From Candidatus Binatota bacterium (GTDB lineage Bacteria; Desulfobacterota; Binatia; UBA1149), in the NCBI GenBank assembly GCA_012960245.1, contig DUBO01000051.1, positions 60,887 to 124,886 on the forward strand: a DNA stretch of 64,000 nt, written 5' to 3'. Below, in pieces: positions 1-64,000 of the stretch; positions within the stretch are counted from its first letter, which is position 1; each line of letters begins with the position of its first letter. The notes under the pieces were generated by a model. It did not search any database. It worked only from the letters and a program-made list of their open reading frames with translations, and was not told where the DNA came from. A program made the position numbers and the translations under genes.

Positions 1-6
1 ACGGGC

Positions 7-3000
7 GTGATGATACGCCCGAACGATCCCGAGGGTGTGCACACGGTGCAGCGCGGTGCCGGTTGCTCCGTTGACGTCGGTGGCAATGTGATCAACAACT
101 GCAGCCCTGACGTCCGCTTTACCAACGATCCTTCCAACTACACCTTCAACCATCTAACGGGTGTACCCTGGTGCTTACCGAGTACCGTTGCTCGGGATTT
201 CACCGACGAGAACGGAAACGTAGTAACGGCTCAGTCCGACGTGTTTGGCGAGGGCGACGCTCTTTGCCCGGCCAGCAACAAGGACGACTTCGATCCCGCA
301 ACCACCAACTGGGTGGTCCCGGATTCGAGGCGCTTCGTGCCGTTGGCGGTGGGAGACCCCATAGGAGCAGATGGTAACTTCGAGACCGTTAACGGAGTAA
401 CGTTCTTCTCGGCCCACACCATAGTCATAGAGCTGTCCCCAACGACCCGGGATGACCCCAGCCAGCCCGACTACCTGCTGGTGGCTGAAGTCGGAGGCGA
501 CGTTTCTGGTTTTTCCAACGCACGCTTGAAGGGGATGGCCATAGGCATGGACAGTTTTGAGTCGCAGGTCGACGTGGCGGTGATCGACATCGATCCGGCG
601 ACCAACGAGGACAAGGCGCGCATTGTATTAAGCACGGTGGGTAATCCGCATACCGTTTGCATGGGAGTGAACCCGCTGCTGCCCCCCGGCGGCTTACCCG
701 GGGCCGTTCCCTGCTCCGTAGACAACGGCGGTAACATATTCAAGATCATTTTTGACGTTGATTTTGTTGTCGGGGTGGGCCCAAAACGTTCGTTTTGCAC
801 CAACCTGTTCAACGCCGGGCTGAGGGCCTCGGCAGTTTGCAGCCTGGGTGAGGAAGTCGCGACGTTCTTACCGATAACGCGCGAAATGATAATGGTCAGT
901 CGCCACCAGGCGGTTGTTAACGCAGCCGGCTCCGGCTCTCTCAACATAAACGGAAATCCGGCCGTCCACGGTGAGTATCTGTCGCCGCAAGGCGTAGGTC
1001 ATCCCGAGTTCGACGAAGTGACTTTGACTAGTGTAGGCACTGCCTTTCAGTTTGACGGTATTCCCTGGAACCTCGACCGGCGCCTGGGCCCGGGTGGCTG
1101 CGTGGACACCGACGGCGACGACGAGGTCGATTGCGAGAGCCTGGTTGACTTTCCGGTGGGTAGCTTTGGCCTGGATCCTTTTCCTTGGGATCCGTTGGAT
1201 CCCAGGGTGCGTGGTCCCCGCCTGGACGGCGACAATGTTGACTTACCGCTGGGGAGTGCACACCGCGTTCTGAGTCACTGGCCCCACAGTCCCGGCGCGG
1301 CCGCGGTGGTCGACGCCCAGGGGAATGTAATAACTCCAGCGATTGCGCCCGACCAGATTCCGTGGCCGCCTGCAACGGCTGCAGGACAAGAAGGGGGAGT
1401 TCTCGACTGTAGTGACGGTGACCCCTGCACGGTTGATTCCTGCGATGAGCATGAAGGCTGCTCGCATGTGCCCTCGACGGGTGACAATTGCGACGACGGA
1501 GACGCCTGCACATTGGGCGACGTCTGTAACGCCGGTGTGTGTGAATCCGGATCGCTTGATTGCACCGATAACACTTGCACGGCCACGTGCGACGACGGCA
1601 ACGACTGCACGGACGACGGTTGTGCTGCCGGTGCCTGCACGACGACCAACAACGTGGTGCTTTGCGACGATGGAGATGAGTGCACGACGGGCGACAGCTG
1701 CAACGGCGCCGGTGTTTGCACGGGAGGCGTTCCGCCGATCTGTGACGACGGCGATCCCTGCACGGCCGACAGCTGCGATTCGCTGCTCGGATGCGTTGAT
1801 TCCTTCGCGGCAAGCGGCACCTCCTGCGATGACGGCGACGCTTGCACGAGCAATGACCAGTGCGACGGGCTTGGTGACTGCCAGGGGGGCGGGGCTACCG
1901 GCTGCGACGATAGCAATCCCTGCACCGACGATTTCTGTAACTCCGCGGGAGGTTGCTTGAATGTATCCAACTCCGCGCAATGCTCAGACGGCGACGCGTG
2001 CACGGTGGACGACCTGTGTTTAGGCGGACTGTGTGTTTCCGGAGCCACGGACGACTGTGACGATGGTGACATCTGTACGGTTGATAGTTGCGATGCGGTT
2101 GGCGGTTGCGCCAACACTTTCGCTGGCGGGGCTTGCGACGATAACAACCCCTGCACCGACGATGTGTGCGACGCTTTAGGCGGTTGCGTGAGTACGGCCA
2201 ACGCGGCTTCTTGCGACGACGGTGACCCTTGCACTACTGGAGATAGTTGCCAGGCGGGCGCCTGCGTTGGCGGAGGTCCGACCGACTGCAGTGACGACAA
2301 CGTCTGCACCGACGACAGTTGCGGCGTGGGTGGCTGTGTACACACTGCCAACGTTGCCGCTTGTGACGACGGCAACGACTGCAACACGACCGACTTGTGC
2401 ACCAATGGGGTATGCGTTGGTAGCGGCACCCCGAATTGCGATGATTTGAACCTGTGTACTTTCGATTCCTGCGACCCGATCTTGGGTTGTACCAACGATC
2501 CCAACACGTCGGCCTGCGACGACGGCGACGCCTGCACGGAGAACGATACTTGCGCTAACAGCGGATGCTCGGGCTCGGTGGTTGCGCCTGCCTGCGGCAA
2601 CGGTTGCATAGAAGCCACAGAGACCTGCGGCGAGCCCGACATGGTGGGCTGCGTTTTGGGCGAGACTTGTGGCGCTGCGTGTACCTGCGAGGCCCAGAAC
2701 TGTGCCGTCCTGTTGATGACCGGCCCGCCGGCCCTGCCAGCTGCCGGCCAGCCGCTGGTGCTCTTCGTGAAGCTCAACGTAGGGACGATCCCCTTGGGTA
2801 GCTATGCTGTAGACCTGTCCTGGGATCCGGTTGTGTTGCAGCTCGACTCGGTAGCGGGTGGCAGTAATGCGCAATTCGGTGGAGCGCCTACCTGCAACAT
2901 AAACAACGCGGCCGGCACGGCCAGCTGTGTTGGTTTGAACGCCTCGGCGCTGAACCTCCCGTTTGGCGAGGTGCAAGTGGCTAACCTCAACATGACCGTT

Positions 3001-6000
3001 GTAGACGCGTCGGCCGGCGAGGCCACCGTGTCGGTGACCGCGGGCGTGATGAGCGATACCGCGGGCGACCCGCTTCCGGCTTGCAACGCGAGTGCTGACC
3101 TGACCGTGCTTAGTGGTTGCGGCGACGTTAACGGTGACAGCAACGTCAACATTGTCGATGCCCTGCTCACGGCCCAGTTCCAGGTCGGGCTGCGAACATG
3201 CAGCCAGATGGCCCGCTACGACGCCTGCGACATCTCGCCTGCGCCCACCGGCGACGGCTCATGTAACATTGCCGACGCGTTGAGGATGGCCCAGTGCAGT
3301 GTTGGCTTGATATCCTGCGACTTCGTCTGTTCGCCCCTGGTGTGCTCTGAACCAGCGGGCGCCATGATGATAGACCTCGGCGGCGAGACCGCGGATCTTC
3401 ACCTGCCCAGCGGGCAGGCGGAGGTCAGCATCTCGCTGCCCGGGGGTACCCCGAGCCCCGGGCAGGTGATAACAGGCGAGCTGGTCATCGACACCGGCTC
3501 GTCCCTGGGTGCGTACGGGATCGACATAATCTGCGATCCCGCACTCATGAGGATCGTGCCTCCGGTGGCGGGGGGCACCACGGGGGAGTTTTCGGGCTCG
3601 CCCGTGCAGAACGTTTCGGGCTGCAGCGCCAGCCTGAGTGGCTTCCAGTTCTCTAACCTCGCCGGTCCCAGCGGACTTGTGAGCGTGGCCAGCGTGCAGT
3701 TCGAAGTCCTGGCCTCGGCCACCCCGGGCGGCACCAGCCTGGTTGACCTGGCTACCACAGTGATGGTGGATACTAGCGGAAACCCTATTTTAGCCACCGA
3801 TCTTGATAGCACGGTAACTATCGGTGGCGGCTGCGGAAACGGAACACTTGAACTCGGCGAGCAGTGCGACGACGACAACAATGTCAACGGCGATTGCTGC
3901 TCGGCCTCCTGTAACTTCGAAGTCGGATCATGCTTCGACGGCGACTCCTGCACCACCGGCGATACCTGCCAATCAGGTTCCTGCGTGGCTGGAGCAACCC
4001 TTGATTGCGACGACAATAATCTTTGTACCGACGATAGCTGTGATTCTTTGAGCGGCTGCGTGAACGTGGCCAACACGGTTTCCTGCGACGATGGCGATGC
4101 CTGCACCGAGAGCGACGTGTGCTCGGGTGGAAGCTGCCAGTCCGGCGCGGCGGCCGACTGTAGCGACGGTAATATCTGCACCGTTGACTCCTGCAACTCT
4201 GCTTCAGGCTGCCAGAATCAGCCTTCTAACGCGGCCTGCGACGATGAAAATGCTTGCACCGACGACAGCTGCGCGGCCAATGCCTGCAGCAGCACGCCCA
4301 ACTCGGCCTCCTGTGACGACGGTGACGCTTGCACCACTACTGACACCTGCGCGGCGGGTAGCTGCTCGGGTTCGGCCGTAGACTGCGACGACGCCAACTT
4401 GTGCACTACCGATTCCTGTGATGCTGCCAGCGGTTGTGCGTACGCGGCCAACTCGCTCGCCTGCGACGACGGGGTCAACTGTACCACCGGCGATACCTGC
4501 TCTGCTGGAATCTGCCAGGCTGGTGCTCCGGTAGTCTGTAACGACGGTGACGTCTGTACCGACGACCAGTGCAACGAGGCCGACGGAACCTGCTCCAGTT
4601 TTGCTAACACGGGGCCAGCCTGCGATGACGGCGATGCCTGCACCACGGGCGACGCCTGCTTCGGCGGCAACTGTGTGGGTGGCGCGGCGCCGGACTGCGG
4701 CGACGGCAACGTTTGCACTGATGACGTTTGTAACTCGGCCAGCGGTTGCTCCAACCCGGCCAACACGGTTGCCTGCAACGACGGTGACGCCTGCACCACC
4801 GCTGACACCTGTTCTGCGGGTTCCTGCGTGGGCGGAGCGGCTCCCGATTGCAACGACAGTGATCTTTGCACTGCCGACAGCTGCGACTCGGGCTCGGGCT
4901 GCGTGAACACGGATATATCGGCTGACTGTGGCGACGCTAACGTCTGCACTACCGACAGCTGCGATGCGATCCAGGGTTGCATAAACGCGCCCAACACGGT
5001 GGCTTGTGACGACGGTGATGCCTGCACACAGGTAGACAGCTGCGATGGCGCTGGCGCCTGCGCTGGATCTGACCCGGTGCTGTGTACGGCCAGTGACCAG
5101 TGCCACGACGCGGGCAGCTGTGCCCCGGCCAGTGGCCAGTGCAGTGACCCTGCTTCGGCTGACGGTACGCCCTGTGATGATGGCAACGCCTGCACGACCA
5201 ACGACAGCTGCCAGTCCGGCACCTGTGTCGGCGGCGCGGCACCGAACTGTGACGACACTAACGTCTGCACTACCGACAGCTGCGATGCAGCCAGCGGTTG
5301 CCAGCACGTGCCGGTGGCGCTGTCTTGCGATGACGGCGATGCGTGCACGGTTGCCGATTCGTGCAGCGGCGGCGTCTGCTCGGGTACGACTCGTGATTGC
5401 AACGACAGCAACGGCTGCACAAACGACAGTTGCGATCCGGCCTCGGGTTGCGCCAGCGTTGACAACACAGCGCCATGTGATGACGGAAACGCCTGCACCA
5501 CGAGTGACACCTGCGCCGGTAGTTTCTGCGTTGGTGGAGTAGCTCCTGAATGCAACGACGGCAATGGTTGCACCACCGACAGTTGCGACACAGCGTCGGG
5601 CTGCCTTTACTTGGATAACTCGCTCGCCTGTGATGACGGTAACGCCTGCACGGACAACGACAGCTGCTCAAGTGGGCAGTGCCAGGGCGGCGGAGCTGCG
5701 AACTGCGACGACTCCAACTCTTGCACGGTTGATCTGTGCGACTCGGCTACCGGTTGCCAGCACTTCAACGTAGCCATCGCGTGCGATGACGGCAACGCCT
5801 GCACGACCGACGACCAGTGCAGTAGCGGTGCTTGCGTAGGCGGCGCCCCGCCCAACTGCAACGATTCAAACGTTTGCACTGACGATAGCTGCGATGCCGG
5901 CCTGGGCTGCGTAAACACAAACAACACGGCCCAGTGCTCAGACGGCGACGCTTGCACCACCAGCGATATCTGTTCGGCTGGCAATTGCGGCGGTACCGAC

Positions 6001-6996
6001 ACGTCGGCGAGCGATTGTGATGACAGTAATGTGTGCACCACTGACAGCTGCAACGCGGTTTCTGGTTGCGCCAACGTGGTCAACGCGGTGGCTTGCGACG
6101 ACGGAGACACTTGCACGACGGTTGATCTCTGTGTCGATGGAGCCTGCGTGGGTACGGTTCCGCCCGATTGCGACGACACCAACGGTTGCACGGACGATAC
6201 CTGTGACAGTGCTACCGGTTGCGTGAGCACCGACAACACGGCCTCCTGCGAGGACGGCAACGCCTGCACAAGGGACGATACCTGCCAGGCGGGATCCTGT
6301 GTGGGCGGTGCGGCGCCCGACTGCGACGACGATAACGAGTGCACGGAGGATACCTGTGACGCTGCCTCGGGCTGCGCGCACGGTAACAACACCAGTAGTT
6401 GCGACGACGGCGATTCCACCTCGGTGGGTGACCAGTGCTTAGCGGGCAGCTGCGTGTCGGGTAACTTCGGCTGCCCGGCAGCCCCGGCGCCCGACTGCAC
6501 CCAGCCTTACTTCGAGCGTAAGTCCAAGCTGCTGCTTAAGAACAACAGCCTGGACAGCAAGGACAAGTTGCTCTGGAAATGGGCCAAAGGTGGTGCCACG
6601 ACCACGGCAGATATGGGCGACCCATCGGCCACTACCGAGCACGCACTGTGCATCTGGGACGAGGTAGGCGGTACGCCCGCCCTGGTCATGGAAAACCACG
6701 TCCTGCCGGGCAACGGTTGGCAAGTATCGGCTTCGGGCATTCAGTACAAGGACCGCGTAGGCGCTCCGGACGGCGTGGCTAAGCTGAAGATGAAGGCCGG
6801 GCCCGACGGCAAGGCCAAGATCCTGATCAAGGCCAAGGGCGCCGCCACGGGTCTTGCGGCCATGCCGCTGTCGCTGGACGACAAGCTTACAGTGCAGTTG
6901 GTGAACAACTCGGGCGGATGCTGGCAGTCGGATTTCGCTGCGCCGACCTCGCGTAATAACCCGGCATTGTTCAAGGGAATTTCTTCCTTCAGGTGA
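7..6996 (+). CDS. Giant secreted modular protein, probably 5'-truncated at the window edge. It has an unknown N-domain, CTDC-type Cys-rich repeat block 1, cohesin-like domain 1, a dockerin-like module, cohesin-like domain 2, CTDC repeat block 2 (about 35 units), and a conserved ~170-aa C-terminal domain shared with the next gene.
   Basis: The 2329-aa ORF is open to nt 1 (GTG at 7, no upstream stop, no signal peptide), so it is likely partial. Tandem 24-25-aa repeats of the form CDDGxACTxxDxC...GC fit the Dictyostelium CTDC (PF00526-like) spacing. One unit at ~3826 is CGNGxxExGEQCDDDNNVNGDCC, which is myxo disulfide-repeat-like. A DVNGDSNVNIVDALL dockerin Ca-loop lies at 3124. LSWDPVVLQLDSVAGG and GIDIICDPALMRIVPPVAGG are cohesin-like beta-sandwich motifs. 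The C-terminal KLLWKWAKG...CWQSDF block aligns with the C-terminus of the 7263..12509 protein. Confidence 0.8.
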   Translation: MMIRPNDPEGVHTVQRGAGCSVDVGGNVINNCSPDVRFTNDPSNYTFNHLTGVPWCLPSTVARDFTDENGNVVTAQSDVFGEGDALCPASNKDDFDPATTNWVVPDSRRFVPLAVGDPIGADGNFETVNGVTFFSAHTIVIELSPTTRDDPSQPDYLLVAEVGGDVSGFSNARLKGMAIGMDSFESQVDVAVIDIDPATNEDKARIVLSTVGNPHTVCMGVNPLLPPGGLPGAVPCSVDNGGNIFKIIFDVDFVVGVGPKRSFCTNLFNAGLRASAVCSLGEEVATFLPITREMIMVSRHQAVVNAAGSGSLNINGNPAVHGEYLSPQGVGHPEFDEVTLTSVGTAFQFDGIPWNLDRRLGPGGCVDTDGDDEVDCESLVDFPVGSFGLDPFPWDPLDPRVRGPRLDGDNVDLPLGSAHRVLSHWPHSPGAAAVVDAQGNVITPAIAPDQIPWPPATAAGQEGGVLDCSDGDPCTVDSCDEHEGCSHVPSTGDNCDDGDACTLGDVCNAGVCESGSLDCTDNTCTATCDDGNDCTDDGCAAGACTTTNNVVLCDDGDECTTGDSCNGAGVCTGGVPPICDDGDPCTADSCDSLLGCVDSFAASGTSCDDGDACTSNDQCDGLGDCQGGGATGCDDSNPCTDDFCNSAGGCLNVSNSAQCSDGDACTVDDLCLGGLCVSGATDDCDDGDICTVDSCDAVGGCANTFAGGACDDNNPCTDDVCDALGGCVSTANAASCDDGDPCTTGDSCQAGACVGGGPTDCSDDNVCTDDSCGVGGCVHTANVAACDDGNDCNTTDLCTNGVCVGSGTPNCDDLNLCTFDSCDPILGCTNDPNTSACDDGDACTENDTCANSGCSGSVVAPACGNGCIEATETCGEPDMVGCVLGETCGAACTCEAQNCAVLLMTGPPALPAAGQPLVLFVKLNVGTIPLGSYAVDLSWDPVVLQLDSVAGGSNAQFGGAPTCNINNAAGTASCVGLNASALNLPFGEVQVANLNMTVVDASAGEATVSVTAGVMSDTAGDPLPACNASADLTVLSGCGDVNGDSNVNIVDALLTAQFQVGLRTCSQMARYDACDISPAPTGDGSCNIADALRMAQCSVGLISCDFVCSPLVCSEPAGAMMIDLGGETADLHLPSGQAEVSISLPGGTPSPGQVITGELVIDTGSSLGAYGIDIICDPALMRIVPPVAGGTTGEFSGSPVQNVSGCSASLSGFQFSNLAGPSGLVSVASVQFEVLASATPGGTSLVDLATTVMVDTSGNPILATDLDSTVTIGGGCGNGTLELGEQCDDDNNVNGDCCSASCNFEVGSCFDGDSCTTGDTCQSGSCVAGATLDCDDNNLCTDDSCDSLSGCVNVANTVSCDDGDACTESDVCSGGSCQSGAAADCSDGNICTVDSCNSASGCQNQPSNAACDDENACTDDSCAANACSSTPNSASCDDGDACTTTDTCAAGSCSGSAVDCDDANLCTTDSCDAASGCAYAANSLACDDGVNCTTGDTCSAGICQAGAPVVCNDGDVCTDDQCNEADGTCSSFANTGPACDDGDACTTGDACFGGNCVGGAAPDCGDGNVCTDDVCNSASGCSNPANTVACNDGDACTTADTCSAGSCVGGAAPDCNDSDLCTADSCDSGSGCVNTDISADCGDANVCTTDSCDAIQGCINAPNTVACDDGDACTQVDSCDGAGACAGSDPVLCTASDQCHDAGSCAPASGQCSDPASADGTPCDDGNACTTNDSCQSGTCVGGAAPNCDDTNVCTTDSCDAASGCQHVPVALSCDDGDACTVADSCSGGVCSGTTRDCNDSNGCTNDSCDPASGCASVDNTAPCDDGNACTTSDTCAGSFCVGGVAPECNDGNGCTTDSCDTASGCLYLDNSLACDDGNACTDNDSCSSGQCQGGGAANCDDSNSCTVDLCDSATGCQHFNVAIACDDGNACTTDDQCSSGACVGGAPPNCNDSNVCTDDSCDAGLGCVNTNNTAQCSDGDACTTSDICSAGNCGGTDTSASDCDDSNVCTTDSCNAVSGCANVVNAVACDDGDTCTTVDLCVDGACVGTVPPDCDDTNGCTDDTCDSATGCVSTDNTASCEDGNACTRDDTCQAGSCVGGAAPDCDDDNECTEDTCDAASGCAHGNNTSSCDDGDSTSVGDQCLAGSCVSGNFGCPAAPAPDCTQPYFERKSKLLLKNNSLDSKDKLLWKWAKGGATTTADMGDPSATTEHALCIWDEVGGTPALVMENHVLPGNGWQVSASGIQYKDRVGAPDGVAKLKMKAGPDGKAKILIKAKGAATGLAAMPLSLDDKLTVQLVNNSGGCWQSDFAAPTSRNNPALFKGISSFR
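1400..2575 (+). repeat. CTDC-type Cys-rich coding tandem repeat block 1 (about 15 units of ~72-75 nt) inside the giant protein gene
   Basis: Read directly from the translation: a repeating CxDGDxCTxxDxC / CDDxNxCTxDSCDxxxGC pattern. Confidence 0.8.
3826..6475 (+). repeat. CTDC-type Cys-rich coding tandem repeat block 2 (about 35 units, organised as a ~150-nt super-repeat of two alternating subtypes)
   Basis: The motif ...CDDGDACTTxDTCxAGSCVGGAAPDCDDxNxCTTDSCDAASGC... is reiterated with highly similar nucleotide sequence. Confidence 0.85.
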
Positions 6997-7262
6997 CACG
7001 GCGAACTGGTGATTGTTCACCCGCCGCGTCGCCCAGGGGGGGCGAGTCGACGTCGGCCTGCCTTTGGCAACGGGGATGCCAGGGCAGCCGCGTCGACGAA
7101 GGATCCCGAAACCGGCAGAGCAGACGCTACAGCGTTTAACCGTGACGCATAATTACCCGTTCGGGGGGCGAGACAGTTTCCGAAATGGGGGCTAACGTCA
7201 TTAGCAAGGATAGTCAGGGGGGGGGTCCTCCGATGTTCTAAGTTTTTTGGAGGTCTTGTTCG

Positions 7263-10200
7263 ATGTTTGTATTCTCGGTTGTTACTAACGGTTTCTTTTC
7301 TCGTGCTGCTGTCTCGACAGCAGCCCTGGCCCTTATTCTCGGCTCGGCCGCTACGGCATTCTCACAGCCGGCACCGCCGCCTGCAGGTGAACCGTTGTTT
7401 GCCCCTCCACCGTCGTCGCTCAAGACGGCACTGGTTCCCGAACCGTCGACGCTCGCCGAGTACGTTGTCGACAAGCAGGCCGCCATCACCCTGGGGAAGG
7501 CCCTTTTCTGGGACATGCAGGTGGGCAGTGACGGGGTGCAGGCCTGCGCTTCCTGCCACTTCAGCGCGGGCGCCGACAGCCGCGATAAAAACACCGTTAG
7601 CCCAGGCCCCAACGGGGTGTTTGACAGCCTGGGGCCCAACGGGACGCTGACCGCTGCCGACTTTCCATTTACGAGTTTTGCCGACAACGACAACCGCCTC
7701 TCGACTCGTATTCACTCTGACGATGTCGTCGGTTCGCAGGGCGTTCACAAGGTCGATTTCCTTGACGTAGTGCTCGGTAGTCCCCTGGCCTTCGACCAGG
7801 GAACCGTGCTGCTCGACCCCACCTTCCAGGTTGGCGGGGTAAACACCCGGCAGTCAACCGGCCGCAACACCCCGTCGACCATTAACGCGGTATTCAACTG
7901 GCGTAACTTTTGGGACGGTCGTGCCCAGCCGCTCTTCAACGGTGTCAACCCCGGTGGCGCACACGATCCGTCAGCCCGCGTGATCGAAATACTCGCTGGT
8001 AGCGACGGTGTCCTCGGTACCCTAGACGACACCGTAGAGGCGGTGTCGGTGCTCATAGACAACGCCAGTCTTGCTTCGCAGGCGGTGGGTCCTCCCAACA
8101 GCGAAGTAGAGATGGCCTGGGCTGGGCGTATTTTTCCCAAGATAGGTAAGAAGATGCTTGCGCCCGGAATCATTCCGCTGGCCAAACAGCTGGTTCACTC
8201 CAGTGATAGCGTGCTGGGCGCGCTGGCCAAGACCAACACCAACCCCAACCTTCCGGGCCTCGATGCGAGCTACGAGACGCTCATACAGCAGGCTTTTGCG
8301 CCCCAGTGGTGGGATTCGGACAAGGTCGTGACTTTTCCCGGGACGGTTGCCTGTGGCGACACGCTCGGCATCGATGCCTCCACCTGCGCGGGCTTCCCGA
8401 CCATTTCTGATCCCACCGGTGCGCTGCTGACAACGAATGAGTACACGTTGATGGAGGCCAACTTTTCGCTTTTCTGGGGACTGGCTGTGCAGTTATACGA
8501 GGCCACCCTGGTATCGGACGACTCGCGTTTTGACCAATTCATGGACGGCGGCGGCATAGGCGGCAACACCGAGCACCTGCTCAACGCCGAGGAGAGGTTG
8601 GGCCTGGATGTTTTTCGCAACATCGGCTTCGCGCCGGGCGTCAGCGCCGGGCTCTGCGTAGGTTGCCACGTGGGCGCGGAGATGACGGCCGCGGCTACCG
8701 CTGCCATCAACTCGCTGGAGCCTTTTTTCCCGGGTGAACCGCCTCCCGTGCCCGAGTTACCGGTCGAGCAGATGCTCATGGCCTTCGGCGTGGGGCTCAA
8801 CAATCTGAACTTCCAGACAGATCCGCTGGCCATACTGACGCCCGAGTTTGCCGGGGTTCTGACCTTTGACCCGCGAGGATCGTTGATGCAGATCACACAG
8901 GACTCGGTGCCCACCGGCGCCTGCAACCTGGACGGGAGCTGCCCCAATGTCACCACAGCCGGTTTCGACGGAGTGCCGGGTACCGGTGACGACGGCAGTG
9001 TTCCCCAGCATTGCACCTGCAACAATTTTGACACAGCGACCCAGACCTGTGTTTCCGAGGGATGTGCGCCGGCCATTTTTACCCGCGACTACCTCGGTAC
9101 CCCCGGCCAGACCCAGCTGGGTGCGACCCCCCCCGCCGACTGCGGCGTGGGGTCGACCCTGAGCGCCCAGCTGTTTCCTACCGGCGCCGGTTCGCTCGTA
9201 AACCCCTTGTCGTTCGCCAGCGCGCTGTTCGTGCAGCAGCCTGACTGCGCGGCCGACCTGTCGACCGGTACGCTCGGCCTCGCGCCGGGCGACTACAGCT
9301 TTTTTGTAGACGGCATAAACCGCGGCACCATGCGCGTGATTGCCGACGTGATCTATGACTTCGGCTTCTACAACATTGCAGTGACCCCGACCTTCGACGA
9401 CGTGGGCGTGGGTGGCGATTCGCCTCCAGGTCAGCCGATATCGGTTGCCAGGCGCGCGGTCATGATGGCCGACGGAGAGCCTTGCGGCCAGGACCCCATT
9501 AACAACCCGCTGGTCTGCGACATGCCCGAACTCACGGGCGCGTTCTGCCTGCCCGGTGTGAGTGGCAACTGCACCATCCAGGATCCGTCGTTCGTGGCGC
9601 CCGGCACTCTCGAAGTGGTTGACGGTGCCTTCAAGGTGCCCCAGCTGCGCAACGTGGAACTGACTGGTCCGTACTTTCACAACGGTGGCAAGGGCACCCT
9701 CGGCCAGGTCGTTGATTTCTACAACCGTGGAGGCGACTTCCACGAGGACAACCTTCTGGAACTGGCACCGGAGATAATCTTTCTTGCCATGCCCCAGGTT
9801 GACCGCGACGCGTTGGTGGCCTTTCTCAAGACGCTCACCGACGAAAGGGTGCGCTACGAGGCAGCTCCCTTTGACCATCCGGAAATTTCGATACCCGTTG
9901 GCCAGGTTGGTGATGACCTCGCCGTGAGCGACACCAACTTTGACGGTAACGCTGACGATGTCTTCATGCACCTGGCAGCCGTTGGCGCACCGGGTAACTG
10001 CACGGGCGTAGACGGCTCAGCTCGCAGCTGTGATGACAACAACTCGTGCACAGATGACAGCTGCGTGCCCGAGTTCGGTTGCGTGAACGCACCCAATACA
10101 GCGCTCTGTAATGATGGTGACTCCTGCACCACGGCCGACCAGTGTGATGGAGCCGGCGGTTGTGCGGGCGTAGACACATCGCTGGTCGATTGTGACGACG

Positions 10201-12509
10201 CGGACGTGTGTACCGATGACAGTTGCGATGCGTTTGCCGGTTGCACGAACAGCTTCAATGCGTCCGGCTGTAGCGACGGCAACGCCTGTACCACGGGTGA
10301 TACCTGCAACGCGGGTATCTGCGTTGGTGGACCGCCACCGGCTTGTGACGACGGCAACGTTTGTACCGCAGATCTTTGCGATAGCAGCGTGGGCTGCGTG
10401 TCGTTGCCTACGTCGGTGAGTTGTGACGACGCGGATCCTTGCACGATCGATGACTTCTGCGTCAACGCTGCCTGCGTGGGCTCCACGCCCCCGGACTGCA
10501 GCGACGGCAATGTCTGCACGGACGACAGTTGCGTGAGCGCGGCCGGTGGCTGTGTGAACCTGCCCAACTCGGCGCCCTGCGATGATGGCGATGCCTGCAC
10601 GACCAACGACACCTGCCAAGCCGGTGTCTGCGTGGGTGGCGCGGCGCCCGACTGCGACGATGTCAACGGTTGCACCGACGACACTTGTGACAGTGCAATC
10701 GGCTGCGTAAGCGCAAACAACACGGTGTCTTGTGAGGACGGCGAGTTTTGCACCGACGGCGACCAGTGTTCGGGTGGCTCCTGCCAGCCGGGTGCGGCCA
10801 GGGATTGCTCGGATGGCAACGCCTGCACGACAGACAGCTGCGATGACGCTGCCAACCAGTGCCAGCACGTGGCCGACGATGGCTTCTGCGATGACAGTAA
10901 CCCCTGCACGAACGATTTCTGTTCGACGGCAACGGGCTGCTTCTACCAGGATAACGGCTTTGCCTGCGACGACGGGGACGCCTGCACGACCATCGACACC
11001 TGCCAGGCCAGTGTGTGTGTGGGTAGCACGCCGCCCAACTGCGACGATGGAAACGGTTGCACCGACGACGTCTGCGACAGCGCGACGGGCTGTGCGAACA
11101 ATGACAACACTGCCCTTTGCAGCGACGGCGACGCCTGTACTACCGGCGATGCCTGCTCGGCGGGCAGCTGCTTTGGCGGCGCCGCGCCTGATTGCGACGA
11201 CGGTAACGTGTGCACGGCCGACACCTGCGACACAGCCCTGGGTTGTCAAAATACCAACGTAGCTGTCGCCTGCGACGACGGCGACGCCTGCACCACGACC
11301 GATACTTGCTCGGCCGGCGGTTGCGTGGGGGGTGCTGCCCCTGATTGTAACGACGCCAACGGCTGTACCGATGACGTCTGCAATAGCGCGACGGGTTGTT
11401 CCAATACTGACAACACCACGGCCTGTGACGATGGTGACGCTTGCACAACCGGTGATATTTGCGCGGCTGGTTCGTGTGCCGGTGTAGATACTTCGGCCCA
11501 GGATTGCGAAGACGGAAATTCCTGCACGCTGGACTTCTGCAACCCTGCGAGCGGTTGCGTGAACGCTGCTACGGCTGGTAGTTGCGACGACGGCGACGCC
11601 TGCACGGATGACGACCAATGTATCAACGGGTCCTGCTTAGGCGGAGGCGCGCATGATTGTGATGACGCCAACGGTTGCACCGACGACAGTTGCGACAGCG
11701 CGACTGGTTGTGCCAACAGCGACAACACGGCCGCCTGCGACGATGGCGACGCCTGCACCACGGCTGATACCTGTGCGGCGGGTAGCTGCGTGGGCGGGGT
11801 CGCGCCGGATTGCGACGATGGCAACGGTTGCACCGACGACACCTGCGACAGCACGAGTGGCTGCGCTTACTCTAACAACACAGCCACTTGCGATGACGGC
11901 GAACCGCTCACCCCGGTAGACCAGTGCATCGCCGGCCAGTGCGTGGGCAGTGGATTGCAGTGCCCCGTACAACCAGTGGCGGGTTGCCGACAGCCGGTCA
12001 AAATTGGCAAGGCCAGGCTGGCGCTCAAAAAGAATGCTGTGGTGACGGCCAAGGACCGCATGAAGTGGAAGTGGGCCAACGGGTCTGCCACCGCGGCCGC
12101 CGACTTTGGTGACCTCGTTGGTGGTAGCGGTGAAGGTCTCGCCATTTGCTTCTACGATGAAGTTGCCGGCCAGGCCTCGCTTGTGATGGACCAGCTGGTG
12201 CCCGCGGGTGGCAGCTGCGGCGGCAAGGATTGTTGGGTAGAAACACCCAGGGTCATTAAGTTCAATGATCGATCGGGCGCAGCCAGCGACGGGATAACGG
12301 CATTAACTATCAAGCCCGGCGCCGACGGCAAGGCCAAGATCAAGGTCAAAGGCTCTGGTACGCGACTGGGAGTGGGTTCGCTGCCCCTGTCGATGGACAC
12401 CAAGGCTACCATGCAGGTCATAGCCGAGCCTGGTAGTTGCTGGCAGGCCGATTACTCGTCAGCTGCCAAGAACACCGACGGGCAGTTCAAGGCCAAGAGT
12501 TCGAATTGA
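7263..12509 (+). CDS. Secreted di-heme cytochrome c peroxidase (CCP/MauG family) domain with large insertions, fused to CTDC-type Cys-rich repeats (about 10000-11930) and the shared C-terminal domain (about 11957-12509)
   Basis: A GGAGG RBS sits 8 nt upstream and the N-terminus looks like a signal peptide. Heme motif 1 ([23 protein letters not shown]) is at 7545-7559. Heme motif 2 (GLCVGCH) is at 8655-8669. The CCP signature [31 protein letters not shown] is at ~9640-9730. These are followed by ~25 CDDGxACT-type repeats. The C-terminal KWKWANG...CWQADY block is homologous to the C-terminus of the upstream gene. Confidence 0.85.
   Translation: [1748 protein letters not shown]
10000..11935 (+). 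repeat. CTDC-type Cys-rich coding tandem repeats in the peroxidase fusion gene
   Basis: Same repeat family as 1400-2575 and 3826-6475; some units are near-identical at the nucleotide level. Confidence 0.8.
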
Positions 12510-13042
12510 TGTCGAGTCTCCGGCTTGAAGAATATGCGAAGAAAGCCCTGCTCGGGGTAGCGGTAGCCATGATTTTGGCGGCTATCGCGACCCCTGGCCT
12601 GGCTGTCGCCTCCTCATCCGACTTGGACAAGTGCAAGTTAGCCATCGCGAAAGCCGACTCCAAGTACGTGGGCAAGTACACCAAGGCCTCGCGACGGTGC
12701 ATGGACGACGGGGGCTCTGCTTCTGCCTGTATGGGTAGTACTGGCGGTGACGCTCGCTTTGTGGCCGCAGTGGGCAAGGCTCAGTCGCGGGCGAACAAGC
12801 TGGTCCTGAAAAAATGCTCCGCCTGGGGGGCCGCTGAAAAGGTTCGCTACGACCTCGGCTACGGTTCCAGCTGCCCAGGCATCGCCCAGCCCGGTAACTG
12901 TGATTTCGAACTTTCGGGGCTCGATATGCAGGGGGAAGACAATGACCTGCTCGAGTGCCTGGGGTGTCTTCATTCTCACATGGCCGAATGTTTGACTGCT
13001 GCTGCCTACAATATCGCCGTGCCTGGAGGTCGTTGTTTCTGA
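12509..13042 (+). CDS. Small secreted Cys-containing domain protein (177 aa), paralogous to the N-terminal domain of the downstream multicopper-oxidase fusion
   Basis: The ATG overlaps the TGA stop of the peroxidase gene (TGATG), which implies translational coupling. There is a signal peptide (MSSLRLEEYAKKALLGVAVAMILAAIATPGLAVA). The conserved pattern KC..RC..SC..KCS..DLGY.S.CPG....CDF..G.D..GE.ND.L.CL.C matches residues ~50-170 of the 13068 protein. Confidence 0.6.
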   Translation: MSSLRLEEYAKKALLGVAVAMILAAIATPGLAVASSSDLDKCKLAIAKADSKYVGKYTKASRRCMDDGGSASACMGSTGGDARFVAAVGKAQSRANKLVLKKCSAWGAAEKVRYDLGYGSSCPGIAQPGNCDFELSGLDMQGEDNDLLECLGCLHSHMAECLTAAAYNIAVPGGRCF

Positions 13043-13067
13043 CCAGCAGAAGCAGCCGAAGTCCGCG

Positions 13068-16000
13068 ATGAACAATTCTCAACCATTTTATCTACCGGTC
13101 TTCAAGACGATTCGGACAGCGCTGTTATGTTCGGTGTTGATGCTGCTTGTTCCCTTGACGGCAGTGGGCGCCGAGCAACAGCAGGCAGGGGATAGATTTC
13201 CTTCTAATCCGCTAGGAGCCTGCAGCACCAAGCTTGCTGCAGGAGGAGACAAGCTGTTCAAAAAGGCGGCCAGGGCACTGCAAAGATGCCAGAAGGCCGA
13301 CATGTCGACCTCGTGTCTACTCAACAGGCCGGCGAGCGTAGCGGGCGAGCTGTCGGGCTACGCGACCAAGGCACGACGTTCGATGGCGGGCAAGTGTTCG
13401 CGTATTAATTATGATTTGGCTGGATACCCTTCCACCTGTCCGGGTTTCGGAGACGCTTGTGATTTTACCGTGGCTGGCTGGGATGTCACCGGCGAAAAGA
13501 ACGACATGCTTGACTGCCTGCTTTGCATGTACGACGCAGCAGCGAGGCGGAGCCTTGAACTGCAGGTCGTGGTACCGCGTTGCGGCGACGGCATGGACAA
13601 CAGGCTCGACGAAATTTGCGATGACGGTAACGATGACAGTAACGACGCCTGCCTCGGAGACTGCCGCGCGGCGAGCTGTGGTGACGGTTTTGTCTGGGCC
13701 GGCCAGGAGAGCTGCGACAACGGTGACGCTAACTCCGATACAGAGGCAGATGCCTGTCGCAGCGATTGCACCCCTGCGGTCTGCGGTGATGGGACGGTAG
13801 ACAGCGGCGAAGAATGCGATGACTCGGGTGAATCGGCCAGCTGCGACAGCGATTGCAGCCTGGCTGTCTGCGGTGACGGTACCGTAAATGCCTCGGCCGG
13901 CGAGACTTGTGACGACACGGGTGAATCGGCTAGCTGCAACAGCGACTGTACGGTGGCCTCCTGCGGTGACGGCACGACTAATGGCACGGCCGGCGAATCC
14001 TGTGATGACGGCAACGGGGATAACACCGACGCCTGTCTCAACGATTGTTCCCCAGCCTCCTGCGGTGACGGTTTCACATGGGCGGGCTCAGAAGACTGCG
14101 ACGACGGGAATGCCGACAACAATGATTCCTGCCTGGACAGTTGCACAGCGGCGACTTGCGGCGATGGTTTTGCCTGGGCGGGCACCGAAGAATGCGACGA
14201 CGGCAACGCCGACAACGGTGACTCCTGCCTGGATAGTTGCGTCACCGCGACCTGTGGCGACGGCTTTTTATTCTCGGGCAGCGAGCAGTGCGACGACGGA
14301 GCGGCCAACTCTGATACCGCGCCCGACACTTGCCGCTCTGATTGCGAACTGCCGAGCTGTGGTGACGGGGTAGCCGACAGTGCGGAGCAATGTGATGATG
14401 GTAACGCCGACGACAACGACTCCTGCCTCGGCTCCTGTGTCGATGCGTCCTGCGGCGACGGTCATACCTGGGCTGGAATAGAAGCTTGCGATGCGGCTGG
14501 CTATAGCGCTTCGTGCAACCTGGACTGCAGCGTCTCGGTGTGCGGTGACGGCAAGGCCAACCCGGCGGCGGGTGAGGCCTGCGACGCGGCGGGCGAGAGC
14601 GCGGTTTGTGACCTCGATTGTAGTCTTGCGTCCTGCGGTGATGGAACGATGAACACGACGGCAGGCGAGGCTTGCGACGCGGCGGGTGAGAGCACAACTT
14701 GTGATCTCGACTGCAGCCTTGCCTCCTGCGGTGACGGAACAACGAACGCCACGGCAGGCGAGACCTGCGACACGGAAGGCGAAAGCGCCTCCTGTAACGC
14801 CGACTGCAGTACTGCCGCCTGTGGTGACGGCAAGGTCAACAGCAGCGCGGGCGAACAGTGCGATGCGGCGGGAGAATCTGATTTATGCGACGGCGATTGC
14901 ACGGTGGCTGCCTGTGGCGACGGCACCACTAACGCTACTGCCGGCGAGGCCTGCGACGACGGTAACAACAGCAACGGCGATGGCTGTCTCGATAGCTGTG
15001 CCACGGCCAGCTGCGGCGATGGCTTCGTCTTCGCGGGCGAAGAAGCCTGCGACGATGGCAACTCTTCAAACGCTGATGCCTGCCTGGCTGATTGTGCGGT
15101 TGCGAGCTGCGGCGATGGCTTTGTCTTCGTCGGCCAGGAAGCCTGCGATGACGGCAATTCCGACAACGGTGACGCTTGCCTCGACAGCTGCGAGACGGCG
15201 TCCTGCGGCGACGGTTTTCTGTTCGTCGGCGGGGAAGAGTGCGACGATGGCAACAGCAGCGACACCGACTCCTGTAGCGCGGCCTGTGATTCACAACGCG
15301 TAATTTCAGCCGGCGTGGTAGCGCTGGACCAGGTGCTTACCTACAACCGCTGGGGTAGCCACCAGGCTGCGGGGATGATTTTTGCGCTCCGGCGCGACGT
15401 GGTCGACATGGCCGGTAACCCAATAGGGGAGGGCGGAGTGCCAGGCCAGGTAATGCTCAGGCCAGGCAAGCGCCCGCGCCCGCTGGTGCTCAGGGCCAAC
15501 GAGGGGGATGTTCTGCAGGTCCACTTTACAAACCTGCTGGCACCGGCCAGGCCCAACGCCAAGGGAACGACCACGAGGCTGGCTTCGATGATGGTAAACG
15601 GCACGCGTGTGCTGGGCAACACCCACGACCCGGTCGTGACCGGGCTCGAGGGAATCGCACCGGGGCAGTCTACCGACTACTCGTGGAAGGCCGGGCACGA
15701 GGGCACAAAGTTGTTCTACAGCCTCGCCGGACCGGCTGGCGGTGGTGGCGACGGTGGCCAGCTTTCGCTCGGACTTTTCGGAGCTTTAAACGTCGAGCCC
15801 GAGGGCAGCAGCTGGTATCGCAGCCAGGTGACAGCGGCAGAGTTGGCGACGGCGCGGTCCCAGGCCGAAGCACCTGCGCTGCTTAACTACGACGCGGTAG
15901 ACATTGCAGGAGTGCCGGTGCTGCGCATGCTCGACGACGCCGGTGAACTTGTGCACTCTGATCTCAACGCGATCATCGCCTACGACCAAGCAGCAGATAA

Positions 16001-19000
16001 CGTGCAGTCGACCTCCGAGGCCACTTTCAGGGAGTTCTCGGTAATCTTTCACGACGAGATCGAGCTGACCCAGGGATACCCCCAACTTGATAACGATGTA
16101 CTCAAGCCGGTGAGCGATTCTTTTGCCATCAATTACGGCTCCGAGGGCCTGGGCTCGCGCCTGCTGGCCAACCGCCTGGGCGAGGGGCCGGCTGCGAACT
16201 GCCTGGAGTGCCCCTACGAAGAGTTCTTCCTCGAGTCAGCCGTGAGCGGTGACCCGGCCCTGCTGAATGTTTTCGAGGATGATCCCTCCAACGTTCACCA
16301 CAGCTATATCAACGACAACGTAAAATTCCGCAACCTGCACGCGGGCCCGAGAGAAACGCATATCTTTCACCTGCACGCTCACCAGTGGCTGGCCAACGCG
16401 GGTGAGGGTATCGACGACAACTCGGTATACCTTGATTCGCAGGCAATAAGCCCGATGAGTAATTTCACCTACGAGATCCAGTACGGTGGCGCGGGCAACC
16501 GCAACAAGGTCGTCGGTGATTCAATTTTTCACTGCCATCTCTATCCCCACTTTGCCCAGGGCATGTGGGAGCTGTGGAGAGCACACGATGTACTGGAGGA
16601 TGGAACCCGTCGCCTGATGGACGGAGAACTGGGACCGGGAACAAACCCGCTCACCGGGGTGACGGTTGGCGGCACGCCCATACCCGCGCTTGTTCCAATG
16701 CCCGACTACGCGATGGCCCCCGATCCCAGCTACGGGCCGAACGCATTGCCCGGGTATCCTTTCTACATGGCGCAGGTCGCGGGCCACCGGGCTCCACAAG
16801 CACCGCTTGACGTGGCCAGCGACGGCGGACTGCCGCGACACGTGTTTACTGACGGCGGCCAGCGAAGCACGGGTGCGGGGGCTGCCAGTTTTGATTTCCA
16901 CGTCGACGTGCAGGTCGCCAACATACAGGTGCTGCCCCAGGAGGGAACGGCGCTTGAGCAGGCCGCGATGGCTTTTCACGCCAGCCCCGGTGTGACTACC
17001 ACCACCCCCGAGGGTGACGCAGCTTTCTTTGAACTGAACGGCTTGCCTTCCACCGCCGGTGCCCCTTACGCTGAGCCCTGTCCGCCCCTATGCGGCAGCG
17101 CCCAGCAGGGCGAGTACCAAGCAGCTTGCATGGACGGCTGCACGGGCAAACCCTGGGATCCCGAGTGCTCATTGCGTTGTGAAGACTGCACCACGGCCCA
17201 CCGCACCTACCACGTGTCGTACATAGAGCTCGACCTGTTGGCCAACGCGGCCGGCTGGCACGACCCACAGGGGCGCATAAACGTGCTCGACTCAGACGTT
17301 TCTCTCTACGAGGGACAAACGACCACGGCGGATCCGTTTTTCTTCAGGGCTAACTCGGGTGAGTGCGTCACGTTCAAGCACACCAACCGCGCGCCCAAGG
17401 AGTTTGACCTGGATGATTTCCAGGTGAGGACGCCCGCTGATGTGGTTGGCCAGCACATCCACCTTGTCAAGTTCGATGTGACAAGCTCCGATGGCTCGGG
17501 CAACGGGTGGAACTACGAAGACGGTACTTACTCTGCTGAAGCCATCGCCGAATGGACGGCGGCCAGCAATGCTCTCGGTGGGTCGGCCACCTCGGGATAC
17601 GACGCGGCGGGCAACCCCGTCAACGTGTGGGGCGACGGCGCAACCTCGGGGGTGCCCACGACGCTGACGGCCGACGGTGGCTTTCAGACCACCACGCAGA
17701 GGTGGTGGGCAGACCCCTTGCTCAATAAGCATGGCCAGGACCGCAGCATAAGAACGGTGTTTACCCACGATCACTTTTTTCCGTCTACCGGCCAGCAGCA
17801 CGGTTTTTACAACGCGCTCACCATAGAACCTGCCGGTTCGCAGTGGCTCACGCCCGACCTGACCGATGATCTTTCGCTGCCGCTCGACCCCGCCCGCGGT
17901 GTGGGTACGCAGGCATACATAATTGCCGCGGACAGCAAGACCTGCACGGTGAGCGGGGAGGCGGTAGCCGTTGAACCGTTGCCCTGCAACTCGGACGCCG
18001 ACTGCCCTGAAGAAGAATGGTGCATGAATATGGACCACCGTGAGTTCATGATGGCGGTGGCCGATCTTGCACTTCTTTATACGCCCCTGGGTGTGCCCAT
18101 AGGCGCGCCGGCCCAGCCAGAGGCCATATCGAGTAAGGGTGGAACAGACGTAGTAAACTACCGTAACGAACCTTTTGCCGGACGCGGCGGCCCTCATCCC
18201 GATGCCGATTTGGATACGCTGAACTCGGGTAACGGCGTACCTTCCGGCGCGTTCAGCTCCTGGGTAAACGGCGACCCCTTTACCGAGATATTCAAGGCCC
18301 GCGAGGGCGAACGAATGCAGGTGCGGCTTATACAGGGCGCACAACAGGCCCAGCACAGCTTCAACCTTCACGGCGGGTTGTGGCCCGAGGCCATAGACGA
18401 CTCTGGGTCCCCGATGGTTCAGGGCCAACCCATAGGTATATCCGAACACTTCGAGTGCGACATGGGCGTGGCTCCGCCGGTGACCGGCGGCGGCGTGGCC
18501 GATTACCTGTACCATTTCGGCGCCAATGATCATTTGAACGACGGAAGCTGGGGTCTCATTCGCGTGTTTGCTGACGGGCTTTCTTTTGATGCCAGCGACT
18601 CTGAACTCAGGTCGGCGCAACTGGCCGCCGCGGCTGCCGGCGAGCGCAACGACTGCCTTGAGGATTCACCCGCGCGCTTGTTCGAGGTCGAAGCCTGGCG
18701 GGCCGCCGACCTGCTGCCCGGCGGCCGGCTGGTGTACAACCAGCGCGAGGACATTTACGACCCCAACGCGCGTATCTTCTTGCTGGCCGAGGACCGGGCC
18801 GCACTGGCGGCGGGTACCAAGGCCGTCGAGCCGCTCGTGCTCAGGGCCAACTCCGGCGACTGCATCACGGTGTCGTTGACTAACCACATGCCAGACACCG
18901 AGGTATCGATGCATCCGCAGCGCGTGTCCTACGACGTACGCTATTCTGACGGTGCCAACGTGGGCTTGAACTTTCTCCAGACCGCTATGCCCGGTGAGAC

Positions 19001-19706
19001 TATCAACTACCACTGGTTCGCCGGCTATACGTGGCACGGATTTTCCGAGCCTGAGGAGCTGGGTCCGGGCAACCTGCGCTCCTACGGCGACTTCCTGGTC
19101 GATGCTCGGCAGGGCTTGCTCGGCGCGTTGGTAATAGAAGAAGCCGGTGCCAGCTGGACCGACACCGTGACCGGCACGGCGGCTTCGTCGGGAACAGCGG
19201 TAGACGTGACCACGGCCTCTGGTGAAACCTTTCGCGAGTTCGTAGTTCTCTACCAGGAAGACCTGGACTTGTTCACGGGCCAGGGAAGGATTCCCGACGC
19301 CAAGGTCGATCAGGCCGAGAAGGCGTTCAATTACCGAACCGAGAATTTCTGGGCGCGGCTGGGCGTTCCTACTTCCGTAGACTTGAATGACGTGGCGTTT
19401 CCCTCCGATTTTTTCAGCGGCCCTATCGAGACACCTTTGTTCAGGGCAGCCGACGGGCAGAAGGTTCGTTTCCACGTACTGCAGCCCTCCGGCGGTCCCC
19501 TGCAGCACACCTTCCTCGTGCAGGGGCACGACTATCCGGACAACCGCCAACCGATGGCGGGCACCGGGGGGGCGAGCATTATAGCCCCCTTCGTGGCCCG
19601 TACCATGGACCTGGAAGGCGGCGCGCGCGCCGGCACATGGCTCTATCACGACGGCACGGGGTACGGTCGGGCGGGTGGCCTCTGGGGCCGGCTGGAAGTC
19701 GACTGA
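13068..19706 (+). CDS. Giant secreted fusion protein: N-terminal Cys domain, about 45 myxo-type disulfide-rich repeats (13590-15290) and a large multi-unit multicopper oxidase (15290-19706)
   Basis: Signal peptide-like N-terminus. Repeats of the form CGDGxVxxGEECDDGNxxxxDxCLxxC (TIGR02232-like spacing). Two cupredoxin domain-1-like segments (LVLRANEGDVLQVHFTNL, LVLRANSGDCITVSLTNHM), each followed by GLxGALxVEP. An HIFHLHAHQW (HxHxH) motif at 16355-16385 and a type-1 Cu motif HCHLYPHFAQGM at 16531-16566. Additional HIHLV, THDH and TWHGF His-rich motifs. Confidence 0.8.
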   Translation: MNNSQPFYLPVFKTIRTALLCSVLMLLVPLTAVGAEQQQAGDRFPSNPLGACSTKLAAGGDKLFKKAARALQRCQKADMSTSCLLNRPASVAGELSGYATKARRSMAGKCSRINYDLAGYPSTCPGFGDACDFTVAGWDVTGEKNDMLDCLLCMYDAAARRSLELQVVVPRCGDGMDNRLDEICDDGNDDSNDACLGDCRAASCGDGFVWAGQESCDNGDANSDTEADACRSDCTPAVCGDGTVDSGEECDDSGESASCDSDCSLAVCGDGTVNASAGETCDDTGESASCNSDCTVASCGDGTTNGTAGESCDDGNGDNTDACLNDCSPASCGDGFTWAGSEDCDDGNADNNDSCLDSCTAATCGDGFAWAGTEECDDGNADNGDSCLDSCVTATCGDGFLFSGSEQCDDGAANSDTAPDTCRSDCELPSCGDGVADSAEQCDDGNADDNDSCLGSCVDASCGDGHTWAGIEACDAAGYSASCNLDCSVSVCGDGKANPAAGEACDAAGESAVCDLDCSLASCGDGTMNTTAGEACDAAGESTTCDLDCSLASCGDGTTNATAGETCDTEGESASCNADCSTAACGDGKVNSSAGEQCDAAGESDLCDGDCTVAACGDGTTNATAGEACDDGNNSNGDGCLDSCATASCGDGFVFAGEEACDDGNSSNADACLADCAVASCGDGFVFVGQEACDDGNSDNGDACLDSCETASCGDGFLFVGGEECDDGNSSDTDSCSAACDSQRVISAGVVALDQVLTYNRWGSHQAAGMIFALRRDVVDMAGNPIGEGGVPGQVMLRPGKRPRPLVLRANEGDVLQVHFTNLLAPARPNAKGTTTRLASMMVNGTRVLGNTHDPVVTGLEGIAPGQSTDYSWKAGHEGTKLFYSLAGPAGGGGDGGQLSLGLFGALNVEPEGSSWYRSQVTAAELATARSQAEAPALLNYDAVDIAGVPVLRMLDDAGELVHSDLNAIIAYDQAADNVQSTSEATFREFSVIFHDEIELTQGYPQLDNDVLKPVSDSFAINYGSEGLGSRLLANRLGEGPAANCLECPYEEFFLESAVSGDPALLNVFEDDPSNVHHSYINDNVKFRNLHAGPRETHIFHLHAHQWLANAGEGIDDNSVYLDSQAISPMSNFTYEIQYGGAGNRNKVVGDSIFHCHLYPHFAQGMWELWRAHDVLEDGTRRLMDGELGPGTNPLTGVTVGGTPIPALVPMPDYAMAPDPSYGPNALPGYPFYMAQVAGHRAPQAPLDVASDGGLPRHVFTDGGQRSTGAGAASFDFHVDVQVANIQVLPQEGTALEQAAMAFHASPGVTTTTPEGDAAFFELNGLPSTAGAPYAEPCPPLCGSAQQGEYQAACMDGCTGKPWDPECSLRCEDCTTAHRTYHVSYIELDLLANAAGWHDPQGRINVLDSDVSLYEGQTTTADPFFFRANSGECVTFKHTNRAPKEFDLDDFQVRTPADVVGQHIHLVKFDVTSSDGSGNGWNYEDGTYSAEAIAEWTAASNALGGSATSGYDAAGNPVNVWGDGATSGVPTTLTADGGFQTTTQRWWADPLLNKHGQDRSIRTVFTHDHFFPSTGQQHGFYNALTIEPAGSQWLTPDLTDDLSLPLDPARGVGTQAYIIAADSKTCTVSGEAVAVEPLPCNSDADCPEEEWCMNMDHREFMMAVADLALLYTPLGVPIGAPAQPEAISSKGGTDVVNYRNEPFAGRGGPHPDADLDTLNSGNGVPSGAFSSWVNGDPFTEIFKAREGERMQVRLIQGAQQAQHSFNLHGGLWPEAIDDSGSPMVQGQPIGISEHFECDMGVAPPVTGGGVADYLYHFGANDHLNDGSWGLIRVFADGLSFDASDSELRSAQLAAAAAGERNDCLEDSPARLFEVEAWRAADLLPGGRLVYNQREDIYDPNARIFLLAEDRAALAAGTKAVEPLVLRANSGDCITVSLTNHMPDTEVSMHPQRVSYDVRYSDGANVGLNFLQTAMPGETINYHWFAGYTWHGFSEPEELGPGNLRSYGDFLVDARQGLLGALVIEEAGASWTDTVTGTAASSGTAVDVTTASGETFREFVVLYQEDLDLFTGQGRIPDAKVDQAEKAFNYRTENFWARLGVPTSVDLNDVAFPSDFFSGPIETPLFRAADGQKVRFHVLQPSGGPLQHTFLVQGHDYPDNRQPMAGTGGASIIAPFVARTMDLEGGARAGTWLYHDGTGYGRAGGLWGRLEVD
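13590..15290 (+). repeat. Myxo-type disulfide-rich repeat array (~108-nt period), coding
   Basis: CGDGxxNxxAGExCDxxGESxxCxxDCxxAxCGDG is reiterated about 45 times. Confidence 0.85.
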
Positions 19707-19756
19707 CGGCTATAGCCCGGCAACTGGCCCGGTCGCTGGCGGATTAATTTGTTCTG

Positions 19757-19807
19757 CCCCCCTAACGGGGGGTACGGGCCGCTGTTTCCCCGTTTGGGGG
19801 CTTGTTG
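19757..19807 (+). terminator. Two GC hairpins (CCCCCC-taac-GGGGGG; CCCC-gttt-GGGGG) followed by a CTTGTTG tail; candidate intrinsic terminator after the oxidase gene
   Basis: Inverted repeats read directly from the sequence. The T-tract is weak. Confidence 0.35.
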
Positions 19808-19847
19808 AACTCCCCCGACAGGGTAACTTTTTATAAGGGGTTACAGC

Positions 19848-21746
19848 TTGCGGGGGTTTCCTAAATACGAAAGAAAGGTGGGATTGTCGGTGGCGATCCT
19901 GTTGCCGCTGGCGATGGTTTTCGGCTGCCCGGTGCCGGTGGATGCCGCGGATTCCAAGCCTGCGGGCGTTGAATTCTCGGTACACAACCTGGATTCCAAG
20001 GCGGGTCAGGCAATCAGGGCGGGCGGGGACCTTCTGGTCAAGTTCAGACTGTCTGATCCCGATTCTGGCTTCGGACTGTCGCAGTTGCACCCGGCTGCCT
20101 GGCTCAGCCCGCGCGAGAAGGGCGCTCCCGCGCCGTCGCAGCAGGAGTGCGAAAACCTGATACGCGGCATGGGGCAGTTCGGTGTCACGCACGCCGACGA
20201 CGATCTCAACGGTTACTACATCCTCACCCTCAACGCTGACAATTCAGTCTCTATTCTCAACCCCATGGTCAGCCTGAACACTTCCAACCAGAAGGCCCAC
20301 ATTCTCCTGGACGGCGAGGCGCACGCATGGGATTTTGACCCCAACACGGCGCTGGCCTGGGTGACCTTGCCCGACGATAACAAGGTGGCCGTTGTTGACG
20401 TCAAGGGCCGACGAGTCGCTGCCTACCTGGCAGTGGGCAACGCGCCGCGGTCGATAGAAGTACAACCCGACGGTCGTTTTGTGTGGGTGGGCAACGACGA
20501 TTCGGGTACCGTCAGCGTGTTGGCCCCAAGCGGCCAAGGACAACTTCGTTCGATCGAAGTGGGGCGAGGCCCGATAGATTTTGCCTTCGACGAACAGGGG
20601 CGCTACGTGATCGTGTCAGCGGGGGGTGCCGGCCGCGTGTCGGTGATCGATACGGGGAGCATGAAAGTCGTATCTTCTCTCGAAGTGGGCGAAGGCTCAC
20701 TTCAGGTCGCCTGGGCAGAACTGGCCGGCGCTTTTTACCTGCTCAACCCTTCGCGCAACACGGTTACGGTCGCTTACCCCCGCGAGGGCCGGGCTGCCGT
20801 GGAGATCGATGTCGCCGAGGGCGCCACGACGATTGAAGCCGATCCGCAGGGACGCTGGGTATTCGTGATCAACCCCGAGGCGCGCGCGGTTGACATCATC
20901 GATACCGCAGCTGCGAGGCTGTCGCGCAGGGTAGCGCTCGAGGAAAAACCCAGCCACGTTCTTTTCAGCTCGATCTTCGCCTACGTCTACCACGCCGACA
21001 GTTCCAACCTGTCGCTGGTAAAGCTCTCTGCGCTTGCGGATGCTGAAGCTGCACCGGTGCTGATCATCCCCATGGGAGTTGAGCGACCCGAGGGAAGAAT
21101 GGTGCGCCCGGGCCTGTTGCCCATGGACATTCTGCCCGATGAGGGCGGCGCCGTGGTGGCCAACCCGGTCGAGAAGGTCATCTATTTTTACACCGACGGA
21201 ATGATGTCTCCGATGGGTTCGTTCAAGACATGGGCGTCGAACCCGCTGGGCGTGATTCTCTACGACCGCTCGCTGCGGGAGCGCGGCAACTCGGGCGTCT
21301 ACGAGACGGTTACCCGCCTGGACGAACCCGGGGTGTACGATGTTCCCTTCGTGCTGGGCAGCCCACGGGTAGTGACCTGTTTTGAGTTCGAGGTCGCGGG
21401 AGAGCCCGGGCACGGGGAAGCCGTGAAGCCGTTGTTCCGCGGACTGTTCGTGGGCGAGGATCTCGCCCCGGGTGACGAGGTGACCCTGCGCTACCAGGTG
21501 GTCGACGGTCGCGATGGCCGTCCCCTGACCGGTCTCGACGACCTGAGATTGATAACCTTTCGCGCGGGCGAGAACTGGAGCGCGAGGTCCTGGACCAAGG
21601 AAGTAGAAGACGGCGTGTACGAGGCGGGTGTCACCTTTCCGCGCGGCGGCCGTTACCTGGTGCAGGTGGAGGCACGCTCGCTGGGCATCGGTTTCGGCGA
21701 TGCTGGAAGGGACTACGCCGACGTGTCGCAGGGAGCGACGAGATGA
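19848..21746 (+). CDS. Secreted, possibly lipoprotein, YVTN-family beta-propeller protein with an Ig-like C-terminal domain
   Basis: Signal peptide with an FGC motif. Repeated segments of the form YVIVSAGGAGRVSVIDTGSMKVVSSLEVGEG are typical of 40-residue YVTN beta-propeller repeats. The stop overlaps the next start (ATGA). Confidence 0.7.
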   Translation: MRGFPKYERKVGLSVAILLPLAMVFGCPVPVDAADSKPAGVEFSVHNLDSKAGQAIRAGGDLLVKFRLSDPDSGFGLSQLHPAAWLSPREKGAPAPSQQECENLIRGMGQFGVTHADDDLNGYYILTLNADNSVSILNPMVSLNTSNQKAHILLDGEAHAWDFDPNTALAWVTLPDDNKVAVVDVKGRRVAAYLAVGNAPRSIEVQPDGRFVWVGNDDSGTVSVLAPSGQGQLRSIEVGRGPIDFAFDEQGRYVIVSAGGAGRVSVIDTGSMKVVSSLEVGEGSLQVAWAELAGAFYLLNPSRNTVTVAYPREGRAAVEIDVAEGATTIEADPQGRWVFVINPEARAVDIIDTAAARLSRRVALEEKPSHVLFSSIFAYVYHADSSNLSLVKLSALADAEAAPVLIIPMGVERPEGRMVRPGLLPMDILPDEGGAVVANPVEKVIYFYTDGMMSPMGSFKTWASNPLGVILYDRSLRERGNSGVYETVTRLDEPGVYDVPFVLGSPRVVTCFEFEVAGEPGHGEAVKPLFRGLFVGEDLAPGDEVTLRYQVVDGRDGRPLTGLDDLRLITFRAGENWSARSWTKEVEDGVYEAGVTFPRGGRYLVQVEARSLGIGFGDAGRDYADVSQGATR

Positions 21747-22381
21747 AACAAGGCTTGCTCACAGTGCTGCTATCGGCAGCGATGCTTGCTTGCCCGTTCT
21801 TGATGCGGGCGGCAACGGCCGCGGGCGTGAGCGCGGGGGGAAACGACGCTGGCGACGTCAGGCTTATCGACGTGCCGCTGCTCGACCAGGATGGCAAGCG
21901 CATGATGCTGGTCAGTGACCTGGTCGGGGAGAAGATCGTGGTAATGAACTTCATTTTTACTACCTGCCCGTCGGTGTGCCCCATGCAGTCTGCAATTTTT
22001 GCAGGCCTGCAGAAGGAGCTGGGTGATCGCCTGGGCAACGAGGTCAAGCTGTTGAGCCTGAGCATAGACCCGGTCACCGATGTGCCTGCGAGGCTGGCGG
22101 AAACCGCCGCTCGCTACGGGGCGCGAGAGGGCTGGACCTGGCTCACGGGCGAGAAGGCCGACGTCGACAGGGCCCTGGTCGGCCTGGGTGCGTACTCGAG
22201 CGAGGTTGAATCGCACCCGGCGATGATCCTGGTGGGAGACGGCAGCACGGGCGATTGGACACGCTTCTATGGTTTTCCGCGTCCGGTAGACGTGCTGGCC
22301 CGAGTGGACGCGCTCGTCGCGGCACGGATCGCGGGGCCGGGAGCGGTTGCCGCGGAGCCGGCAGAAGAAAACCAGCGATGA
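21743..22381 (+). CDS. SCO1/SenC family copper chaperone (thioredoxin fold, CxxxC)
   Basis: VVMNFIFTTCPSVCP...LLSLSIDPVTDVPARL...GWTWLTG is the SCO1/SenC signature. ATGA overlap with the upstream gene. Confidence 0.8.
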   Translation: MKQGLLTVLLSAAMLACPFLMRAATAAGVSAGGNDAGDVRLIDVPLLDQDGKRMMLVSDLVGEKIVVMNFIFTTCPSVCPMQSAIFAGLQKELGDRLGNEVKLLSLSIDPVTDVPARLAETAARYGAREGWTWLTGEKADVDRALVGLGAYSSEVESHPAMILVGDGSTGDWTRFYGFPRPVDVLARVDALVAARIAGPGAVAAEPAEENQR

Positions 22382-23043
22382 AATGCTCGAGCTCTAAAAC
22401 TTCGACGATTAGTTTCGCAACGGTGAGCGTGACGGCCCTGGTGTGCTTTCTGCTGCTCGGTGTAACCCGTTCCGCCGCGGCCGCCGCCGCCGAGACTCAA
22501 GCTACTACCACCCCCGTTTCTGTCACTGCCGCCCGCGACGGAGACGAGGCCGCGCGAAGCTGGTTCACCGAATCCATCTTGCTTGACCAACGCGGTCGAG
22601 AGCTGAAGTTCTACAGCGATGTTCTCAAGGACCAGGTAGTGGTCGTCAACTTCATCTTTACCCGTTGCCCCGGCACTTGCCCGGTGCAGACGGCCAAGAT
22701 GTCGGAACTCTACAAGGAACTCGGTGGAGAAATGGGGCGGACGGTGCGCTTCGTATCGATTTCGGTAGACCCCGACAACGACACACCGGCGAAGTTGCTT
22801 GAATTTGCAGACCGCTACAAGGCTGGTGACGGCTGGTTTTTTCTTACGGGTGAGCAAAAAAGTCTCGACCAGGTAACGCGCAGGCTCGGTGCTCACAATA
22901 GTCTTGCCGAGGCGCACTCGCCCTTGTTCCTGCTCGGAAATGTCAGCCGCGAACACTGGGTCAAAATGCGCCCGAGCGCTTCGGTGGCAACGCTGGCGGG
23001 TGAAGTACGAAAACTGCTCGCGGTCGATAAAGAAGATGGCTGA
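22378..23043 (+). CDS. Second SCO1/SenC family copper chaperone paralog
   Basis: Internal ATG at 22378 (MKCSSS..., signal-like TM segment) overlapping the upstream stop (ATGA). VVVNFIFTRCPGTCP...FVSISVDPDNDTPAKL...GWFFLTG. Confidence 0.8.
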   Translation: MKCSSSKTSTISFATVSVTALVCFLLLGVTRSAAAAAAETQATTTPVSVTAARDGDEAARSWFTESILLDQRGRELKFYSDVLKDQVVVVNFIFTRCPGTCPVQTAKMSELYKELGGEMGRTVRFVSISVDPDNDTPAKLLEFADRYKAGDGWFFLTGEQKSLDQVTRRLGAHNSLAEAHSPLFLLGNVSREHWVKMRPSASVATLAGEVRKLLAVDKEDG

Positions 23044-24673
23044 CAGGATGACGGCGGCACTGCCAGCGCGGTTACTCGTCGTGGCGGCGCTGGGTGGGGT
23101 GCTGGTTGCCTTGGTTGCCGATCCGGCAGTGGCTGGCTGGGGCGAACAGGAGCAGCGCGGCAAGTCGGTTTACGAGCAGGGCAGGGCCACGGGCCAGGTG
23201 AAGGCACTGCTGGCGGGGCCGGGCCTCGAAGTCGATGCGGCCCAGTTTCCCTGCGTAAACTGTCACGGCCACGACGGCGCGGGTGTCATTGAAGGTGGCG
23301 TCACCACTGCCGACATCAGGCCGTCGCGCTTAGCGTTCGCGGCCGATGCCACCAGGGACTTCGGCAGGCAGCGGCCGGCCTACGACAACGAGGCGCTGGC
23401 AATGGCGATCAGGTCGGGTCTCGACCCAGGTGGCAACAGCCTTCACCCGGCCATGCCTCGCTACCGTATCAACGACGACGACTTGGCCGACCTGCTGGCC
23501 TACATGCGCCACCTGGGGCGAGAGCCTGTAGCAGGGGTAGCAGAAGATGCGGTGAGGGTCGCCGCGTTGCTGCCTTCCGCTGGACCGCTGGCCGCCCCCG
23601 CCCGCGAGGTTGAGCGTGTGCTCGCGGCCTTCGAAGAATACACCAACGAACAGGGCGGGGCCTACGGTCGGCGCTTGCTGCTGGAGCTCAAGCACTACGA
23701 TCCGTCGGTGGATGCCGGTGGCGTTGCCGCGGTGGACGAGTTGCTGGCGGGCGAACGCCCGTTCTGCCTCTTGTCGAGCATGGGCCTGGGGGCCGCTGCG
23801 TTGGCCACGCTTGAACAAGCCGGCGTTCCGCTGGTCGCGCCGCTGGCGGTACCTGCCAGTGACGGCTACGGCGCCGCCCGAAACACCTTTTTTGTTTTTA
23901 CCTCCGTGGCCGACCAGGCCAGGGTATTGGTCGATCATCTGGTGGCCGAGCTACCCGGCCTGGGCGGGGGCGCGGTGCTGCTGCACGACTCTGGTCCCGA
24001 GGGGCTGGCGGGCAAGCTGGGTGTAGAAAGCCAACTGTCCGGCTACGACCAGACGCTGTCGGCGAGTATCCAACTGGCAGCTGCGGGAGGCGTTGAGTCT
24101 GTCGTGGCGGAGCTCGTCGCGGCCGGAACAGCGGGCCAACGGCCCTCGGCTGTATTTTTCTTTGCCGATGGAGAGCGAGCGGCAGAGTTCCTGCGCCTGG
24201 CCGCTGCCGAAGACTGGCACCCGCTGCTGTTGGGACCCGCCGAAAGGCTGTCCCCCGGCCTGGCCGGCCTGCCCCCGGCTTTGCTCGCCGGACTGCGCCT
24301 GGTTTCGCCTGCCGGGGTGCCGGACCTAGACGCCGGCCGTAGCAGGGAGTTTCTCGCGGTGATGGAAAGAGAAGGAATTGCGGGGAGCTACCGCGCGTTT
24401 CAAATCTCGGCCTGGGCTGGAGGCTTGCTGCTGAGAGAAGGGTTGCGGAGATCTGGCCGTCGTCTTACCACACCTCGTTTCATGGCATCGCTCACCGGCC
24501 TGCGCGGGTTCGATACCGGCTTGCTGGCGCCGTTGTCATTTGACGAAAACAGCAGGGTGGGTGTGGCCGGCGCCACGGTGCTGCGGTTTTCAACGGCCGG
24601 CCCGGGCTTGTCGGTTGCCCGTAGATGGCGCGAACCCCTGGCGGCATCCGCCGTTGTAGAGCCTCAACTGTAA
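23036..24673 (+). CDS. Periplasmic mono-heme cytochrome c domain fused to a type-I periplasmic binding protein (Leu/Ile/Val-binding-like) fold
   Basis: Start MADRMTAALPARLLVVAALGG overlaps the upstream stop by 8 nt. A CVNCH heme motif is followed by a Met-containing loop. The remaining ~450 aa has a PBP-like alternating alpha/beta pattern. Confidence 0.65.
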   Translation: MADRMTAALPARLLVVAALGGVLVALVADPAVAGWGEQEQRGKSVYEQGRATGQVKALLAGPGLEVDAAQFPCVNCHGHDGAGVIEGGVTTADIRPSRLAFAADATRDFGRQRPAYDNEALAMAIRSGLDPGGNSLHPAMPRYRINDDDLADLLAYMRHLGREPVAGVAEDAVRVAALLPSAGPLAAPAREVERVLAAFEEYTNEQGGAYGRRLLLELKHYDPSVDAGGVAAVDELLAGERPFCLLSSMGLGAAALATLEQAGVPLVAPLAVPASDGYGAARNTFFVFTSVADQARVLVDHLVAELPGLGGGAVLLHDSGPEGLAGKLGVESQLSGYDQTLSASIQLAAAGGVESVVAELVAAGTAGQRPSAVFFFADGERAAEFLRLAAAEDWHPLLLGPAERLSPGLAGLPPALLAGLRLVSPAGVPDLDAGRSREFLAVMEREGIAGSYRAFQISAWAGGLLLREGLRRSGRRLTTPRFMASLTGLRGFDTGLLAPLSFDENSRVGVAGATVLRFSTAGPGLSVARRWREPLAASAVVEPQL

Positions 24674-24763
24674 AACACCTCAATATTCACTGGGCTAAGC
24701 TGGGCTGTACGGCCCTTGTGGTGTGCAGGCGGTATCAACACAAAGATATCTGCAGTGTTTATC

Positions 24764-24769
24764 TATAAT
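24764..24769 (+). promoter_or_regulatory. Exact TATAAT -10-like hexamer in an AT-rich island upstream of the protease gene
   Basis: Sequence tttatcTATAATtcgg lies in an otherwise ~68% GC context. The -35 is not convincing. Confidence 0.3.
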
Positions 24770-24876
24770 TCGGATTTTATCACTATGCGGCGCTTCCCTA
24801 GCTTCGGGCTAGCTGTTATCTGCCCGTCTCCCCTGCAGTCTTTTGTCTGGAAGACAACGGGGGGCTGGAGTGTCAG

Positions 24877-26523
24877 GTGGTTCCCATTCGGTACAGGATC
24901 AGGTCGGCCGCGATTGCGTGCGCGCTCGTGTTGGCCATTGTGTTTACTGCCGCTTTGGCTACCGGGGCTGCCAGCGGGAGGATAGTCAACGGTACCGCGA
25001 CTTTTGACTATCCCGAGGTGGGAATGCTTCTGCACGGCAGCAACCCGTGGAACTCGGGCATGACCTGCAGCGGCACGCTTATCGGTTGTCGTAGTTTCCT
25101 GACCGCGGCCCACTGCGTCTGCCCTTGGTCCGGTGGGCAGTGCCAGGGAGCGGGCGCACCTTACAAGGGCCTGTACTCAGTTTACCTGCAGGGCTCAGGC
25201 GTGTACCGGGCTGAATCGGTGCTGGTGAACCCGGGCTACAGCTACCCTGTTGGCGATCTCGCGGTGGTGACCCTGGATCGCCCGGTAGAAGGAATTGTGC
25301 CCGCCGCGATGGTCGGCGTCACACCGGCCGTGGGCAGCGCGGCAGTATTGGTAGGCTATGGTCGCACCGACGGCGCGGCCTCTGATTTTGGCATCAAGCG
25401 GATGGGGGACGTCACCACGGTTGGCTGCGAATCGGGCTACGACAACGGCAACATCTGCTGGAACTTTGACGGCAGCACCTCGAATACTTGTCACGGCGAT
25501 TCCGGTGGCCCGCTGTTCGTTGACCAGGGAGATGGCCCGAGGCTGGCGGGCGTGACCTCGGGTGGTACCCGCTCCGACTGCGGTCCCGGTGATCACAGCT
25601 TTGACACCAGCGTCGCCGCCTGGGCTGACTGGGTGAACAGCATTGTCGATGAAGCCGCCGGCTGCGAAGGAGCCGAACAACAGGCAGCCGTGATTTTTGA
25701 CGCATCGGCCAACGTGGGCTTTGCTGATGCCCTCGCGGACAAGAAGGACCAGGACCACCACCAGTTTACCGTACCGGCTGGTTCGTCCGCGGTGGCAGCA
25801 ACCCTCAATTCCGTCGATGACAGTCACAGCGACCTGGACCTTTACCTGCGCGCAGGGGCGCCGGCAACCGAGGCTGACTTCGATTGCCGCAGTATTGGAG
25901 GTGGCCCGTTCGGCCACTGCTCGGTCACTGAACCCCTCGCTGGTGACTGGTACGCGATGGTTGCCTCTGCCAAGGGCGCAGCCGAGTACCAACTGCTGGC
26001 AGTGTCGCTGCCCAGTCCGGCATCGTCCTGCGGCGATGGGCTGCGCGAATACGGAGAAGAGTGTGACCAGGCCGACGACCAGGCCTGCCCAGGGCAGTGT
26101 GACTCGTCCTGTGCCTGTCCGCAGGCTTGTTCGGCTAATCTCTTCGAAGTTCGCAAGTTAGAGTCCCGTGGAGGGAGGCTTGCCCTCAAGGGTCTGCTCC
26201 TGGATTACTTTGGCGATTTTACCAGTGCAGATCCCAGGCTCAATCTATCTCTCGCCGAGGTTGGTGCCCCGGAGGGCCAGGGCTTGTTTATTGCCAGCGA
26301 CGATACCGGTTGGAACCGCTCGCGGCCGGGGCGCGGACGTTACACCTGGAAGGGAAGCGCCTACGGTCTACCCGCCAAGCTCAAACTAGTGGACCGGAGC
26401 CGTAGGAAGTCGGTCTGGAAAATCAGCGCTCGCTTGAGCCTTGACGGTGGCGATGTGGTCCCCGCGGCCAGCCTGCGACTGGACTTTGCCGGACTCTGCG
26501 CTCTTTCGAACGGCTCGCGCTGA
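24877..26523 (+). CDS. Secreted trypsin-like (S1 family) serine protease with a pre-peptidase C-terminal-like domain and a C-terminal myxo-type Cys repeat
   Basis: GTG start with a signal peptide. IVNG...TAAHCV (catalytic His) and GDSGGPLF (catalytic Ser ~25497). A PPC-like segment DHHQFTVPAGS...DLDLYLR. A C-terminal CGDGLREYGEECDQADDQACPGQCDSSCAC. Confidence 0.85.
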   Translation: MVPIRYRIRSAAIACALVLAIVFTAALATGAASGRIVNGTATFDYPEVGMLLHGSNPWNSGMTCSGTLIGCRSFLTAAHCVCPWSGGQCQGAGAPYKGLYSVYLQGSGVYRAESVLVNPGYSYPVGDLAVVTLDRPVEGIVPAAMVGVTPAVGSAAVLVGYGRTDGAASDFGIKRMGDVTTVGCESGYDNGNICWNFDGSTSNTCHGDSGGPLFVDQGDGPRLAGVTSGGTRSDCGPGDHSFDTSVAAWADWVNSIVDEAAGCEGAEQQAAVIFDASANVGFADALADKKDQDHHQFTVPAGSSAVAATLNSVDDSHSDLDLYLRAGAPATEADFDCRSIGGGPFGHCSVTEPLAGDWYAMVASAKGAAEYQLLAVSLPSPASSCGDGLREYGEECDQADDQACPGQCDSSCACPQACSANLFEVRKLESRGGRLALKGLLLDYFGDFTSADPRLNLSLAEVGAPEGQGLFIASDDTGWNRSRPGRGRYTWKGSAYGLPAKLKLVDRSRRKSVWKISARLSLDGGDVVPAASLRLDFAGLCALSNGSR

Positions 26524-26533
26524 GCGCTTTTTT
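26512..26533 (+). terminator. Weak GC stem plus T6 run immediately after the protease stop
   Basis: gcgcTGAgcgcTTTTTTgg; the stem is very short. Confidence 0.25.
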
Positions 26534-26566
26534 GGGCCGGTGGGCTGCGTGGGCCCGGGCGCTGTC

Positions 26567-26596
26567 TTGACTAGCGGGCTAAGCTGTCTCTATTGT
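26567..26596 (+). promoter_or_regulatory. Sigma70-like promoter candidate (TTGACT -35, 18-nt spacer, TATTGT -10) upstream of the FkbH-like gene
   Basis: Hexamers read directly from the sequence, ~30 nt upstream of the ATG at 26628. Confidence 0.35.
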
Positions 26597-26627
26597 CAAT
26601 GAGGTCGCCCGCGCGGCTGTTTCTCTC

Positions 26628-28487
26628 ATGGCAGGCAGCGACCATTCCAGGACCTTAAAAGAAAGCGTTCAGGCCTACCTGGCCGACGGTGACAAGGCTG
26701 CGGCCCATCGCCTGCTCGTTGAACGCTGCTTTGCAGGGGCCCCGGCCCACGAGTACCGCTGGTTGGCCGACCGGATGGCCGAGACTTCAGTTGATGCGGT
26801 TAGCTTGAAGGTCGCATTTCTTTCTACTTACACGGTTGAGCCCCTGCGCGAGCTTCTGCGCGCGCTCGCGCTGGCGCACGGGGTGACCGTGGAGCTCTAC
26901 TTCGGTGGCTTTGGCCAGCTGGAACAGGAGGTGCTGAAGCCGGGTAGTGGGCTCGCGGCGTTTAAACCCGATGCCGTGGTGCTGGCCTGGCGGCTTGAAG
27001 ACTTGCTGCCTGGCCTGTCCGGGGTCGGCGGTCGCGACGACGAAGACAGCGAGCTCGAGGCCCGCCTCGCTGTGTTGCTGGACGGGCTTGCCGACGGCTA
27101 CCGGGGGAGCACGGTACTGGCCCACACCTTTGATTGCCCAGCGGCTGTGCCCCTGGGGGTGGTCGACTACGAACAGCCCGGGGGGGTACGTGCGCGAGTC
27201 GAGCGCTTCAACGCAGTGCTTCGTCAATGCGCCGAGTCGAGGCCGGCGCTGCACCTGGTCGACACTGAGCGCGTGGCTCGGCGCGCGGGTGCCGCCTGGT
27301 TTCAACCCCGCCACTGGTACTCGGCGAGGGCACCGCACGGGCCGGCCGCCTTGCTGGAGCTGTCGCGCGAGTACGCAGCTTACCTGCGAGCGCTGGCCGG
27401 CAGGACGGCCAAGGTAGTGATGCTCGATCTCGACAACACGCTGTGGGGTGGGGTGCTGGGCGAAGACGGCGCCGATGGTGTTGAGCTGGGCCCCGACTAC
27501 CCGGGCAATGCTTTCGTGGCTTTCCAGCAGGAGCTCAAGGAGCTGGCGGCCCGCGGCGTGCTCCTGGTCCTCAACAGCAAGAACAACGAGGACGAAGTGC
27601 GAGGGCTCTTCGCTTCGCACCCCCACATGCTGCTGGGGTGGGGTGATTTTGCCGCTACCAGGGTCAACTGGCAGGACAAGGCGAGTAACACCGAGGAGCT
27701 GGCCGAAGAGCTGTCGCTGGGGCTGGACAGCTTTGTGTTCGTCGACGACAGCCCGCATGAGCTGGAGGTCGTTGGGTCGCGCTTACCGGGGGTGAGCACC
27801 GTGCAGGTGCCCGCCGAACCGGCCGAGCTGCCGGGCCTTCTCTCCCGCCGGGGCTACTTCGAATCCTTGTCGTTCAGCGCCGAAGATTCACGCCGCGGCG
27901 AACTCTACCGAGCCGAGGGAGAGCGTAAAACCCTGCGCGGCAGCAGTCGCTCGCTCGACGACTTCTACCGCTCTCTCAATATGCGATTGCGCGTGCACGA
28001 AGTGGGCGAGGGCGAACTGGTGCGGGTGGCCCAGCTCACGCAGAAGACCAACCAGTTCAACATGACAACGCGGCGTTACAGCGAAGCCGAGACCGCGTTG
28101 TTGTTGAATGACGATGCTACCGCCGTACGAGCTTTCTCGCTGGTCGATCGTTTTGGTGACAGCGGCATTGTCTCGGTCGTTATCGCGCGCGAGGGCTCCA
28201 AGGCATGGGAGCTGGACAGTTTTCTCATGAGCTGTCGGGTCATAGGCCGCACGGTCGAGACCGCCATCCTGGCGCTGATTGCCGACGAGGCCCGTGCTGC
28301 CGGTGCCGGTGCACTGGTCGGTGATTTTTTACCCACGAAAAAAAACGCACCGGCCTCCGGTGTCTACGAAGCTCATGGATTTGTTGAAAGCGGTGGTGCC
28401 GACAGCGAGGGGGGACAACGCTGGAGTCTGGACCTCGGCAGCGACTCGGTGCCTCGGGTGCCTGCCTGGATAGAGATAGCCGACTGA
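26628..28487 (+). CDS. HAD-IIIC / FkbH-like domain protein with a C-terminal GNAT-like acyltransferase domain
   Basis: KVVMLDLDNTLWGGVLGEDG...VLLVLNSKNNEDEV...FVFVDDSPHE matches the FkbH-like HAD motifs I-III. The C-terminal ~150 aa looks like a GNAT fold. Confidence 0.7.
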   Translation: MAGSDHSRTLKESVQAYLADGDKAAAHRLLVERCFAGAPAHEYRWLADRMAETSVDAVSLKVAFLSTYTVEPLRELLRALALAHGVTVELYFGGFGQLEQEVLKPGSGLAAFKPDAVVLAWRLEDLLPGLSGVGGRDDEDSELEARLAVLLDGLADGYRGSTVLAHTFDCPAAVPLGVVDYEQPGGVRARVERFNAVLRQCAESRPALHLVDTERVARRAGAAWFQPRHWYSARAPHGPAALLELSREYAAYLRALAGRTAKVVMLDLDNTLWGGVLGEDGADGVELGPDYPGNAFVAFQQELKELAARGVLLVLNSKNNEDEVRGLFASHPHMLLGWGDFAATRVNWQDKASNTEELAEELSLGLDSFVFVDDSPHELEVVGSRLPGVSTVQVPAEPAELPGLLSRRGYFESLSFSAEDSRRGELYRAEGERKTLRGSSRSLDDFYRSLNMRLRVHEVGEGELVRVAQLTQKTNQFNMTTRRYSEAETALLLNDDATAVRAFSLVDRFGDSGIVSVVIAREGSKAWELDSFLMSCRVIGRTVETAILALIADEARAAGAGALVGDFLPTKKNAPASGVYEAHGFVESGGADSEGGQRWSLDLGSDSVPRVPAWIEIAD

Positions 28488-28493
28488 ACCCGG

Positions 28494-29771
28494 TCAGGCT
28501 GCGCGGCTCGCGTGCTCGCTGCTACGCGCCGCGGCTGCGCGAGACATGCCGGTCGAGTCCAGCGCGTGGCCAATGAAATCGTTGACGCCCTGGTCGAGGT
28601 TGAACGACAGGTGCGTGCCCTGGTACCAGTGCAGGTTCGGTCGCTCCCAGTGGTGCCAGAGCTCGTTGACCTGTCCGCGAGAAACCAATCGATCCGCCAC
28701 GCCCGCAAATATGTGTCGCCCGCGGTGAGGCGTCCGGCAGGGCAGGGACATCGGTGAGATCACTCGCTGGAGGTTGTCGATCATCGTCCAGTTGACCCCC
28801 GCGCGCTCGAGCCAGGTGCGCACAGAGGCAGGCAGGTGCTCACGCGCCAGTGCCGAAAAACTGGTGGCGGGAATGCCGGCAATCACGCAGTCGAGCGCGC
28901 CGTCGAGGCTGCTCAGCAGCGAGGCGTGGTAGCCGCCCAGCGATATGCCGTAAGCGCCCGTCGACACCGCTTCGCCGGGTCCACGGACCCAGCTGAGCAG
29001 GCGGCGTAGATCCCAGATACCCTGCGATACCGCGAACAGCGTGTCCATGGAGTCGGCGACCATGAATCCCTCGCCGCTGCGATGGCGCCCGGCGCGCGGA
29101 CCGTGCAGGGGCAGTACGGGCATGACCAGGTTCAGCCCCAGCTCTTCGTGCAGGTAGCGGGCGTGGAAGGCCGCAAGCCCGGCCGAGGCCTGGCCCATGC
29201 GGTAGCCGTGTATGCACATCAGCCACGGCCGCGGGCGGTCGTGGTGTCGCAGCAGCCAGGCGTGTCCCTTACGGTTTGCGCTGCGGGCCAGCCAGCGGTC
29301 GGCGCCCGGCTCGCCGCTGCGCGGCTGGTAGTCACTGTCAAACTGCAGGTGCTCGACGTCGAGCCCCAGAACCCTGCGGCGAAAAATCTGCGGCGAAGTG
29401 ATCGGCGGTGGCTGGCGGTGGTAGAGAGCAGGATTGGCGCTCCAACCACGTGACTCGTACAACGCAGCTGCCTCCTGAAACTCACCTCGCACGCGGTGCA
29501 ATTCGGCGGCAGAGGGCAGGGGGAGGTTGGGTACGAGCATCGCCCGGACGGTTTCGTCTATGGCGACCTTTACGGCCATCGACAGGTTGGGTTTGACCAG
29601 CGGCATACCGTCACCGGGGCCACCGAGGCCGGCGAGATCGCGCCAGCTCAGGGCCATAAAGCCAGCCGTTCGCAGTCCCGGCATCGCGAGCGTAGCGCCG
29701 CGCTCGGCAATGTGCGCCAGCCTGCGTGCGAAATCGCTGTTGAGTACAGAAGCCTTGCTTGAAAAAGCCAC
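28494..29771 (-). CDS. Alpha/beta hydrolase fold protein (esterase/lipase-like)
   Basis: GISLGGY nucleophile elbow (GxSxG). Upstream HG-like oxyanion motif in WLMCIHGYRMG. Confidence 0.6.
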   Translation of the reverse strand: MAFSSKASVLNSDFARRLAHIAERGATLAMPGLRTAGFMALSWRDLAGLGGPGDGMPLVKPNLSMAVKVAIDETVRAMLVPNLPLPSAAELHRVRGEFQEAAALYESRGWSANPALYHRQPPPITSPQIFRRRVLGLDVEHLQFDSDYQPRSGEPGADRWLARSANRKGHAWLLRHHDRPRPWLMCIHGYRMGQASAGLAAFHARYLHEELGLNLVMPVLPLHGPRAGRHRSGEGFMVADSMDTLFAVSQGIWDLRRLLSWVRGPGEAVSTGAYGISLGGYHASLLSSLDGALDCVIAGIPATSFSALAREHLPASVRTWLERAGVNWTMIDNLQRVISPMSLPCRTPHRGRHIFAGVADRLVSRGQVNELWHHWERPNLHWYQGTHLSFNLDQGVNDFIGHALDSTGMSRAAAARSSEHASRAA

Positions 29772-29894
29772 GATTCACCCATGCTAGCCGACAGGGGGGC
29801 TGACTTCTATGGACTGTTCTGAGCTTTACCCGCGTGGCCTTTTTTCACGTTGTTTTACGGGTGGTTCGCAGCGAAAATATTTGGGGCAGCGGGC

Positions 29895-30641
29895 TTAGAA
29901 ACTCTCGCTCCACGGCCTCAGGTCAAGCTCGTGGGTCCACGCTGAGCGTGGTTGCAGGTGTACGTTCCACAGTGCATCGGCAATGGCGTCGGGGTCGAGC
30001 ATGCCACTTTCACCCTTCTGCTCTGCGAGGTCTGGAAAACGAGAGAGCAGGCGCTCGCCCGCGATACCGCCATCGACCAACATGTGGACAACGTGCAAGC
30101 CTTTCGGGCCCAGCTCCCTGGCCATGGACTGGGCCACCATTCTCAGGCCGGCCTTGGCCGCGGCAAAGGCACCGAAGGCAGCGCTGCCGCGCAGCGAAGC
30201 GCTCGCCCCGGTAAAGCTGATGGTGCCGCCCGCGGGAAGCATGCGTCGCGCTGCCTCGCGTCCGACCAGAAAGCCGCCGAGGCAGCCTACCTTCCAGGCT
30301 TTTTCGAAAACCGCTGTTTCGGTGTCTACGAAAGGCGATATGACGGCGTTGCCGGCGTTGTAGGCAACCAGCACCGGCGGTGACGACGCGTCGGCCTGCA
30401 CGCGGTCGAACAGGGCTGCTACCTGCTCTTCCCGGGTGGTATCGGTGGCCACGGCGACCGCTCGGCCGCCCTTGGCCGCTATGTCTTCGGCCAGTTCTTC
30501 GAGGCGCGAGAGAGTACGGCCGGCGGCATAAACCGTGGCCCCCGACGCTGCCGCCCGTCGGCAGATTGCTGCGCCCAGGCCACGCGCGGCTCCGACGCCG
30601 ACCACTACTACCGACTGTTGCTCAGGCACGGGTGCCACCAT
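29895..30641 (-). CDS. Short-chain dehydrogenase/reductase (SDR) family oxidoreductase
   Basis: N-terminal VVVVGVGAARGLGAAI Rossmann motif. YNAGN segment. About 250 aa. Confidence 0.7.
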   Translation of the reverse strand: MVAPVPEQQSVVVVGVGAARGLGAAICRRAAASGATVYAAGRTLSRLEELAEDIAAKGGRAVAVATDTTREEQVAALFDRVQADASSPPVLVAYNAGNAVISPFVDTETAVFEKAWKVGCLGGFLVGREAARRMLPAGGTISFTGASASLRGSAAFGAFAAAKAGLRMVAQSMARELGPKGLHVVHMLVDGGIAGERLLSRFPDLAEQKGESGMLDPDAIADALWNVHLQPRSAWTHELDLRPWSESF

Positions 30642-31371
30642 CCACGCGTATGTATTCGCCGTTGATGTGGATGCCGTCTTCGGAAACCAACATGGCCACC
30701 ACTCCTGCCACGGCTTCGGGCGGTCGTGCCCCGGTGAGCGACATTACCCGGTAGAGCAACTTGAGGTCAGCTCCCTCGGGAAATACGAAGTTCTCGGTCA
30801 TGCCCGAAGTGATGTCGCCCGGGCAGATCGCGTTTATTCTCAGGCCGCGCTTTCCGTATTCGACCGCCAGGGTGTAAGTCAGCGCCAGCACGCCGCCCTT
30901 CGATGCAGCGTAGGCAAGCGAAAACGGCTGTCCGCTCAGGCCGGCGATGGATGCCATGTTGACGATAGCGCCCTTCGTTTCGACGAGGTGGGGGAGCGCA
31001 GCCTGACACATGAGGAAGGTGCCGGTGAGATTGATGTCAATCATGCGCTGCCAGATTTTAAGGCTGACGTTGGAGGCTATGTCGGCGTGCAGCACACCGG
31101 CTATGTTGCAGAGCGCGTCGAGTCCGCCGTGACGTTGCACGGCCGCGTCCACGCAGGCGTCCACCTGCTCGGGATCGGCCACGTTGCAGATCATCGCCGA
31201 CGCTGTTCCGCCGTCAGCGCTTATGCTCTCGCAGGTGGCCGCGAGACCAGCCTCGTCGACGTCGCTCGCCAGTATCTTCGCGCCCTCTGACGCCAGCCTG
31301 ATGGCGGTGGCACGGCCTATGCCCGAGGCGGCGCCGGTAACAAGTATTGATTTTTTAACTAAGCGTTCCAT
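30622..31371 (-). CDS. SDR family oxidoreductase (3-oxoacyl-ACP reductase-like)
   Basis: Start chosen at MERLVKKSILVTGAASGIGRA (TGxxxGIG). NIAG and YAASKGG catalytic YxxxK. The long N-extension in the ORF track is probably spurious. Confidence 0.75.
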   Translation of the reverse strand: MERLVKKSILVTGAASGIGRATAIRLASEGAKILASDVDEAGLAATCESISADGGTASAMICNVADPEQVDACVDAAVQRHGGLDALCNIAGVLHADIASNVSLKIWQRMIDINLTGTFLMCQAALPHLVETKGAIVNMASIAGLSGQPFSLAYAASKGGVLALTYTLAVEYGKRGLRINAICPGDITSGMTENFVFPEGADLKLLYRVMSLTGARPPEAVAGVVAMLVSEDGIHINGEYIRVDGGTRA

Positions 31372-31385
31372 GCCTGGATGTTCTC

Positions 31386-33566
31386 CTACCAGAGGTAATG
31401 TAGCCCGGCCGACAGCGTACGCCGCTGACCCGGTTGAATGTAGTGGTCGTCGTCGCTGTCCGCCACGACGGTGGAAACGTGGCGCCGGTCGAGCAGGTTT
31501 TCTACTTCCAGCGTGATTTCGAGCTGCTCGTTCAGTTGCCAACCGGCGGCGAGGCTGTACAGTTCCCAGCCGGGTACCGCTTGCGTGCCGAGGCCATTGG
31601 CCGAGTAGTCGTTGACAAACTCCATGCCCGCGCGCGCCCAGCAACCGTCCTCGTGCTGGTAATCGAGGGCCACGCCGCCAAAGCGTGGCGGCACCGCCGG
31701 CATCTCGTTATCGCCGTACAGCGGGTCGTCGACGTAGTGAAATTCCACTGCGTTAAGGGTCAGTGACAGTTCCAGGCTGTCGTCGCCAGCACGTCCGCGG
31801 CGCTGGGCCAGCCCCCGCGCCAGCAGCAGGTCCAGGCCCAGCTCAATTCCCTGGTGCCGGGAGGCTGACACGTTGGTGAAACCGGGTATCGTGAAACCGG
31901 CGCCGGGAAAGGGAGTGGTGTTGATGTTTATTATCTCGTTGCGCAACTCGCTGTCGTAAACGGCGAGGTCCCATCGCAGCCGTTCGCCCTGCTGGCCGCG
32001 CCAGCCGGCTTCGAACAGCCAGGCGCGTTGTGGTCGCAGGGTGTCGAGATCGCTCTCGAGGTTTCCGGTCGACGTTATCTCGAGCAGCACTGCCGGCTCG
32101 TAGCTGTGCGACGCTGACAGGTAGACGTGGTGATTTTCGCGCGGGTGCCAGGAGAGTCCCAGCGACGGCGAGGCCGACCAGTAGTGGGTCCCGTCGTAGT
32201 CGTCCGACAGTCGGTCTTCGCGCGAGCGGTGCGAGTACTGCACGCGCGCCCCCAGGTCGAGGTCAACGCGCTGGCCCAGGCGGATGGACTGGTCGGCGTA
32301 AAAAGCCGCGTTAATGGCTTCGCCGACGAAGCGGCTGCGCAGGTCGCCACGCAGTCCGCCGTTGGCGCGGTAGAGTGAGCGCAGCTGGTGAGCCCTGGCC
32401 AGTTTAACCCCGGCGTCCAGTCGCCGAAGTCGCGAATCCGCGTCGCCCCGCGACAGCAGCCTCGCCTCGGCCGAGAGGTTGTCGAGCTGCCAGTCGATTA
32501 CACCAAAACTGAGAGGCTGGTCCATGTCTTCGTAAGCGGCTTGTCCAAACAACGACAGGGTGGACGACGGCGATAGCGGCACGTCCAGTCGGCCGGCGGC
32601 GCGGTAGTACTCGAGATCTCGCGCCGCGCCCTGGTCAACGTAACTCTGCTCGGCCGCGCGGTCGTCGATGGAATAACTGTCGGTGCAGGGCGCCGGCGGT
32701 GCGGGGCAAGTGGGCGTGAGAGCACCGGGCAGGTCGGTGTTGCTGTGCGCGTAAATGAAATCGCCTCTCAAGGAGCGGCCTTGTTCAAGGCGTCGTCCCA
32801 GTGACGCGTACACGCGCTGCCGGTCCCAGGCCGAGTGGCGGCGAAAGCCACCGCTACTGCTATGGCTGACGGCCAACAGCGAGTCCGTGTTCTCGTCGGC
32901 GTGGCCGGTGCTGACGTGAAGCTTACTGGTGTCCCAGCTACCGGACTCAAGCCAGGCTTCGCTCCCCGAACTCCCGTTGCCGGCAAGATCGTGGCCGGTG
33001 CGGGAGATCATGTTGATCGCACCACCGAGGGTGTCGCCGCCCCAGCGCCGGGCCTCGCCCCCGCGATAGACTTCAACCCTTCGCAGGTTGAGCAGGTCTA
33101 GGGCCTCGGTCTCGGTAAAACCGTCGGCACCGGTGAACGGAAAGCCATCGATGAGTACGGTCACGCCGCGTAGGCCGAAATTGCTGCGCAAACCCGAGCC
33201 CCTGATGGACAAGCGTTCCTGCTCGCCTGTGTAGCGACGCAGCAGGAGCAGGCCCGGTACCCCGGCAAGCACGTCCTTGAGGTCGCGCGCGCCTGATTTT
33301 TCGATATTTTCGCGGCCGACGAGGCTCACGCCACCCGGGCGCTGCTCGATCAGAAGGCGCGCGCTCTCTTCGTCGGCGAGGCGGTCATCGGCCAGGCGGT
33401 CGTCGTCGACCAGCACGGTCGGAAGCAGGGCGGCTTCTTCGCCGGCGGCGGCTTCTTCGCCGCCGGCCACCCCTGGCGACGCTGTCACGAGTGCAACCAG
33501 GCCGAGCGAGGCGAAGATAACAATGCGAAAACAAGATGCTGCAGGTAAGGCCAATTGAATTTTCAC
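31386..33566 (-). CDS. TonB-dependent outer-membrane receptor
   Basis: Signal peptide. Plug-domain motifs (VYRGG...GGAINMISR). C-terminal beta-barrel ending ...AGLHYLW with an aromatic terminal residue. Confidence 0.8.
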   Translation of the reverse strand: MKIQLALPAASCFRIVIFASLGLVALVTASPGVAGGEEAAAGEEAALLPTVLVDDDRLADDRLADEESARLLIEQRPGGVSLVGRENIEKSGARDLKDVLAGVPGLLLLRRYTGEQERLSIRGSGLRSNFGLRGVTVLIDGFPFTGADGFTETEALDLLNLRRVEVYRGGEARRWGGDTLGGAINMISRTGHDLAGNGSSGSEAWLESGSWDTSKLHVSTGHADENTDSLLAVSHSSSGGFRRHSAWDRQRVYASLGRRLEQGRSLRGDFIYAHSNTDLPGALTPTCPAPPAPCTDSYSIDDRAAEQSYVDQGAARDLEYYRAAGRLDVPLSPSSTLSLFGQAAYEDMDQPLSFGVIDWQLDNLSAEARLLSRGDADSRLRRLDAGVKLARAHQLRSLYRANGGLRGDLRSRFVGEAINAAFYADQSIRLGQRVDLDLGARVQYSHRSREDRLSDDYDGTHYWSASPSLGLSWHPRENHHVYLSASHSYEPAVLLEITSTGNLESDLDTLRPQRAWLFEAGWRGQQGERLRWDLAVYDSELRNEIININTTPFPGAGFTIPGFTNVSASRHQGIELGLDLLLARGLAQRRGRAGDDSLELSLTLNAVEFHYVDDPLYGDNEMPAVPPRFGGVALDYQHEDGCWARAGMEFVNDYSANGLGTQAVPGWELYSLAAGWQLNEQLEITLEVENLLDRRHVSTVVADSDDDHYIQPGQRRTLSAGLHYLW

Positions 33567-33651
33567 GAGTTTTTTAAAGCGACTCCCGTGGGCACGCGGG
33601 GCCGTGGGTTTCGTCGCTCGGGCCGCGCAGCTATATCACGGGGGCGGCTGC

Positions 33652-34338
33652 ATGAAACAAGAACCCCCAGTTCCGGGCCAGGTAGATGTGGCCAGCATAG
33701 GTGAAGACGTACCCCTGCTCGAGGGCATACGTACCACCTTGTCGATACGGCGGTTGCGCCCCGATCCGGTTCCGTCGGGCTTGCTGCGCAAGGTCTGCGA
33801 GGCGGGGACTTTTGCGCCCAGTGGCGGTAACCGCCAGCCCTGGACTTTCGTGGCCGTGACCGAGCCCGAACGCAGGGCCTGGGTGGCCGAACGCTACCGT
33901 GCCGCCTTTGACGCCTACATAGCGCCGGCCCGCGAGGCGGCCGAGGCGCCTGATTTTCCGGCTGCGAGGCGGCGTAACATAGAATCGGCCGCCTGGTTGT
34001 CCGATCACCTGCACGAAGTGCCCGTGCATCTTTTCGTGGCCGGTCGGCTGCGCCGCGGTGACCCGCAGTTCCAGTCGGTGTTTCCGGCCATACAGAACGT
34101 GTTGTTGGCCTGCCGTGCGGTTGGACTGGGTGCCTGCCTGACGATGCTGCACCTGGCCCACGGTCGCCAGGTGGACGAGTACCTGGGCTTGGCCGAGGAC
34201 AACCCGAGCTGCGCCCTGATAGCCGTGGGCTGGCCGGCGGTCGCCTACCGTCGGCCCGTACGCAGGTCCGTGGACGAGGTGCTGCATTTTGAACGCTACC
34301 GCGATGCCAACGAGAAAGACGGGAAGAAAAAAACTTGA
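33652..34338 (+). CDS. Nitroreductase family protein
   Basis: KVCEAGTFAPSGGNRQPWTF is the nitroreductase FMN-binding signature. Start taken at MKQEP. Confidence 0.7.
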   Translation: MKQEPPVPGQVDVASIGEDVPLLEGIRTTLSIRRLRPDPVPSGLLRKVCEAGTFAPSGGNRQPWTFVAVTEPERRAWVAERYRAAFDAYIAPAREAAEAPDFPAARRRNIESAAWLSDHLHEVPVHLFVAGRLRRGDPQFQSVFPAIQNVLLACRAVGLGACLTMLHLAHGRQVDEYLGLAEDNPSCALIAVGWPAVAYRRPVRRSVDEVLHFERYRDANEKDGKKKT

Positions 34339-34371
34339 AAGGACTGCCACGGGCAGGATGAGGCAGGCAGG

Positions 34372-35358
34372 ATGAAATACGGAATAGTACTCGCGGCCCC
34401 GACGATAGCCGACCAGGTGAGGGTGGCCCGGCGCGCCGAGCAGGCCGGCTTCGACTCGGCCTGGACGATAGAGTTTTTCAACCAGAACGGCCACGTGCGC
34501 CTGGCGGCCGTGGCCGCAGCCACCGAGAGCATCACGGTGGGTAACGCCATTGCCTACGCTTTTATGCGCACCCCCTTGCTGACCGCGTCGGCGGCCATGG
34601 ACATCGACGAGCTGTCGGGCGGACGCATGGTGCTGGGCCTGGGCAGCGGAACCCGCAGCATGAACGAACGTTGGTACTCATCTGCCTGGCAGACGCCGGC
34701 ACCCGCTAGAATGAAAGAAGTAGTGGCCCTGGTCAGGGCTGCCTTTGCCGCTTCAGGGGGTGGTGGGCTCAAGTTCGAAGGAGAGTTCTACAATGCCAAC
34801 GTTCCGCTCTACGCCCGGCCGGGAATGGTGCGCGACAGCATCCCGGTCTACGTGGCCGGCGTCGCTCGGCCCATGGTGCGCGCCGCGGCCGCGGTGGCCG
34901 ACGGCCTGGTTGGACACCCGGTGTACACCCGTAAGTATATTGCCGACAGCGTGCTGCCCATTCTCGAGGGTTCCGACTGCGAGCTGGCGCCTTACGTCAT
35001 CTGCTCGGTCAGCGACGACGTTGAGCAGGCCCGCAACGAGGCGCGCATGCAGATCGCGTTCTATTTCACTACCCGGCTCTACCACACCATCCTCGACGCG
35101 CACGGCTGGCGCGACAGGGGCGAGGTTATAGCGGCGGCTTTCAAGCGCATGGACTTTGCCGCCATGACCGCCGAAGTGAGCGACGAGATGATAGACGCTA
35201 TTGCCATTACCGGCCGCCCCGATGAAGTGCGCGACCAGCTGCGGCAGTGGGACGGTCTGAGTGAGCAGGTCTTGCTCTACCCCCCGACTGTAGGGGTGGC
35301 ACACGAGCGCGTCAGCGAAAATCTCGACGCCATGGTCGACGCGTTTGCCGTTTCTTAA
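34372..35358 (+). CDS. LLM-class (luciferase-like) flavin/F420-dependent oxidoreductase
   Basis: MKYGIVL...GFDSAWTIEFF...GRMVLGLGSGT matches the LLM TIM-barrel motifs. Confidence 0.75.
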   Translation: MKYGIVLAAPTIADQVRVARRAEQAGFDSAWTIEFFNQNGHVRLAAVAAATESITVGNAIAYAFMRTPLLTASAAMDIDELSGGRMVLGLGSGTRSMNERWYSSAWQTPAPARMKEVVALVRAAFAASGGGGLKFEGEFYNANVPLYARPGMVRDSIPVYVAGVARPMVRAAAAVADGLVGHPVYTRKYIADSVLPILEGSDCELAPYVICSVSDDVEQARNEARMQIAFYFTTRLYHTILDAHGWRDRGEVIAAAFKRMDFAAMTAEVSDEMIDAIAITGRPDEVRDQLRQWDGLSEQVLLYPPTVGVAHERVSENLDAMVDAFAVS

Positions 35359-35362
35359 GGGT

Positions 35363-36853
35363 TTACCTCAGGGTTCGAAGTCTCAGCAATACTTTTAACA
35401 GCAAGGCCGACGCGCGGTTCAATCGGCCTTTCTGCCACTGGTCTCCCAGTTTCTTCCATGCCTCGGCAACGGTTGGGTAGGGCTGGATGACCGAGGCCAG
35501 GGATCCGAGCGGAACAGCCGAATTAATCGCCTGGGTGACCTGTCCTATGGCTTCGCCCGCGTGGTCGGCCAGGAGGGTAGCACCCAGTATTCGACCGCCT
35601 CGGGCAGAGACGTGCACCCGGGCAAGACCCCTGGTGCTTCCGGCCAGCACCGAGCGGTCCAGGTCTTCGAGCGGCACGGTGAAAGTACTGATTTTTTTAC
35701 CCATCGACTGTGCCTCGTGGGCGGTCATACCGACGTGAGCAAGCTCGGGGCTGGTGTACGTGCACCAGGGTATGGTCAACCTGTCCACGCGTTCGCGTCC
35801 CCCGAAAAGGGCATTTCGAAGGACTATCCGCGCCATTGCGTCTGCCGCGTGGGTAAACTGGAAAACCGAACAGACGTCCCCCGCGGCATAAATCCTGCGG
35901 TTGCTGGTTCGCAGCCTTTCGTTAACGGTTATACCACCGGTCGTGTATTCCACCCCGGCTGATTCCAGCCCGATATCCTCTACCACCGGTCGACGTCCGG
36001 TGGCGACCAGGACCTGGTCAGCTTCGATTTCAGATCCTTCATTAGCTACTTCAACATTAAGTATAGTCGCTCGTTTACGGAGACTTACCCGCGACAAGTG
36101 GCAGTTGAGAATTAACTCTACGCCTTCGTTGGTCAGTGCCGACGCGAGTTGACGGGAAGCATCCGGGTCTTCGTTGGGGAGTATACGGTCGGCGCTGTCG
36201 ATCAGGGTGACGTGCGAACCGAGGCGGGACATCGCCTGCGACAGTTCGCAACCGATAGGACCGGCGCCGATCACGACGAGCCGGGCCGGTTGTTCTTCGA
36301 GGTTGAAGAAGTTCTCGCTGGTCAGGGGCTGTACGTCCGATAGGCCTGGAACCGGTGGTAGCGTGGGAACCGCACCGGTGGCGACCATCGCCCGCCGGAA
36401 GAGGAGCGTGCTTCCATCAACTTCCAGGCGGTCGGTGCCGGTAAACCGGCCGTGTCCTAGAAACACGTCTACACCGAGGTCTGTAAACCTTCTCGCGCTG
36501 TCTGCTTGTGCCAGCGTGGCCCTGATTTCCCTCATCCGCTCCATTACCGCGGAAAACTGGTAGAGCTCGGGGTCACCACCGGGATTGTCCCAGGCCTTCC
36601 TCGCCGCTTCGAGCAGCGCCTTGGAGGGCACACACCCAGAATTAAGACAGTCTCCGCCAAGAAGCCCTTTTTCGACCAGGGCAACGCGCGCGCCGAGGGA
36701 GGCCGCGCCGGCGGCCGCCACGAGGCCAGCTGGACCACCTCCGAGTACCAGGAGGTGGTAACGCCGTTTCGGGTCAGGGTTTGTCCAGTCCCGGGGGTGG
36801 ACGTGTTCAAGCAGCTCGGAATTGTAGCTGTCGTCGGGTGCCAGTTGGTTCAT
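35363..36853 (-). CDS. FAD-dependent pyridine nucleotide-disulfide oxidoreductase (class I: dihydrolipoamide dehydrogenase / mercuric reductase-like)
   Basis: YHLLVLGGGPAGLVAA FAD motif. GGDCLNSGCVPSK redox-active disulfide. A second Rossmann motif VVIGAGPIGCEL. HP motif in the C-terminal dimerisation domain (TYTSPELAHVG). Start at MNQLAPDD. Confidence 0.8.
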   Translation of the reverse strand: MNQLAPDDSYNSELLEHVHPRDWTNPDPKRRYHLLVLGGGPAGLVAAAGAASLGARVALVEKGLLGGDCLNSGCVPSKALLEAARKAWDNPGGDPELYQFSAVMERMREIRATLAQADSARRFTDLGVDVFLGHGRFTGTDRLEVDGSTLLFRRAMVATGAVPTLPPVPGLSDVQPLTSENFFNLEEQPARLVVIGAGPIGCELSQAMSRLGSHVTLIDSADRILPNEDPDASRQLASALTNEGVELILNCHLSRVSLRKRATILNVEVANEGSEIEADQVLVATGRRPVVEDIGLESAGVEYTTGGITVNERLRTSNRRIYAAGDVCSVFQFTHAADAMARIVLRNALFGGRERVDRLTIPWCTYTSPELAHVGMTAHEAQSMGKKISTFTVPLEDLDRSVLAGSTRGLARVHVSARGGRILGATLLADHAGEAIGQVTQAINSAVPLGSLASVIQPYPTVAEAWKKLGDQWQKGRLNRASALLLKVLLRLRTLR

Positions 36854-37854
36854 ACGAGGGCGCCCCCACAGCCGGATCCAACCCCGGCGGTGCAGCCGAG
36901 GCAATGGTCTCCCGTTACCACGTTCTGGTTCGCCAGGTCATCCAGGTCCGAGATCTGCCACACGTTGGCCCCGGTTTTGTCGGCGACGTTCGGAGCGAGT
37001 TCCAGCATCTGGTTGAAGTCACAGTCGTAAAGCCCTCCGTCCCACGAAACGCTGACCATGGAACGGCACATGAGGGAGGGGGCCGTGGCCGCATTGAAAG
37101 AATCAACAAGCAGTTGCATGTAGCTCTCGTACTGGCCGCGTTTATGCAGCCACTCAGCGAACCTGAGTACCGGTAGGTTGGTCAGGGTAAGCAGGTTGTT
37201 GAATTGTACCTGGTGTCGTTCGTAGAGTTCCTCTCGGTAACGCTTTTCAAGCTCATCCTGCGGCCCGGGAAGATGCGCACCACCGGGGTTGTATACCAGG
37301 TCGATGAAGAGGTTGGAGCCAGGCATGCCGTACCCCGTTGAGTTGAACAGTTTCAAGGCTTCGATGCTTCGCCCGTAGACGCCGTTTCCACGCTGGGCAT
37401 CAACGTTCTCACTGGTATAGCAGGGCAGGCTGGCCATGACGTGGACAGCGTTTGCGGCAAGGAAGTCCGCCAGGTCATCCATGCCGGGCTCCATCAAGAC
37501 CGTCAGGTTACAACGATCGATCACGTGTTTATTGAGCGCGCGGGATTGGCGGACGAGGTGCCGAAAGCCAGCATTAAGTTCGGGTGCACCGCCGGTGATA
37601 TCCACGGTCTTCACGCTGGTGCTGTTGGCTACAAGGTCCAGGATCCTGTCGATCGTTTCTCGGCTCATGTCCTCGGTCCGGGAAGGACCGGCATCGACGT
37701 GGCAGTGGGAACAGGCCTGGTTACATACTTTTCCTACGTTTACCTGGACAGTCGTAACCGCGCCGCGGGCCAGGGGGGCGAGGCTGTGGGCGGACAAGCT
37801 CGACTGGAAAACGCCCGTGTCCGGTTCCTGGGTGTGGGCGTTTCTGACTCGCAT
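36850..37854 (-). CDS. Radical SAM / Cys-rich domain protein of the ArsS-like (TIGR04167-like) family
   Basis: TTVQVNVGKVCNQACSHCHVDAGP (CxxxCxxC). C-terminal Cys-rich tail DHCLGCTAGVGSGCGG. The stop overlaps the downstream gene start (ATGA). Confidence 0.7.
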   Translation of the reverse strand: MRVRNAHTQEPDTGVFQSSLSAHSLAPLARGAVTTVQVNVGKVCNQACSHCHVDAGPSRTEDMSRETIDRILDLVANSTSVKTVDITGGAPELNAGFRHLVRQSRALNKHVIDRCNLTVLMEPGMDDLADFLAANAVHVMASLPCYTSENVDAQRGNGVYGRSIEALKLFNSTGYGMPGSNLFIDLVYNPGGAHLPGPQDELEKRYREELYERHQVQFNNLLTLTNLPVLRFAEWLHKRGQYESYMQLLVDSFNAATAPSLMCRSMVSVSWDGGLYDCDFNQMLELAPNVADKTGANVWQISDLDDLANQNVVTGDHCLGCTAGVGSGCGGALV

Positions 37855-37974
37855 CGGTAAAATAGTCCCCGGTATTCGCCGAAAAAGCGACAGAAATCGA
37901 TAGTTGCTTCACACAGATAGAGCGAAAGTGTTTAAGGGGCCGGTCTCTGTGGGACTGGCGGTAGGTATTTACAG

Positions 37975-38604
37975 GTGAACAGGCGGAAATTACTCTGGCT
38001 CGCATCGGCGTTACTCTACGCTGCTTTCGTTTGTTGGTATACGGATTTCGGAGGGCCTTTGCGACCGGCGGAAATCGAATATCACGTTGAACGCATGCAG
38101 GCCTGGGGGGCTCCGCCTTCCGCGGTAGGGCGCATGCGAACGTTCATGGAGAACGACAGCGGACGCCAGTTCCTCATGCTCAACGCCCTTGATATGGCCG
38201 ATAGCCCTTTGCCGGTCGAGGGCGCGGAACCGGGCGAAAGCGCCGAACAACTCATGGGCCGCTACATGGAATACATGTACCCGGAATTGTTTAAGCGTGC
38301 GTGTCACCCGGTGGTTTTTGGAGACGCGGTAAACGCGGCCATGGACGTGGTAGGATTAGAAGGAGTCGATAACTGGGACGCCGGTGCTATGCTACGCTAC
38401 CGTAGCCGACGCGACCTGGTAGAAATCGCGTCGAATCCAGAGATGGGTAAACGCCATCATTTCAAGGTCGCGGCGCTGGATAAGACCATTGCCTATCCTG
38501 TCGAAACACGGGTCTACCTGGGCGACGCCAGGGTCCTGGTCGGGCTGCTGTTGCTTTCAATTACGGCGCTGGTCGATATCGCCGTCTACGGTCGGCGCGG
38601 CTAA
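37975..38604 (+). CDS. Hypothetical protein with an N-terminal transmembrane helix
   Basis: ORF only. N-terminal KLLWLASALLYAAFVCWY. No recognisable motifs. Confidence 0.4.
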   Translation: MNRRKLLWLASALLYAAFVCWYTDFGGPLRPAEIEYHVERMQAWGAPPSAVGRMRTFMENDSGRQFLMLNALDMADSPLPVEGAEPGESAEQLMGRYMEYMYPELFKRACHPVVFGDAVNAAMDVVGLEGVDNWDAGAMLRYRSRRDLVEIASNPEMGKRHHFKVAALDKTIAYPVETRVYLGDARVLVGLLLLSITALVDIAVYGRRG

Positions 38605-39665
38605 CCACGGGCCAAGCCCGGCGCGGCCTTCCCGGTGGCAATCGGCAGATCGAGATAAGTCTTTACCCCGGGATCGGCCCTGCACACGGCCGGGATGGCG
38701 TTTACGTTGTGCATCGCGGTCGCCACGATTCCGCGGTTGCGGGCCAGTCCGGACTCTATGCTGTCTGGGTGAAGACCGTGAAACACGGTTTGCACGGGAG
38801 GGTCACCGTCTATGGCTATTTCGAAACGTTCACCTTCCGGACCGAAGTTCCAATCCGGATCGAGATGCTCTTCTCCCATCAGCCAGTTCACCCGCGCCGT
38901 GATTACCGGTGTGCCGTTCACGGTAGCCTGCCAGGTGAAGCGCTGGGCGGCCACTCGACCGGGCTGTATGGGGCCTATCGGTGAGTCGATGGGGTGGGTG
39001 GCAACGGCCATTTCGTGAAGGGTTCGCTTCTCGGCATCAACGGCGAAGCCCAGCGTGTCGGCTAACATGTTGACCGACTGCATGAAGCCGCCGCCGAGAA
39101 TGTCGAGCATTGGACTTTGCGCGGCTTGGTCGGGGGTGTGCCCGAACAACATGACGTCGCCTACCACGGCAGGCGCGTCGTAGGTTCTTATGTCAGAAAA
39201 TTCCTCGGCCCGTACGTGGGTGATCGAACCCGACAGCGCCGAGATCATCAGGGGGAATCGCTCGGTGATTCCTCCCGGGTGAATGCCGGTGCCGTGCAGG
39301 GTGGTACCACCGGTGCTGCAGGCAGCCTCCATTACCGCTGTGTCATCACCCGGGACCGGGTAGAACCAGCCCAGCGGCGTGACCACGTTTTTTCCGGATT
39401 CGAGCAGGGACACTACCTCGGAGGGAGTGGCCAGCAGGGGGCTGTAAAGAACACAGTCGGCCTCCGTGGCAAGTATCTCGTCGATATCATCGCTGGCGGC
39501 TACACCGATAGGCCCGATGCCCGCTATTTCACCGGCGTCTCGCCCGGCCTTGTCAGCCGAGTGAACCCAGCACCCCGCCAGTTCCAGTTCTGGATGGTTA
39601 ACGATTCCCTGTATGGCGGCGCAACCGAGTCCGCCGGTCGCCCACTGTATTACCCGGTATCCCAT
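38601..39665 (-). CDS. DapB-like NAD(P)-binding oxidoreductase (NAD(P)H-dependent amine dehydrogenase / dihydrodipicolinate-reductase-like family)
   Basis: N-terminal MGYRVIQWATGGLGCAAI Rossmann. Overall length and pattern resemble the DapB N/C domains. Confidence 0.5.
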   Translation of the reverse strand: MGYRVIQWATGGLGCAAIQGIVNHPELELAGCWVHSADKAGRDAGEIAGIGPIGVAASDDIDEILATEADCVLYSPLLATPSEVVSLLESGKNVVTPLGWFYPVPGDDTAVMEAACSTGGTTLHGTGIHPGGITERFPLMISALSGSITHVRAEEFSDIRTYDAPAVVGDVMLFGHTPDQAAQSPMLDILGGGFMQSVNMLADTLGFAVDAEKRTLHEMAVATHPIDSPIGPIQPGRVAAQRFTWQATVNGTPVITARVNWLMGEEHLDPDWNFGPEGERFEIAIDGDPPVQTVFHGLHPDSIESGLARNRGIVATAMHNVNAIPAVCRADPGVKTYLDLPIATGKAAPGLARG

Positions 39666-39840
39666 GTATAGGTCACCTCCTGGTTTGTTCGCGGTCTATC
39701 CGGGCTACCGGCAGTGTTCGCAAACGTTTTTTTAGGACGGGTCTCGCCTTTAGTCTAGTGGACGCCTGGACACTTGCTTGCCAACCGCCTCCACAGGGCC
39801 AGGTCGGGGTCGTGGGAGACAAAAGCCTGGCTGGCCGTTG

Positions 39841-42800
39841 CTACGTTGAAGGCTCGCTGAACCAGCGATAAAGCGCGGGGATCACCAGCAACGTAAGTAT
39901 GGTCGATGTCAGCAGGCCACCCACGACCACGGTGGCCAGTGGGCGCTGCACTTCGCTGCCGGTTCCGGTGGAGAACAGCAGCGGAAAGAGACCGAGCGCG
40001 GTGGTCGCGGCGGTTATGAGCACCGGCCTCAGGCGTTGGGTTGCGCCGCGCACCGACGCTTCGTTCACCGCTACGCCGTCTTTCACCAGTTGGTTGAAAC
40101 AGGTGACCAGCACCATGCCGTTTTCAAGCGCGATGCCGAACAGCGCTATGAATCCTACCGAAGACGGTACCGACAGGTTCTGCCCGGTTGCCCACAGGGC
40201 CACTACGCCGCCCACCAGGGCCAGCGGTATGTTGGCAATGATAAGCAGCGAGTTGGCTATCGATCCGAAACTGAGCAGCAGGAGGAAGAACACGATGAGC
40301 AGGGTGATCGGCACCACCACGGCCAACCTCTGGTTTGCTTCCTGCTGCAGGCGAAACTGTCCGCCCCAGGTCAGCAGGTAGCCTGGAGGGAGCGTGACCG
40401 CGGAGGCCAGCTCCTCGCTGGCTTCGGCCACGAAGGAGCCGATGTCACGGCCGACGACGTTGAGCTGGATGGTGATGAAACGCTGGTTGTCCTCTCGCGT
40501 GATCTGCCTGGGCCCGACTATTTCTTCTATGTGGGCAAGTTCGGACAGGGGCACGCGCACGCCCGAGGGCCCGTCGACCAGTATGTCGCCTATGGAGTTC
40601 GCCGTGCTGCGATAAGGTGCTGCAAAACGCACGTAGATATCGAAACGGCGGATACCCTCGAAGACCTGCCCGGCCACCTGGCCGCCGACCGCGGCACGGA
40701 TGGTTTTCTGCACGTCGGCCACGTTCATTCCGTAACGTGCCACCGCCAGCCGGTCGACGGTGATCAACAGTTGCGGCGTACCGGCCACCTGGTCGACCTG
40801 TACGTCAACGGCTCCCGGCACGGTCTCGACAATACGCTTGATTTCGTTGCCCCTGGCTATGAGTTCGTCGAGTTCGTCGCCGAAGAGCTTTATAGCCAGC
40901 TCGGCCCTGACGCCCTCCAGAAGCTCGTCCACCGTCATGGCTATGGGCTGGGTAAAGTTGGTGGCTATGCCGGGAATGTCGCCGAGGTCGAGGCGAATCT
41001 GTTCTTCGAGCTCGGGTTGGGTACTCGCGTTACGCCACTCGTCGCGGGGGTGCAGGAGGATATACATCTCGGCGCTGTTGACTGGATCGGTGTGGGCGCC
41101 GATTTCACCGCGGCCGATACGCGTCACCACGCCGCTAATTTCGGGGATCTTCATGAGCCTTCGCTCGACTATCATGGTCAGTTCGGTGCTCTTGGTGAGC
41201 GATACGGAGGGCGGCATCGTCAACCGCAGTACCATGGTGCCTTCCTGCAACCTGGGTGTGAACTCCGAACCGAGGCGGGGAAACACTGCCGCCCCGACAA
41301 GGAGCAGACCGACGGCAAGCGCGATGGCGTAACCCCGTCGCTGGACGAAGAACGAGACCGCCGGCTCGTAGTACGCGGTGAGCCGACGCAACACCGCACC
41401 GCGCGCGCCGCTTGTTTTCTGTCGACGCATGAGCAGGTCGGAAAGCGTGGGCGCGAGCGCTACGGCGAAGATCAGCGAGCCGAGCATCGCCAGTGCTACC
41501 GTGTAGGCCAGCGGCCTAAACGTTTTGCCCTCCACGCCTTGCAAGGTGAAGAGCGGGAGGAAGACGATAATGATGATCGATATGGCGAAAACGATAGGCC
41601 TGGCGACCTCGAGGCAAGCGCGGCAGACCACTGCAGTCCGCGACTCGTCGGGGTCGGCTTCGGCGAGGGCCCTGTCTACGTTTTCGACGATGACGATCGT
41701 GCCGTCCACCATCATGCCTATGGCTATGGCCAGGCCACCGAGCGACATGAGGTTGGCCGATATGCCGAAGTAGCCCATGCCGAGGGTCGCAAACAGGAAT
41801 GAAAATGGAATTGCCAGCGCCACGACGAGGCTCGCGCGCAGGCCGCCCATAAAGGCCATGAGCACCAGGGCCACCAGCAGAATACCCTGCACCAGCGCGC
41901 TCGTGACGGTGGTCACGCAGGCCTCGACGAGGGTTTTCTGCTCGTAGTACGGCACCAGGCTGATGCCGTCGGGCAGGATGCCGTTGATTTCTTCCATCTT
42001 GTCTTCGACCTGGCCGATGACGGTGGAGGAGTTGCTGCCGAAGAGCTTGACGACCATGGCTGAGACGACTTCTTCAGTGCCGTTTCTCGTCTGTACGCCG
42101 CGTCGCACCGCGCCGCCGATCTCGATGTCGGCGAGGTCGCTGAGAAACACCGGAGTACCGTCCTTGGATTTGACGACGATGTTCTTGAGGTCGTCAACGC
42201 CCGAGGCCAGGCCCACCGAGCGCACGATGTATTCTTCGTCGTTTTTCTCGATGAACTGCGCGCCAACGTTGAGGTTGTTCTCGCGTATGCGCTCGATGAC
42301 GTCGGCGATGGTCACGCCGTAACCGAGCAGGTGCTCGGGGTGAACGTTGACCTGGAACTGCTTTTCGTAACCGCCGATACCCAGAATCTCGGTCACGCCG
42401 GGAACGGTCTGCAGGTGAAATTTGACCAGCCAGTCCTGGATGCCGCGAAGCTCTTCGAGCGAGTAGTCACCGGTCGCGTCTTCGAGGTAGTAAAAGAGGA
42501 CCAGTCCCATGCCCGTGGAGATGGGGCCGAGCTGCGGTTCTCCGAATCCTTCCGGGATGAGCTCGCGCGCTTCCTGCAGGCGTTCGCCGACCACCTGGCG
42601 GGCAAAGTAAATGTCTGTTCCGTCTTCGAAGTAGATGTTGACGACCGAGAGGCCGAAGTTCGATACCGATCGGAGCCTGGTGACCTTCGGCAGCCCGTTC
42701 ATGGAGGCTTCGATGGGGTGGGTGACGTATTTCTCGACGTCGCCTGGTGCGAGGCCTTCGGTCTCAGTGAACACCTGCACGAGGTTGGGCGAGACGTCGG

Positions 42801-42915
42801 GGAACGCGTCGACCGGGAGCTCGCGGTAAGCCCGGTAGCCCGCGAGCCCTACGAGCAGGCCCAGCGCGAGCACGAGCAGTCGGTTGCCGAGTCCAAAGCG
42901 TATGAGTGTATCCAT
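39841..42915 (-). CDS. Heavy-metal efflux RND transporter, CzcA/CusA family (HME-RND)
   Basis: 1024 aa with 12 TM segments. N-terminal ...LPVDAFPDVSPNLVQVFTETEGLAPGDVEKYVTHPIE is the HME-RND signature. Confidence 0.9.
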   Translation of the reverse strand: MDTLIRFGLGNRLLVLALGLLVGLAGYRAYRELPVDAFPDVSPNLVQVFTETEGLAPGDVEKYVTHPIEASMNGLPKVTRLRSVSNFGLSVVNIYFEDGTDIYFARQVVGERLQEARELIPEGFGEPQLGPISTGMGLVLFYYLEDATGDYSLEELRGIQDWLVKFHLQTVPGVTEILGIGGYEKQFQVNVHPEHLLGYGVTIADVIERIRENNLNVGAQFIEKNDEEYIVRSVGLASGVDDLKNIVVKSKDGTPVFLSDLADIEIGGAVRRGVQTRNGTEEVVSAMVVKLFGSNSSTVIGQVEDKMEEINGILPDGISLVPYYEQKTLVEACVTTVTSALVQGILLVALVLMAFMGGLRASLVVALAIPFSFLFATLGMGYFGISANLMSLGGLAIAIGMMVDGTIVIVENVDRALAEADPDESRTAVVCRACLEVARPIVFAISIIIIVFLPLFTLQGVEGKTFRPLAYTVALAMLGSLIFAVALAPTLSDLLMRRQKTSGARGAVLRRLTAYYEPAVSFFVQRRGYAIALAVGLLLVGAAVFPRLGSEFTPRLQEGTMVLRLTMPPSVSLTKSTELTMIVERRLMKIPEISGVVTRIGRGEIGAHTDPVNSAEMYILLHPRDEWRNASTQPELEEQIRLDLGDIPGIATNFTQPIAMTVDELLEGVRAELAIKLFGDELDELIARGNEIKRIVETVPGAVDVQVDQVAGTPQLLITVDRLAVARYGMNVADVQKTIRAAVGGQVAGQVFEGIRRFDIYVRFAAPYRSTANSIGDILVDGPSGVRVPLSELAHIEEIVGPRQITREDNQRFITIQLNVVGRDIGSFVAEASEELASAVTLPPGYLLTWGGQFRLQQEANQRLAVVVPITLLIVFFLLLLSFGSIANSLLIIANIPLALVGGVVALWATGQNLSVPSSVGFIALFGIALENGMVLVTCFNQLVKDGVAVNEASVRGATQRLRPVLITAATTALGLFPLLFSTGTGSEVQRPLATVVVGGLLTSTILTLLVIPALYRWFSEPST

Positions 42916-42941
42916 CGTCGGTTTACCCGGCCGCCCCTTAG

Positions 42942-43943
42942 TCAGTGGCCGTGGCCCTGGTTGAGTTCTGAGCGTCCCAGCTCGGCCTTGAGAATGAACC
43001 CGCCGCTGGCCACGTAGGTTTCGCCGCTCGAGATGCCCGAAAGAACCTCGGCGTAGGTTGTGCTTCGACGCCCGAGTTCAAGTTGGCGGGGTTCAAACAC
43101 GCCGTCGCGCTGCACGAACACGACCGAGTGCTCGTCCACCGTCTGGAAAGCGGTGTTGGGCACGACCACGGCTACTTCTACCGAGGCGATGTCTACGCGC
43201 CCGGTCACGAACATACCCGGACGCCACTTGCCCGTGCTGTTGTCGAGCACGACGCGGGCCCGGGCGGTGCGGGTCTCCTCGTCGACCACCGGGCTGACGT
43301 AGGAAATGGTGCCGCGCGTGTCGGCCTGGTCGTGGCCCAGCGAGACCAGCACCGACTGGCCTACCTTGACGCTGGCAAGATCGCGTTGGTAGACGCTGAG
43401 CTCGATCCACACGTCGCCCAGGTCGGCGATGACGAAGGCCTGGGTCTGGCGGGTGACCGCTTCGCCGCGGGTGATATGCTTGTCTATTACAGTGCCGTTG
43501 GTGAGGGTCGATAAGCCGTAGGACGAGAGGCTTTCGCTGCTCTCGATTATTGCGAGCACGTCGCCGGCAGCGACCGTGTCGCCGATGCGGCTGCGAACTT
43601 CCTTGACGATACCCGCGTAGCGCGGCACCAGGTGGGCAATGCGGTCTGCATTGGGCACGACCTCACCCGGGAGTACCACCTCGGTGGCTATGCGGCCGTG
43701 CCCGGCTGTTGCTACCTTGACGCCGAACTCCAGTATGTGGTCTCTCGAGATCGTAACGGTGGTTTTGCCGGGAAGATCTTGTGCGTCTTGCGAATCATCG
43801 GCGTGTGCATCTGCTGCGTGGGCAGAGCTGCCGCGCTGGCCGTGGTGCTCGTCGTTGCCGCCGCTTGCGCCGTAGACAAGCAGTCCTGCAAAAAGCAGTA
43901 ACGCTGCCGTGTAGCTTAACTTGTTGAATCCAAGAACTTTCAT
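42942..43943 (-). CDS. Efflux RND periplasmic adaptor (membrane fusion protein, CzcB/CusB-like)
   Basis: Signal/TM segment, His-rich linker, and beta-barrel/lipoyl-like segments typical of MFPs. Sits in the operon with the RND pump. Confidence 0.8.
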   Translation of the reverse strand: MKVLGFNKLSYTAALLLFAGLLVYGASGGNDEHHGQRGSSAHAADAHADDSQDAQDLPGKTTVTISRDHILEFGVKVATAGHGRIATEVVLPGEVVPNADRIAHLVPRYAGIVKEVRSRIGDTVAAGDVLAIIESSESLSSYGLSTLTNGTVIDKHITRGEAVTRQTQAFVIADLGDVWIELSVYQRDLASVKVGQSVLVSLGHDQADTRGTISYVSPVVDEETRTARARVVLDNSTGKWRPGMFVTGRVDIASVEVAVVVPNTAFQTVDEHSVVFVQRDGVFEPRQLELGRRSTTYAEVLSGISSGETYVASGGFILKAELGRSELNQGHGH

Positions 43944-43944
43944 T

Positions 43945-45258
43945 TCAGGATCTCCTGTCGTCGCTGCGTATATCTTCGAGGCTGCTACCCACCAGTAGCT
44001 CCACGTCTACGGTGGCTGCGCGGTAGGCCGCCAGTGTGTCGATGTACTGGCTGCGCAGACTGAACAGTGTTTTGCGAGCATCGACCAGTTCGAGATAGCC
44101 GTAAACGCCTCGGCGGTAAGCGGTGGTGGCGCCCTCGAAGGCGTTGTGGGCCAGTGGTAGCACTTCGTCCCGCAGGGAGATGACCGCTGCCCGCGTTGAC
44201 GCGAGCGACTCGTAGGCCGTTGCCAGGCCGGTGCGCGCGCGCAGCCTGGCAGCCCGTTGTTCCTGGACGGTCTTGGCCAGCCGGCGCTTCGCTTCGAGTG
44301 TGCCTGCGCGGTTGCGATCAAAAATCGGCAGCGGCGCACTCAGTTCAAAGACAAAGGCCCTGCTGTCGCTTTCTCTCGACCAGCGGGGTCCGCCGGTGAG
44401 GGTGAGGTCGGGTGTAGAACGGGATTCGGCCAGTGCCAGTTGGCTGCGGCGCTGGGCCAGCTCGGATTCCCAGCGAGCGAGCGCGGGGGCTTGCTCTGCC
44501 AGTTGCTGCAATCGCGCTAACGGCGGCAGGGCGGGCGGGGCCGCGCGCAGTTGCCCGTCGGCCCGCGAGAAGTTATCGCTGCCGCTGCCCCAGGTAGCAG
44601 CGAGCCGTTTTCTCGCCGAGGCGAGTTCTGCCCGGTGTCGCTGCAGTGCGATCAGCGAGGCTGCCAGGGAAACCTCGGCGCGGTATTTTTCTATGCTCGA
44701 TACAGCGCCCGCGAGCAGTTGTTTTTCGACGGTTCGCAGCACGGTTTTTCCGACGGCTGCCAATTCCTCTGCCAGGGCGAGCCTCTCCTGCGCGGCCAGT
44801 ACAGCGACGAAGGCGCCTTCGACCTCGGCCAGGGTTTCAATTCTTGCGGCGCGCCAGGCCCAGGCCGATGCGTCTCGTTGGTGGCCGGCCAGTTGCCGCC
44901 GCTTGCCGCGCTTGCCGCCCAGCTCGATGAGCTGGGAGATGCGCAGGGTCTGCTCGGAGGCTCCGAAGCCGCTTTCTTCGTTGGTGCCGGCAAAGTTTTC
45001 TATTTCGAACGAGAGTTCCGGGTTGGGTAGCAGGCCAGCCTGCGACACCCGGGCTTCGCGCGCCTTGAGCTCCCAGGAAAACGTGGCGAGGCGAGGATTG
45101 TGTTCGAGGGCAAGCTGTATTGCCTGCTGCAACGAGACCGCAGCGCTGACCTCGGCATGTACTGTTGGCGCGGCTGCGTGCAACAGCAGTGCCGCGGCGA
45201 GCGCAGCGATGGTCGGCGCCTTACTTTGCGTCGTTTGTCCTTTGTTCTTCTGGGTCAT
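43945..45258 (-). CDS. TolC-family outer-membrane efflux protein (CzcC/CusC-like)
   Basis: LALEHNPRLATFSWELKAREARVSQAGLLPNPELSFEIENFAG is the OMF repeat signature. Start taken at MTQKNKGQ. Confidence 0.8.
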   Translation of the reverse strand: MTQKNKGQTTQSKAPTIAALAAALLLHAAAPTVHAEVSAAVSLQQAIQLALEHNPRLATFSWELKAREARVSQAGLLPNPELSFEIENFAGTNEESGFGASEQTLRISQLIELGGKRGKRRQLAGHQRDASAWAWRAARIETLAEVEGAFVAVLAAQERLALAEELAAVGKTVLRTVEKQLLAGAVSSIEKYRAEVSLAASLIALQRHRAELASARKRLAATWGSGSDNFSRADGQLRAAPPALPPLARLQQLAEQAPALARWESELAQRRSQLALAESRSTPDLTLTGGPRWSRESDSRAFVFELSAPLPIFDRNRAGTLEAKRRLAKTVQEQRAARLRARTGLATAYESLASTRAAVISLRDEVLPLAHNAFEGATTAYRRGVYGYLELVDARKTLFSLRSQYIDTLAAYRAATVDVELLVGSSLEDIRSDDRRS

Positions 45259-45366
45259 CAAGCGGTTCTCCGGTACGAGCAGGGTCGGGCCGCGAGCTAT
45301 CGCGCGGCCTTGCAGAAAGCCCACCACCGCCCGGGGGGCAGCTGCGGGCGCCAACGGGGTTGGCTG

Positions 45367-45792
45367 CTAGACTCGGAGGACGGTGCTTTTGATGAACGCG
45401 GCGTGCTGGGAGCAGTGGCCGGCGAGGAGGCAAAGAGCGCGGGCCGGTTGTCGGCCTGCTGTCGCCGGCGCAACGATGGCCGGCAGGGCGTGGGAAAAAA
45501 GCGAAGCGTCGCCGGGCTTTTCGTACTTGCTCGACAGCTGGCCGAGCAGGGGGATGTCGGTGCAGGCGTCGGAGGCCAGGGAAACGCCGCTGCTGTTGTG
45601 GCCGGCGGTGGCGTGGTCATCGGCCGCAGAGCCGGTCGTGTCGCAGGGAGCAGTTGCATGGGCGAGTTCTATGCCGCTGTGACCGTCCGGCCCCACGCAG
45701 TAGACCAGCTGGGAGCCCAGGCCCATGGTAAGCCCCAACCAGGCCAGCAGGCCAAGCGTTGCCATCGCACGTGCTGTGTTAACTGCTTTCAT
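45367..45792 (-). CDS. Small exported Cys/His-containing protein upstream of the efflux operon; possible periplasmic metal-binding accessory protein
   Basis: N-terminal signal peptide. Several His and Cys residues (HSGIELAHATAPCD, HATAGHNSSG). Position analogous to small periplasmic proteins upstream of czcCBA. Confidence 0.35.
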   Translation of the reverse strand: MKAVNTARAMATLGLLAWLGLTMGLGSQLVYCVGPDGHSGIELAHATAPCDTTGSAADDHATAGHNSSGVSLASDACTDIPLLGQLSSKYEKPGDASLFSHALPAIVAPATAGRQPARALCLLAGHCSQHAAFIKSTVLRV

Positions 45793-45867
45793 CTCTTCGC
45801 GTCGGGGAGGGCGGTGCCCAGTGGCGTCCGTCCAGCTCCATCGACTCTACCAGCCTAACACGGGTTT

Positions 45868-46719
45868 TTGCCTGCAGGGGATTGTTTTTCGGGGGGTTTT
45901 TTGTCCGGGCAACTGGTTACTTCCTGCCTATCGGTGCAAGGTGCTGCGGTGCGCGTTGTCATTCCTCTTCCGGCCGCCGACTTTGATCCCACCGAGGTCT
46001 CGGTGCCGTGGTCTATTCTGCGTGCCGAGGGCTACGAGGTCGTTTTTGCTACGCCCCTGGGACAGCCGGCTCATGCTGATGTGCGCATGCTCGATGGCAG
46101 GGGATTGCTCTTCTGGGCTCCCGTTCTGCGGGCTCGTCGAGAGGCCCGCGAGCTTCACGACGAGATGATCCGTTCGCCGGAGTTTCTCTCTCCGCTGTCC
46201 TGGTCGCAACTCGCGCAGTTAGAAGTCGACGGGCTGATTCTGCCGGGGGGACACGCGCCGGGGATGAAACCTTATCTCGAATCGCCCGAGGTGCAGGGCC
46301 TCGCGCTGCGCTTCTTTTCCGAGCGGAGGCCGGTCGCTGCTATCTGTCACGGCGTGGTGGTGCTGGCCAGGGCCGTTGATTCTGACACCGGTCGCTCGGT
46401 CCTTTTCGGTCGCAGGAGCACTTGCTTGACCAGGCCCATGGAAATGAGCGCCTGGTCGATGACCGCCCTGTGGCTGGGGAGATACTATCGAACCTACACG
46501 CAGACGGTTGAAGAAGAAGTGTGCGCAGCCCTGGGCGAGGGTAATCCGGGAGCCCCACCGCTTTTCAGTCGGGGACCTTTCGCGTTGTTCCGCGACGGAC
46601 CCGAGGTGACCAACAGGGGCTACACCGTGAGGGATGGGCAGTACCTTTCAGCGCGATGGCCGGGGGATGCCTACGCGTTTTCGCGTGATTTCGTGGAGAT
46701 GCTTGAAGACCGTCCGTAA
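45868..46719 (+). CDS. DJ-1/PfpI (type-1 glutamine amidotransferase-like) family protein
   Basis: PVAAICHGVVVL nucleophile-elbow Cys. An alternative GTG start at ~45948 (VRVVIPLPAADFDPTEV) is plausible. Confidence 0.55.
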   Translation: MPAGDCFSGGFLSGQLVTSCLSVQGAAVRVVIPLPAADFDPTEVSVPWSILRAEGYEVVFATPLGQPAHADVRMLDGRGLLFWAPVLRARREARELHDEMIRSPEFLSPLSWSQLAQLEVDGLILPGGHAPGMKPYLESPEVQGLALRFFSERRPVAAICHGVVVLARAVDSDTGRSVLFGRRSTCLTRPMEMSAWSMTALWLGRYYRTYTQTVEEEVCAALGEGNPGAPPLFSRGPFALFRDGPEVTNRGYTVRDGQYLSARWPGDAYAFSRDFVEMLEDRP

Positions 46720-46781
46720 CGCCCGGCCCGGCCCGACCAGTCGCGTCCTGCGGCGGTGCCGAGCACCGAGCCGCCGGCTGG

Positions 46782-47747
46782 TCAGACTTGAGGGAGTACT
46801 TCGCCGGCGATCAGTTTGAGGCTGGGCCAGGCCAGTTCCGGCGGTAAGCCGCCGCACAGGGGTTGGGTGATCAGGAAGCCGGTCTGCTTGATGTGCTCCA
46901 CGGCCTGTTGCGGGGTGAAGACGCGGTAGGGGCCCTGCTGCTCGCGGAGCTCGTCTACGCTGCTCGCCGTTGACAGGGTAACGGCCCTGTTGTGGTCGCC
47001 CAGCCAGGCCGCGTAGGAGCGCGCGTCGTGCAGCAGGTACGGCCCCAGTTCGGCCCACGCGCGGTCGGGGTCGCTGGCGACAAAAGCCGTGGTCACCGTG
47101 TCGCCGGGCGGGTTGATGCAGGCGCCCGGGGTGGTTCCGATCTTGCGGCATTCACGCTCGTAGATCTCGACCATCTCGCTGTTGGAGCCCTGGGTGAGCA
47201 TTCCCAGTCCGAAGCGCGCCGCCCGTCGTGCCGCCGCCCTGGTGTTTCCGCCCAGCAACAGGCCCGGGCCCTGGGGCGTAAGCGGCGTGGGGGTGACCCT
47301 GGCGTTGCGACCCTCGAACTCGAAAGGCTCTCCCGTCCAGGCCTGCCTCAGGGCTTCAAGACACTTGTCCATTCTCTTTCCCCGTTCGGCGAAGTCGTGG
47401 CCGAACATGGCGTATTCTTCGGGCCGGTAGCCGACCGCCAACACGTAGGACACGCGGCCGTTGCTGGCAATGTCGAGCACTGCCATCTCCTCGGCCAGGG
47501 CAACGGGATCGTGCAGTGGCAGCACCAGTGCCGCCAGTTGGATACCGATGCTGCGAGTCCTGCCAGCCATCGCGGCTGCCAGGATCAGCGGCGCGGGCAA
47601 GTAGCCGTCGTCGGAACCGTGGTGTTCCGATACGACCAGCTGCAGGCAGCCGTGTTGTTCCGCCCACTCGGCCATGTCGAGGGCGGCAGCGTAGAGGTCG
47701 GCACTACCCGCGGGGCTCATGGCCGGCAGTCGCATGTCGAAGCGCAT
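46782..47747 (-). CDS. LLM-class flavin/F420-dependent oxidoreductase
   Basis: MRFDMRL...LVVSEHHGSDDGYLPAPL...NGRVSYVLAVGY matches LLM motifs. Confidence 0.75.
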   Translation of the reverse strand: MRFDMRLPAMSPAGSADLYAAALDMAEWAEQHGCLQLVVSEHHGSDDGYLPAPLILAAAMAGRTRSIGIQLAALVLPLHDPVALAEEMAVLDIASNGRVSYVLAVGYRPEEYAMFGHDFAERGKRMDKCLEALRQAWTGEPFEFEGRNARVTPTPLTPQGPGLLLGGNTRAAARRAARFGLGMLTQGSNSEMVEIYERECRKIGTTPGACINPPGDTVTTAFVASDPDRAWAELGPYLLHDARSYAAWLGDHNRAVTLSTASSVDELREQQGPYRVFTPQQAVEHIKQTGFLITQPLCGGLPPELAWPSLKLIAGEVLPQV

Positions 47748-48132
47748 TATGAACAAGAGCGGTGTTCTCCTCGCCCGGCCGGGCGCGCCTACGCCGGGCG
47801 TAAAGGTTTTGCATGTGGCAGGGCGGTCCGCAAGCCGAAGGTGGCGAGCTGGCGAGGATCGGGAGAGGCAATAGCTCTCTTAAATCACCAACATCCAGAG
47901 AATGGGCTCCCCGCAGCAGTTTGAGTTGGAACCAAGCGCGGGAATGTCTCCGAAACTTGGAAGAGCTTCGCCGGGCTCTTTCGCAGTAGGCTGAAGAGCG
48001 GGTGTTGCGCTTGTTCCGAGGTCAGAGGTTCCGAAAGCAGACGGTCCCGTAGTGTCCTAAAACTCGGCCTAACGGATTTCGAAGCTGGGATTGCGAGGCA
48101 GCGTAAGGCCTCAGCTTAGTTTTCGCCCACTA

Positions 48133-48178
48133 CTGGAAAAACCGCGCACCGCCGACCATCAGTATGGTGACTGCGCGA
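48133..48178 (-). terminator. Candidate intrinsic terminator downstream of tRNA-Asn (minus strand)
   Basis: On the minus strand: hairpin ACCAT-actg-ATGGT flanked by GC pairs, then a TTTTT run. Confidence 0.35.
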
Positions 48179-48205
48179 TCCAAAAAAGTCCGTGTAGAAA
48201 AAGAG

Positions 48206-48281
48206 TGGCTCCCCGGGCCGGACTCGAACCAGCGACAAGGTGATTAACAGTCACCTGCTCTACCAACTGAGCTACCGGGGA
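48206..48281 (-). tRNA. tRNA-Asn (anticodon GUU), CCA encoded
   Basis: Reverse complement reads UCCCCGG UA GCUCAGUUGGUAGAGC AGGUGA-CUGUUAA-UCACC UUGUC GCUGG-UUCGAGU-CCGGC CCGGGGA G CCA, a cloverleaf with a 7/7 acceptor stem. Anticodon loop CU-GUU-AA. Confidence 0.9.
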
Positions 48282-48378
48282 TCGTTGGGCGAATCCCATT
48301 GTATAGCCCAGCCATGGCGAGCGGGCAAAAAAGATATCACGGCAAAGCGACCGAGCGGGGGGTGGTAGCGGGTTAAGC

Positions 48379-49809
48379 TCAGGGGTCTACGTAGCCAAGA
48401 TCGCGTAGCTTCTGCTTGAGCTCTTCGGGAATATCGTCGCTGCCTTCACCGTCGCTTTCGGCAGCTTTGTTACCGCGGCCCGGCCCTTTGCGATTGATCA
48501 GCTGGTTGGCCTCGGCCCATTCGTCCAGCCCCGCCGCCCAGGAGTATACGCCGTGGCGGCTCGGAAGGGCGTTGAGTTCTCCGGGATCAACGCCGAGATC
48601 GTAGGCCTCGTTGCTGTCTTCGTCGGTGTAGCGCACGAGCTTCTGCGAGCCGCGCCTTTCGGCGATGACCGCTCCCCGGCTACCTAGTTTGCCGGCCGCC
48701 GTACCGGCTTCGCTGTATATCGGGGTCTCGGTCGACCAGTTCGAAGCGGTGGCGACCGCGCCTGCACCCAGCAGCCCCACGAGCGACGGTCCTGGCATCG
48801 AGTGCTCTACTCCGACCAGCTCGAGCAGGGTGGACGGCACGCTTATCGACGCGGGTACGGGTTTTTTTATCCGTGGTCCGTGATCGGTGAGCCCGGGTAC
48901 GCGGAGCACCCAGGGCACGTTGACGACCTCGGCGTAAACAAAACGCACGTGGTCGCAGTTGCCGTGTTCAAAGAATTCTTCGCCGTGATCCGAGGTCACC
49001 AGCACCACGGTCTTGTCGGCGAGGCCGAGTTTGTCCAGCTCGTCCAGGAAACGGCCCACGTGGCGGTCGCCGCCGCGCACAGACGCGTCGTAGAGCGATA
49101 CAATGGCGTCCAGGTTGGCCGGCCGCTCGCGTTTATCGCGACCGCAAAAGCCTTTCGATTCTCTTCGCGAGACGTTGCCGAGGCCGAGTGCCTGGCGATC
49201 AGCCGAAGTGGAATAGTAGGGACGATGGGCGTTGTAGCCGTGCAGGAACAGGAAAAAAGGCCGATCCTGGTTGAGACGCAGCCAGTCGAGAGCGCCGTCC
49301 ATGTTGTGTTCAAAGCGCCGACCGTCGGCCTGGTAGACGTCAAAACCACGGGCAAACCCGAAGTGGGCCGACACAAATCCGCCCCCGGTGAAGGCCCCGG
49401 TCGCGTACCCGGCGTCTTTGAATTCTTCGGCCAGCATGCGCGCCGACTGAGGTAGCCGCCGCATGGCGGGATAGCGTACCACCCCGAGCACGCGCGGTTG
49501 CAGGCCGGTCATTATCGAGCCGTGGGCGGGTAGCGTCCACGGTGACTGGCTCACGGCTTGCTCAAAAAGCGCTGATTTAGCGGCGAGTTGATCCACCGAG
49601 GGTGAGGTGTCACGGGAGTAACCGTAGCAGCCCAGGTGGTCGGCCCGTACCGTGTCCATGGAAACCAGCACGACATTGCAGCCGGGGCAGGCCGCGGTGG
49701 AGAGGGTAGTGCCCGGGCCGGTGCCCGGGCGTTCGCTGCAGGACGCGAGCAGGGCCAGCAGGGTGCCGAGGCCGACGCGAAGCAGCCGTGGGAATAGAGA
49801 AAGGGTCAT
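48379..49809 (-). CDS. Sulfatase-like hydrolase/transferase (alkaline phosphatase superfamily)
   Basis: Signal/lipoprotein-like N-terminus. VLVSMDTVRADHLGCYGYSRDTSP is the metal-binding Asp motif of sulfatase/AlkP enzymes. The canonical CxPxR FGly motif is not obvious. Confidence 0.65.
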   Translation of the reverse strand: MTLSLFPRLLRVGLGTLLALLASCSERPGTGPGTTLSTAACPGCNVVLVSMDTVRADHLGCYGYSRDTSPSVDQLAAKSALFEQAVSQSPWTLPAHGSIMTGLQPRVLGVVRYPAMRRLPQSARMLAEEFKDAGYATGAFTGGGFVSAHFGFARGFDVYQADGRRFEHNMDGALDWLRLNQDRPFFLFLHGYNAHRPYYSTSADRQALGLGNVSRRESKGFCGRDKRERPANLDAIVSLYDASVRGGDRHVGRFLDELDKLGLADKTVVLVTSDHGEEFFEHGNCDHVRFVYAEVVNVPWVLRVPGLTDHGPRIKKPVPASISVPSTLLELVGVEHSMPGPSLVGLLGAGAVATASNWSTETPIYSEAGTAAGKLGSRGAVIAERRGSQKLVRYTDEDSNEAYDLGVDPGELNALPSRHGVYSWAAGLDEWAEANQLINRKGPGRGNKAAESDGEGSDDIPEELKQKLRDLGYVDP

Positions 49810-49955
49810 GCAGTGGCTATGATAGGCAGTCTGCGCGGGCGGGTCTATTCCGCCGGCGCTGAATCGCCGACCGGGGGCCTGGGGCTGGAAACGAAAAATT
49901 CTGCGGGCCCCGTGCTTCGTGGCAACTTGGGTCGGCCCAGGGAGAAAAACGAAAG

Positions 49956-51422
49956 GTGAAACGATCTACACCGGTAATTGTACTGGCCGCGCTGCTGGTA
50001 CTGGGCGTGCTGGCCCTGCCCGGGCAACGCGCCGGGACGCTGGCCCAGGGCCGTGTGCTCGTGCTTGGCGTGGACGGCGGCACCTGGGACGTGATCGTGC
50101 CCATGATCGAAGCGGGCGAACTACCGGCCCTGGCAGGCCTCTACCGGCACGGGGTTCACGGGATTCTCAAGACTCGCCCGCCGGTAATTTCGCCGGTGGT
50201 GTGGTCAACCATGTTCACCGGCAAGCTGCCCGCCGAGCACGGCGTCCTGAACTGGAAAACCTCCCACTCTACTCACCGCAAGGTCAAGGCAACGTGGAAC
50301 ATAGCCAGTGACGCAGGGCTTCGCAGCCACGTGTACAACGTGCCCGGGTCATGGCCGCCCGAGCAGGTCAACGGACGCATGGCTTCCGGTTTTCCACTGA
50401 GCGGTTCGACGATAGGCGGCAGCACCGGCGAGGTTTACGATCTTTCGCTGGCCGATCCCTCCGACGGCAACCGGATCTTCGAGGACAACGAGACGGCCAT
50501 CCGCGGGGCCGCCCGCGGCTTGGAGCCGGGGCAGTGGAGCGACTGGTTCGACGTTGGCGCGCTGCGCAAGCCAGCGCTCAAGGGGCGGATGCGCGTGCGC
50601 AAGCTGGCGCCCGACAGGATCTACGCTACACCGTTTTACAGGTCAGACGCGGGCCTGGTAGTTACCTGGCCCGAAGAACTGGCGGAGGAGCTCAGGGCCG
50701 AACTGGGGCAGGCTTACATTCCCGAAGGGCCAGGCTGGAGCCGCCACGCCGAACCTGACACCCCCACTTTCCTGGCCGAGCATCTCGCCCAGGTCTCGCG
50801 GCTGCAAAGCGGGGCGGCGGGTCTTTCGATTGCCGACGACTGGCAGCTGTTTATATACGTGCATACGCTCGTGGACCGGGTGTCTCACCCATACTGGGCC
50901 TACATGCGCCCGGACGACTACGAGGGCATGGATGCTGAAAAGGCGCGCCGTTACGGGGAGGCGGTGCCCGATGCCTACCGCGAGACCGACCGGCAGTTGG
51001 GGAGATTGCTCGCCGAAATCGATGACGACGTCTACGTGGTGGTGGTTTCAGACCACGGATTCAAGTCGAGCAAGAACCGCAGCCTGCTCATCGGCACGCA
51101 CGATTTTGACGGAATCTACCTGGTCGCGGGTCCGGGAATCGAGCCGGGTGACGGGCCCGAAACTAACATCGAAGACGTGGCACCCACGCTGCTTTACTTA
51201 CTGGGATTGCCCGGAGCGGCAGACATGGTGGGCAAGATATTCCCGCCCGTGGTCGATTCTCTCGGTGGAGGACGGCTGAAAGTTGCCAGCTACGAAGACC
51301 TGCAGCGACCGGGTAACGATCAACCGGTAGACAAGTCCACCTGGGAACAACTGCGAAGCCTGGGCTACGTGACCGGTGACCCGCCTGCGGCGCGCGAAAA
51401 CGAAGCCGGGCAGGCTCGCTGA
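49956..51422 (+). CDS. Alkaline-phosphatase-superfamily type I phosphodiesterase / nucleotide pyrophosphatase (NPP) family protein
   Basis: Signal peptide. VLVLGVDGGTWDVI...PVISPVVWSTMFTGKLPAEHGV is the NPP metal-binding core. DHGF later. Confidence 0.7.
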   Translation: MKRSTPVIVLAALLVLGVLALPGQRAGTLAQGRVLVLGVDGGTWDVIVPMIEAGELPALAGLYRHGVHGILKTRPPVISPVVWSTMFTGKLPAEHGVLNWKTSHSTHRKVKATWNIASDAGLRSHVYNVPGSWPPEQVNGRMASGFPLSGSTIGGSTGEVYDLSLADPSDGNRIFEDNETAIRGAARGLEPGQWSDWFDVGALRKPALKGRMRVRKLAPDRIYATPFYRSDAGLVVTWPEELAEELRAELGQAYIPEGPGWSRHAEPDTPTFLAEHLAQVSRLQSGAAGLSIADDWQLFIYVHTLVDRVSHPYWAYMRPDDYEGMDAEKARRYGEAVPDAYRETDRQLGRLLAEIDDDVYVVVVSDHGFKSSKNRSLLIGTHDFDGIYLVAGPGIEPGDGPETNIEDVAPTLLYLLGLPGAADMVGKIFPPVVDSLGGGRLKVASYEDLQRPGNDQPVDKSTWEQLRSLGYVTGDPPAARENEAGQAR

Positions 51423-51891
51423 TAAGAGTTTTGGCTCAGTGACGGACCGGTTCTTCGGCCCCGTCGTCCTCGAACACAATCTCGCCGTCGTTGACCAATG
51501 CCAGGACAACAGCGTCCAGGTCTGCCAGGGCTCTGCCCTTGAGGCTGAAATAGGTCACGCCGCGCCGTATGGCATCGGCCAGTTCCGTGACGAGAAACAC
51601 CGTATCGTGTGAGCTTCCGAGCAACTCGGCACCGGTAATAGGGGCACGCACAGTGGATGTGGAACGCGTCGATCTCATGTCCTTTTGAAACCAAGAAGTG
51701 TGCCACGGCGCCTCTTCGGTCACCCGCTTTTCCTGCGGGTTTGTACGCGGGTGTTCGATAGCGTCCACCGACAATCCTGCGCCTGGCCACCTGCGAGTTG
51801 CAGTTCTGCATGATCAGCCTGTTCGTTAATGGCACGCCGTTTGCTCACTACTGCGAGCCCTAGGGGCAGACAAAGGCGAGGAGAAAGAACG

Positions 51892-52050
51892 ATGACAAAA
51901 ATACTGAAACGGCTAAGGGACGATGAGCAGGGAGCATCCATGACCGAGTACGCGTTGCTGTTGGCAATGATTGCCCTTGGTACCGTGGGTGCGGTCACCG
52001 CTTTCAGTGACCAGATACTTACGCTCTTCAGTTCATTAGACCAGTTCTGA
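51892..52050 (+). CDS. flp: Flp/Fap family type IVb pilin (52 aa)
   Basis: MTKILKRLRDDEQGASMTEYALLLAMIALGTVGA is the Flp motif (G/ASMTEY). RBS GGAGAAAG upstream. Confidence 0.8.
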   Translation: MTKILKRLRDDEQGASMTEYALLLAMIALGTVGAVTAFSDQILTLFSSLDQF

Positions 52051-52278
52051 GGCAGGATCGTGACACCGCAATGCCCAGGGCAGCAAGTGGCAAAAATGTG
52101 CCGCTACAAGTCCAACAATGTCCGTTCAACGGGCGTGGCTGGCGCAGCGACGGCAGTAAAGCGCGGAAAAACGAGCCCTGGCAATAAATTCTCCGGTGGC
52201 ACAGAGATTGCTGTTTACCACCGGGAACAGACGGGCATCAAGCCCTGTTAACAAACGAAACCCAGGAGGAAAGAGAAA

Positions 52279-52449
52279 ATGGAACTTATCAAGGCACTGT
52301 GGAAAGACGAGCAAGGCGCTTCGATGGCCGAATACGCGTTGCTGATGGCTCTCATAGCCGTTGCGACGATTGGTGCGATCACCGCGCTTCGCGACCAGAT
52401 CATATCGATCTTTAACGACGCTACTACGACGCTGTCCACCGCCAGCTGA
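52279..52449 (+). CDS. flp: Second Flp family pilin (56 aa), absent from the ORF track (<60 aa)
   Basis: ATG at 52279 preceded by AGGAGGAAAGAG. MELIKALWKDEQGASMAEYALLMALIAVATIGAI. Stop TGA at 52447-52449. Confidence 0.75.
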   Translation: MELIKALWKDEQGASMAEYALLMALIAVATIGAITALRDQIISIFNDATTTLSTAS

Positions 52450-52469
52450 AGTGGTTGGGTCAAGTTGAG

Positions 52470-52506
52470 CCGGGTGCCGTCTCACCGACGGTACCCGGTT
52501 TAGCTT
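52470..52506 (+). terminator. Hairpin plus T-tract after the pilin genes (candidate attenuator/terminator before cpaA)
   Basis: CCGGGTGCCGTC-tcac-GACGGTACCCGG followed by TTTAGCTT. Confidence 0.45.
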
Positions 52507-52530
52507 ATGCTCACCGCAAGGTGACAAGAC

Positions 52531-53088
52531 GTGGAATACTCTCTTAATACACTTGTTGCGGTTCCCGCGCTGATTTTCATGTTCCTGGCTGCGGCCAGTG
52601 ACCTGAGGGCGCGCAGGATTTCCAACAAGCTTAATCTTTGCGCGGCCCTGCTCGGCGCCTGGTTGCACTTCGTGACCGGCGGCGTGGAGGGTCTCGGTAT
52701 GTCGCTGGGCGGTATGACCGCCGGTCTCGGCTTGCTGTTCGTGCCCTTCGCGGCGGGAATGGTTGGCGGCGGCGACGTCAAGTTTGCAGCGGCCGCGGGT
52801 TCCTTTCTCGGGGCCGGGCTGTTGTGCATCGGGCTGGGCGCTGGCGTGGTCCTGGCAGGCGCCGTGGGCGCCGGGTCGATACTGTGCAGTGGCAAGGCCA
52901 AGGCCGTAATGATCGGGCTCTGGGCTGATCTCAACATGATCGCCTCCGGGCAGAGGCCAGGGACTCTCAAGGCTGGAGAGGGCACGCGCACCATGCCCTA
53001 CGGATTGATGTTGGCAGTGGGCATGGCCGGGACGCTGGTTCATGCAACGTGGAGGATAGAAACATGGCTAGGCCCTTTGTCCTGGTAG
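52531..53088 (+). CDS. cpaA: Prepilin peptidase CpaA/TadV (A24 family)
   Basis: Polytopic membrane protein. AAASDLRARRISN and GGGDVKFAAAAG are the conserved Asp motifs. Confidence 0.75.
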   Translation: MEYSLNTLVAVPALIFMFLAAASDLRARRISNKLNLCAALLGAWLHFVTGGVEGLGMSLGGMTAGLGLLFVPFAAGMVGGGDVKFAAAAGSFLGAGLLCIGLGAGVVLAGAVGAGSILCSGKAKAVMIGLWADLNMIASGQRPGTLKAGEGTRTMPYGLMLAVGMAGTLVHATWRIETWLGPLSW

Positions 53089-53831
53089 TGGCTGGAGTGC
53101 TGTTCGCAGCGCTTGCCGGCCTTATGACTTTTTCATGGCTCGACGGCCAGGCCGGCTCACTTGATGCGCCGGTGTTGCAACACAGGAGCGTGGTGGTTGC
53201 CGCGCAGACGGTGGGCAGGGGCCAACTGGTAGAGCCGAGGCACCTGAAGGTCGTCGACTGGCCGGCCCACTCGGTACCCGAGGGGACCTACCATGATCCC
53301 AGCAAGCTTGTCGGCAAGGTAGCGAGGGTTTCCATCATGGCTAACGAACCCGTTACCGATGCTCGATTGTCGCGCAACCGCAGTACCAGTCTCCTTTCAA
53401 TGCTCGTGCAGCCCGGCAGGCGCGCGATCTCGGTTCGGGTGAATGAAGTTACCGGTATTTCCGGTTTCGTGGCCCCGAACAGCCGCGTGGATGTGCTCGT
53501 AACGATAGGGCGACGCGAAGAGCTCGAAGCGAGGTCAAAAGTCATCCTGCAGGACGTCAGGGTGTTGGCCATCGACCAGGAGGTCGAGCAGGTGGACAAC
53601 AAGCCGGTGACGGTAAAGACGATCACCCTCGACGTCACCCCGCGGCAGGCAGAAACCCTGACGCTGGCGGTTCACGAGGGCAGTCTCTACTTCGTCCTGC
53701 GTAACGACAAGGACGGCGACGGGGTAGTTACCTCGGGCAGGACAGTGAGCGAGGTGCTGGGCGGTTCATCGGGTAACCGCCACACGGTTGAAGTGATTCG
53801 TGGCAGCTCGGTAGAGAATTACATTTTCTGA
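53049..53831 (+). CDS. cpaB: Flp pilus assembly protein CpaB/RcpC
   Basis: N-terminal TM helix. SAF/BON-like repeats. Typical CpaB size and position. The start may be at MARPF (53064). Confidence 0.7.
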   Translation: MEDRNMARPFVLVVAGVLFAALAGLMTFSWLDGQAGSLDAPVLQHRSVVVAAQTVGRGQLVEPRHLKVVDWPAHSVPEGTYHDPSKLVGKVARVSIMANEPVTDARLSRNRSTSLLSMLVQPGRRAISVRVNEVTGISGFVAPNSRVDVLVTIGRREELEARSKVILQDVRVLAIDQEVEQVDNKPVTVKTITLDVTPRQAETLTLAVHEGSLYFVLRNDKDGDGVVTSGRTVSEVLGGSSGNRHTVEVIRGSSVENYIF

Positions 53832-53840
53832 GGAGGCGGG

Positions 53841-55049
53841 ATGGTCATGCAGAAGCAAGAAGAAAAACAGAACTCGTTGTTACGGCTTTCCGTTTCGGTC
53901 CTGGTGTCGGCGGCGCTGCTGCTGACAAGCGGGGCCCCGGTTTCAGCCGGCGACGCGGCCCTGGTGAGCAGGGTTTCACCTGTGAAGGCAGCCTATCGTA
54001 ACGACGAGGGGGACAAGGTGCTTCACGTCATGGCCGGTAAGACCGTGGTACTGGACTTCAAGGACCGCGCCAAGCGTGTAGCGGTGGCTAACAAGGACGT
54101 CGCCGACGTCGTGATAGCTACGCCCGAGCAGTTGCTGGTAAACGGCATTTCGGCCGGCGAGACCAGCCTCGTTGCATGGAGCGATAAGGGCAACTACAGC
54201 ATTTACAATATCGTCGTAACCGAGCAGGCCCGCGAGCAGGTGATGCTCGAAATCACGGTAGCCGAGGTCAACAAGGCCGAGCTCGAGAAGCGCGGCATAG
54301 ACATTCGCGCCATGGGGGGACAGTTCGGTGCCCTGAGCCAGGCCGGCGGCGTAGCCCCGGTGTTTGGACAGCACGCGCCTCAGGCCAACCAGCCTCCGTT
54401 CCCCGTGAGCCTGGGATCCGGTCTTTCGTTGGCGGTCGTGGATTTCAGCAACGACATAGCCGGTTTCATCAAGGCGACCAATGACGACAACGTTGCCCGT
54501 ATACTGGCCGAGCCCAAACTCCTCGCGCGTAGCGGCGAGAAAGCCAGCTTCCTTTCCGGCGGCGAGATTCCCATTCTTATCAGCGAAGACCAGCAGACAT
54601 CGGTCTCTTACAAGGAGTTCGGGGTGAAGGTCGATTTCGTTCCCGTCGTGGCCATAGACGGCACCATAGAGCTCGACGTTTTCGCGGAAGTCAGTGAGCC
54701 TGATTTTTCGCAGGGGGTCGAGCTGTTCGGCTTTACCGTACCAGCCTTTGTCAGTCGCCGAGCGCAGACGAGCGTGAGTCTTACGAGTGGCCGTAGCCTG
54801 GTAATTGCCGGTTTGCTCAAGACCACAGAGCGGGACTTCACCTCGAAGGTGCCCGTCCTCGGAAGCGTGCCGATACTAGGTGCGCTTTTCAGGCGCAGCG
54901 AGAAAGAAAAGTTTGAAACCGAGCTGATCATGGTGGTAAAGCCCGTACTGCTCGGTTCCGGTGGCTTCGATGCCTCGGCGACCGCCTCTCAAGGAGACGG
55001 AGCCGTGGACTTCATCCGCAAAAAGACCGAGGGATCCCAGCTTCGCTGA
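53841..55049 (+). CDS. cpaC: Flp pilus secretin CpaC/RcpA
   Basis: Signal peptide. BON domain. C-terminal secretin motif LVIAGLLKTTERDFTSKVPVLGSVPILGALFRRSEKEKFETELIMVVKP. Confidence 0.85.
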   Translation: MVMQKQEEKQNSLLRLSVSVLVSAALLLTSGAPVSAGDAALVSRVSPVKAAYRNDEGDKVLHVMAGKTVVLDFKDRAKRVAVANKDVADVVIATPEQLLVNGISAGETSLVAWSDKGNYSIYNIVVTEQAREQVMLEITVAEVNKAELEKRGIDIRAMGGQFGALSQAGGVAPVFGQHAPQANQPPFPVSLGSGLSLAVVDFSNDIAGFIKATNDDNVARILAEPKLLARSGEKASFLSGGEIPILISEDQQTSVSYKEFGVKVDFVPVVAIDGTIELDVFAEVSEPDFSQGVELFGFTVPAFVSRRAQTSVSLTSGRSLVIAGLLKTTERDFTSKVPVLGSVPILGALFRRSEKEKFETELIMVVKPVLLGSGGFDASATASQGDGAVDFIRKKTEGSQLR

Positions 55050-55067
55050 GGAATACGGAAACCGGCG

Positions 55068-56260
55068 ATGAAACGGGATAGTATCCGAACACTTACAGCC
55101 TTTAGAGGGCAGGACGATTCGGCCTTGAGGTCGGTGTTGGAATCCTTGCCCGGATTCGACGTAGAGGTATGCTCAAATTCTTACGAGCAAGTGCTCGCGC
55201 GCGGTGGTCTTGAAGACGTCCAGGCCGCGTTTGTCTACCTCGACGGAATCGAGGACGAGGGGCTCAAGCTCGTCGGACGGCTCATGGCCTCGCAGCCGGA
55301 CCTCGCGGTGTTCGTCGTGTCGGAGAAACCCGGTACCGACCTCGTCGTAAGTTCTATAAGGGCCGGGGCCGCCGACGTGGTGGCCGCTGACGCGGGAACT
55401 GCGGACCTTCTTAAGCACATGGTGCGCCTGGTCGAGGTGCGCCGAAAACGTCCGGGCGGAGGTTGTCACAAGCTGGTGACGGTGTTCTCGCCGAGGGGCG
55501 GTGTCGGCGTGACGACCCTGGCCATAAATCTCGCGGTTTCGCTCAAGCAGCAGACCGGGGCACGCGTCGCGCTCGTTGACCTCGACCTGCAGAACGGCGA
55601 AGTGCCAGCTTTTCTCAATTTCAGGCACCCCTATTCGATCCTCGACCTCGTAGAAAACGTGGACAACCTTGACCCCGTGTTCCTGCAGGCCACGCTCTAC
55701 CAACACTCGAGCGGGGTAGCCGTGCTACCCGCGCCCCCGATGCTGGAGGATTCCGAATCTCTTTCGGGTTCCGACGTCGCCGCGGTCCTCAAGGCGCTCA
55801 AGGCCCAGTATGACTACGTGGTGGTTGATACTCCGCCGGTGCTCAACGATGTCGTGCTTCCCGCCCTCGAGGCAGCCGAGCCCTTGTATCTCTTGACGGG
55901 AAACACCATCCCCGCCATCCGGGCGCTGCAGAGGGTGTGCGGGACACTGAAGAGGGTGGGATTGACGCCCGATAACATTAAGCTCGTGGTCGCCGGCGCA
56001 GCCGCGGCGGGGGAGGTGACCGACGATGACATCGCCGACGTGAGCAGGCTGCCGGTGAGCGGCTGCCTGCCCGCCGACCCCGTCGTTGCCGCCAGCGCCC
56101 TGGGCCAGGGCAGATCGGTGTTCGCCGCCGATGAGGACAGCAAGCTGGCGGTCGCAATACGCGCTATAGCGGCGCGACTGGCGGGCCCGGCTGCTGTTGT
56201 GCAGCCGCCGCAGCGACGAGGATTATTCTCCAGGTTCACGCCTGCAGGGGGTGCCAGCTA

Positions 56261-56261
<1 letters not shown>
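55068..56261 (+). CDS. cpaE: CpaE/TadZ pilus assembly ATPase-like protein (receiver-like N-domain plus MinD/ParA fold)
   Basis: [22 protein letters not shown] deviant Walker A. Confidence 0.8.
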
Positions 56262-57801
<1,540 letters not shown>

Positions 57802-57820
<19 letters not shown>

Positions 57821-58767
57821 CTTTCGGGCTTTCGTTGTCGGTGGCCTTGATGTCGGCCGGCATTATGGTGCGCTTGCGACGCGCGACCCAGCGGGAGGCA
57901 GTGCTCGACAGGTTGCGGGCCGACCCGGTGCTGTCGCTTAACGAAGATAGTCGTCGCAGTATCCTTCGCGACGCGCGATTGAGCGAAGTGAGTTTTATCA
58001 ACGAGCTACTCGAACGAATATCGCTCGTGCGGGTGCTCGAGCGCTGGCTGGTACAGGCTCGATGGAAGGTGCGGGCCGACGACGTGCTCCTGCGCAGCGT
58101 GCTCATGGGGCTCACCGGCGTGGTCTCGATGCAGTTGACCGTTGGCTCCACGCTGCTTGGTGTCGGGGTGGGCGCGGCCTTGGCCGGTTCGCCGGTGATG
58201 ATACTGCTCATGCAGCGAAAACGCCGTTTTGCCGCTTTCGACAGGCAGCTTCCCGACGCGCTGACGATGATGAAAAACTCGCTTCAGGCGGGCTACACTC
58301 TGAATAAAGCGATGCAGGTGATCGCCGAGGAAATGGAAGCCCCGGTGGGCGAGGAGTTCCGCGACACGGTCGAGGAAATGCGCCTCGGGGTACCCCTGTC
58401 CCAGGCCATGAACAACCTCCGTCGCAGGATCGAGAACAACAACCTCGATATTTTTATAACCGCGGTGCTCATTCAGTTCGAGGTGGGGGGCAGCCTCACC
58501 GAGTTGCTTGAAAACGTAAGCGAGACGATACGAGAGCGCTTCCGGATGGAGGGCGAGGTAAAGTCGCTCACCGCCGAGGGACGCATATCGGGTATCGTGG
58601 TTGGCGTGTTGCCCATCGCCCTGGTGGCCATCATAAGCGTGATGCAGCCCGACTACCTGGAGCCCTTGCTCGCTACCGAGACCGGGCACAAGCTGCTCGG
58701 GCTCGCCGCGGTGCTCGAGACCCTGGGTTTCTTAGCCATAAGGAAGGTCAGTCGTGTCAACTTCTGA
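57802..58767 (+). CDS. tadB: TadB (type II secretion system F-domain) inner-membrane protein
   Basis: GspF-like domain, 3-4 TM segments, position after cpaF. Confidence 0.8.
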
Positions 58768-58776
58768 GGGCAGCGC

Positions 58777-59718
58777 ATGACCCCGTTGTTGATATCCCTG
58801 GGTGCGGCGCTTGGCGGTGGCTTATTTTTTTCCGGCGTGGTCCTGGCTCTACGTAGCAGGAGAGACATGCAACGCAGGCTCGCGGTGGCGCTGCCGGCCG
58901 AAGGCGTCTCCGTGCTAGATGATGAAGAGCAGCAGAGCTTCGTATCCCGCTTGCTCTCCGACGTGGGTGCGTGGGTGGCAGACACCTTCGGCGCTCCGGC
59001 AGACGCTGCTGCGACTACGAAAGACAACAGTGACAGCGAGAAGTTGCTTTCTGCGGCGGGTTGGCGCGGTCCTCGAGCGGTGGCCCTCTACGCCGGCGCG
59101 AGAATGGGACTGGCCCTGTCGCTGGCGTTCATCGCCGCTATCGGGGCGCTCGTAAGCGGTGGCGAGCTAAGCCAGGCCGCCCAGTACGGTGCCTGCGGCG
59201 GCTTGCTCGGTTACTTCATCCCGCGCTTCGTGGTCGGCTCTCGTGCAAACAAGCGCAGGCTGTTAATAACCCGGACCTTGCCCGACGTGGTCGATATGTT
59301 CGTGCTCTGTGTCGAGGCGGGGCTGGGCCTGAACGCGGCCATGAAGCGGGTGGGCGACGAGCGCTCCCGCGATCCCGATGATGTCCTGGGCCGTGAACTT
59401 TCGTTGATGAACTACCAGCTGGCCTCGGGACGCAGCCGCGAAGACGCCTTTCTCGAGCTGGGCAGGCGCAACGACGCCGAGGACCTGAAGGCCTTTTCTT
59501 CTTTCATGGTCCAGAGCGACAAGCTCGGCACCAACATAGCCGACGCGCTGCGGGTTTTTGCCGGCGAGTCGCGGTCGCGGCGCAAGCAGATGGCCCAGGA
59601 AGCCGCCAACAAGGCGGCGGTAAAACTCCTGTTTCCCCTGGTGCTGTTTATCTTCCCCACGATGTTTCTCGTAATTCTCGGTCCGGCCATCATGAAGCTC
59701 CAAGCCGCCATGCCCTAG
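58777..59718 (+). CDS. tadC: TadC inner-membrane protein
   Basis: Second GspF-like protein (VLCVEAGLGLNAAMKRV). Confidence 0.75.
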   Translation: MTPLLISLGAALGGGLFFSGVVLALRSRRDMQRRLAVALPAEGVSVLDDEEQQSFVSRLLSDVGAWVADTFGAPADAAATTKDNSDSEKLLSAAGWRGPRAVALYAGARMGLALSLAFIAAIGALVSGGELSQAAQYGACGGLLGYFIPRFVVGSRANKRRLLITRTLPDVVDMFVLCVEAGLGLNAAMKRVGDERSRDPDDVLGRELSLMNYQLASGRSREDAFLELGRRNDAEDLKAFSSFMVQSDKLGTNIADALRVFAGESRSRRKQMAQEAANKAAVKLLFPLVLFIFPTMFLVILGPAIMKLQAAMP

Positions 59719-59775
59719 GCTCGAACGTCCTGGGCGGGGGTTAACGAGACAGCGGCGATGGTGTAAGTATCGCTC

Positions 59776-61779
59776 TTGCGACACCAAGGCACTTTCAAGC
59801 TCGAGACCGACTTCCGCCTGCAGGGCGATCAGCCCGCCGCCGTCCGCGAGCTCGTGGCGGGAATAGAGCAGGGCTTGGAGCACCAGGTGCTGTTGGGGGT
59901 CACCGGTTCGGGCAAGACCTTTACCATGGCCAACGTCATCGAGCGCCTGAACAGGCCCGCGCTCGTGCTCGCACCCAACAAGACCCTGGCCGCCCAGCTC
60001 TACAGCGAGTTCAAGCAACTCTTTCCCTCCAACGCGGTTCGCTACTTCGTTTCGTACTACGACTATTATCAACCCGAGGCCTACGTACCGAGCACCGATA
60101 CCTACATCGAGAAAGACTCGGCGATCAACGACGAGATAGACAAGATGCGCCACTCGGCCACCCGGGCGCTGCTGGAGCGCAGCGACGTGCTCATCGTGGC
60201 CTCGGTGTCGTGCATATACGGCCTCGGCACGCCCGAAGACTACTTCAAGATGCTGCTGTTTCTCGAGGAAGGGCAGCGTGCCAATCGTGACGAGGTCATG
60301 CGTAAGCTTGTCGCTATTAACTACCAGCGGGATGACGCCGACTTCCACCGTGGCACCTTCAGGGTCAGGGGCGATATCGTCGAAATATTTCCTGTCTACG
60401 AAGACGTCCGCGCCCTGCGCGTAGAGTTCTTTGACGACGAAGTAGAATCGATAAAGGAAATCGACCCGCTGCGAGGCACGGTCAACCGTAAGCTGGAAAG
60501 GCTGGTACTTTACCCGGCCAGTCATTACGTGACCACCGCGGAAAACATGAAAGTCGCCATCGAACGCATTCGCAACGAGCTGGGCCTGCGCGGCACCGAG
60601 CTGCGCGCCGAGGACAAGGCGCTGGAGGCCCAGCGGCTGGAGCAGCGGACCCTCTACGACATCGAAATGCTCGAAGAGATGGGCGTGTGCACCGGTATTG
60701 AGAACTACTCAAGGCACCTGGCCGGCCGGCATGCCGGGGAGACGCCGGCCACCCTGTTGCACTATTTTCCCGATGATTTCGTGGCCTTCCTCGACGAGAG
60801 CCACATCAGTGTTTCGCAGGTAGGCGGCATGTACCGTGCGGACAGGTCGCGTAAAAACACCCTGGTTGATTTTGGTTTCAGGTTACCGTCGGCGCTGGAC
60901 AACCGGCCGCTTACCTTCGAAGAATTCGGTGACGTGATGGGCCCCCTTGTCTACGTGTCGGCCACGCCCGGTGACTACGAGCTCGAGAAGTCGGCTGGGG
61001 TAGTGGTCGAACAGCTCGTCCGTCCTACCGGCCTGGTGGACCCAGAGGTAGAGGTGAGGGGGGCCGGCAACCAGGTAGACGACCTGCTGGACGAAGTTCG
61101 CTTGCGCGTCGAACGCGACCAGAGGGTGCTGGTCACGACCCTGACCAAGAAGATGGCCGAGGACCTGAGCGAGTACTACGACGAGCTCGGCATCAAGGTG
61201 CGCTACCTGCACTCGGACGTGGTCACCCTGGAGAGAGTGGAGATCCTGCGTGATCTGAGGCGCGGTGTGTTCGACGTGCTGGTGGGCATCAACCTGCTCA
61301 GGGAGGGGCTGGATCTTCCCGAGGTATCGCTGGTGGCGATACTCGACGCCGATAAGGAAGGTTTTCTTCGCTCCGCAAGGTCTTTGATACAAACCATGGG
61401 CAGGGCCGCACGCCATATAGACGGCAAGGTCATCATGTACGCCGACAGGATAACCGGCGCCATGGAGCAGGCGATGGACGAGACCGCCCGTCGCCGCGAG
61501 ATGCAGGAGGCATATAACAAGGAGCACGGCATCGAACCCCGGGGCATAGAGCGGGGCGTGGACGATCCGATGGTGCGCATGGCCGAGGCCGACTACGGCC
61601 CGATACCCGAGGTAGCCGAGTCGTCGGCTGATTATGGCGACGGCGGACTTCGCGCCGAGATCGAAAGCCTCAGGCGGCGCATGAAAGAAGCGGCCGCCGG
61701 AATGGATTTTGAAAAGGCGGCCGAGCTCAGGGACAAGGCCAACCGTCTCGAGCAGCAGGAGCTCGGGTACGGTGGCTGA
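59776..61779 (+). CDS. uvrB: Excinuclease ABC subunit B (UvrB)
   Basis: [27 protein letters not shown]. Walker [14 protein letters not shown]. Helicase motifs. C-terminal UVR domain ([17 protein letters not shown]). The apparent start is TTG at 59776. Confidence 0.95.
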
Positions 61780-63670
61780 CGGCCCACCCGCCGAGGACAA
61801 AAAAACCCCTACCACGCGGGAGAAGCTGGGGGCAAAGGTTGGCACGCTTCCCACCGGCCCTGGCGTCTACCTGTTCAAGGACAGCAAGGGCAAGGTGCTG
61901 TACGTCGGCAAGGCGCGCAGCCTTCGCCAACGCTTGCGCAGCTACCTCGCCGAGGGTGGTGACGGGCGCTACCAGTTGCGTTTCCTGATGCAGAAGGTCG
62001 CCGACCTCGAGACCCTCGTGACCGACGGCGAAGCCGAGGCGCTGATGCTGGAGGCCAACCTGATCCAGCAGTACAAGCCGCGGTACAACATACGCCTGAA
62101 GGACGACAAGAGTTACCTGTCGGTCAAGGTCACGAGCAAGGACGAGTGGCCGCGGCTGTTTCCGACGCGGCGTATCCAGCGCGACGGCAGCACCTACCTC
62201 GGCCCTTACCCGTCGGCGTCGGGCGTGCACGAAACCTTGTCTACCATACGCAGGGTGTTTCCGCTGCGCACCTGCTCGGATACCGTGTTTCGTAACCGTT
62301 CGCGTCCCTGCCTCGAGTACCAGATCAAGCGTTGCCTGGCCCCCTGCGTGTACGAGGTGGACAAGAAAGCCTACGCGCTTCATCTCGACGGGGCGGTAAA
62401 GCTTCTAGAGGGCAAGACCGACGGACTGTTGCGCGATATCGAGCGGCGCATGGCCGAGGCCGCTGCCGCCGAGGAGTATGAAGACGCGGCGAGGCTGCGG
62501 GACCGGGCGGCCGCGATCAAGACCGTGGCCGATAAGCAGAAGGTAGTGGTGCACGGCGGCGGCGATCGTGACGTTTTTGGCCTGGCGCGGGAAGGTGGAT
62601 TCGTCCAGGCCCAGGTGTTGCTGGTGAGGTCGGGACGACTGTCGGCCCACCTGTCTTACCAGTTTGACGATCACGATTTTCCCGACGAGGAGGTCCTCGA
62701 TTCACTGCTGGGACGCTTCTACGAGGGCGATCGCTATGTTCCCGCGGAGGTGTTGCTGCCCGTGGACGTCGAGGGTCGCGGCACCTTGGCCAGCGTTCTT
62801 TCGTCACGCCTGGGCAGGAAGGTGTCGGTGCTGGTACCGTTGCGGGGTGAAAAGAAACGCCTTGTAGAGATGGCCGTGCGCAACGCGGTGCACGCGCTTT
62901 CTGAACGCAGCGACGAGTCCCTGCGCCGCGAGAAGATGCTCAAGGAACTGCGCGACAGGTTGGGGCTGTCGAGTATCCCCAAGCGAGTGGAGTGCTTCGA
63001 TATCTCGCACGTCTCGGGCGAAGACGTTGTTGCTTCCATGGTGGCTTTTGACGAAGGCTTGCCCGACAGGTCGGGCTACCGCCACTACCGGCTCAAGGAA
63101 GTGCAGCGCAACGATGACTATGCGGCCATGAAAGAGGTGCTGCATCGCCGCCTGGTGCGAGGGGTCAGCGAGGGCGGCCTGCCCGACCTCTTGCTGGTGG
63201 ACGGCGGCAGGGGGCAGCTGTCGATGGCCGTGGAGGTGCTGCGCGAGCTCGGGGTCGAGGGGGTAGAGCTGGCATCGTTGGCCAAGGACAAGGTCAAGAG
63301 CGACGCTCAATCCGAAGAAATCGAGCGCAGTGAGGAGCGCGTGTTCAGGCCCGGGCGCTCTAACCCGATAAAGCTCAGGCGCAACTCCAACGCCTTGTTC
63401 CTGCTGCAGCGCTTGCGCGACGAAGCGCACCGTTTTGCGATTACCTACCACCGCAAGCTTCGTTCGAAGCGCCGCTTACGATCCGAACTCGACGACATCA
63501 CTGGCGTCGGCCCGTCCAGGCGAAAGGCGCTGCTGAGGCATTTTGGTAGCGTAAAGCGCGTGCGCGAAGCCGAGGTAGAAGAAATCGCCTCGCTGGCCGG
63601 TTTCGGTGACGAGTTGGCGGCCCTGATCAAGGCCGCCCTGCAGGCTGGTCCCTCGCGCGGCGACCGCTAG
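61772..63670 (+). CDS. uvrC: Excinuclease ABC subunit C (UvrC)
   Basis: GIY-YIG motif [30 protein letters not shown] domain. C-terminal HhH. A GTG at 61772 overlaps the uvrB stop by 8 nt; an earlier in-frame start is possible. Confidence 0.9.
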
Positions 63671-63771
63671 CCGACCTGGCAGGGCGTTATGACAGCCCCT
63701 ACATTACCGGCCGGGTATACCTTTGCCTTCAGCCCTTGAATGCCAGCCGCCGCTTGCGCTAATGGATAACG

Positions 63772-64000
63772 GTGGCGGTGTACCTGGCGGCGTTGGCAGC
63801 ATTTTCGGCGGCGTGGTGCTGCGCTGCGGGCCTGCCGGTACTGCCCGGGCAATGGTTCGAACGCCTCCTTCCCGCGCTGCTTTGCGCCGCGTGGGGGGGC
63901 TGCTCAGTGGCGCGGGGGCAGCTCAAGAAAAGAACACTGCTTGCGGTCGTGTTGCTGGCGCTGTTGGTGGGCTGGAGAGCGTTGCCACCGGTCGAACCCC
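63772..64000 (+). CDS. Possible 5' part of a small hydrophobic membrane protein (partial at the window end)
   Basis: GTG at 63772 opens a frame encoding VAVYLAALAAFSAAWCCAAGLPVLPGQWFERLLPALLCAAWGG...LLAVVLLALLVGW, which is TM-helix-like. No stop before the window end. Confidence 0.3.
   Translation, partial: MAVYLAALAAFSAAWCCAAGLPVLPGQWFERLLPALLCAAWGGCSVARGQLKKRTLLAVVLLALLVGWRALPPVEP

Follow-up and report, generated by a model that had tools for sequence, protein, structure and literature searches.

In bacterial six-domain multicopper oxidases only domain 2 carries a type-1 copper and the trinuclear centre sits between domains 2 and 3; Cys-less degenerate sites were described earlier for them (PMC3600357). 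The nearest characterised relative of the protein analysed here is MnxG of Bacillus sp. PL-12 (chain A of 9bxa, the Mnx complex), which has 1227 aa and operates with the small subunits MnxE and MnxF. In P. putida GB-1, the oxidase gene (MnxG, PputGB1_2447) is followed by a YVTN beta-propeller as the second gene of the operon, by two SCO1/SenC genes, and by a cytochrome c/substrate-binding protein as the fifth (PMC11409713 Table 4; gene list also in PMC8218464 Fig. 2c). The published mofA operon reads mofA-mofB(FKBP/mip)-mofC (PMC8218464). Ceruloplasmin, hephaestin and the A domains of factors V and VIII likewise have six cupredoxin domains, derived from a triplicated two-domain unit; in ceruloplasmin, domains 2, 4 and 6 each have a type-1 site, and domains 1 and 6 hold the trinuclear centre between them (PMC3600357).

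Our best explanation for the gene described below, found in the window (the whole stretch of DNA analysed, 64,000 nucleotides), is a secreted six-domain MnxG-family oxidase, likely oxidizing Mn(II), which an uncultured marine Candidatus Binatota bacterium encodes within a mnxG-type operon, and we put the probability of this reading at about 0.6. The catalytic core belongs to a known family; the stalk-bearing architecture is what is new. The gene encodes, in order, a signal peptide, a head domain, 18 Cys-rich acidic repeats and the six-domain oxidase, and the last of these (15291-19706) makes up the C-terminal 1471 aa of the 2212-aa protein (aa 742-2212 plus the stop codon).

13068..19706, + strand: oxidase gene, intact ORF of 2212 aa (ORF list, translation)
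13068..13172, + strand: Sec-type signal peptide, aa 1-35 (read straight from the translation)
13173..13580, + strand: head domain of 136 aa, aa 36-171, 8 Cys, pI 8.7 (paralogue of the 177-aa ORF at 12509..13042)
13581..15290, + strand: CGDG repeats in tandem, 18 units of 29-35 aa with 4 Cys apiece (Pfam DUF4215, TIGR02232)
15291..16010, + strand: D1, odd-type cupredoxin without copper ligands, containing LVLRANEGDVLQVHFTNL (aa 806, nt 15483) (Pfam Cu-oxidase_3, hhalign)
16011..16835, + strand: D2, even-type cupredoxin, predicted type-1 copper and half of the trinuclear centre, containing HIFHLHAHQW (aa 1098, nt 16359) and HCHLYPHFAQGM (aa 1155, nt 16530) (ligand conservation, 9bxa alignment)
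16836..17180, + strand: D2-D3 linker (aa 1344-1353 missing from >85% of homologues)
17181..17885, + strand: D3, odd-type cupredoxin, predicted trinuclear-centre ligands, containing HIHLV (aa 1463) and THDHFF (aa 1566) (aligns to MnxG 446-608; hhalign)
17988..18605, + strand: D4, even-type cupredoxin, degenerate sites (hhalign, conservation, AlphaFold)
18708..19310, + strand: D5, odd-type cupredoxin without copper site, containing LVLRANSGDCITVSLTNHM (aa 1923, nt 18834) and TWHGF (aa 1988) (hhalign, conservation)
19311..19706, + strand: D6, even-type cupredoxin with a Cys-less pseudo type-1 site, WLYHDGTGYG (aa 2191), then the stop codon (hhalign, conservation, AlphaFold)

Family and domain arrangement

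The first-pass annotation had proposed a six-domain oxidase of the MnxG/ceruloplasmin type and suggested a profile search. The eight motifs it quoted (listed above under D1, D2, D3, D5 and D6) each occur exactly once in the protein, and the search agreed with its assignment. Pfam Cu-oxidase_3 matched at 38.7 bits (cut-off 21; E 1.2e-9, aa 790-912), the NCBIfam MnxG model at E 1.2e-200, and PDB MnxG (9bxa_A) collinearly across all six domains at E 7.3e-115, which together place the match to MnxG-type multicopper oxidases far above chance. The AlphaFold models point the same way: 9bxa_A was the top PDB match both for D1-D3 (pTM 0.86; E 2.6e-39) and for D4-D6 (pTM 0.88; E 1.8e-48, TM 0.77, rmsd 3.8 A), followed for both halves by ceruloplasmin and factor V/VIII, at sequence identities of about 9-14%. 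From these profile and model comparisons, the region is predicted to form the catalytic portion of a secreted MnxG-family multicopper oxidase with six domains. More than 4376 homologues were found, in very diverse phyla.

Bacillus MnxG likewise has six collinear cupredoxin domains, but its identity to the Binatota oxidase is only about 23-27%, and the Binatota protein differs in its longer linkers and Cys-rich insertions. One such 8-Cys stretch (aa 1337-1374, nt 17076-17189) begins in the D2-D3 linker and ends 9 nt beyond it; it is not present in the 66%-identical Binatia relative P0064. The large multicopper oxidase of Leptothrix discophora (locus L008) shares 45% identity with the oxidase region, in an alignment spanning its aa 5-1471.

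The first-pass annotation had taken two domain-1-like modules to suggest a two-unit protein, a reading that amounts to a tandem duplicate of a three-domain laccase-like unit whose first copy is intact and whose second became secondarily copper-less in this protein. We consider this most improbable. The LVLRANxGD motif is indeed common to D1 and D5, domain 1 of Bacillus MnxG matches D5 best by sequence, and D6 ends in what is left of the HCH motif, without its Cys. There are, however, three modules of the form xxxRANxGDxxxV, the third being FFFRANSGECVTFKHTN (aa 1424-1440) in D3. In domain-domain hhalign comparisons, D3 behaves as a third odd-type domain (D1~D3 97.7%, D3~D5 99.4%, D1~D5 99.6%) and D4 as a third even-type domain (D2~D4 97.6%, D4~D6 99.0%; range across D2, D4 and D6, 96.9-99.0%). 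Since D1, D3 and D5 on one side and D2, D4 and D6 on the other resemble each other in these profile-profile comparisons, the protein consists of three odd+even pairs, which contradicts a two-unit duplication. The two-unit arrangement would also place the D2/D3 trinuclear centre inside the first unit with its ligand segments out of order, L3/L4 preceding L1/L2.

Copper sites

The ligands of the MnxG-type oxidase were located by motif and by conservation across 113 homologues of 39-57% identity. In D2 (motifs at nt 16359-16388 and 16530-16565), H1098, C1156, H1161 and the axial M1166 would bind the type-1 copper, while H1101, H1103, H1155 and H1157 would provide half of the trinuclear centre; the type-1 site that the first pass had read from HxxHxH and HCHxxxHxxxxM, axial Met included, is thus borne out as intact. 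These motifs align to HVFHYHVHQW and HCHLYPAF of 9bxa MnxG (A340 there being the H340A mutation), and Bacillus MnxG likewise has a domain-2 type-1 site (HxxHxH, HCHLYP[H]F..GM). The other four His come from D3, H1463 and H1465 in GQHIHLVKFD and H1567 and H1569 in FTHDHF, which align to HIHFVKFD and HDHLF of Bacillus MnxG, where the domain-3 motifs are likewise HIH.VKFD and HDH.F. HIHLV and THDHFF, two of the extra motifs proposed earlier as trinuclear ligands, therefore hold up, their His being kept in 113/113 homologues, but TWHGF lacks conservation among the homologues and is not supported as a ligand motif. All 113 homologues keep the 12 canonical ligands, except for M1166, which is kept in 112. 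Sequence and structure comparison thus point to one type-1 copper, in D2, and one trinuclear centre where D2 meets D3, four His from each side, unlike ceruloplasmin. The copper-site loops are low-confidence stretches of the AlphaFold model (block-mean pLDDT about 46-63), and their geometry is for this reason inferred from the motifs.

The remaining domains, D1 and D4-D6, are by their sequences copper-less relics, as across the MnxG family. His is absent from the L1/L2-equivalent positions of D1, both in this protein and in the family. The last domain does lack the type-1 Cys, as had been noted (WLYHDGTGYG; family consensus WLYRDGP), and it is not the only one: D4 has the degenerate sites QHSFNLHG and YLYHFGANDH (aa 1813), in which HCH has become HFG, so that there are two Cys-less pseudo-sites rather than one degenerate set. 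Nor are they peculiar to this protein, since both are Cys-less in the 113 homologues as well, domains 4 and 6 of Bacillus MnxG are likewise Cys-less, and such sites have been described before in bacterial six-domain oxidases (PMC3600357). One intact and one degenerate set is thus the norm of the family, which also argues against a loss of copper specific to a second copy in this protein.

The N-terminal stalk

The signal peptide, by eye from the translation, has K13/R16, the hydrophobic stretch TALLCSVLMLLVPLTAV and a probable cleavage site, VGA|E. The head domain matched no Pfam family and is rare (found in just 7 clusters of a set with 1.84 billion representatives); its paralogue is the 177-aa ORF at 12509..13042 (30% identity, E 3e-14). 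The repeats match Pfam DUF4215 (E 2.9e-27) and TIGR02232, "cysteine-rich acidic repeat" (E 3.6e-31), and are strongly acidic (131 D+E against 7 K+R, pI 4.05, net charge about -124). The fusion to disulfide repeats seen in the first pass is correct, but not the count of about 45: the 18 CGDG units contain 72 Cys, hence at most 36 disulfides, to which the head domain adds 8 Cys. The whole forms an acidic, disulfide-rich stalk of about 700 residues, which would probably hold the enzyme off the cell surface or anchor it there, and, more speculatively, may bind cations.

This head and repeat array is a lineage-specific stalk and the unusual part of the protein. DUF4215/TIGR02232 proteins of Myxococcota and Binatia have the same repeat (CGDG..C..DDGN..C...C), fused elsewhere to varied extracellular domains (e.g., C-type lectin, PPC, fibrinogen-C). 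Among the best 120 oxidase homologues, the fusion to a MnxG-type oxidase was found in this Binatia lineage only (P0001-P0003, P0064), and both Bacillus MnxG and P. putida MnxG (about 1950 aa) lack the repeats. Homologues outside Binatia have a signal peptide alone before the oxidase (N-terminal extension of median 36 aa, maximum 181 aa), as would be expected if an assembly or gene-calling error had joined two genes here. We give practically no weight to such an artefact: the translation runs in one uninterrupted frame, an identical product of 2212 aa was read from 16 contigs, among them four from separate samples (NCBI, JGI and Logan), and the junction (…CDDGN…QRV-VVALDQ…) is kept in the 66%-identical Binatia protein P0064. 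The fusion is real. The exact protein is public as "hypothetical protein" (HIF64445.1, HIL13229.1 and MEO2136231.1, from Candidatus Binatota/Deltaproteobacteria MAGs).

With a repeat scaffold making up one third of the protein, four of six cupredoxin domains without a copper site, and giant Cys-rich repeat proteins as neighbours, the product could be thought mainly a non-catalytic surface or adhesion protein, its oxidase-like part a structural relic. We consider this, too, most improbable, given that the 12 catalytic ligands are intact and conserved, that two copper chaperone genes are co-encoded, and that the oxidase is the best conserved part against the nearest relative (95% identity; repeats 82%, head 76%).

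Gene neighbourhood and proposed function

The genes surrounding the MnxG-family oxidase are as follows.

7263..12509, + strand: 1748-aa di-haem cytochrome c peroxidase/MauG-like protein with Dicty_CTDC-type Cys-rich repeats (Pfam CCP_MauG E 1.5e-18)
12509..13042, + strand: 177-aa secreted protein, free-standing head-domain paralogue (start overlaps the upstream stop, TGATG)
19890..21746, + strand: YVTN-type beta-propeller with C-terminal YtkA-like domain (Pfam, NCBIfam; PDB 1l0q E 2e-30)
21743..22381, + strand: SCO1/SenC copper chaperone a, CPSVC (Pfam E 6e-17; 47/85 loci)
22378..23043, + strand: SCO1/SenC copper chaperone b, CPGTC (Pfam E 8e-20)
23036..24673, + strand: cytochrome c (CVNCH) fused to a periplasmic binding-protein fold (Pfam Peripla_BP_6 E 6e-26, Cytochrom_C)

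Downstream, content and order are those of the P. putida GB-1 mnxG operon, except that the latter has a SurA-domain gene that the Binatota operon lacks by Pfam and NCBIfam assignment of the neighbours. Of 85 loci, 37-59 share the cassette, among them loci of Leptothrix discophora, Sorangium, Minicystis, Nitrospira, Acidobacteriota and Planctomycetota: the beta-propeller adjoins the oxidase in 59 and the cytochrome c/binding-protein gene is found in 37, while a second SCO1 gene was also called in relatives L001 and L005. In Leptothrix (L008) the same cassette is adjacent to the oxidase but divergently oriented. Unlike in the mofA operon, no FKBP gene was found among the neighbours by Pfam. The operon context of Bacillus MnxG is also different, and no MnxE/MnxF-like subunit was recognised here by comparison to the PDB chains of the Mnx complex.

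Since the downstream genes match the P. putida operon and turn up together in several phyla, the best functional guess, by sequence and by analogy, is Mn(II) oxidation. The protein would be exported unfolded by Sec, as the signal peptide has no twin-arginine motif (translation inspected), and oxidative folding outside the cytoplasm is proposed from its about 98 Cys. Copper would be loaded there as well, aided by the two SCO1/SenC chaperones and the beta-propeller/YtkA protein; the roles of the latter and of the cytochrome c protein are suggested by gene context. Substrate would be oxidized at the type-1 copper, most likely Mn(II) to Mn(III)/Mn(IV) given the Bacillus homology and the P. putida operon identity, with the H1155-C1156-H1157 triad relaying electrons to the trinuclear centre for the reduction of O2 to water.

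The same MnxG-family enzyme could instead act on another substrate, as a ferroxidase, a cuprous oxidase, a phenolic/humic oxidase or a periplasmic oxidase fed by cytochrome c. Promiscuity is common among multicopper oxidases, very few members of this family have been assayed out of the more than 4376 homologues, and the score against the curated P. putida-type MnxG equivalog model falls far under its cut-off (669 bits against 3100). The nearby genes also include one for a cytochrome c fusion protein and one for a di-haem peroxidase. On the other side, the sole members with functional evidence in the literature considered, Bacillus MnxG and P. putida MnxG, are Mn oxidases, and the operon corresponds to that of P. 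putida gene for gene, the SurA-domain gene aside. We therefore regard a non-Mn(II) substrate as a substantial but less probable alternative to Mn(II).

The two giant Cys-rich neighbours, one of which is the di-haem peroxidase encoded upstream, are lineage-specific. The peroxidase (haem motifs CASCH, aa 95, and CVGCH, aa 465; weak MbnH/MauG NCBIfam matches) was found among the 85 loci only in the 95%-identical relative L001, and it may be part of the oxidase system. The 177-aa protein matched no PDB chain, Mnx complex subunits included; its ORF is called as a gene in relatives too.

The oxidase gene and its six cupredoxin domains

The multicopper oxidase that the first-pass annotation had placed at 15290-19706 proved to be part of a longer gene: this interval corresponds to aa 742-2212 plus the stop codon, the C-terminal two thirds of an open reading frame (ORF) of 2212 aa that the ORF list and the translation both show to be uninterrupted:

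13068..19706, plus strand, oxidase gene

All eight peptide strings quoted in that annotation occur in the protein, each of them once and at most ~15 nt from the place given for it. The exact 2212-aa protein is already public under the names “hypothetical protein” or “cysteine-rich repeat protein”, from metagenome-assembled genomes (MAGs) assigned to Candidatus Binatota or “Deltaproteobacteria”. Sixteen contigs carry an identical oxidase gene, and the four places shown represent four separate samples; source samples are GCA_029936035.1, GCA_015660195.1, JGI 3300001683 and SRR21607480. One identical copy lies on a 100-kb JGI contig (GBIDBA_10000974 of 3300001683), the prefix of which suggests a possible origin from a Guaymas Basin hydrothermal-plume assembly. 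Antisense ORFs within the gene, such as 17292..18620 (minus strand) and 18666..19649 (minus strand), were dismissed as a side effect of the 62% G+C content and not counted as genes: the product of the plus strand is conserved, and gene calling recovered it on all 16 of the 16 contigs read. The remainder of the window looks like an ordinary diderm chromosome, with genes for a TonB receptor, UvrB and UvrC, a Tad-type pilus secretin with its ATPase (53841-57820, plus strand) and an RND efflux pump plus outer-membrane factor (39841-45354, minus strand); the last two systems are ordinary in diderms and support the presence of an outer membrane in the host.

Profile searches, the check proposed in the first-pass annotation, gave clear matches to Pfam Cu-oxidase_3 (38.7 bits, cut-off 21) and to the NCBIfam MnxG model (E 1.2e-200); Cu-oxidase_2 fell slightly under its gathering score (19.6 against 20.4 bits). 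The score against NF041487, the Pseudomonas-type MnxG equivalog model, was 669 bits against a curated cut-off of 3100, so the protein is a relative within the MnxG family and not an equivalog. Among PDB chains, the match to 9bxa_A, the MnxG of Bacillus sp. PL-12 (entry title “Structure of Mnx H340A complex”), was collinear across all six MnxG cupredoxin domains (E 7.3e-115). The catalytic core adds a new member to a large, already known family, with more than 4376 homologues at E <= 1e-10 among the candidates examined.

Two duplicated units had been proposed at first, and we compared the domains with each other by splitting a family alignment of 117 sequences into six blocks (D1-D6) for profile-profile comparison with hhalign. 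D1, D3 and D5 were mutually homologous (97.7-99.6% probability), and so were D2, D4 and D6 (96.9-99.0%). Pairs of an odd and an even domain mostly reached ~10% or less, the exceptions being D1-D6 (34.5%) and D2-D5 (60.2%, over 17 columns only). This pattern argues for three two-domain units and not two three-domain units; as judged from the sequences, the oxidase region is a triplicated two-domain unit, ceruloplasmin-like. The LVLRANxGD modules on which the duplication had been based are indeed common to D1 and D5, but a third strand of this type, in D3 (FFFRANSGECVTFKHTN, aa 1424-1440), had been overlooked.

AlphaFold models were built for D1-D3 (880 aa, pLDDT 79, pTM 0.86) and D4-D6 (591 aa, pLDDT 85, pTM 0.88). 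For both, the best PDB match in Foldseek was again 9bxa_A (E 2.6e-39 and 1.8e-48, respectively; TM 0.77 and rmsd 3.8 A for D4-D6), and ceruloplasmin and coagulation factors V/VIII were the next structural matches.

Copper sites

The protein is a six-domain MnxG-family oxidase with the full conserved set of twelve copper ligands, forming one type-1 site and one trinuclear centre. All four ligand motifs of multicopper oxidases are present, providing eight trinuclear-centre histidines and the His, Cys, His and axial residue of the type-1 site, in an order that is unusual among three-domain laccases and normal in the MnxG family. D2 carries HxxHxH (H1098, H1101, H1103) and HCHxxxHxxxxM (H1155, C1156, H1157, H1161, M1166), and D3 carries two HxH motifs, H1463/H1465 in GQHIHLVKFD and H1567/H1569 in FTHDHF. 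Ligand roles follow the standard multicopper-oxidase assignment: the type-1 copper would be bound by H1098, C1156, H1161 and M1166 in D2, and the trinuclear centre by the remaining eight histidines, where D2 and D3 meet. The stretch concerned is also matched by ascorbate oxidase (1aoz). When the ligands were aligned, as the first-pass annotation had also proposed, the twelve residues proved to be invariant across the 113 homologues compared (39-57% identity), M1166 being kept in 112 of them. They align with the matching residues of Bacillus MnxG, where A340 of the PDB chain is the H340A mutation given in the entry title. The ligand loops are the low-confidence parts of the AlphaFold model (block-mean pLDDT ~46-63), and the geometry of the copper sites is accordingly deduced rather than observed.

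Outside D2 and D3, no domain has a complete copper site. D1 has neither ligand histidines nor HxH motifs, D4 (QHSFNLHG; YLYHFGANDH) and D6 (QHTFLVQGH; WLYHDGTGYG) are Cys-less remnants, and D5 retains one conserved His. The earlier description of one intact and one degenerate copper-site set is therefore correct as an observation, but it describes the norm and not a novelty, since the family consensus is degenerate at the same places. The TWHGF motif, suggested earlier to contribute ligands, is not conserved among the homologues and was ruled out. In bacterial six-domain oxidases, type-1 copper occurs in domain 2 only, with the trinuclear centre between domains 2 and 3 (PMC3600357), and the ligand positions of the Binatota protein fit this pattern. 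In ceruloplasmin, by contrast, type-1 sites occupy domains 2, 4 and 6 and the trinuclear centre lies between domains 1 and 6 (PMC3600357), an arrangement at odds with the Cys-less D4 and D6 and with a D1 devoid of HxH motifs.

Several histidines of D4-D6 (aa 1763, 1768, 1794, 1949 and 2154; window 18348-19529) are retained by 88 to at least 110 of the 113 homologues, and HMMER matched the D4 stretch in Bacillus MnxG (hsfn.hg). These conserved residues of copper-less domains might form a candidate additional metal site.

The downstream operon and the putative reaction

Downstream of the oxidase gene, four partner genes follow on the same strand with overlaps or short gaps, and two further genes lie beyond them:

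19890..21746, plus strand, YVTN beta-propeller protein with a YtkA-like C-terminal domain (Pfam, NCBIfam and PDB matches)
21743..22381, plus strand, SCO1/SenC protein with an intact CxxxC (Pfam, motif)
22378..23043, plus strand, second SCO1/SenC protein with an intact CxxxC (Pfam, motif)
23036..24673, plus strand, cytochrome c (CVNCH) fused to a periplasmic binding-protein fold (Pfam, motif)
24877-26523, plus strand, secreted trypsin-like protease with a PPC domain (kept in the 95%-identical relative)
26628-28487, plus strand, FkbH-domain/HAD-IIIC protein (kept in the 95%-identical relative)

The mnxG operon of Pseudomonas putida GB-1 consists of the oxidase, a YVTN beta-propeller, two SCO1/SenC proteins, a cytochrome c/substrate-binding protein and a SurA-domain gene (PMC11409713, PMC8218464). 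The Binatota operon resembles it gene for gene except for the final SurA-domain gene, in whose place we found the protease and the FkbH-domain protein. The Leptothrix operon, in which mofA is followed by mofB (FKBP/mip) and mofC (cytochrome c) (PMC8218464), differs in gene arrangement, as no FKBP-type gene adjoins the oxidase here. Identity to Bacillus MnxG is only ~25%, and no counterpart of the MnxE/MnxF small subunits of the Bacillus Mnx complex was recognised, the only small adjacent ORF being a secreted paralogue of the N-terminal domain of the oxidase (12509..13042), which matched no PDB chain, those of 9bxa included, when tried as an MnxE/MnxF analogue. Overall, the oxidase shares the tested features of bacterial six-domain oxidases and, without the SurA-domain gene, of the Pseudomonas-type operon; it departs from the MnxG equivalogs in score, from Bacillus Mnx in subunits, from mofA-mofB-mofC in gene arrangement and from ceruloplasmin in site pattern.

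A tblastn comparison set the window proteins against 85 loci, 80 belonging to named genomes and 5 others, including Leptothrix discophora, Sorangium, Minicystis rosea, Chondromyces, Nitrospira, Acidobacteriota, Planctomycetota and Gemmatimonadota. The beta-propeller adjoined the oxidase in 59 of the 85 loci, SCO1 in 47 and the cytochrome c/binding protein in 37, many loci being cut by contig ends. The cassette of oxidase, beta-propeller, two SCO1 proteins and cytochrome c is thus kept across many phyla, which suggests a common extracytoplasmic route of copper loading for very large Sec-exported oxidases. A scan for promoter-like and terminator-like sites gave no operon boundaries. Promoter-like sites were at the shuffled level (3 against a mean of 3.2). 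Terminator-like sites were somewhat above the shuffled level (24 against a mean of 15.8, sd 3.6) and scattered within genes; beyond genes there were only weak ones, at 19801-19822 after the oxidase and at 24798-24812 after the cytochrome gene.

The oxidase is encoded together with two copper chaperones. Its unfolded chain would be exported by Sec and, given its ~98 cysteines, would fold oxidatively outside the cytoplasm, where copper would be inserted with the SCO1 proteins and perhaps the YtkA-domain propeller. The type-1 copper would then oxidise the substrate one electron at a time, and the His-Cys-His triad would carry the electrons to the trinuclear centre for the reduction of O2 to water. 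By analogy, the substrate is most probably Mn(II), because the functionally evidenced members cited, the MnxG proteins of Bacillus and P. putida, are manganese oxidases and because the operon is of the mnxG type; the low identity to Bacillus MnxG and the equivalog score of 669 against 3100 bits are the reasons why we put this as a probability.

Mn(II) oxidation by bacteria shapes trace-metal and carbon cycling. To our knowledge, a few cultured models (Bacillus spores, Pseudomonas and Leptothrix) are the only source of information on Mn(II)-oxidising enzymes of the open and deep ocean. Here, an mnxG-type operon complete but for its SurA-domain gene occurs in an uncultured marine Binatota lineage, with its oxidase annotated merely as “hypothetical” or “cysteine-rich repeat protein”, and it offers a concrete gene target for metatranscriptomes, metaproteomes and expression.

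Head, stalk and lineage-specific neighbours

The new elements are the head domain and the 18-repeat polyanionic stalk carried by a six-domain oxidase, together with the lineage-specific genes next to it. Read directly from the translation, aa 1-35 form a Sec-type signal peptide without a twin-arginine motif. The head domain (aa 36-171) is basic, contains 8 Cys and is paralogous to the adjoining upstream ORF (30% identity, E 3e-14). Among 1.84 billion representatives, an exhaustive search located it in seven clusters only; of those scanned against Pfam, two (P0271 and P0273) are NHL beta-propeller proteins, with the head N-terminal to the propeller.

The stalk (aa 172-741) consists of 18 CGDG repeats, each 29-35 aa long and containing four Cys, 72 Cys in all; the previous figure of ~45 repeats was an over-count. 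The repeats match Pfam DUF4215 (E 2.9e-27) and TIGR02232, “cysteine-rich acidic repeat” (E 3.6e-31), and share with the proteins of these families their tandem, acidic, four-Cys repeats of ~30-38 aa. With 131 acidic and 7 basic residues, the stalk has a pI of 4.05 and a net charge of about -124; from this composition one may speculate that it acts as a spacer, an anchor or a cation binder.

In homologues the mature oxidase begins right after the signal peptide, the N-terminal extension having a median of 36 aa and a maximum of 181 aa. Among the 120 best oxidase homologues, the fusion to DUF4215 was found in the 95%-identical cluster and, apart from it, only in a partial Binatia protein of 66% identity, which has the same repeat/oxidase junction. 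Identity to the nearest relative is 95% in the oxidase part, 82% in the repeats and 76% in the head. Repeat-only DUF4215 proteins dominated the matches listed for the junction (aa 650-980), the self match not being among them, and DUF4215 repeats adorn many kinds of extracellular domains. In the literature searched, the coverage of which was incomplete, we found no earlier description of Binatota MnxG-type oxidases or of the stalk fusion.

Within the cluster, the stalk has 18 repeats in most proteins, 16 in P0129 and 14 in P0003, reflecting either real copy-number variation or repeat collapse in assembly. Two Cys-rich insertions in domain linkers are also lineage-specific: most homologues lack both that between D2 and D3 (17076-17189, 8 Cys) and that between D3 and D4 (17937-18023, 4 Cys), and the former is missing from the 66%-identical Binatia relative as well.

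Three genes precede the oxidase, and among the 85 loci they were found only in the 95%-identical relative:

7-6996, plus strand, giant Cys-rich protein, at least 2329 aa with 233 Cys, probably starting upstream of the window
7263-12509, plus strand, di-haem cytochrome c peroxidase/MauG/MbnH-like protein, 1748 aa, directly upstream of the operon
12509-13042, plus strand, secreted head-domain paralogue, 177 aa, its start overlapping the upstream stop (TGATG)

The N-terminal part of the peroxidase holds both haem motifs, CASCH at aa 95 and CVGCH at aa 465; the ~1200 aa after it contain 124 Cys and Dicty_CTDC-type repeats. The repeats of both large proteins are of this type, a different Cys-rich repeat from that of the oxidase, and tblastn found no homology between the two kinds. 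The giant protein also has weak, sub- or near-threshold cohesin/dockerin-like matches.

Stalk, head paralogue, repeat-bearing peroxidase and giant repeat protein could together form a manganese-mineralising extracellular assembly of deep-sea Binatota, a reading that we consider improbable at present (roughly one chance in eight). In such an assembly, the stalk may concentrate Mn2+/Ca2+ and template oxide nucleation away from the cell, and the peroxidase may remove H2O2, by which Mn oxides would otherwise be re-reduced. If it were true, this uncultured marine Binatota lineage could be among the enzymatic Mn oxidisers long sought in the deep ocean.

The first ~400 aa of the giant protein matched nothing in Pfam, NCBIfam or the PDB. 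Homologues of this region with 42% identity were nevertheless found, as two tandem copies, adjoining MnxG-like oxidase genes in two Planctomycetota MAGs and one “Bacillota” MAG (loci L046, 1524-5193; L055, 4941-8616; L083, 4565-8397), and this position hints at a functional link between the region and the oxidase.

Follow-up and report, generated by a model that had tools for sequence, protein, structure and literature searches.

We read positions 19848 to 24673 of the window (the whole 64,000-nucleotide stretch of DNA that was analyzed) as the accessory part of an operon of the mnxG type from an uncultured bacterium of Binatia/UBP10 type, most likely loading copper into a giant oxidase encoded next to it (probability, roughly 0.6). 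Four overlapping plus-strand genes lie directly 3' of the gene for this 2212-aa multicopper oxidase (MCO) and encode, in 5'-to-3' order, a YVTN propeller flanked by beta-sandwiches, a pair of SCO1/SenC proteins (SCO-A and SCO-B), and a fusion of cytochrome c with a type I periplasmic binding protein. Gene packing and conserved linkage support the view that the four genes form one tight unit tied in function to the neighboring MCO and not to a cytochrome oxidase.

As read from the sequence, the three junctions overlap by 4, 4, and 8 nt: an ATGA at 21743 to 21746 combines the propeller stop with the SCO-A start, another at 22378 to 22381 combines the SCO-A stop with the SCO-B start, and the fusion gene starts with an ATG at 23036, so that its first 8 nt are shared with the end of SCO-B (TGA at 23041 to 23043). 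Several start codons are possible, including TTG 19884 for the propeller (the residue from which its closest database homologue, P0001, aligns), TTG 22255 for SCO-B, and GTG 22889 or ATG 23048 for the fusion gene, and the overlap lengths therefore hinge on the choice of start. Among 53 related loci, 15 allow a propeller/SCO overlap of 4 nt, and the majority of the rest offer a start codon no more than ~20 nt away. A preliminary description of this DNA had proposed the four-gene set with these same overlaps, the domain order given above, and an Ig-like tail on the propeller; every part was recovered where it had been placed, and the Pfam and NCBIfam scores reported below agree with the domain calls. 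All five proteins (the oxidase and the four accessory proteins) have an N-terminal signal peptide or hydrophobic anchor and should therefore act outside the cytoplasm.

The presumed client of the accessory cassette, the MCO (13068 to 19706, plus strand), matches Pfam DUF4215, Cu-oxidase_3, and Cu-oxidase_2 and is built from a Sec-type signal peptide, ~740 aa of acidic, Cys-rich repeats, and an MnxG-like multi-cupredoxin core; the motifs HLHAHQW and HCHLYPHFAQGMW are present in its translation. Among NCBIfam models, MnxG (NF041487) matches it best (669 bits, E value of 1e-200), with a score below the 3100-bit equivalog cutoff that suggests a distant MnxG relative and does not by itself assign manganese oxidation. 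Since the oxidase lacks a twin-arginine motif, it is presumably exported unfolded and must gain its copper in the periplasm. Between the MCO and propeller genes lies a GC-rich, hairpin-forming gap of 141 nt (19707 to 19847, plus strand) with a weak terminator-like site at 19801 to 19822 and an RNA fold of -62.7 kcal/mol that is only marginal (z = -1.9). No sigma-70-like or sigma-54-like sites were found in this gap, which may act as an attenuator that sets how much oxidase is made relative to the accessory proteins.

The arrangement is already known. In Pseudomonas putida GB-1, a putative mnxG operon described in the literature (PMC11409713, Table 4 and Fig. 3; PMC8218464, Fig. 2c) encodes MnxG, a YVTN propeller, two successive SCO1/SenC proteins, a substrate-binding protein with a cytochrome c domain, and a SurA-like protein, and its first five genes match the window in order and domain content. 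The window differs in that its oxidase is only distantly related to MnxG and carries the Cys-rich repeats, in that its host is a Binatia/UBP10-type metagenome-assembled genome and not a pseudomonad, and in its sixth gene, which encodes a 548-aa trypsin-like serine protease with a PPC domain (24877 to 26523, plus strand; Trypsin, 72.4 bits; PPC, 39.9 bits) instead of SurA. The protease gene is also downstream in three related loci (L001, L002, and L004, the last a 54%-identity relative) and was not found in the other lineages examined; it may be a sixth member of the cluster as found in Binatia, sitting where Pseudomonas has SurA. The annotated part of the window showed no mnxS/mnxR-type regulators, and a search of the accessible literature found no experiments on any of the four accessory genes.

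Gene order is conserved in dozens of distant genomes, and the arrangement is therefore not due to chance. The 80 related loci that we compared span at least seven phyla. An MnxG-like MCO was present in 47 of the 48 loci with at least 6 kb of upstream DNA, in 40 of them immediately upstream and on the same strand, and a second search anchored on the cytochrome c fusion recovered the same cassette. The MCO of a Halopseudomonas locus (L079) is a bona fide MnxG (3831.5 bits on NF041487; cutoff, 3100) and is followed by homologues of all four accessory genes. Of 53 loci, 38 have SCO genes and 37 the cytochrome c fusion, and the two are present or absent together. In 11 of the 37 loci with both flanks (~30%), the MCO and propeller occur alone, with neither SCO genes nor the cytochrome c fusion within 10 kb, which implies that the copper module is dispensable or encoded elsewhere in those genomes.

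These data bear directly on the ordinary role of SCO1/SenC proteins, which are best known for the assembly of cytochrome oxidase (PMC9145763). If the SCO genes served CuA/CuB assembly or general copper homeostasis and stood beside the MCO by accident, one would not expect the same order beside MnxG-like MCOs across at least seven phyla, nor SCO genes translationally coupled to the propeller gene. Moreover, COX1/COX2 signature motifs were absent from 1.45 Mb of related loci (87 loci) and from the window, and no cox genes appeared in the Pfam-annotated neighborhoods. The context data thus largely refute an accidental adjacency, and we regard this explanation as highly improbable. The preliminary description had argued that the unit serves the giant MCO and not a cytochrome oxidase, a view open to challenge from cassettes lacking a neighboring MCO or lying beside cytochrome oxidase genes; the MCO linkage in 47 of 48 loci and the lack of COX motifs support it on both counts.

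The SCO proteins themselves, the only two encoded in the window, score well above the PF02630 (SCO1-SenC) cutoff of 22.8 bits. SCO-A (21743 to 22381, plus strand; 212 aa; 62.3 bits), the position-1 paralogue, has a signal peptide or anchor and the motif CPSVC, and SCO-B (22378 to 23043, plus strand; 221 aa; 72.3 bits), the position-2 paralogue, has a hydrophobic N-terminal anchor and the motif CPGTC; each also has a distal His. Both retain the CxxxC and His copper ligands, as do nearly all copies at either position. Two SCO domains occur in 52 of 58 loci. The earlier reading of the pair as duplicated SCO1 genes holds insofar as there are two SCO1/SenC genes; a recent duplication does not fit, as the two are 33% identical and the nearest neighbor in another locus was at the same SCO position in 104 of 104 cases. 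To judge from these comparisons, they are ancient paralogues with strict positional orthology across phyla. The pair is fused into a single open reading frame in at least 13 loci; all 10 fusions tested contain two SCO1-SenC stretches, and four have an extra N-terminal heavy-metal-binding domain (HMBD). The cassette proteins resemble bacterial ScoI, PrrC, and YpmQ and human SCO1/SCO2 in Pfam family, CxxxC-plus-His copper site, and extracytoplasmic location but differ in being paired with an MnxG-like MCO outside any cytochrome oxidase context and in being often fused to each other, sometimes with an HMBD. The pair also recalls human SCO1 and SCO2, which are cooperating, non-redundant paralogues. 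The proposal of the preliminary description that the SCOs may supply copper to the giant oxidase is well supported by this genomic context.

The thioredoxin fold of SCO proteins also fits an oxidoreductase instead of a copper donor, and this counts against the copper-loading reading. The pair could act mainly as thiol-disulfide oxidoreductases or peroxiredoxin-like proteins that hold the redox state of cysteines in the oxidase or propeller, with the cytochrome c in the same chain. Both SCOs have subthreshold AhpC-TSA and Redoxin matches, two cysteines (C101 and C511) are invariant in the propeller family, and a DsbA/Thioredoxin_4 gene follows the cassette in one locus (L082). Manganese oxidation in pseudomonads requires a TlpA-like thiol-disulfide isomerase, as well as the ccm cytochrome c maturation genes (PMC11409713). 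Nevertheless, the conservation of the full Sco copper triad at both positions and the HMBD fusions point to copper, and the cassette is kept in lineages whose MCO is without Cys-rich repeats. The potential of a His/Met c-type heme is, moreover, far too high for disulfide reduction. On balance, a mainly thiol-directed role is unlikely.

The cytochrome c fusion (23036 to 24673, plus strand; 545 aa) combines a signal peptide with a monoheme class I cytochrome c (Cytochrom_C, 29.4 bits; cutoff, 21.3) and an orphan binding-protein domain (Peripla_BP_6, 92.4 bits; cutoff, 31.7). Its heme ligands (C73-V-N-C76-H77 and M140-P141) are conserved as CxxCH and Met-Pro in >95% of 44 homologues, and the predicted model has low confidence in the cytochrome domain. 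The binding-protein fold resembles LivJ, AmiC, and UrtA-type proteins, the fold search having returned generic binding proteins, and no ABC transporter genes adjoin the fusion in the Pfam-annotated loci. Any role for this protein is suggested by its context. It might be an electron-transfer or sensory module that couples the oxidase to the respiratory chain or senses a small ligand, with the propeller as a catalytic or substrate-handling subunit. The heme is genuine and conserved, the binding-protein domain is an orphan that lacks a nearby transporter and in this resembles the sensor AmiC, two-component and sigma-54 regulators adjoin the cluster in two loci (L082 and L084), and the propeller is related to the enzyme propellers hydrazine synthase beta, NirF, and NosZ. 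However, an MCO hands electrons directly to O2 and needs no cytochrome partner, and the fusion tracks the SCO genes and not the MCO, being missing from the 11 MCO-propeller loci. We consider such a module slightly less probable still than the thiol-directed role, partly because of the propeller itself, which shows no conserved His cluster like those of NosZ or thiocyanate dehydrogenase and scores 33 bits on the L-NosZ model against a cutoff of 700.

The propeller (19848 to 21746, plus strand; 632 or 620 aa, depending on whether TTG 19848 or TTG 19884 is the start) is predicted to be a periplasmic, seven-bladed YVTN/YncE-type beta-propeller flanked by an N-terminal beta-sandwich and a C-terminal Ig-like (YtkA-like) beta-sandwich. 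It matches YNCE (30.0 bits; cutoff, 27.1), Cytochrom_D1 (33.9 bits; cutoff, 25.5), and the YVTN repeat TIGR02276 (65.7 bits; cutoff, 27.85); its AlphaFold2 model (pLDDT, 82; pTM, 0.75) is closest in fold to 1l0q, a YVTN propeller with a PKD domain, among generic propellers. Besides the two cysteines, the motif YxYxEGMxxPMG is invariant across the family, and the single His conserved in the family (position 243) is replaced by Ile in the clade of the window. Sequence and family alignment gave no established copper-binding site. The C-terminal module resembles YtkA/CtaK, the Bacillus subtilis lipoprotein copper chaperone for CuA, at slightly below the cutoff (PF13115, 24.3 bits; cutoff, 25.9). 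CtaK depends on conserved His and Met residues (PMC9145763), whereas the tail in the window contains no His, Met, or Cys and the family alignment shows no conserved ligand positions in it; the tail is therefore not likely to bind copper.

In Bacillus, one operon encodes the large Mn-oxidizing MCO MnxG together with its dedicated accessory subunits MnxE and MnxF. The likeness to this system (MnxG is cited as reference 50 in PMC8218464) lies in the operon design; MnxE and MnxF are small copper-binding subunits unrelated to the propeller, SCO pair, and cytochrome c fusion. An SCO gene likewise follows mcoA, which encodes a second Mn-oxidizing MCO (PMC11409713). In Streptomyces, maturation of GlxA, a cuproenzyme other than cytochrome oxidase, is Sco dependent and occurs alongside a heme protein, and the sco operon of Streptomyces lividans (Sco, ECuC, and DtpA) is comparable to the cassette in combining a Sco pathway and a heme protein for a secreted copper oxidase (PMC4736821). 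GlxA, however, is a mononuclear radical copper oxidase and not a six-domain-type MCO, the heme protein is the DyP peroxidase DtpA and not the cytochrome c fusion of the cassette, and the S. lividans operon has neither a propeller nor a second Sco.

Under the copper-loading reading, the oxidase would be exported unfolded and acquire its copper ions in the periplasm, where the two non-redundant SCOs, each with an intact CxxxC-plus-His site, would form a copper relay or insertase. One of them may mainly deliver Cu(I) and the other handle the redox state of the site, as with human SCO1/SCO2 or bacterial TlpA/ScoI. The c-type heme domain could give the single electron that makes or keeps copper as Cu(I), with the orphan binding-protein domain as a docking or ligand-sensing module. 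The propeller, whose gene has the tightest link with the oxidase, would most likely bind the oxidase as a scaffold, holding chaperone, or surface/secretion adaptor. The window holds a further member, from an uncultured Binatia-type bacterium, of the operon type published for P. putida GB-1.

The four genes that follow the giant multicopper oxidase (MCO) gene (13068-19706) lie with it on the forward strand and encode a YVTN propeller of 632 amino acids (aa) (19848-21746), two SCO1/SenC paralogues of 212 aa (SCO-A, 21743-22381) and 221 aa (SCO-B, 22378-23043), and a 545-aa cytochrome c-binding protein fusion (23036-24673). Reading the sequence directly, we found ATGA junctions at 21743 and 22378, and the cytochrome c fusion gene, with its ATG at 23036, overlaps the SCO-B gene, TGA included, by 8 nt. 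Alternative starts are possible, among them TTG at 19884, TTG at 22255, and ATG at 23048, and a 4-nt overlap between the propeller and SCO genes is possible in 15 of 53 related loci. The open reading frames, the junctions, and the Pfam and NCBIfam matches thus bore out the four overlapping genes and every domain named in the preliminary description. In translation, all five proteins (the MCO and the four cassette proteins) have an N-terminal signal peptide or hydrophobic anchor.

In the MCO (2,212 aa), a core that matches MnxG comes after approximately 740 aa of Cys-rich repeats. MnxG is by far its best NCBIfam match (NF041487; 669 bits, E = 1e-200), at a score below the equivalog cutoff of 3100. 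The translation contains copper-ligand motifs of the classical type (HxH and HCHxxxHxxxxM) and no twin-arginine motif. The putative mnxG operon of Pseudomonas putida GB-1 consists of mnxG followed by genes for a YVTN propeller, two SCO1/SenC proteins, a substrate-binding protein with a cytochrome c domain, and a SurA-like protein (PMC11409713, Table 4 and Fig. 3; PMC8218464, Fig. 2c), and the first five of these genes are repeated in the window in the same order on a single strand. This order also occurs in the related loci L079, L084, L081, and L086 and in many more. In L079, from Halopseudomonas laoshanensis, the MCO scores 3831.5 bits, above the NF041487 cutoff, and is followed by homologues of all four cassette genes, including a propeller that is 31% identical to that of the window (E = 2e-76), SCO proteins with phmmer scores of 148 and 129 bits, and a cytochrome c fusion with 161 bits, which ties the window cassette to a bona fide MnxG. 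The sixth position differs, in that the window has a trypsin-like protease with a PPC domain (24877-26523) instead of a SurA-like protein. Such a protease gene also lies 3' of the cassette in the Binatia relatives of the window (as in L004:15094-16776), taking the place of the SurA-like chaperone of gammaproteobacterial loci, and SurA-like genes were seen in L084 and L086. The protease might process the repeat-bearing MCO. The window operon is of a known but functionally uncharacterised type; its sixth gene is a variant, and its oxidase is extended by repeats. Our literature search found no report in which the accessory genes of the mnxG operon were tested experimentally.

We scanned a single genome for each GTDB species and found relatives of the propeller in 241 stretches; the analysis covers the best 80 of these 241 loci. 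Among these 80, an MnxG-like MCO was present in 47 of the 48 loci with at least 6 kb of upstream sequence, directly upstream on the same strand in 40 of the 48. SCO genes and the cytochrome c fusion were less constant, occurring in 38 and 37, respectively, of the 53 loci with at least 5 kb of downstream sequence. Where both flanks were available (37 loci), all parts were present in 24, the MCO and propeller only in 11, and a single locus was without an MCO. These counts indicate that the oxidase has its tightest link with the propeller gene and that the SCO genes, together with the cytochrome c fusion, are a sub-module gained or lost as a unit. Loci with the full set carry record lineage labels of Binatia, Gammaproteobacteria, Acidobacteriota, Desulfobacterota, Planctomycetota, Bacteroidota/Chlorobiota, and Myxococcota, which shows conservation of the accessory set alongside MnxG-like oxidases across at least seven phyla. 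A protein search from the cytochrome c fusion, combined with a look-up of gene context, recovered the same cassette in three further contigs only (n = 3). Closest to the window, the propeller gene is 95 to 97% identical to those of three metagenome-assembled contigs (labelled "Proteobacteria bacterium NIOZ-UU50," UBP10 UBA1149, and Candidatus Binatia), and the cytochrome c fusion aligns over 96% of its length with a metagenome-derived protein labelled Deltaproteobacteria, to which it is identical there. On these matches, the host is an uncultured bacterium of the Binatia/UBP10 type. In one metagenomic cassette (L085), there are two MnxG-like MCO genes (1-1746 and 5187-9920): one precedes the propeller, and the other separates the SCO pair from the cytochrome c fusion.

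The propeller matches the YVTN repeat model TIGR02276 with 65.7 bits (cutoff, 27.85), and its AlphaFold2 model (pLDDT, 82; pTM, 0.75) has the seven-bladed YVTN/YncE fold, with an N-terminal beta-sandwich preceding the propeller and C-terminal beta-sandwich modules following it. The best fold matches were 1l0q (an archaeal S-layer YVTN propeller with a PKD domain), 5c2v_B, and 3vgz, and the matches included hydrazine synthase beta, YncE, NirF, and NosZ, all of them generic propeller matches. Among 70 members of the propeller family, C101 and C511 are invariant, and these probably form a disulfide; the motif YxYxEGMxxPMG is at least 90% conserved. The sole conserved His of the family, His243 (93% of members), is replaced by Ile in the window (codon 20574-20576) and in its closest clade, so that if His243 belongs to a metal site, that site has been lost in this clade. 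The preliminary description had proposed a test of metal binding by the Ig-like tail of the propeller, and the sequence gives such binding no support. The tail scores 24.3 bits against the YtkA-like Pfam model, under the cutoff of 25.9; residues 529 to 632 are devoid of His, Met, and Cys; and no ligand positions are conserved in this part across the family. Since CtaK, the YtkA copper chaperone, depends on His and Met copper ligands (PMC9145763), which are absent from the window propeller tail, copper binding by the tail is unlikely, and we rejected it. The idea of a Cu(I) site built from Met residues in another part of the propeller is speculation. We also rejected a NosZ-like or thiocyanate dehydrogenase-like enzyme and an AztD-like metallochaperone, as the matches were weak and at the level of the repeats, with no conserved ligand cluster; the L-NosZ model NF052460, for example, gave 33 bits against a cutoff of 700, and there is no conserved His cluster of the CuZ type.

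Both SCO proteins are well above the PF02630 cutoff of 22.8 bits (SCO-A, 62.3; SCO-B, 72.3) and retain the Sco copper triad, as CPSVC and SHP in SCO-A and as CPGTC and AHS in SCO-B. Across the 110 SCO domains of related loci, the CxxxC motif and the distal His are almost always found at both positions, with the cysteines lost in a few second copies from Desulfobacterota- and Myxococcota-type loci. Two SCO domains are present in 52 of 58 loci. In the window, the two copies are only 33% identical, and all 104 domains from loci with two copies are most closely related, among other loci, to a domain at their own position, which indicates at the sequence level that the duplication is ancient and that the copies are specialised. 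The two domains are fused in one open reading frame in at least 13 loci; among 10 fusions scanned, all 10 had two SCO1-SenC stretches and 4 had an N-terminal heavy-metal-binding domain (HMBD). Such fusions, with the added HMBD, argue that the two SCO proteins may work jointly on a metal. The SCO proteins could instead act mainly as thioredoxin-like oxidoreductases, a role in keeping with their weak AhpC and Redoxin matches and with the invariant cysteines of the propeller, but conservation of the copper triad, like the HMBD fusions, argues the other way. An ordinary role of the SCO pair in cytochrome oxidase assembly is essentially excluded by genomic context, given the MCO linkage and the lack of cytochrome oxidase motifs. 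A six-frame scan of the window and 87 loci (1.45 Mb) found no COX1 (GHPEVY) or COX2 (CuA) signature, a scan of two motifs only that would miss divergent or cbb3-type oxidases, and the Pfam-annotated neighbourhoods contained no cox genes. The SCO genes thus belong with the MCO rather than with a cytochrome oxidase, as first proposed, and neither of the two patterns named beforehand as contrary evidence, conservation of the operon without a neighbouring MCO or a position beside cytochrome oxidase genes, was encountered. From sequence, delivery of copper to the MCO by the SCO proteins is plausible.

In the cytochrome c fusion, the haem domain matches PF00034 with 29.4 bits (cutoff, 21.3), and the ligands C73, C76, and H77 (CxxCH) and M140-P141 are kept in more than 95% of 44 homologues, a degree of conservation that identifies a real His/Met cytochrome. 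The C-terminal part matches Peripla_BP_6 with 92.4 bits (cutoff, 31.7) and has an ordinary type I venus-flytrap fold, like those of LivJ, AmiC, and UrtA, with Foldseek matches to 3lop, 4n0q, 4evq, and AmiC at target TM-scores of approximately 0.7; the structure model of the fusion was built from a shallow five-sequence alignment, and its cytochrome part is of low confidence. We assigned no ligand class to this domain, as the LivJ-, AmiC-, and UrtA-type fold matches are generic. No ABC permease or ATPase genes occur in the window or in the Pfam-annotated loci L081, L082, L084, L085, and L086, and the binding-protein domain is thus an orphan, without transporter partners in the annotated loci. 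The fusion could be an electron-transfer or sensory element, but its distribution follows that of the SCO genes and not that of the oxidase, which weighs against such a role.

Several other genes lie near the cassette. Type II secretion/pilus-type genes (E ATPase, F, M, secretin, and pseudopilins) directly adjoin it in three distant lineages (L067:11759-17202, L079:15507-17213, and L086:10123-13276), as would fit an oxidase exported to the cell surface. At the 5' end of the window, three giant secreted proteins with Cys-rich repeats are encoded in succession, namely, an open reading frame of at least 2,329 aa with 14 Dictyostelium-type repeats and a cohesin-like stretch (7-6996), a 1,748-aa protein combining the same repeats with a MauG/MbnH-like di-haem peroxidase domain (7263-12509), and the repeat-bearing N terminus of the MCO (13068-15290). 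A MauG/CCP-type di-haem peroxidase gene adjoins the MCO-propeller pair in unrelated lineages (L025:12289-13731; L077, ~15131-15498; window, 7263-12509), which hints that this peroxidase is a second recurrent partner of MnxG-like oxidases. Directly upstream of the MCO in L082 (1-3843) and L084 (1-2577) are sensor kinases and a sigma-54-type or GerE-type response regulator, recalling MnxS1/S2/R of Pseudomonas; no sensor kinase or response regulator gene was seen adjoining the cluster in the annotated part of the window. Neither the gap between the MCO and the propeller nor the region upstream of the MCO contained a convincing sigma-70 or sigma-54 site, with match counts at chance level. Downstream in the window are genes for an FkbH-domain protein (26628-28487), conserved in the closest relatives only, and, on the opposite strand, for a TonB-dependent receptor (31386-33566); no link of either to the cassette was established.

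We propose that the MCO would be exported unfolded and then loaded with copper in the periplasm. SCO-A and SCO-B would form a two-part Cu(I) relay or insertase, and the haem domain would provide one-electron reduction of Cu(II); copper would be a likelier acceptor than disulfides, because a His/Met haem is too oxidising to reduce the latter. The propeller would bind the oxidase as a scaffold, a holding factor, or a surface or secretion adaptor. Tentatively, then, with a probability that we put at a little over one in three, the cassette may serve giant MnxG-type MCOs as a periplasmic machine for metallation, dedicated to them and very widespread, in which haem reduces copper for the two specialised Sco proteins while the propeller keeps hold of the unfolded oxidase. 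The requirement for ccm genes in Mn oxidation dates from 1998. Copper loading of this kind would fit the need of Mn-oxidising pseudomonads for both ccm genes and a TlpA-like thiol-disulfide isomerase (PMC11409713), the SCO gene that also follows mcoA, a second Mn-oxidising MCO gene (PMC11409713), and the maturation of GlxA in Streptomyces, a copper oxidase that is not a cytochrome oxidase, by Sco and a haem protein (PMC4736821).

For the window itself, the result is chiefly a correct annotation, as a Binatia-type version of a known operon. Beyond it, the conservation across phyla, the fusion of the two SCO domains, and the tie of the cytochrome fusion to the SCO genes sharpen a hypothesis that is testable in P. 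putida GB-1. If true, such a metallation machine would explain why pseudomonad Mn(II) oxidation depends on ccm genes and a TlpA-like reductase, and Sco proteins would stand as general insertases for multicopper oxidases.
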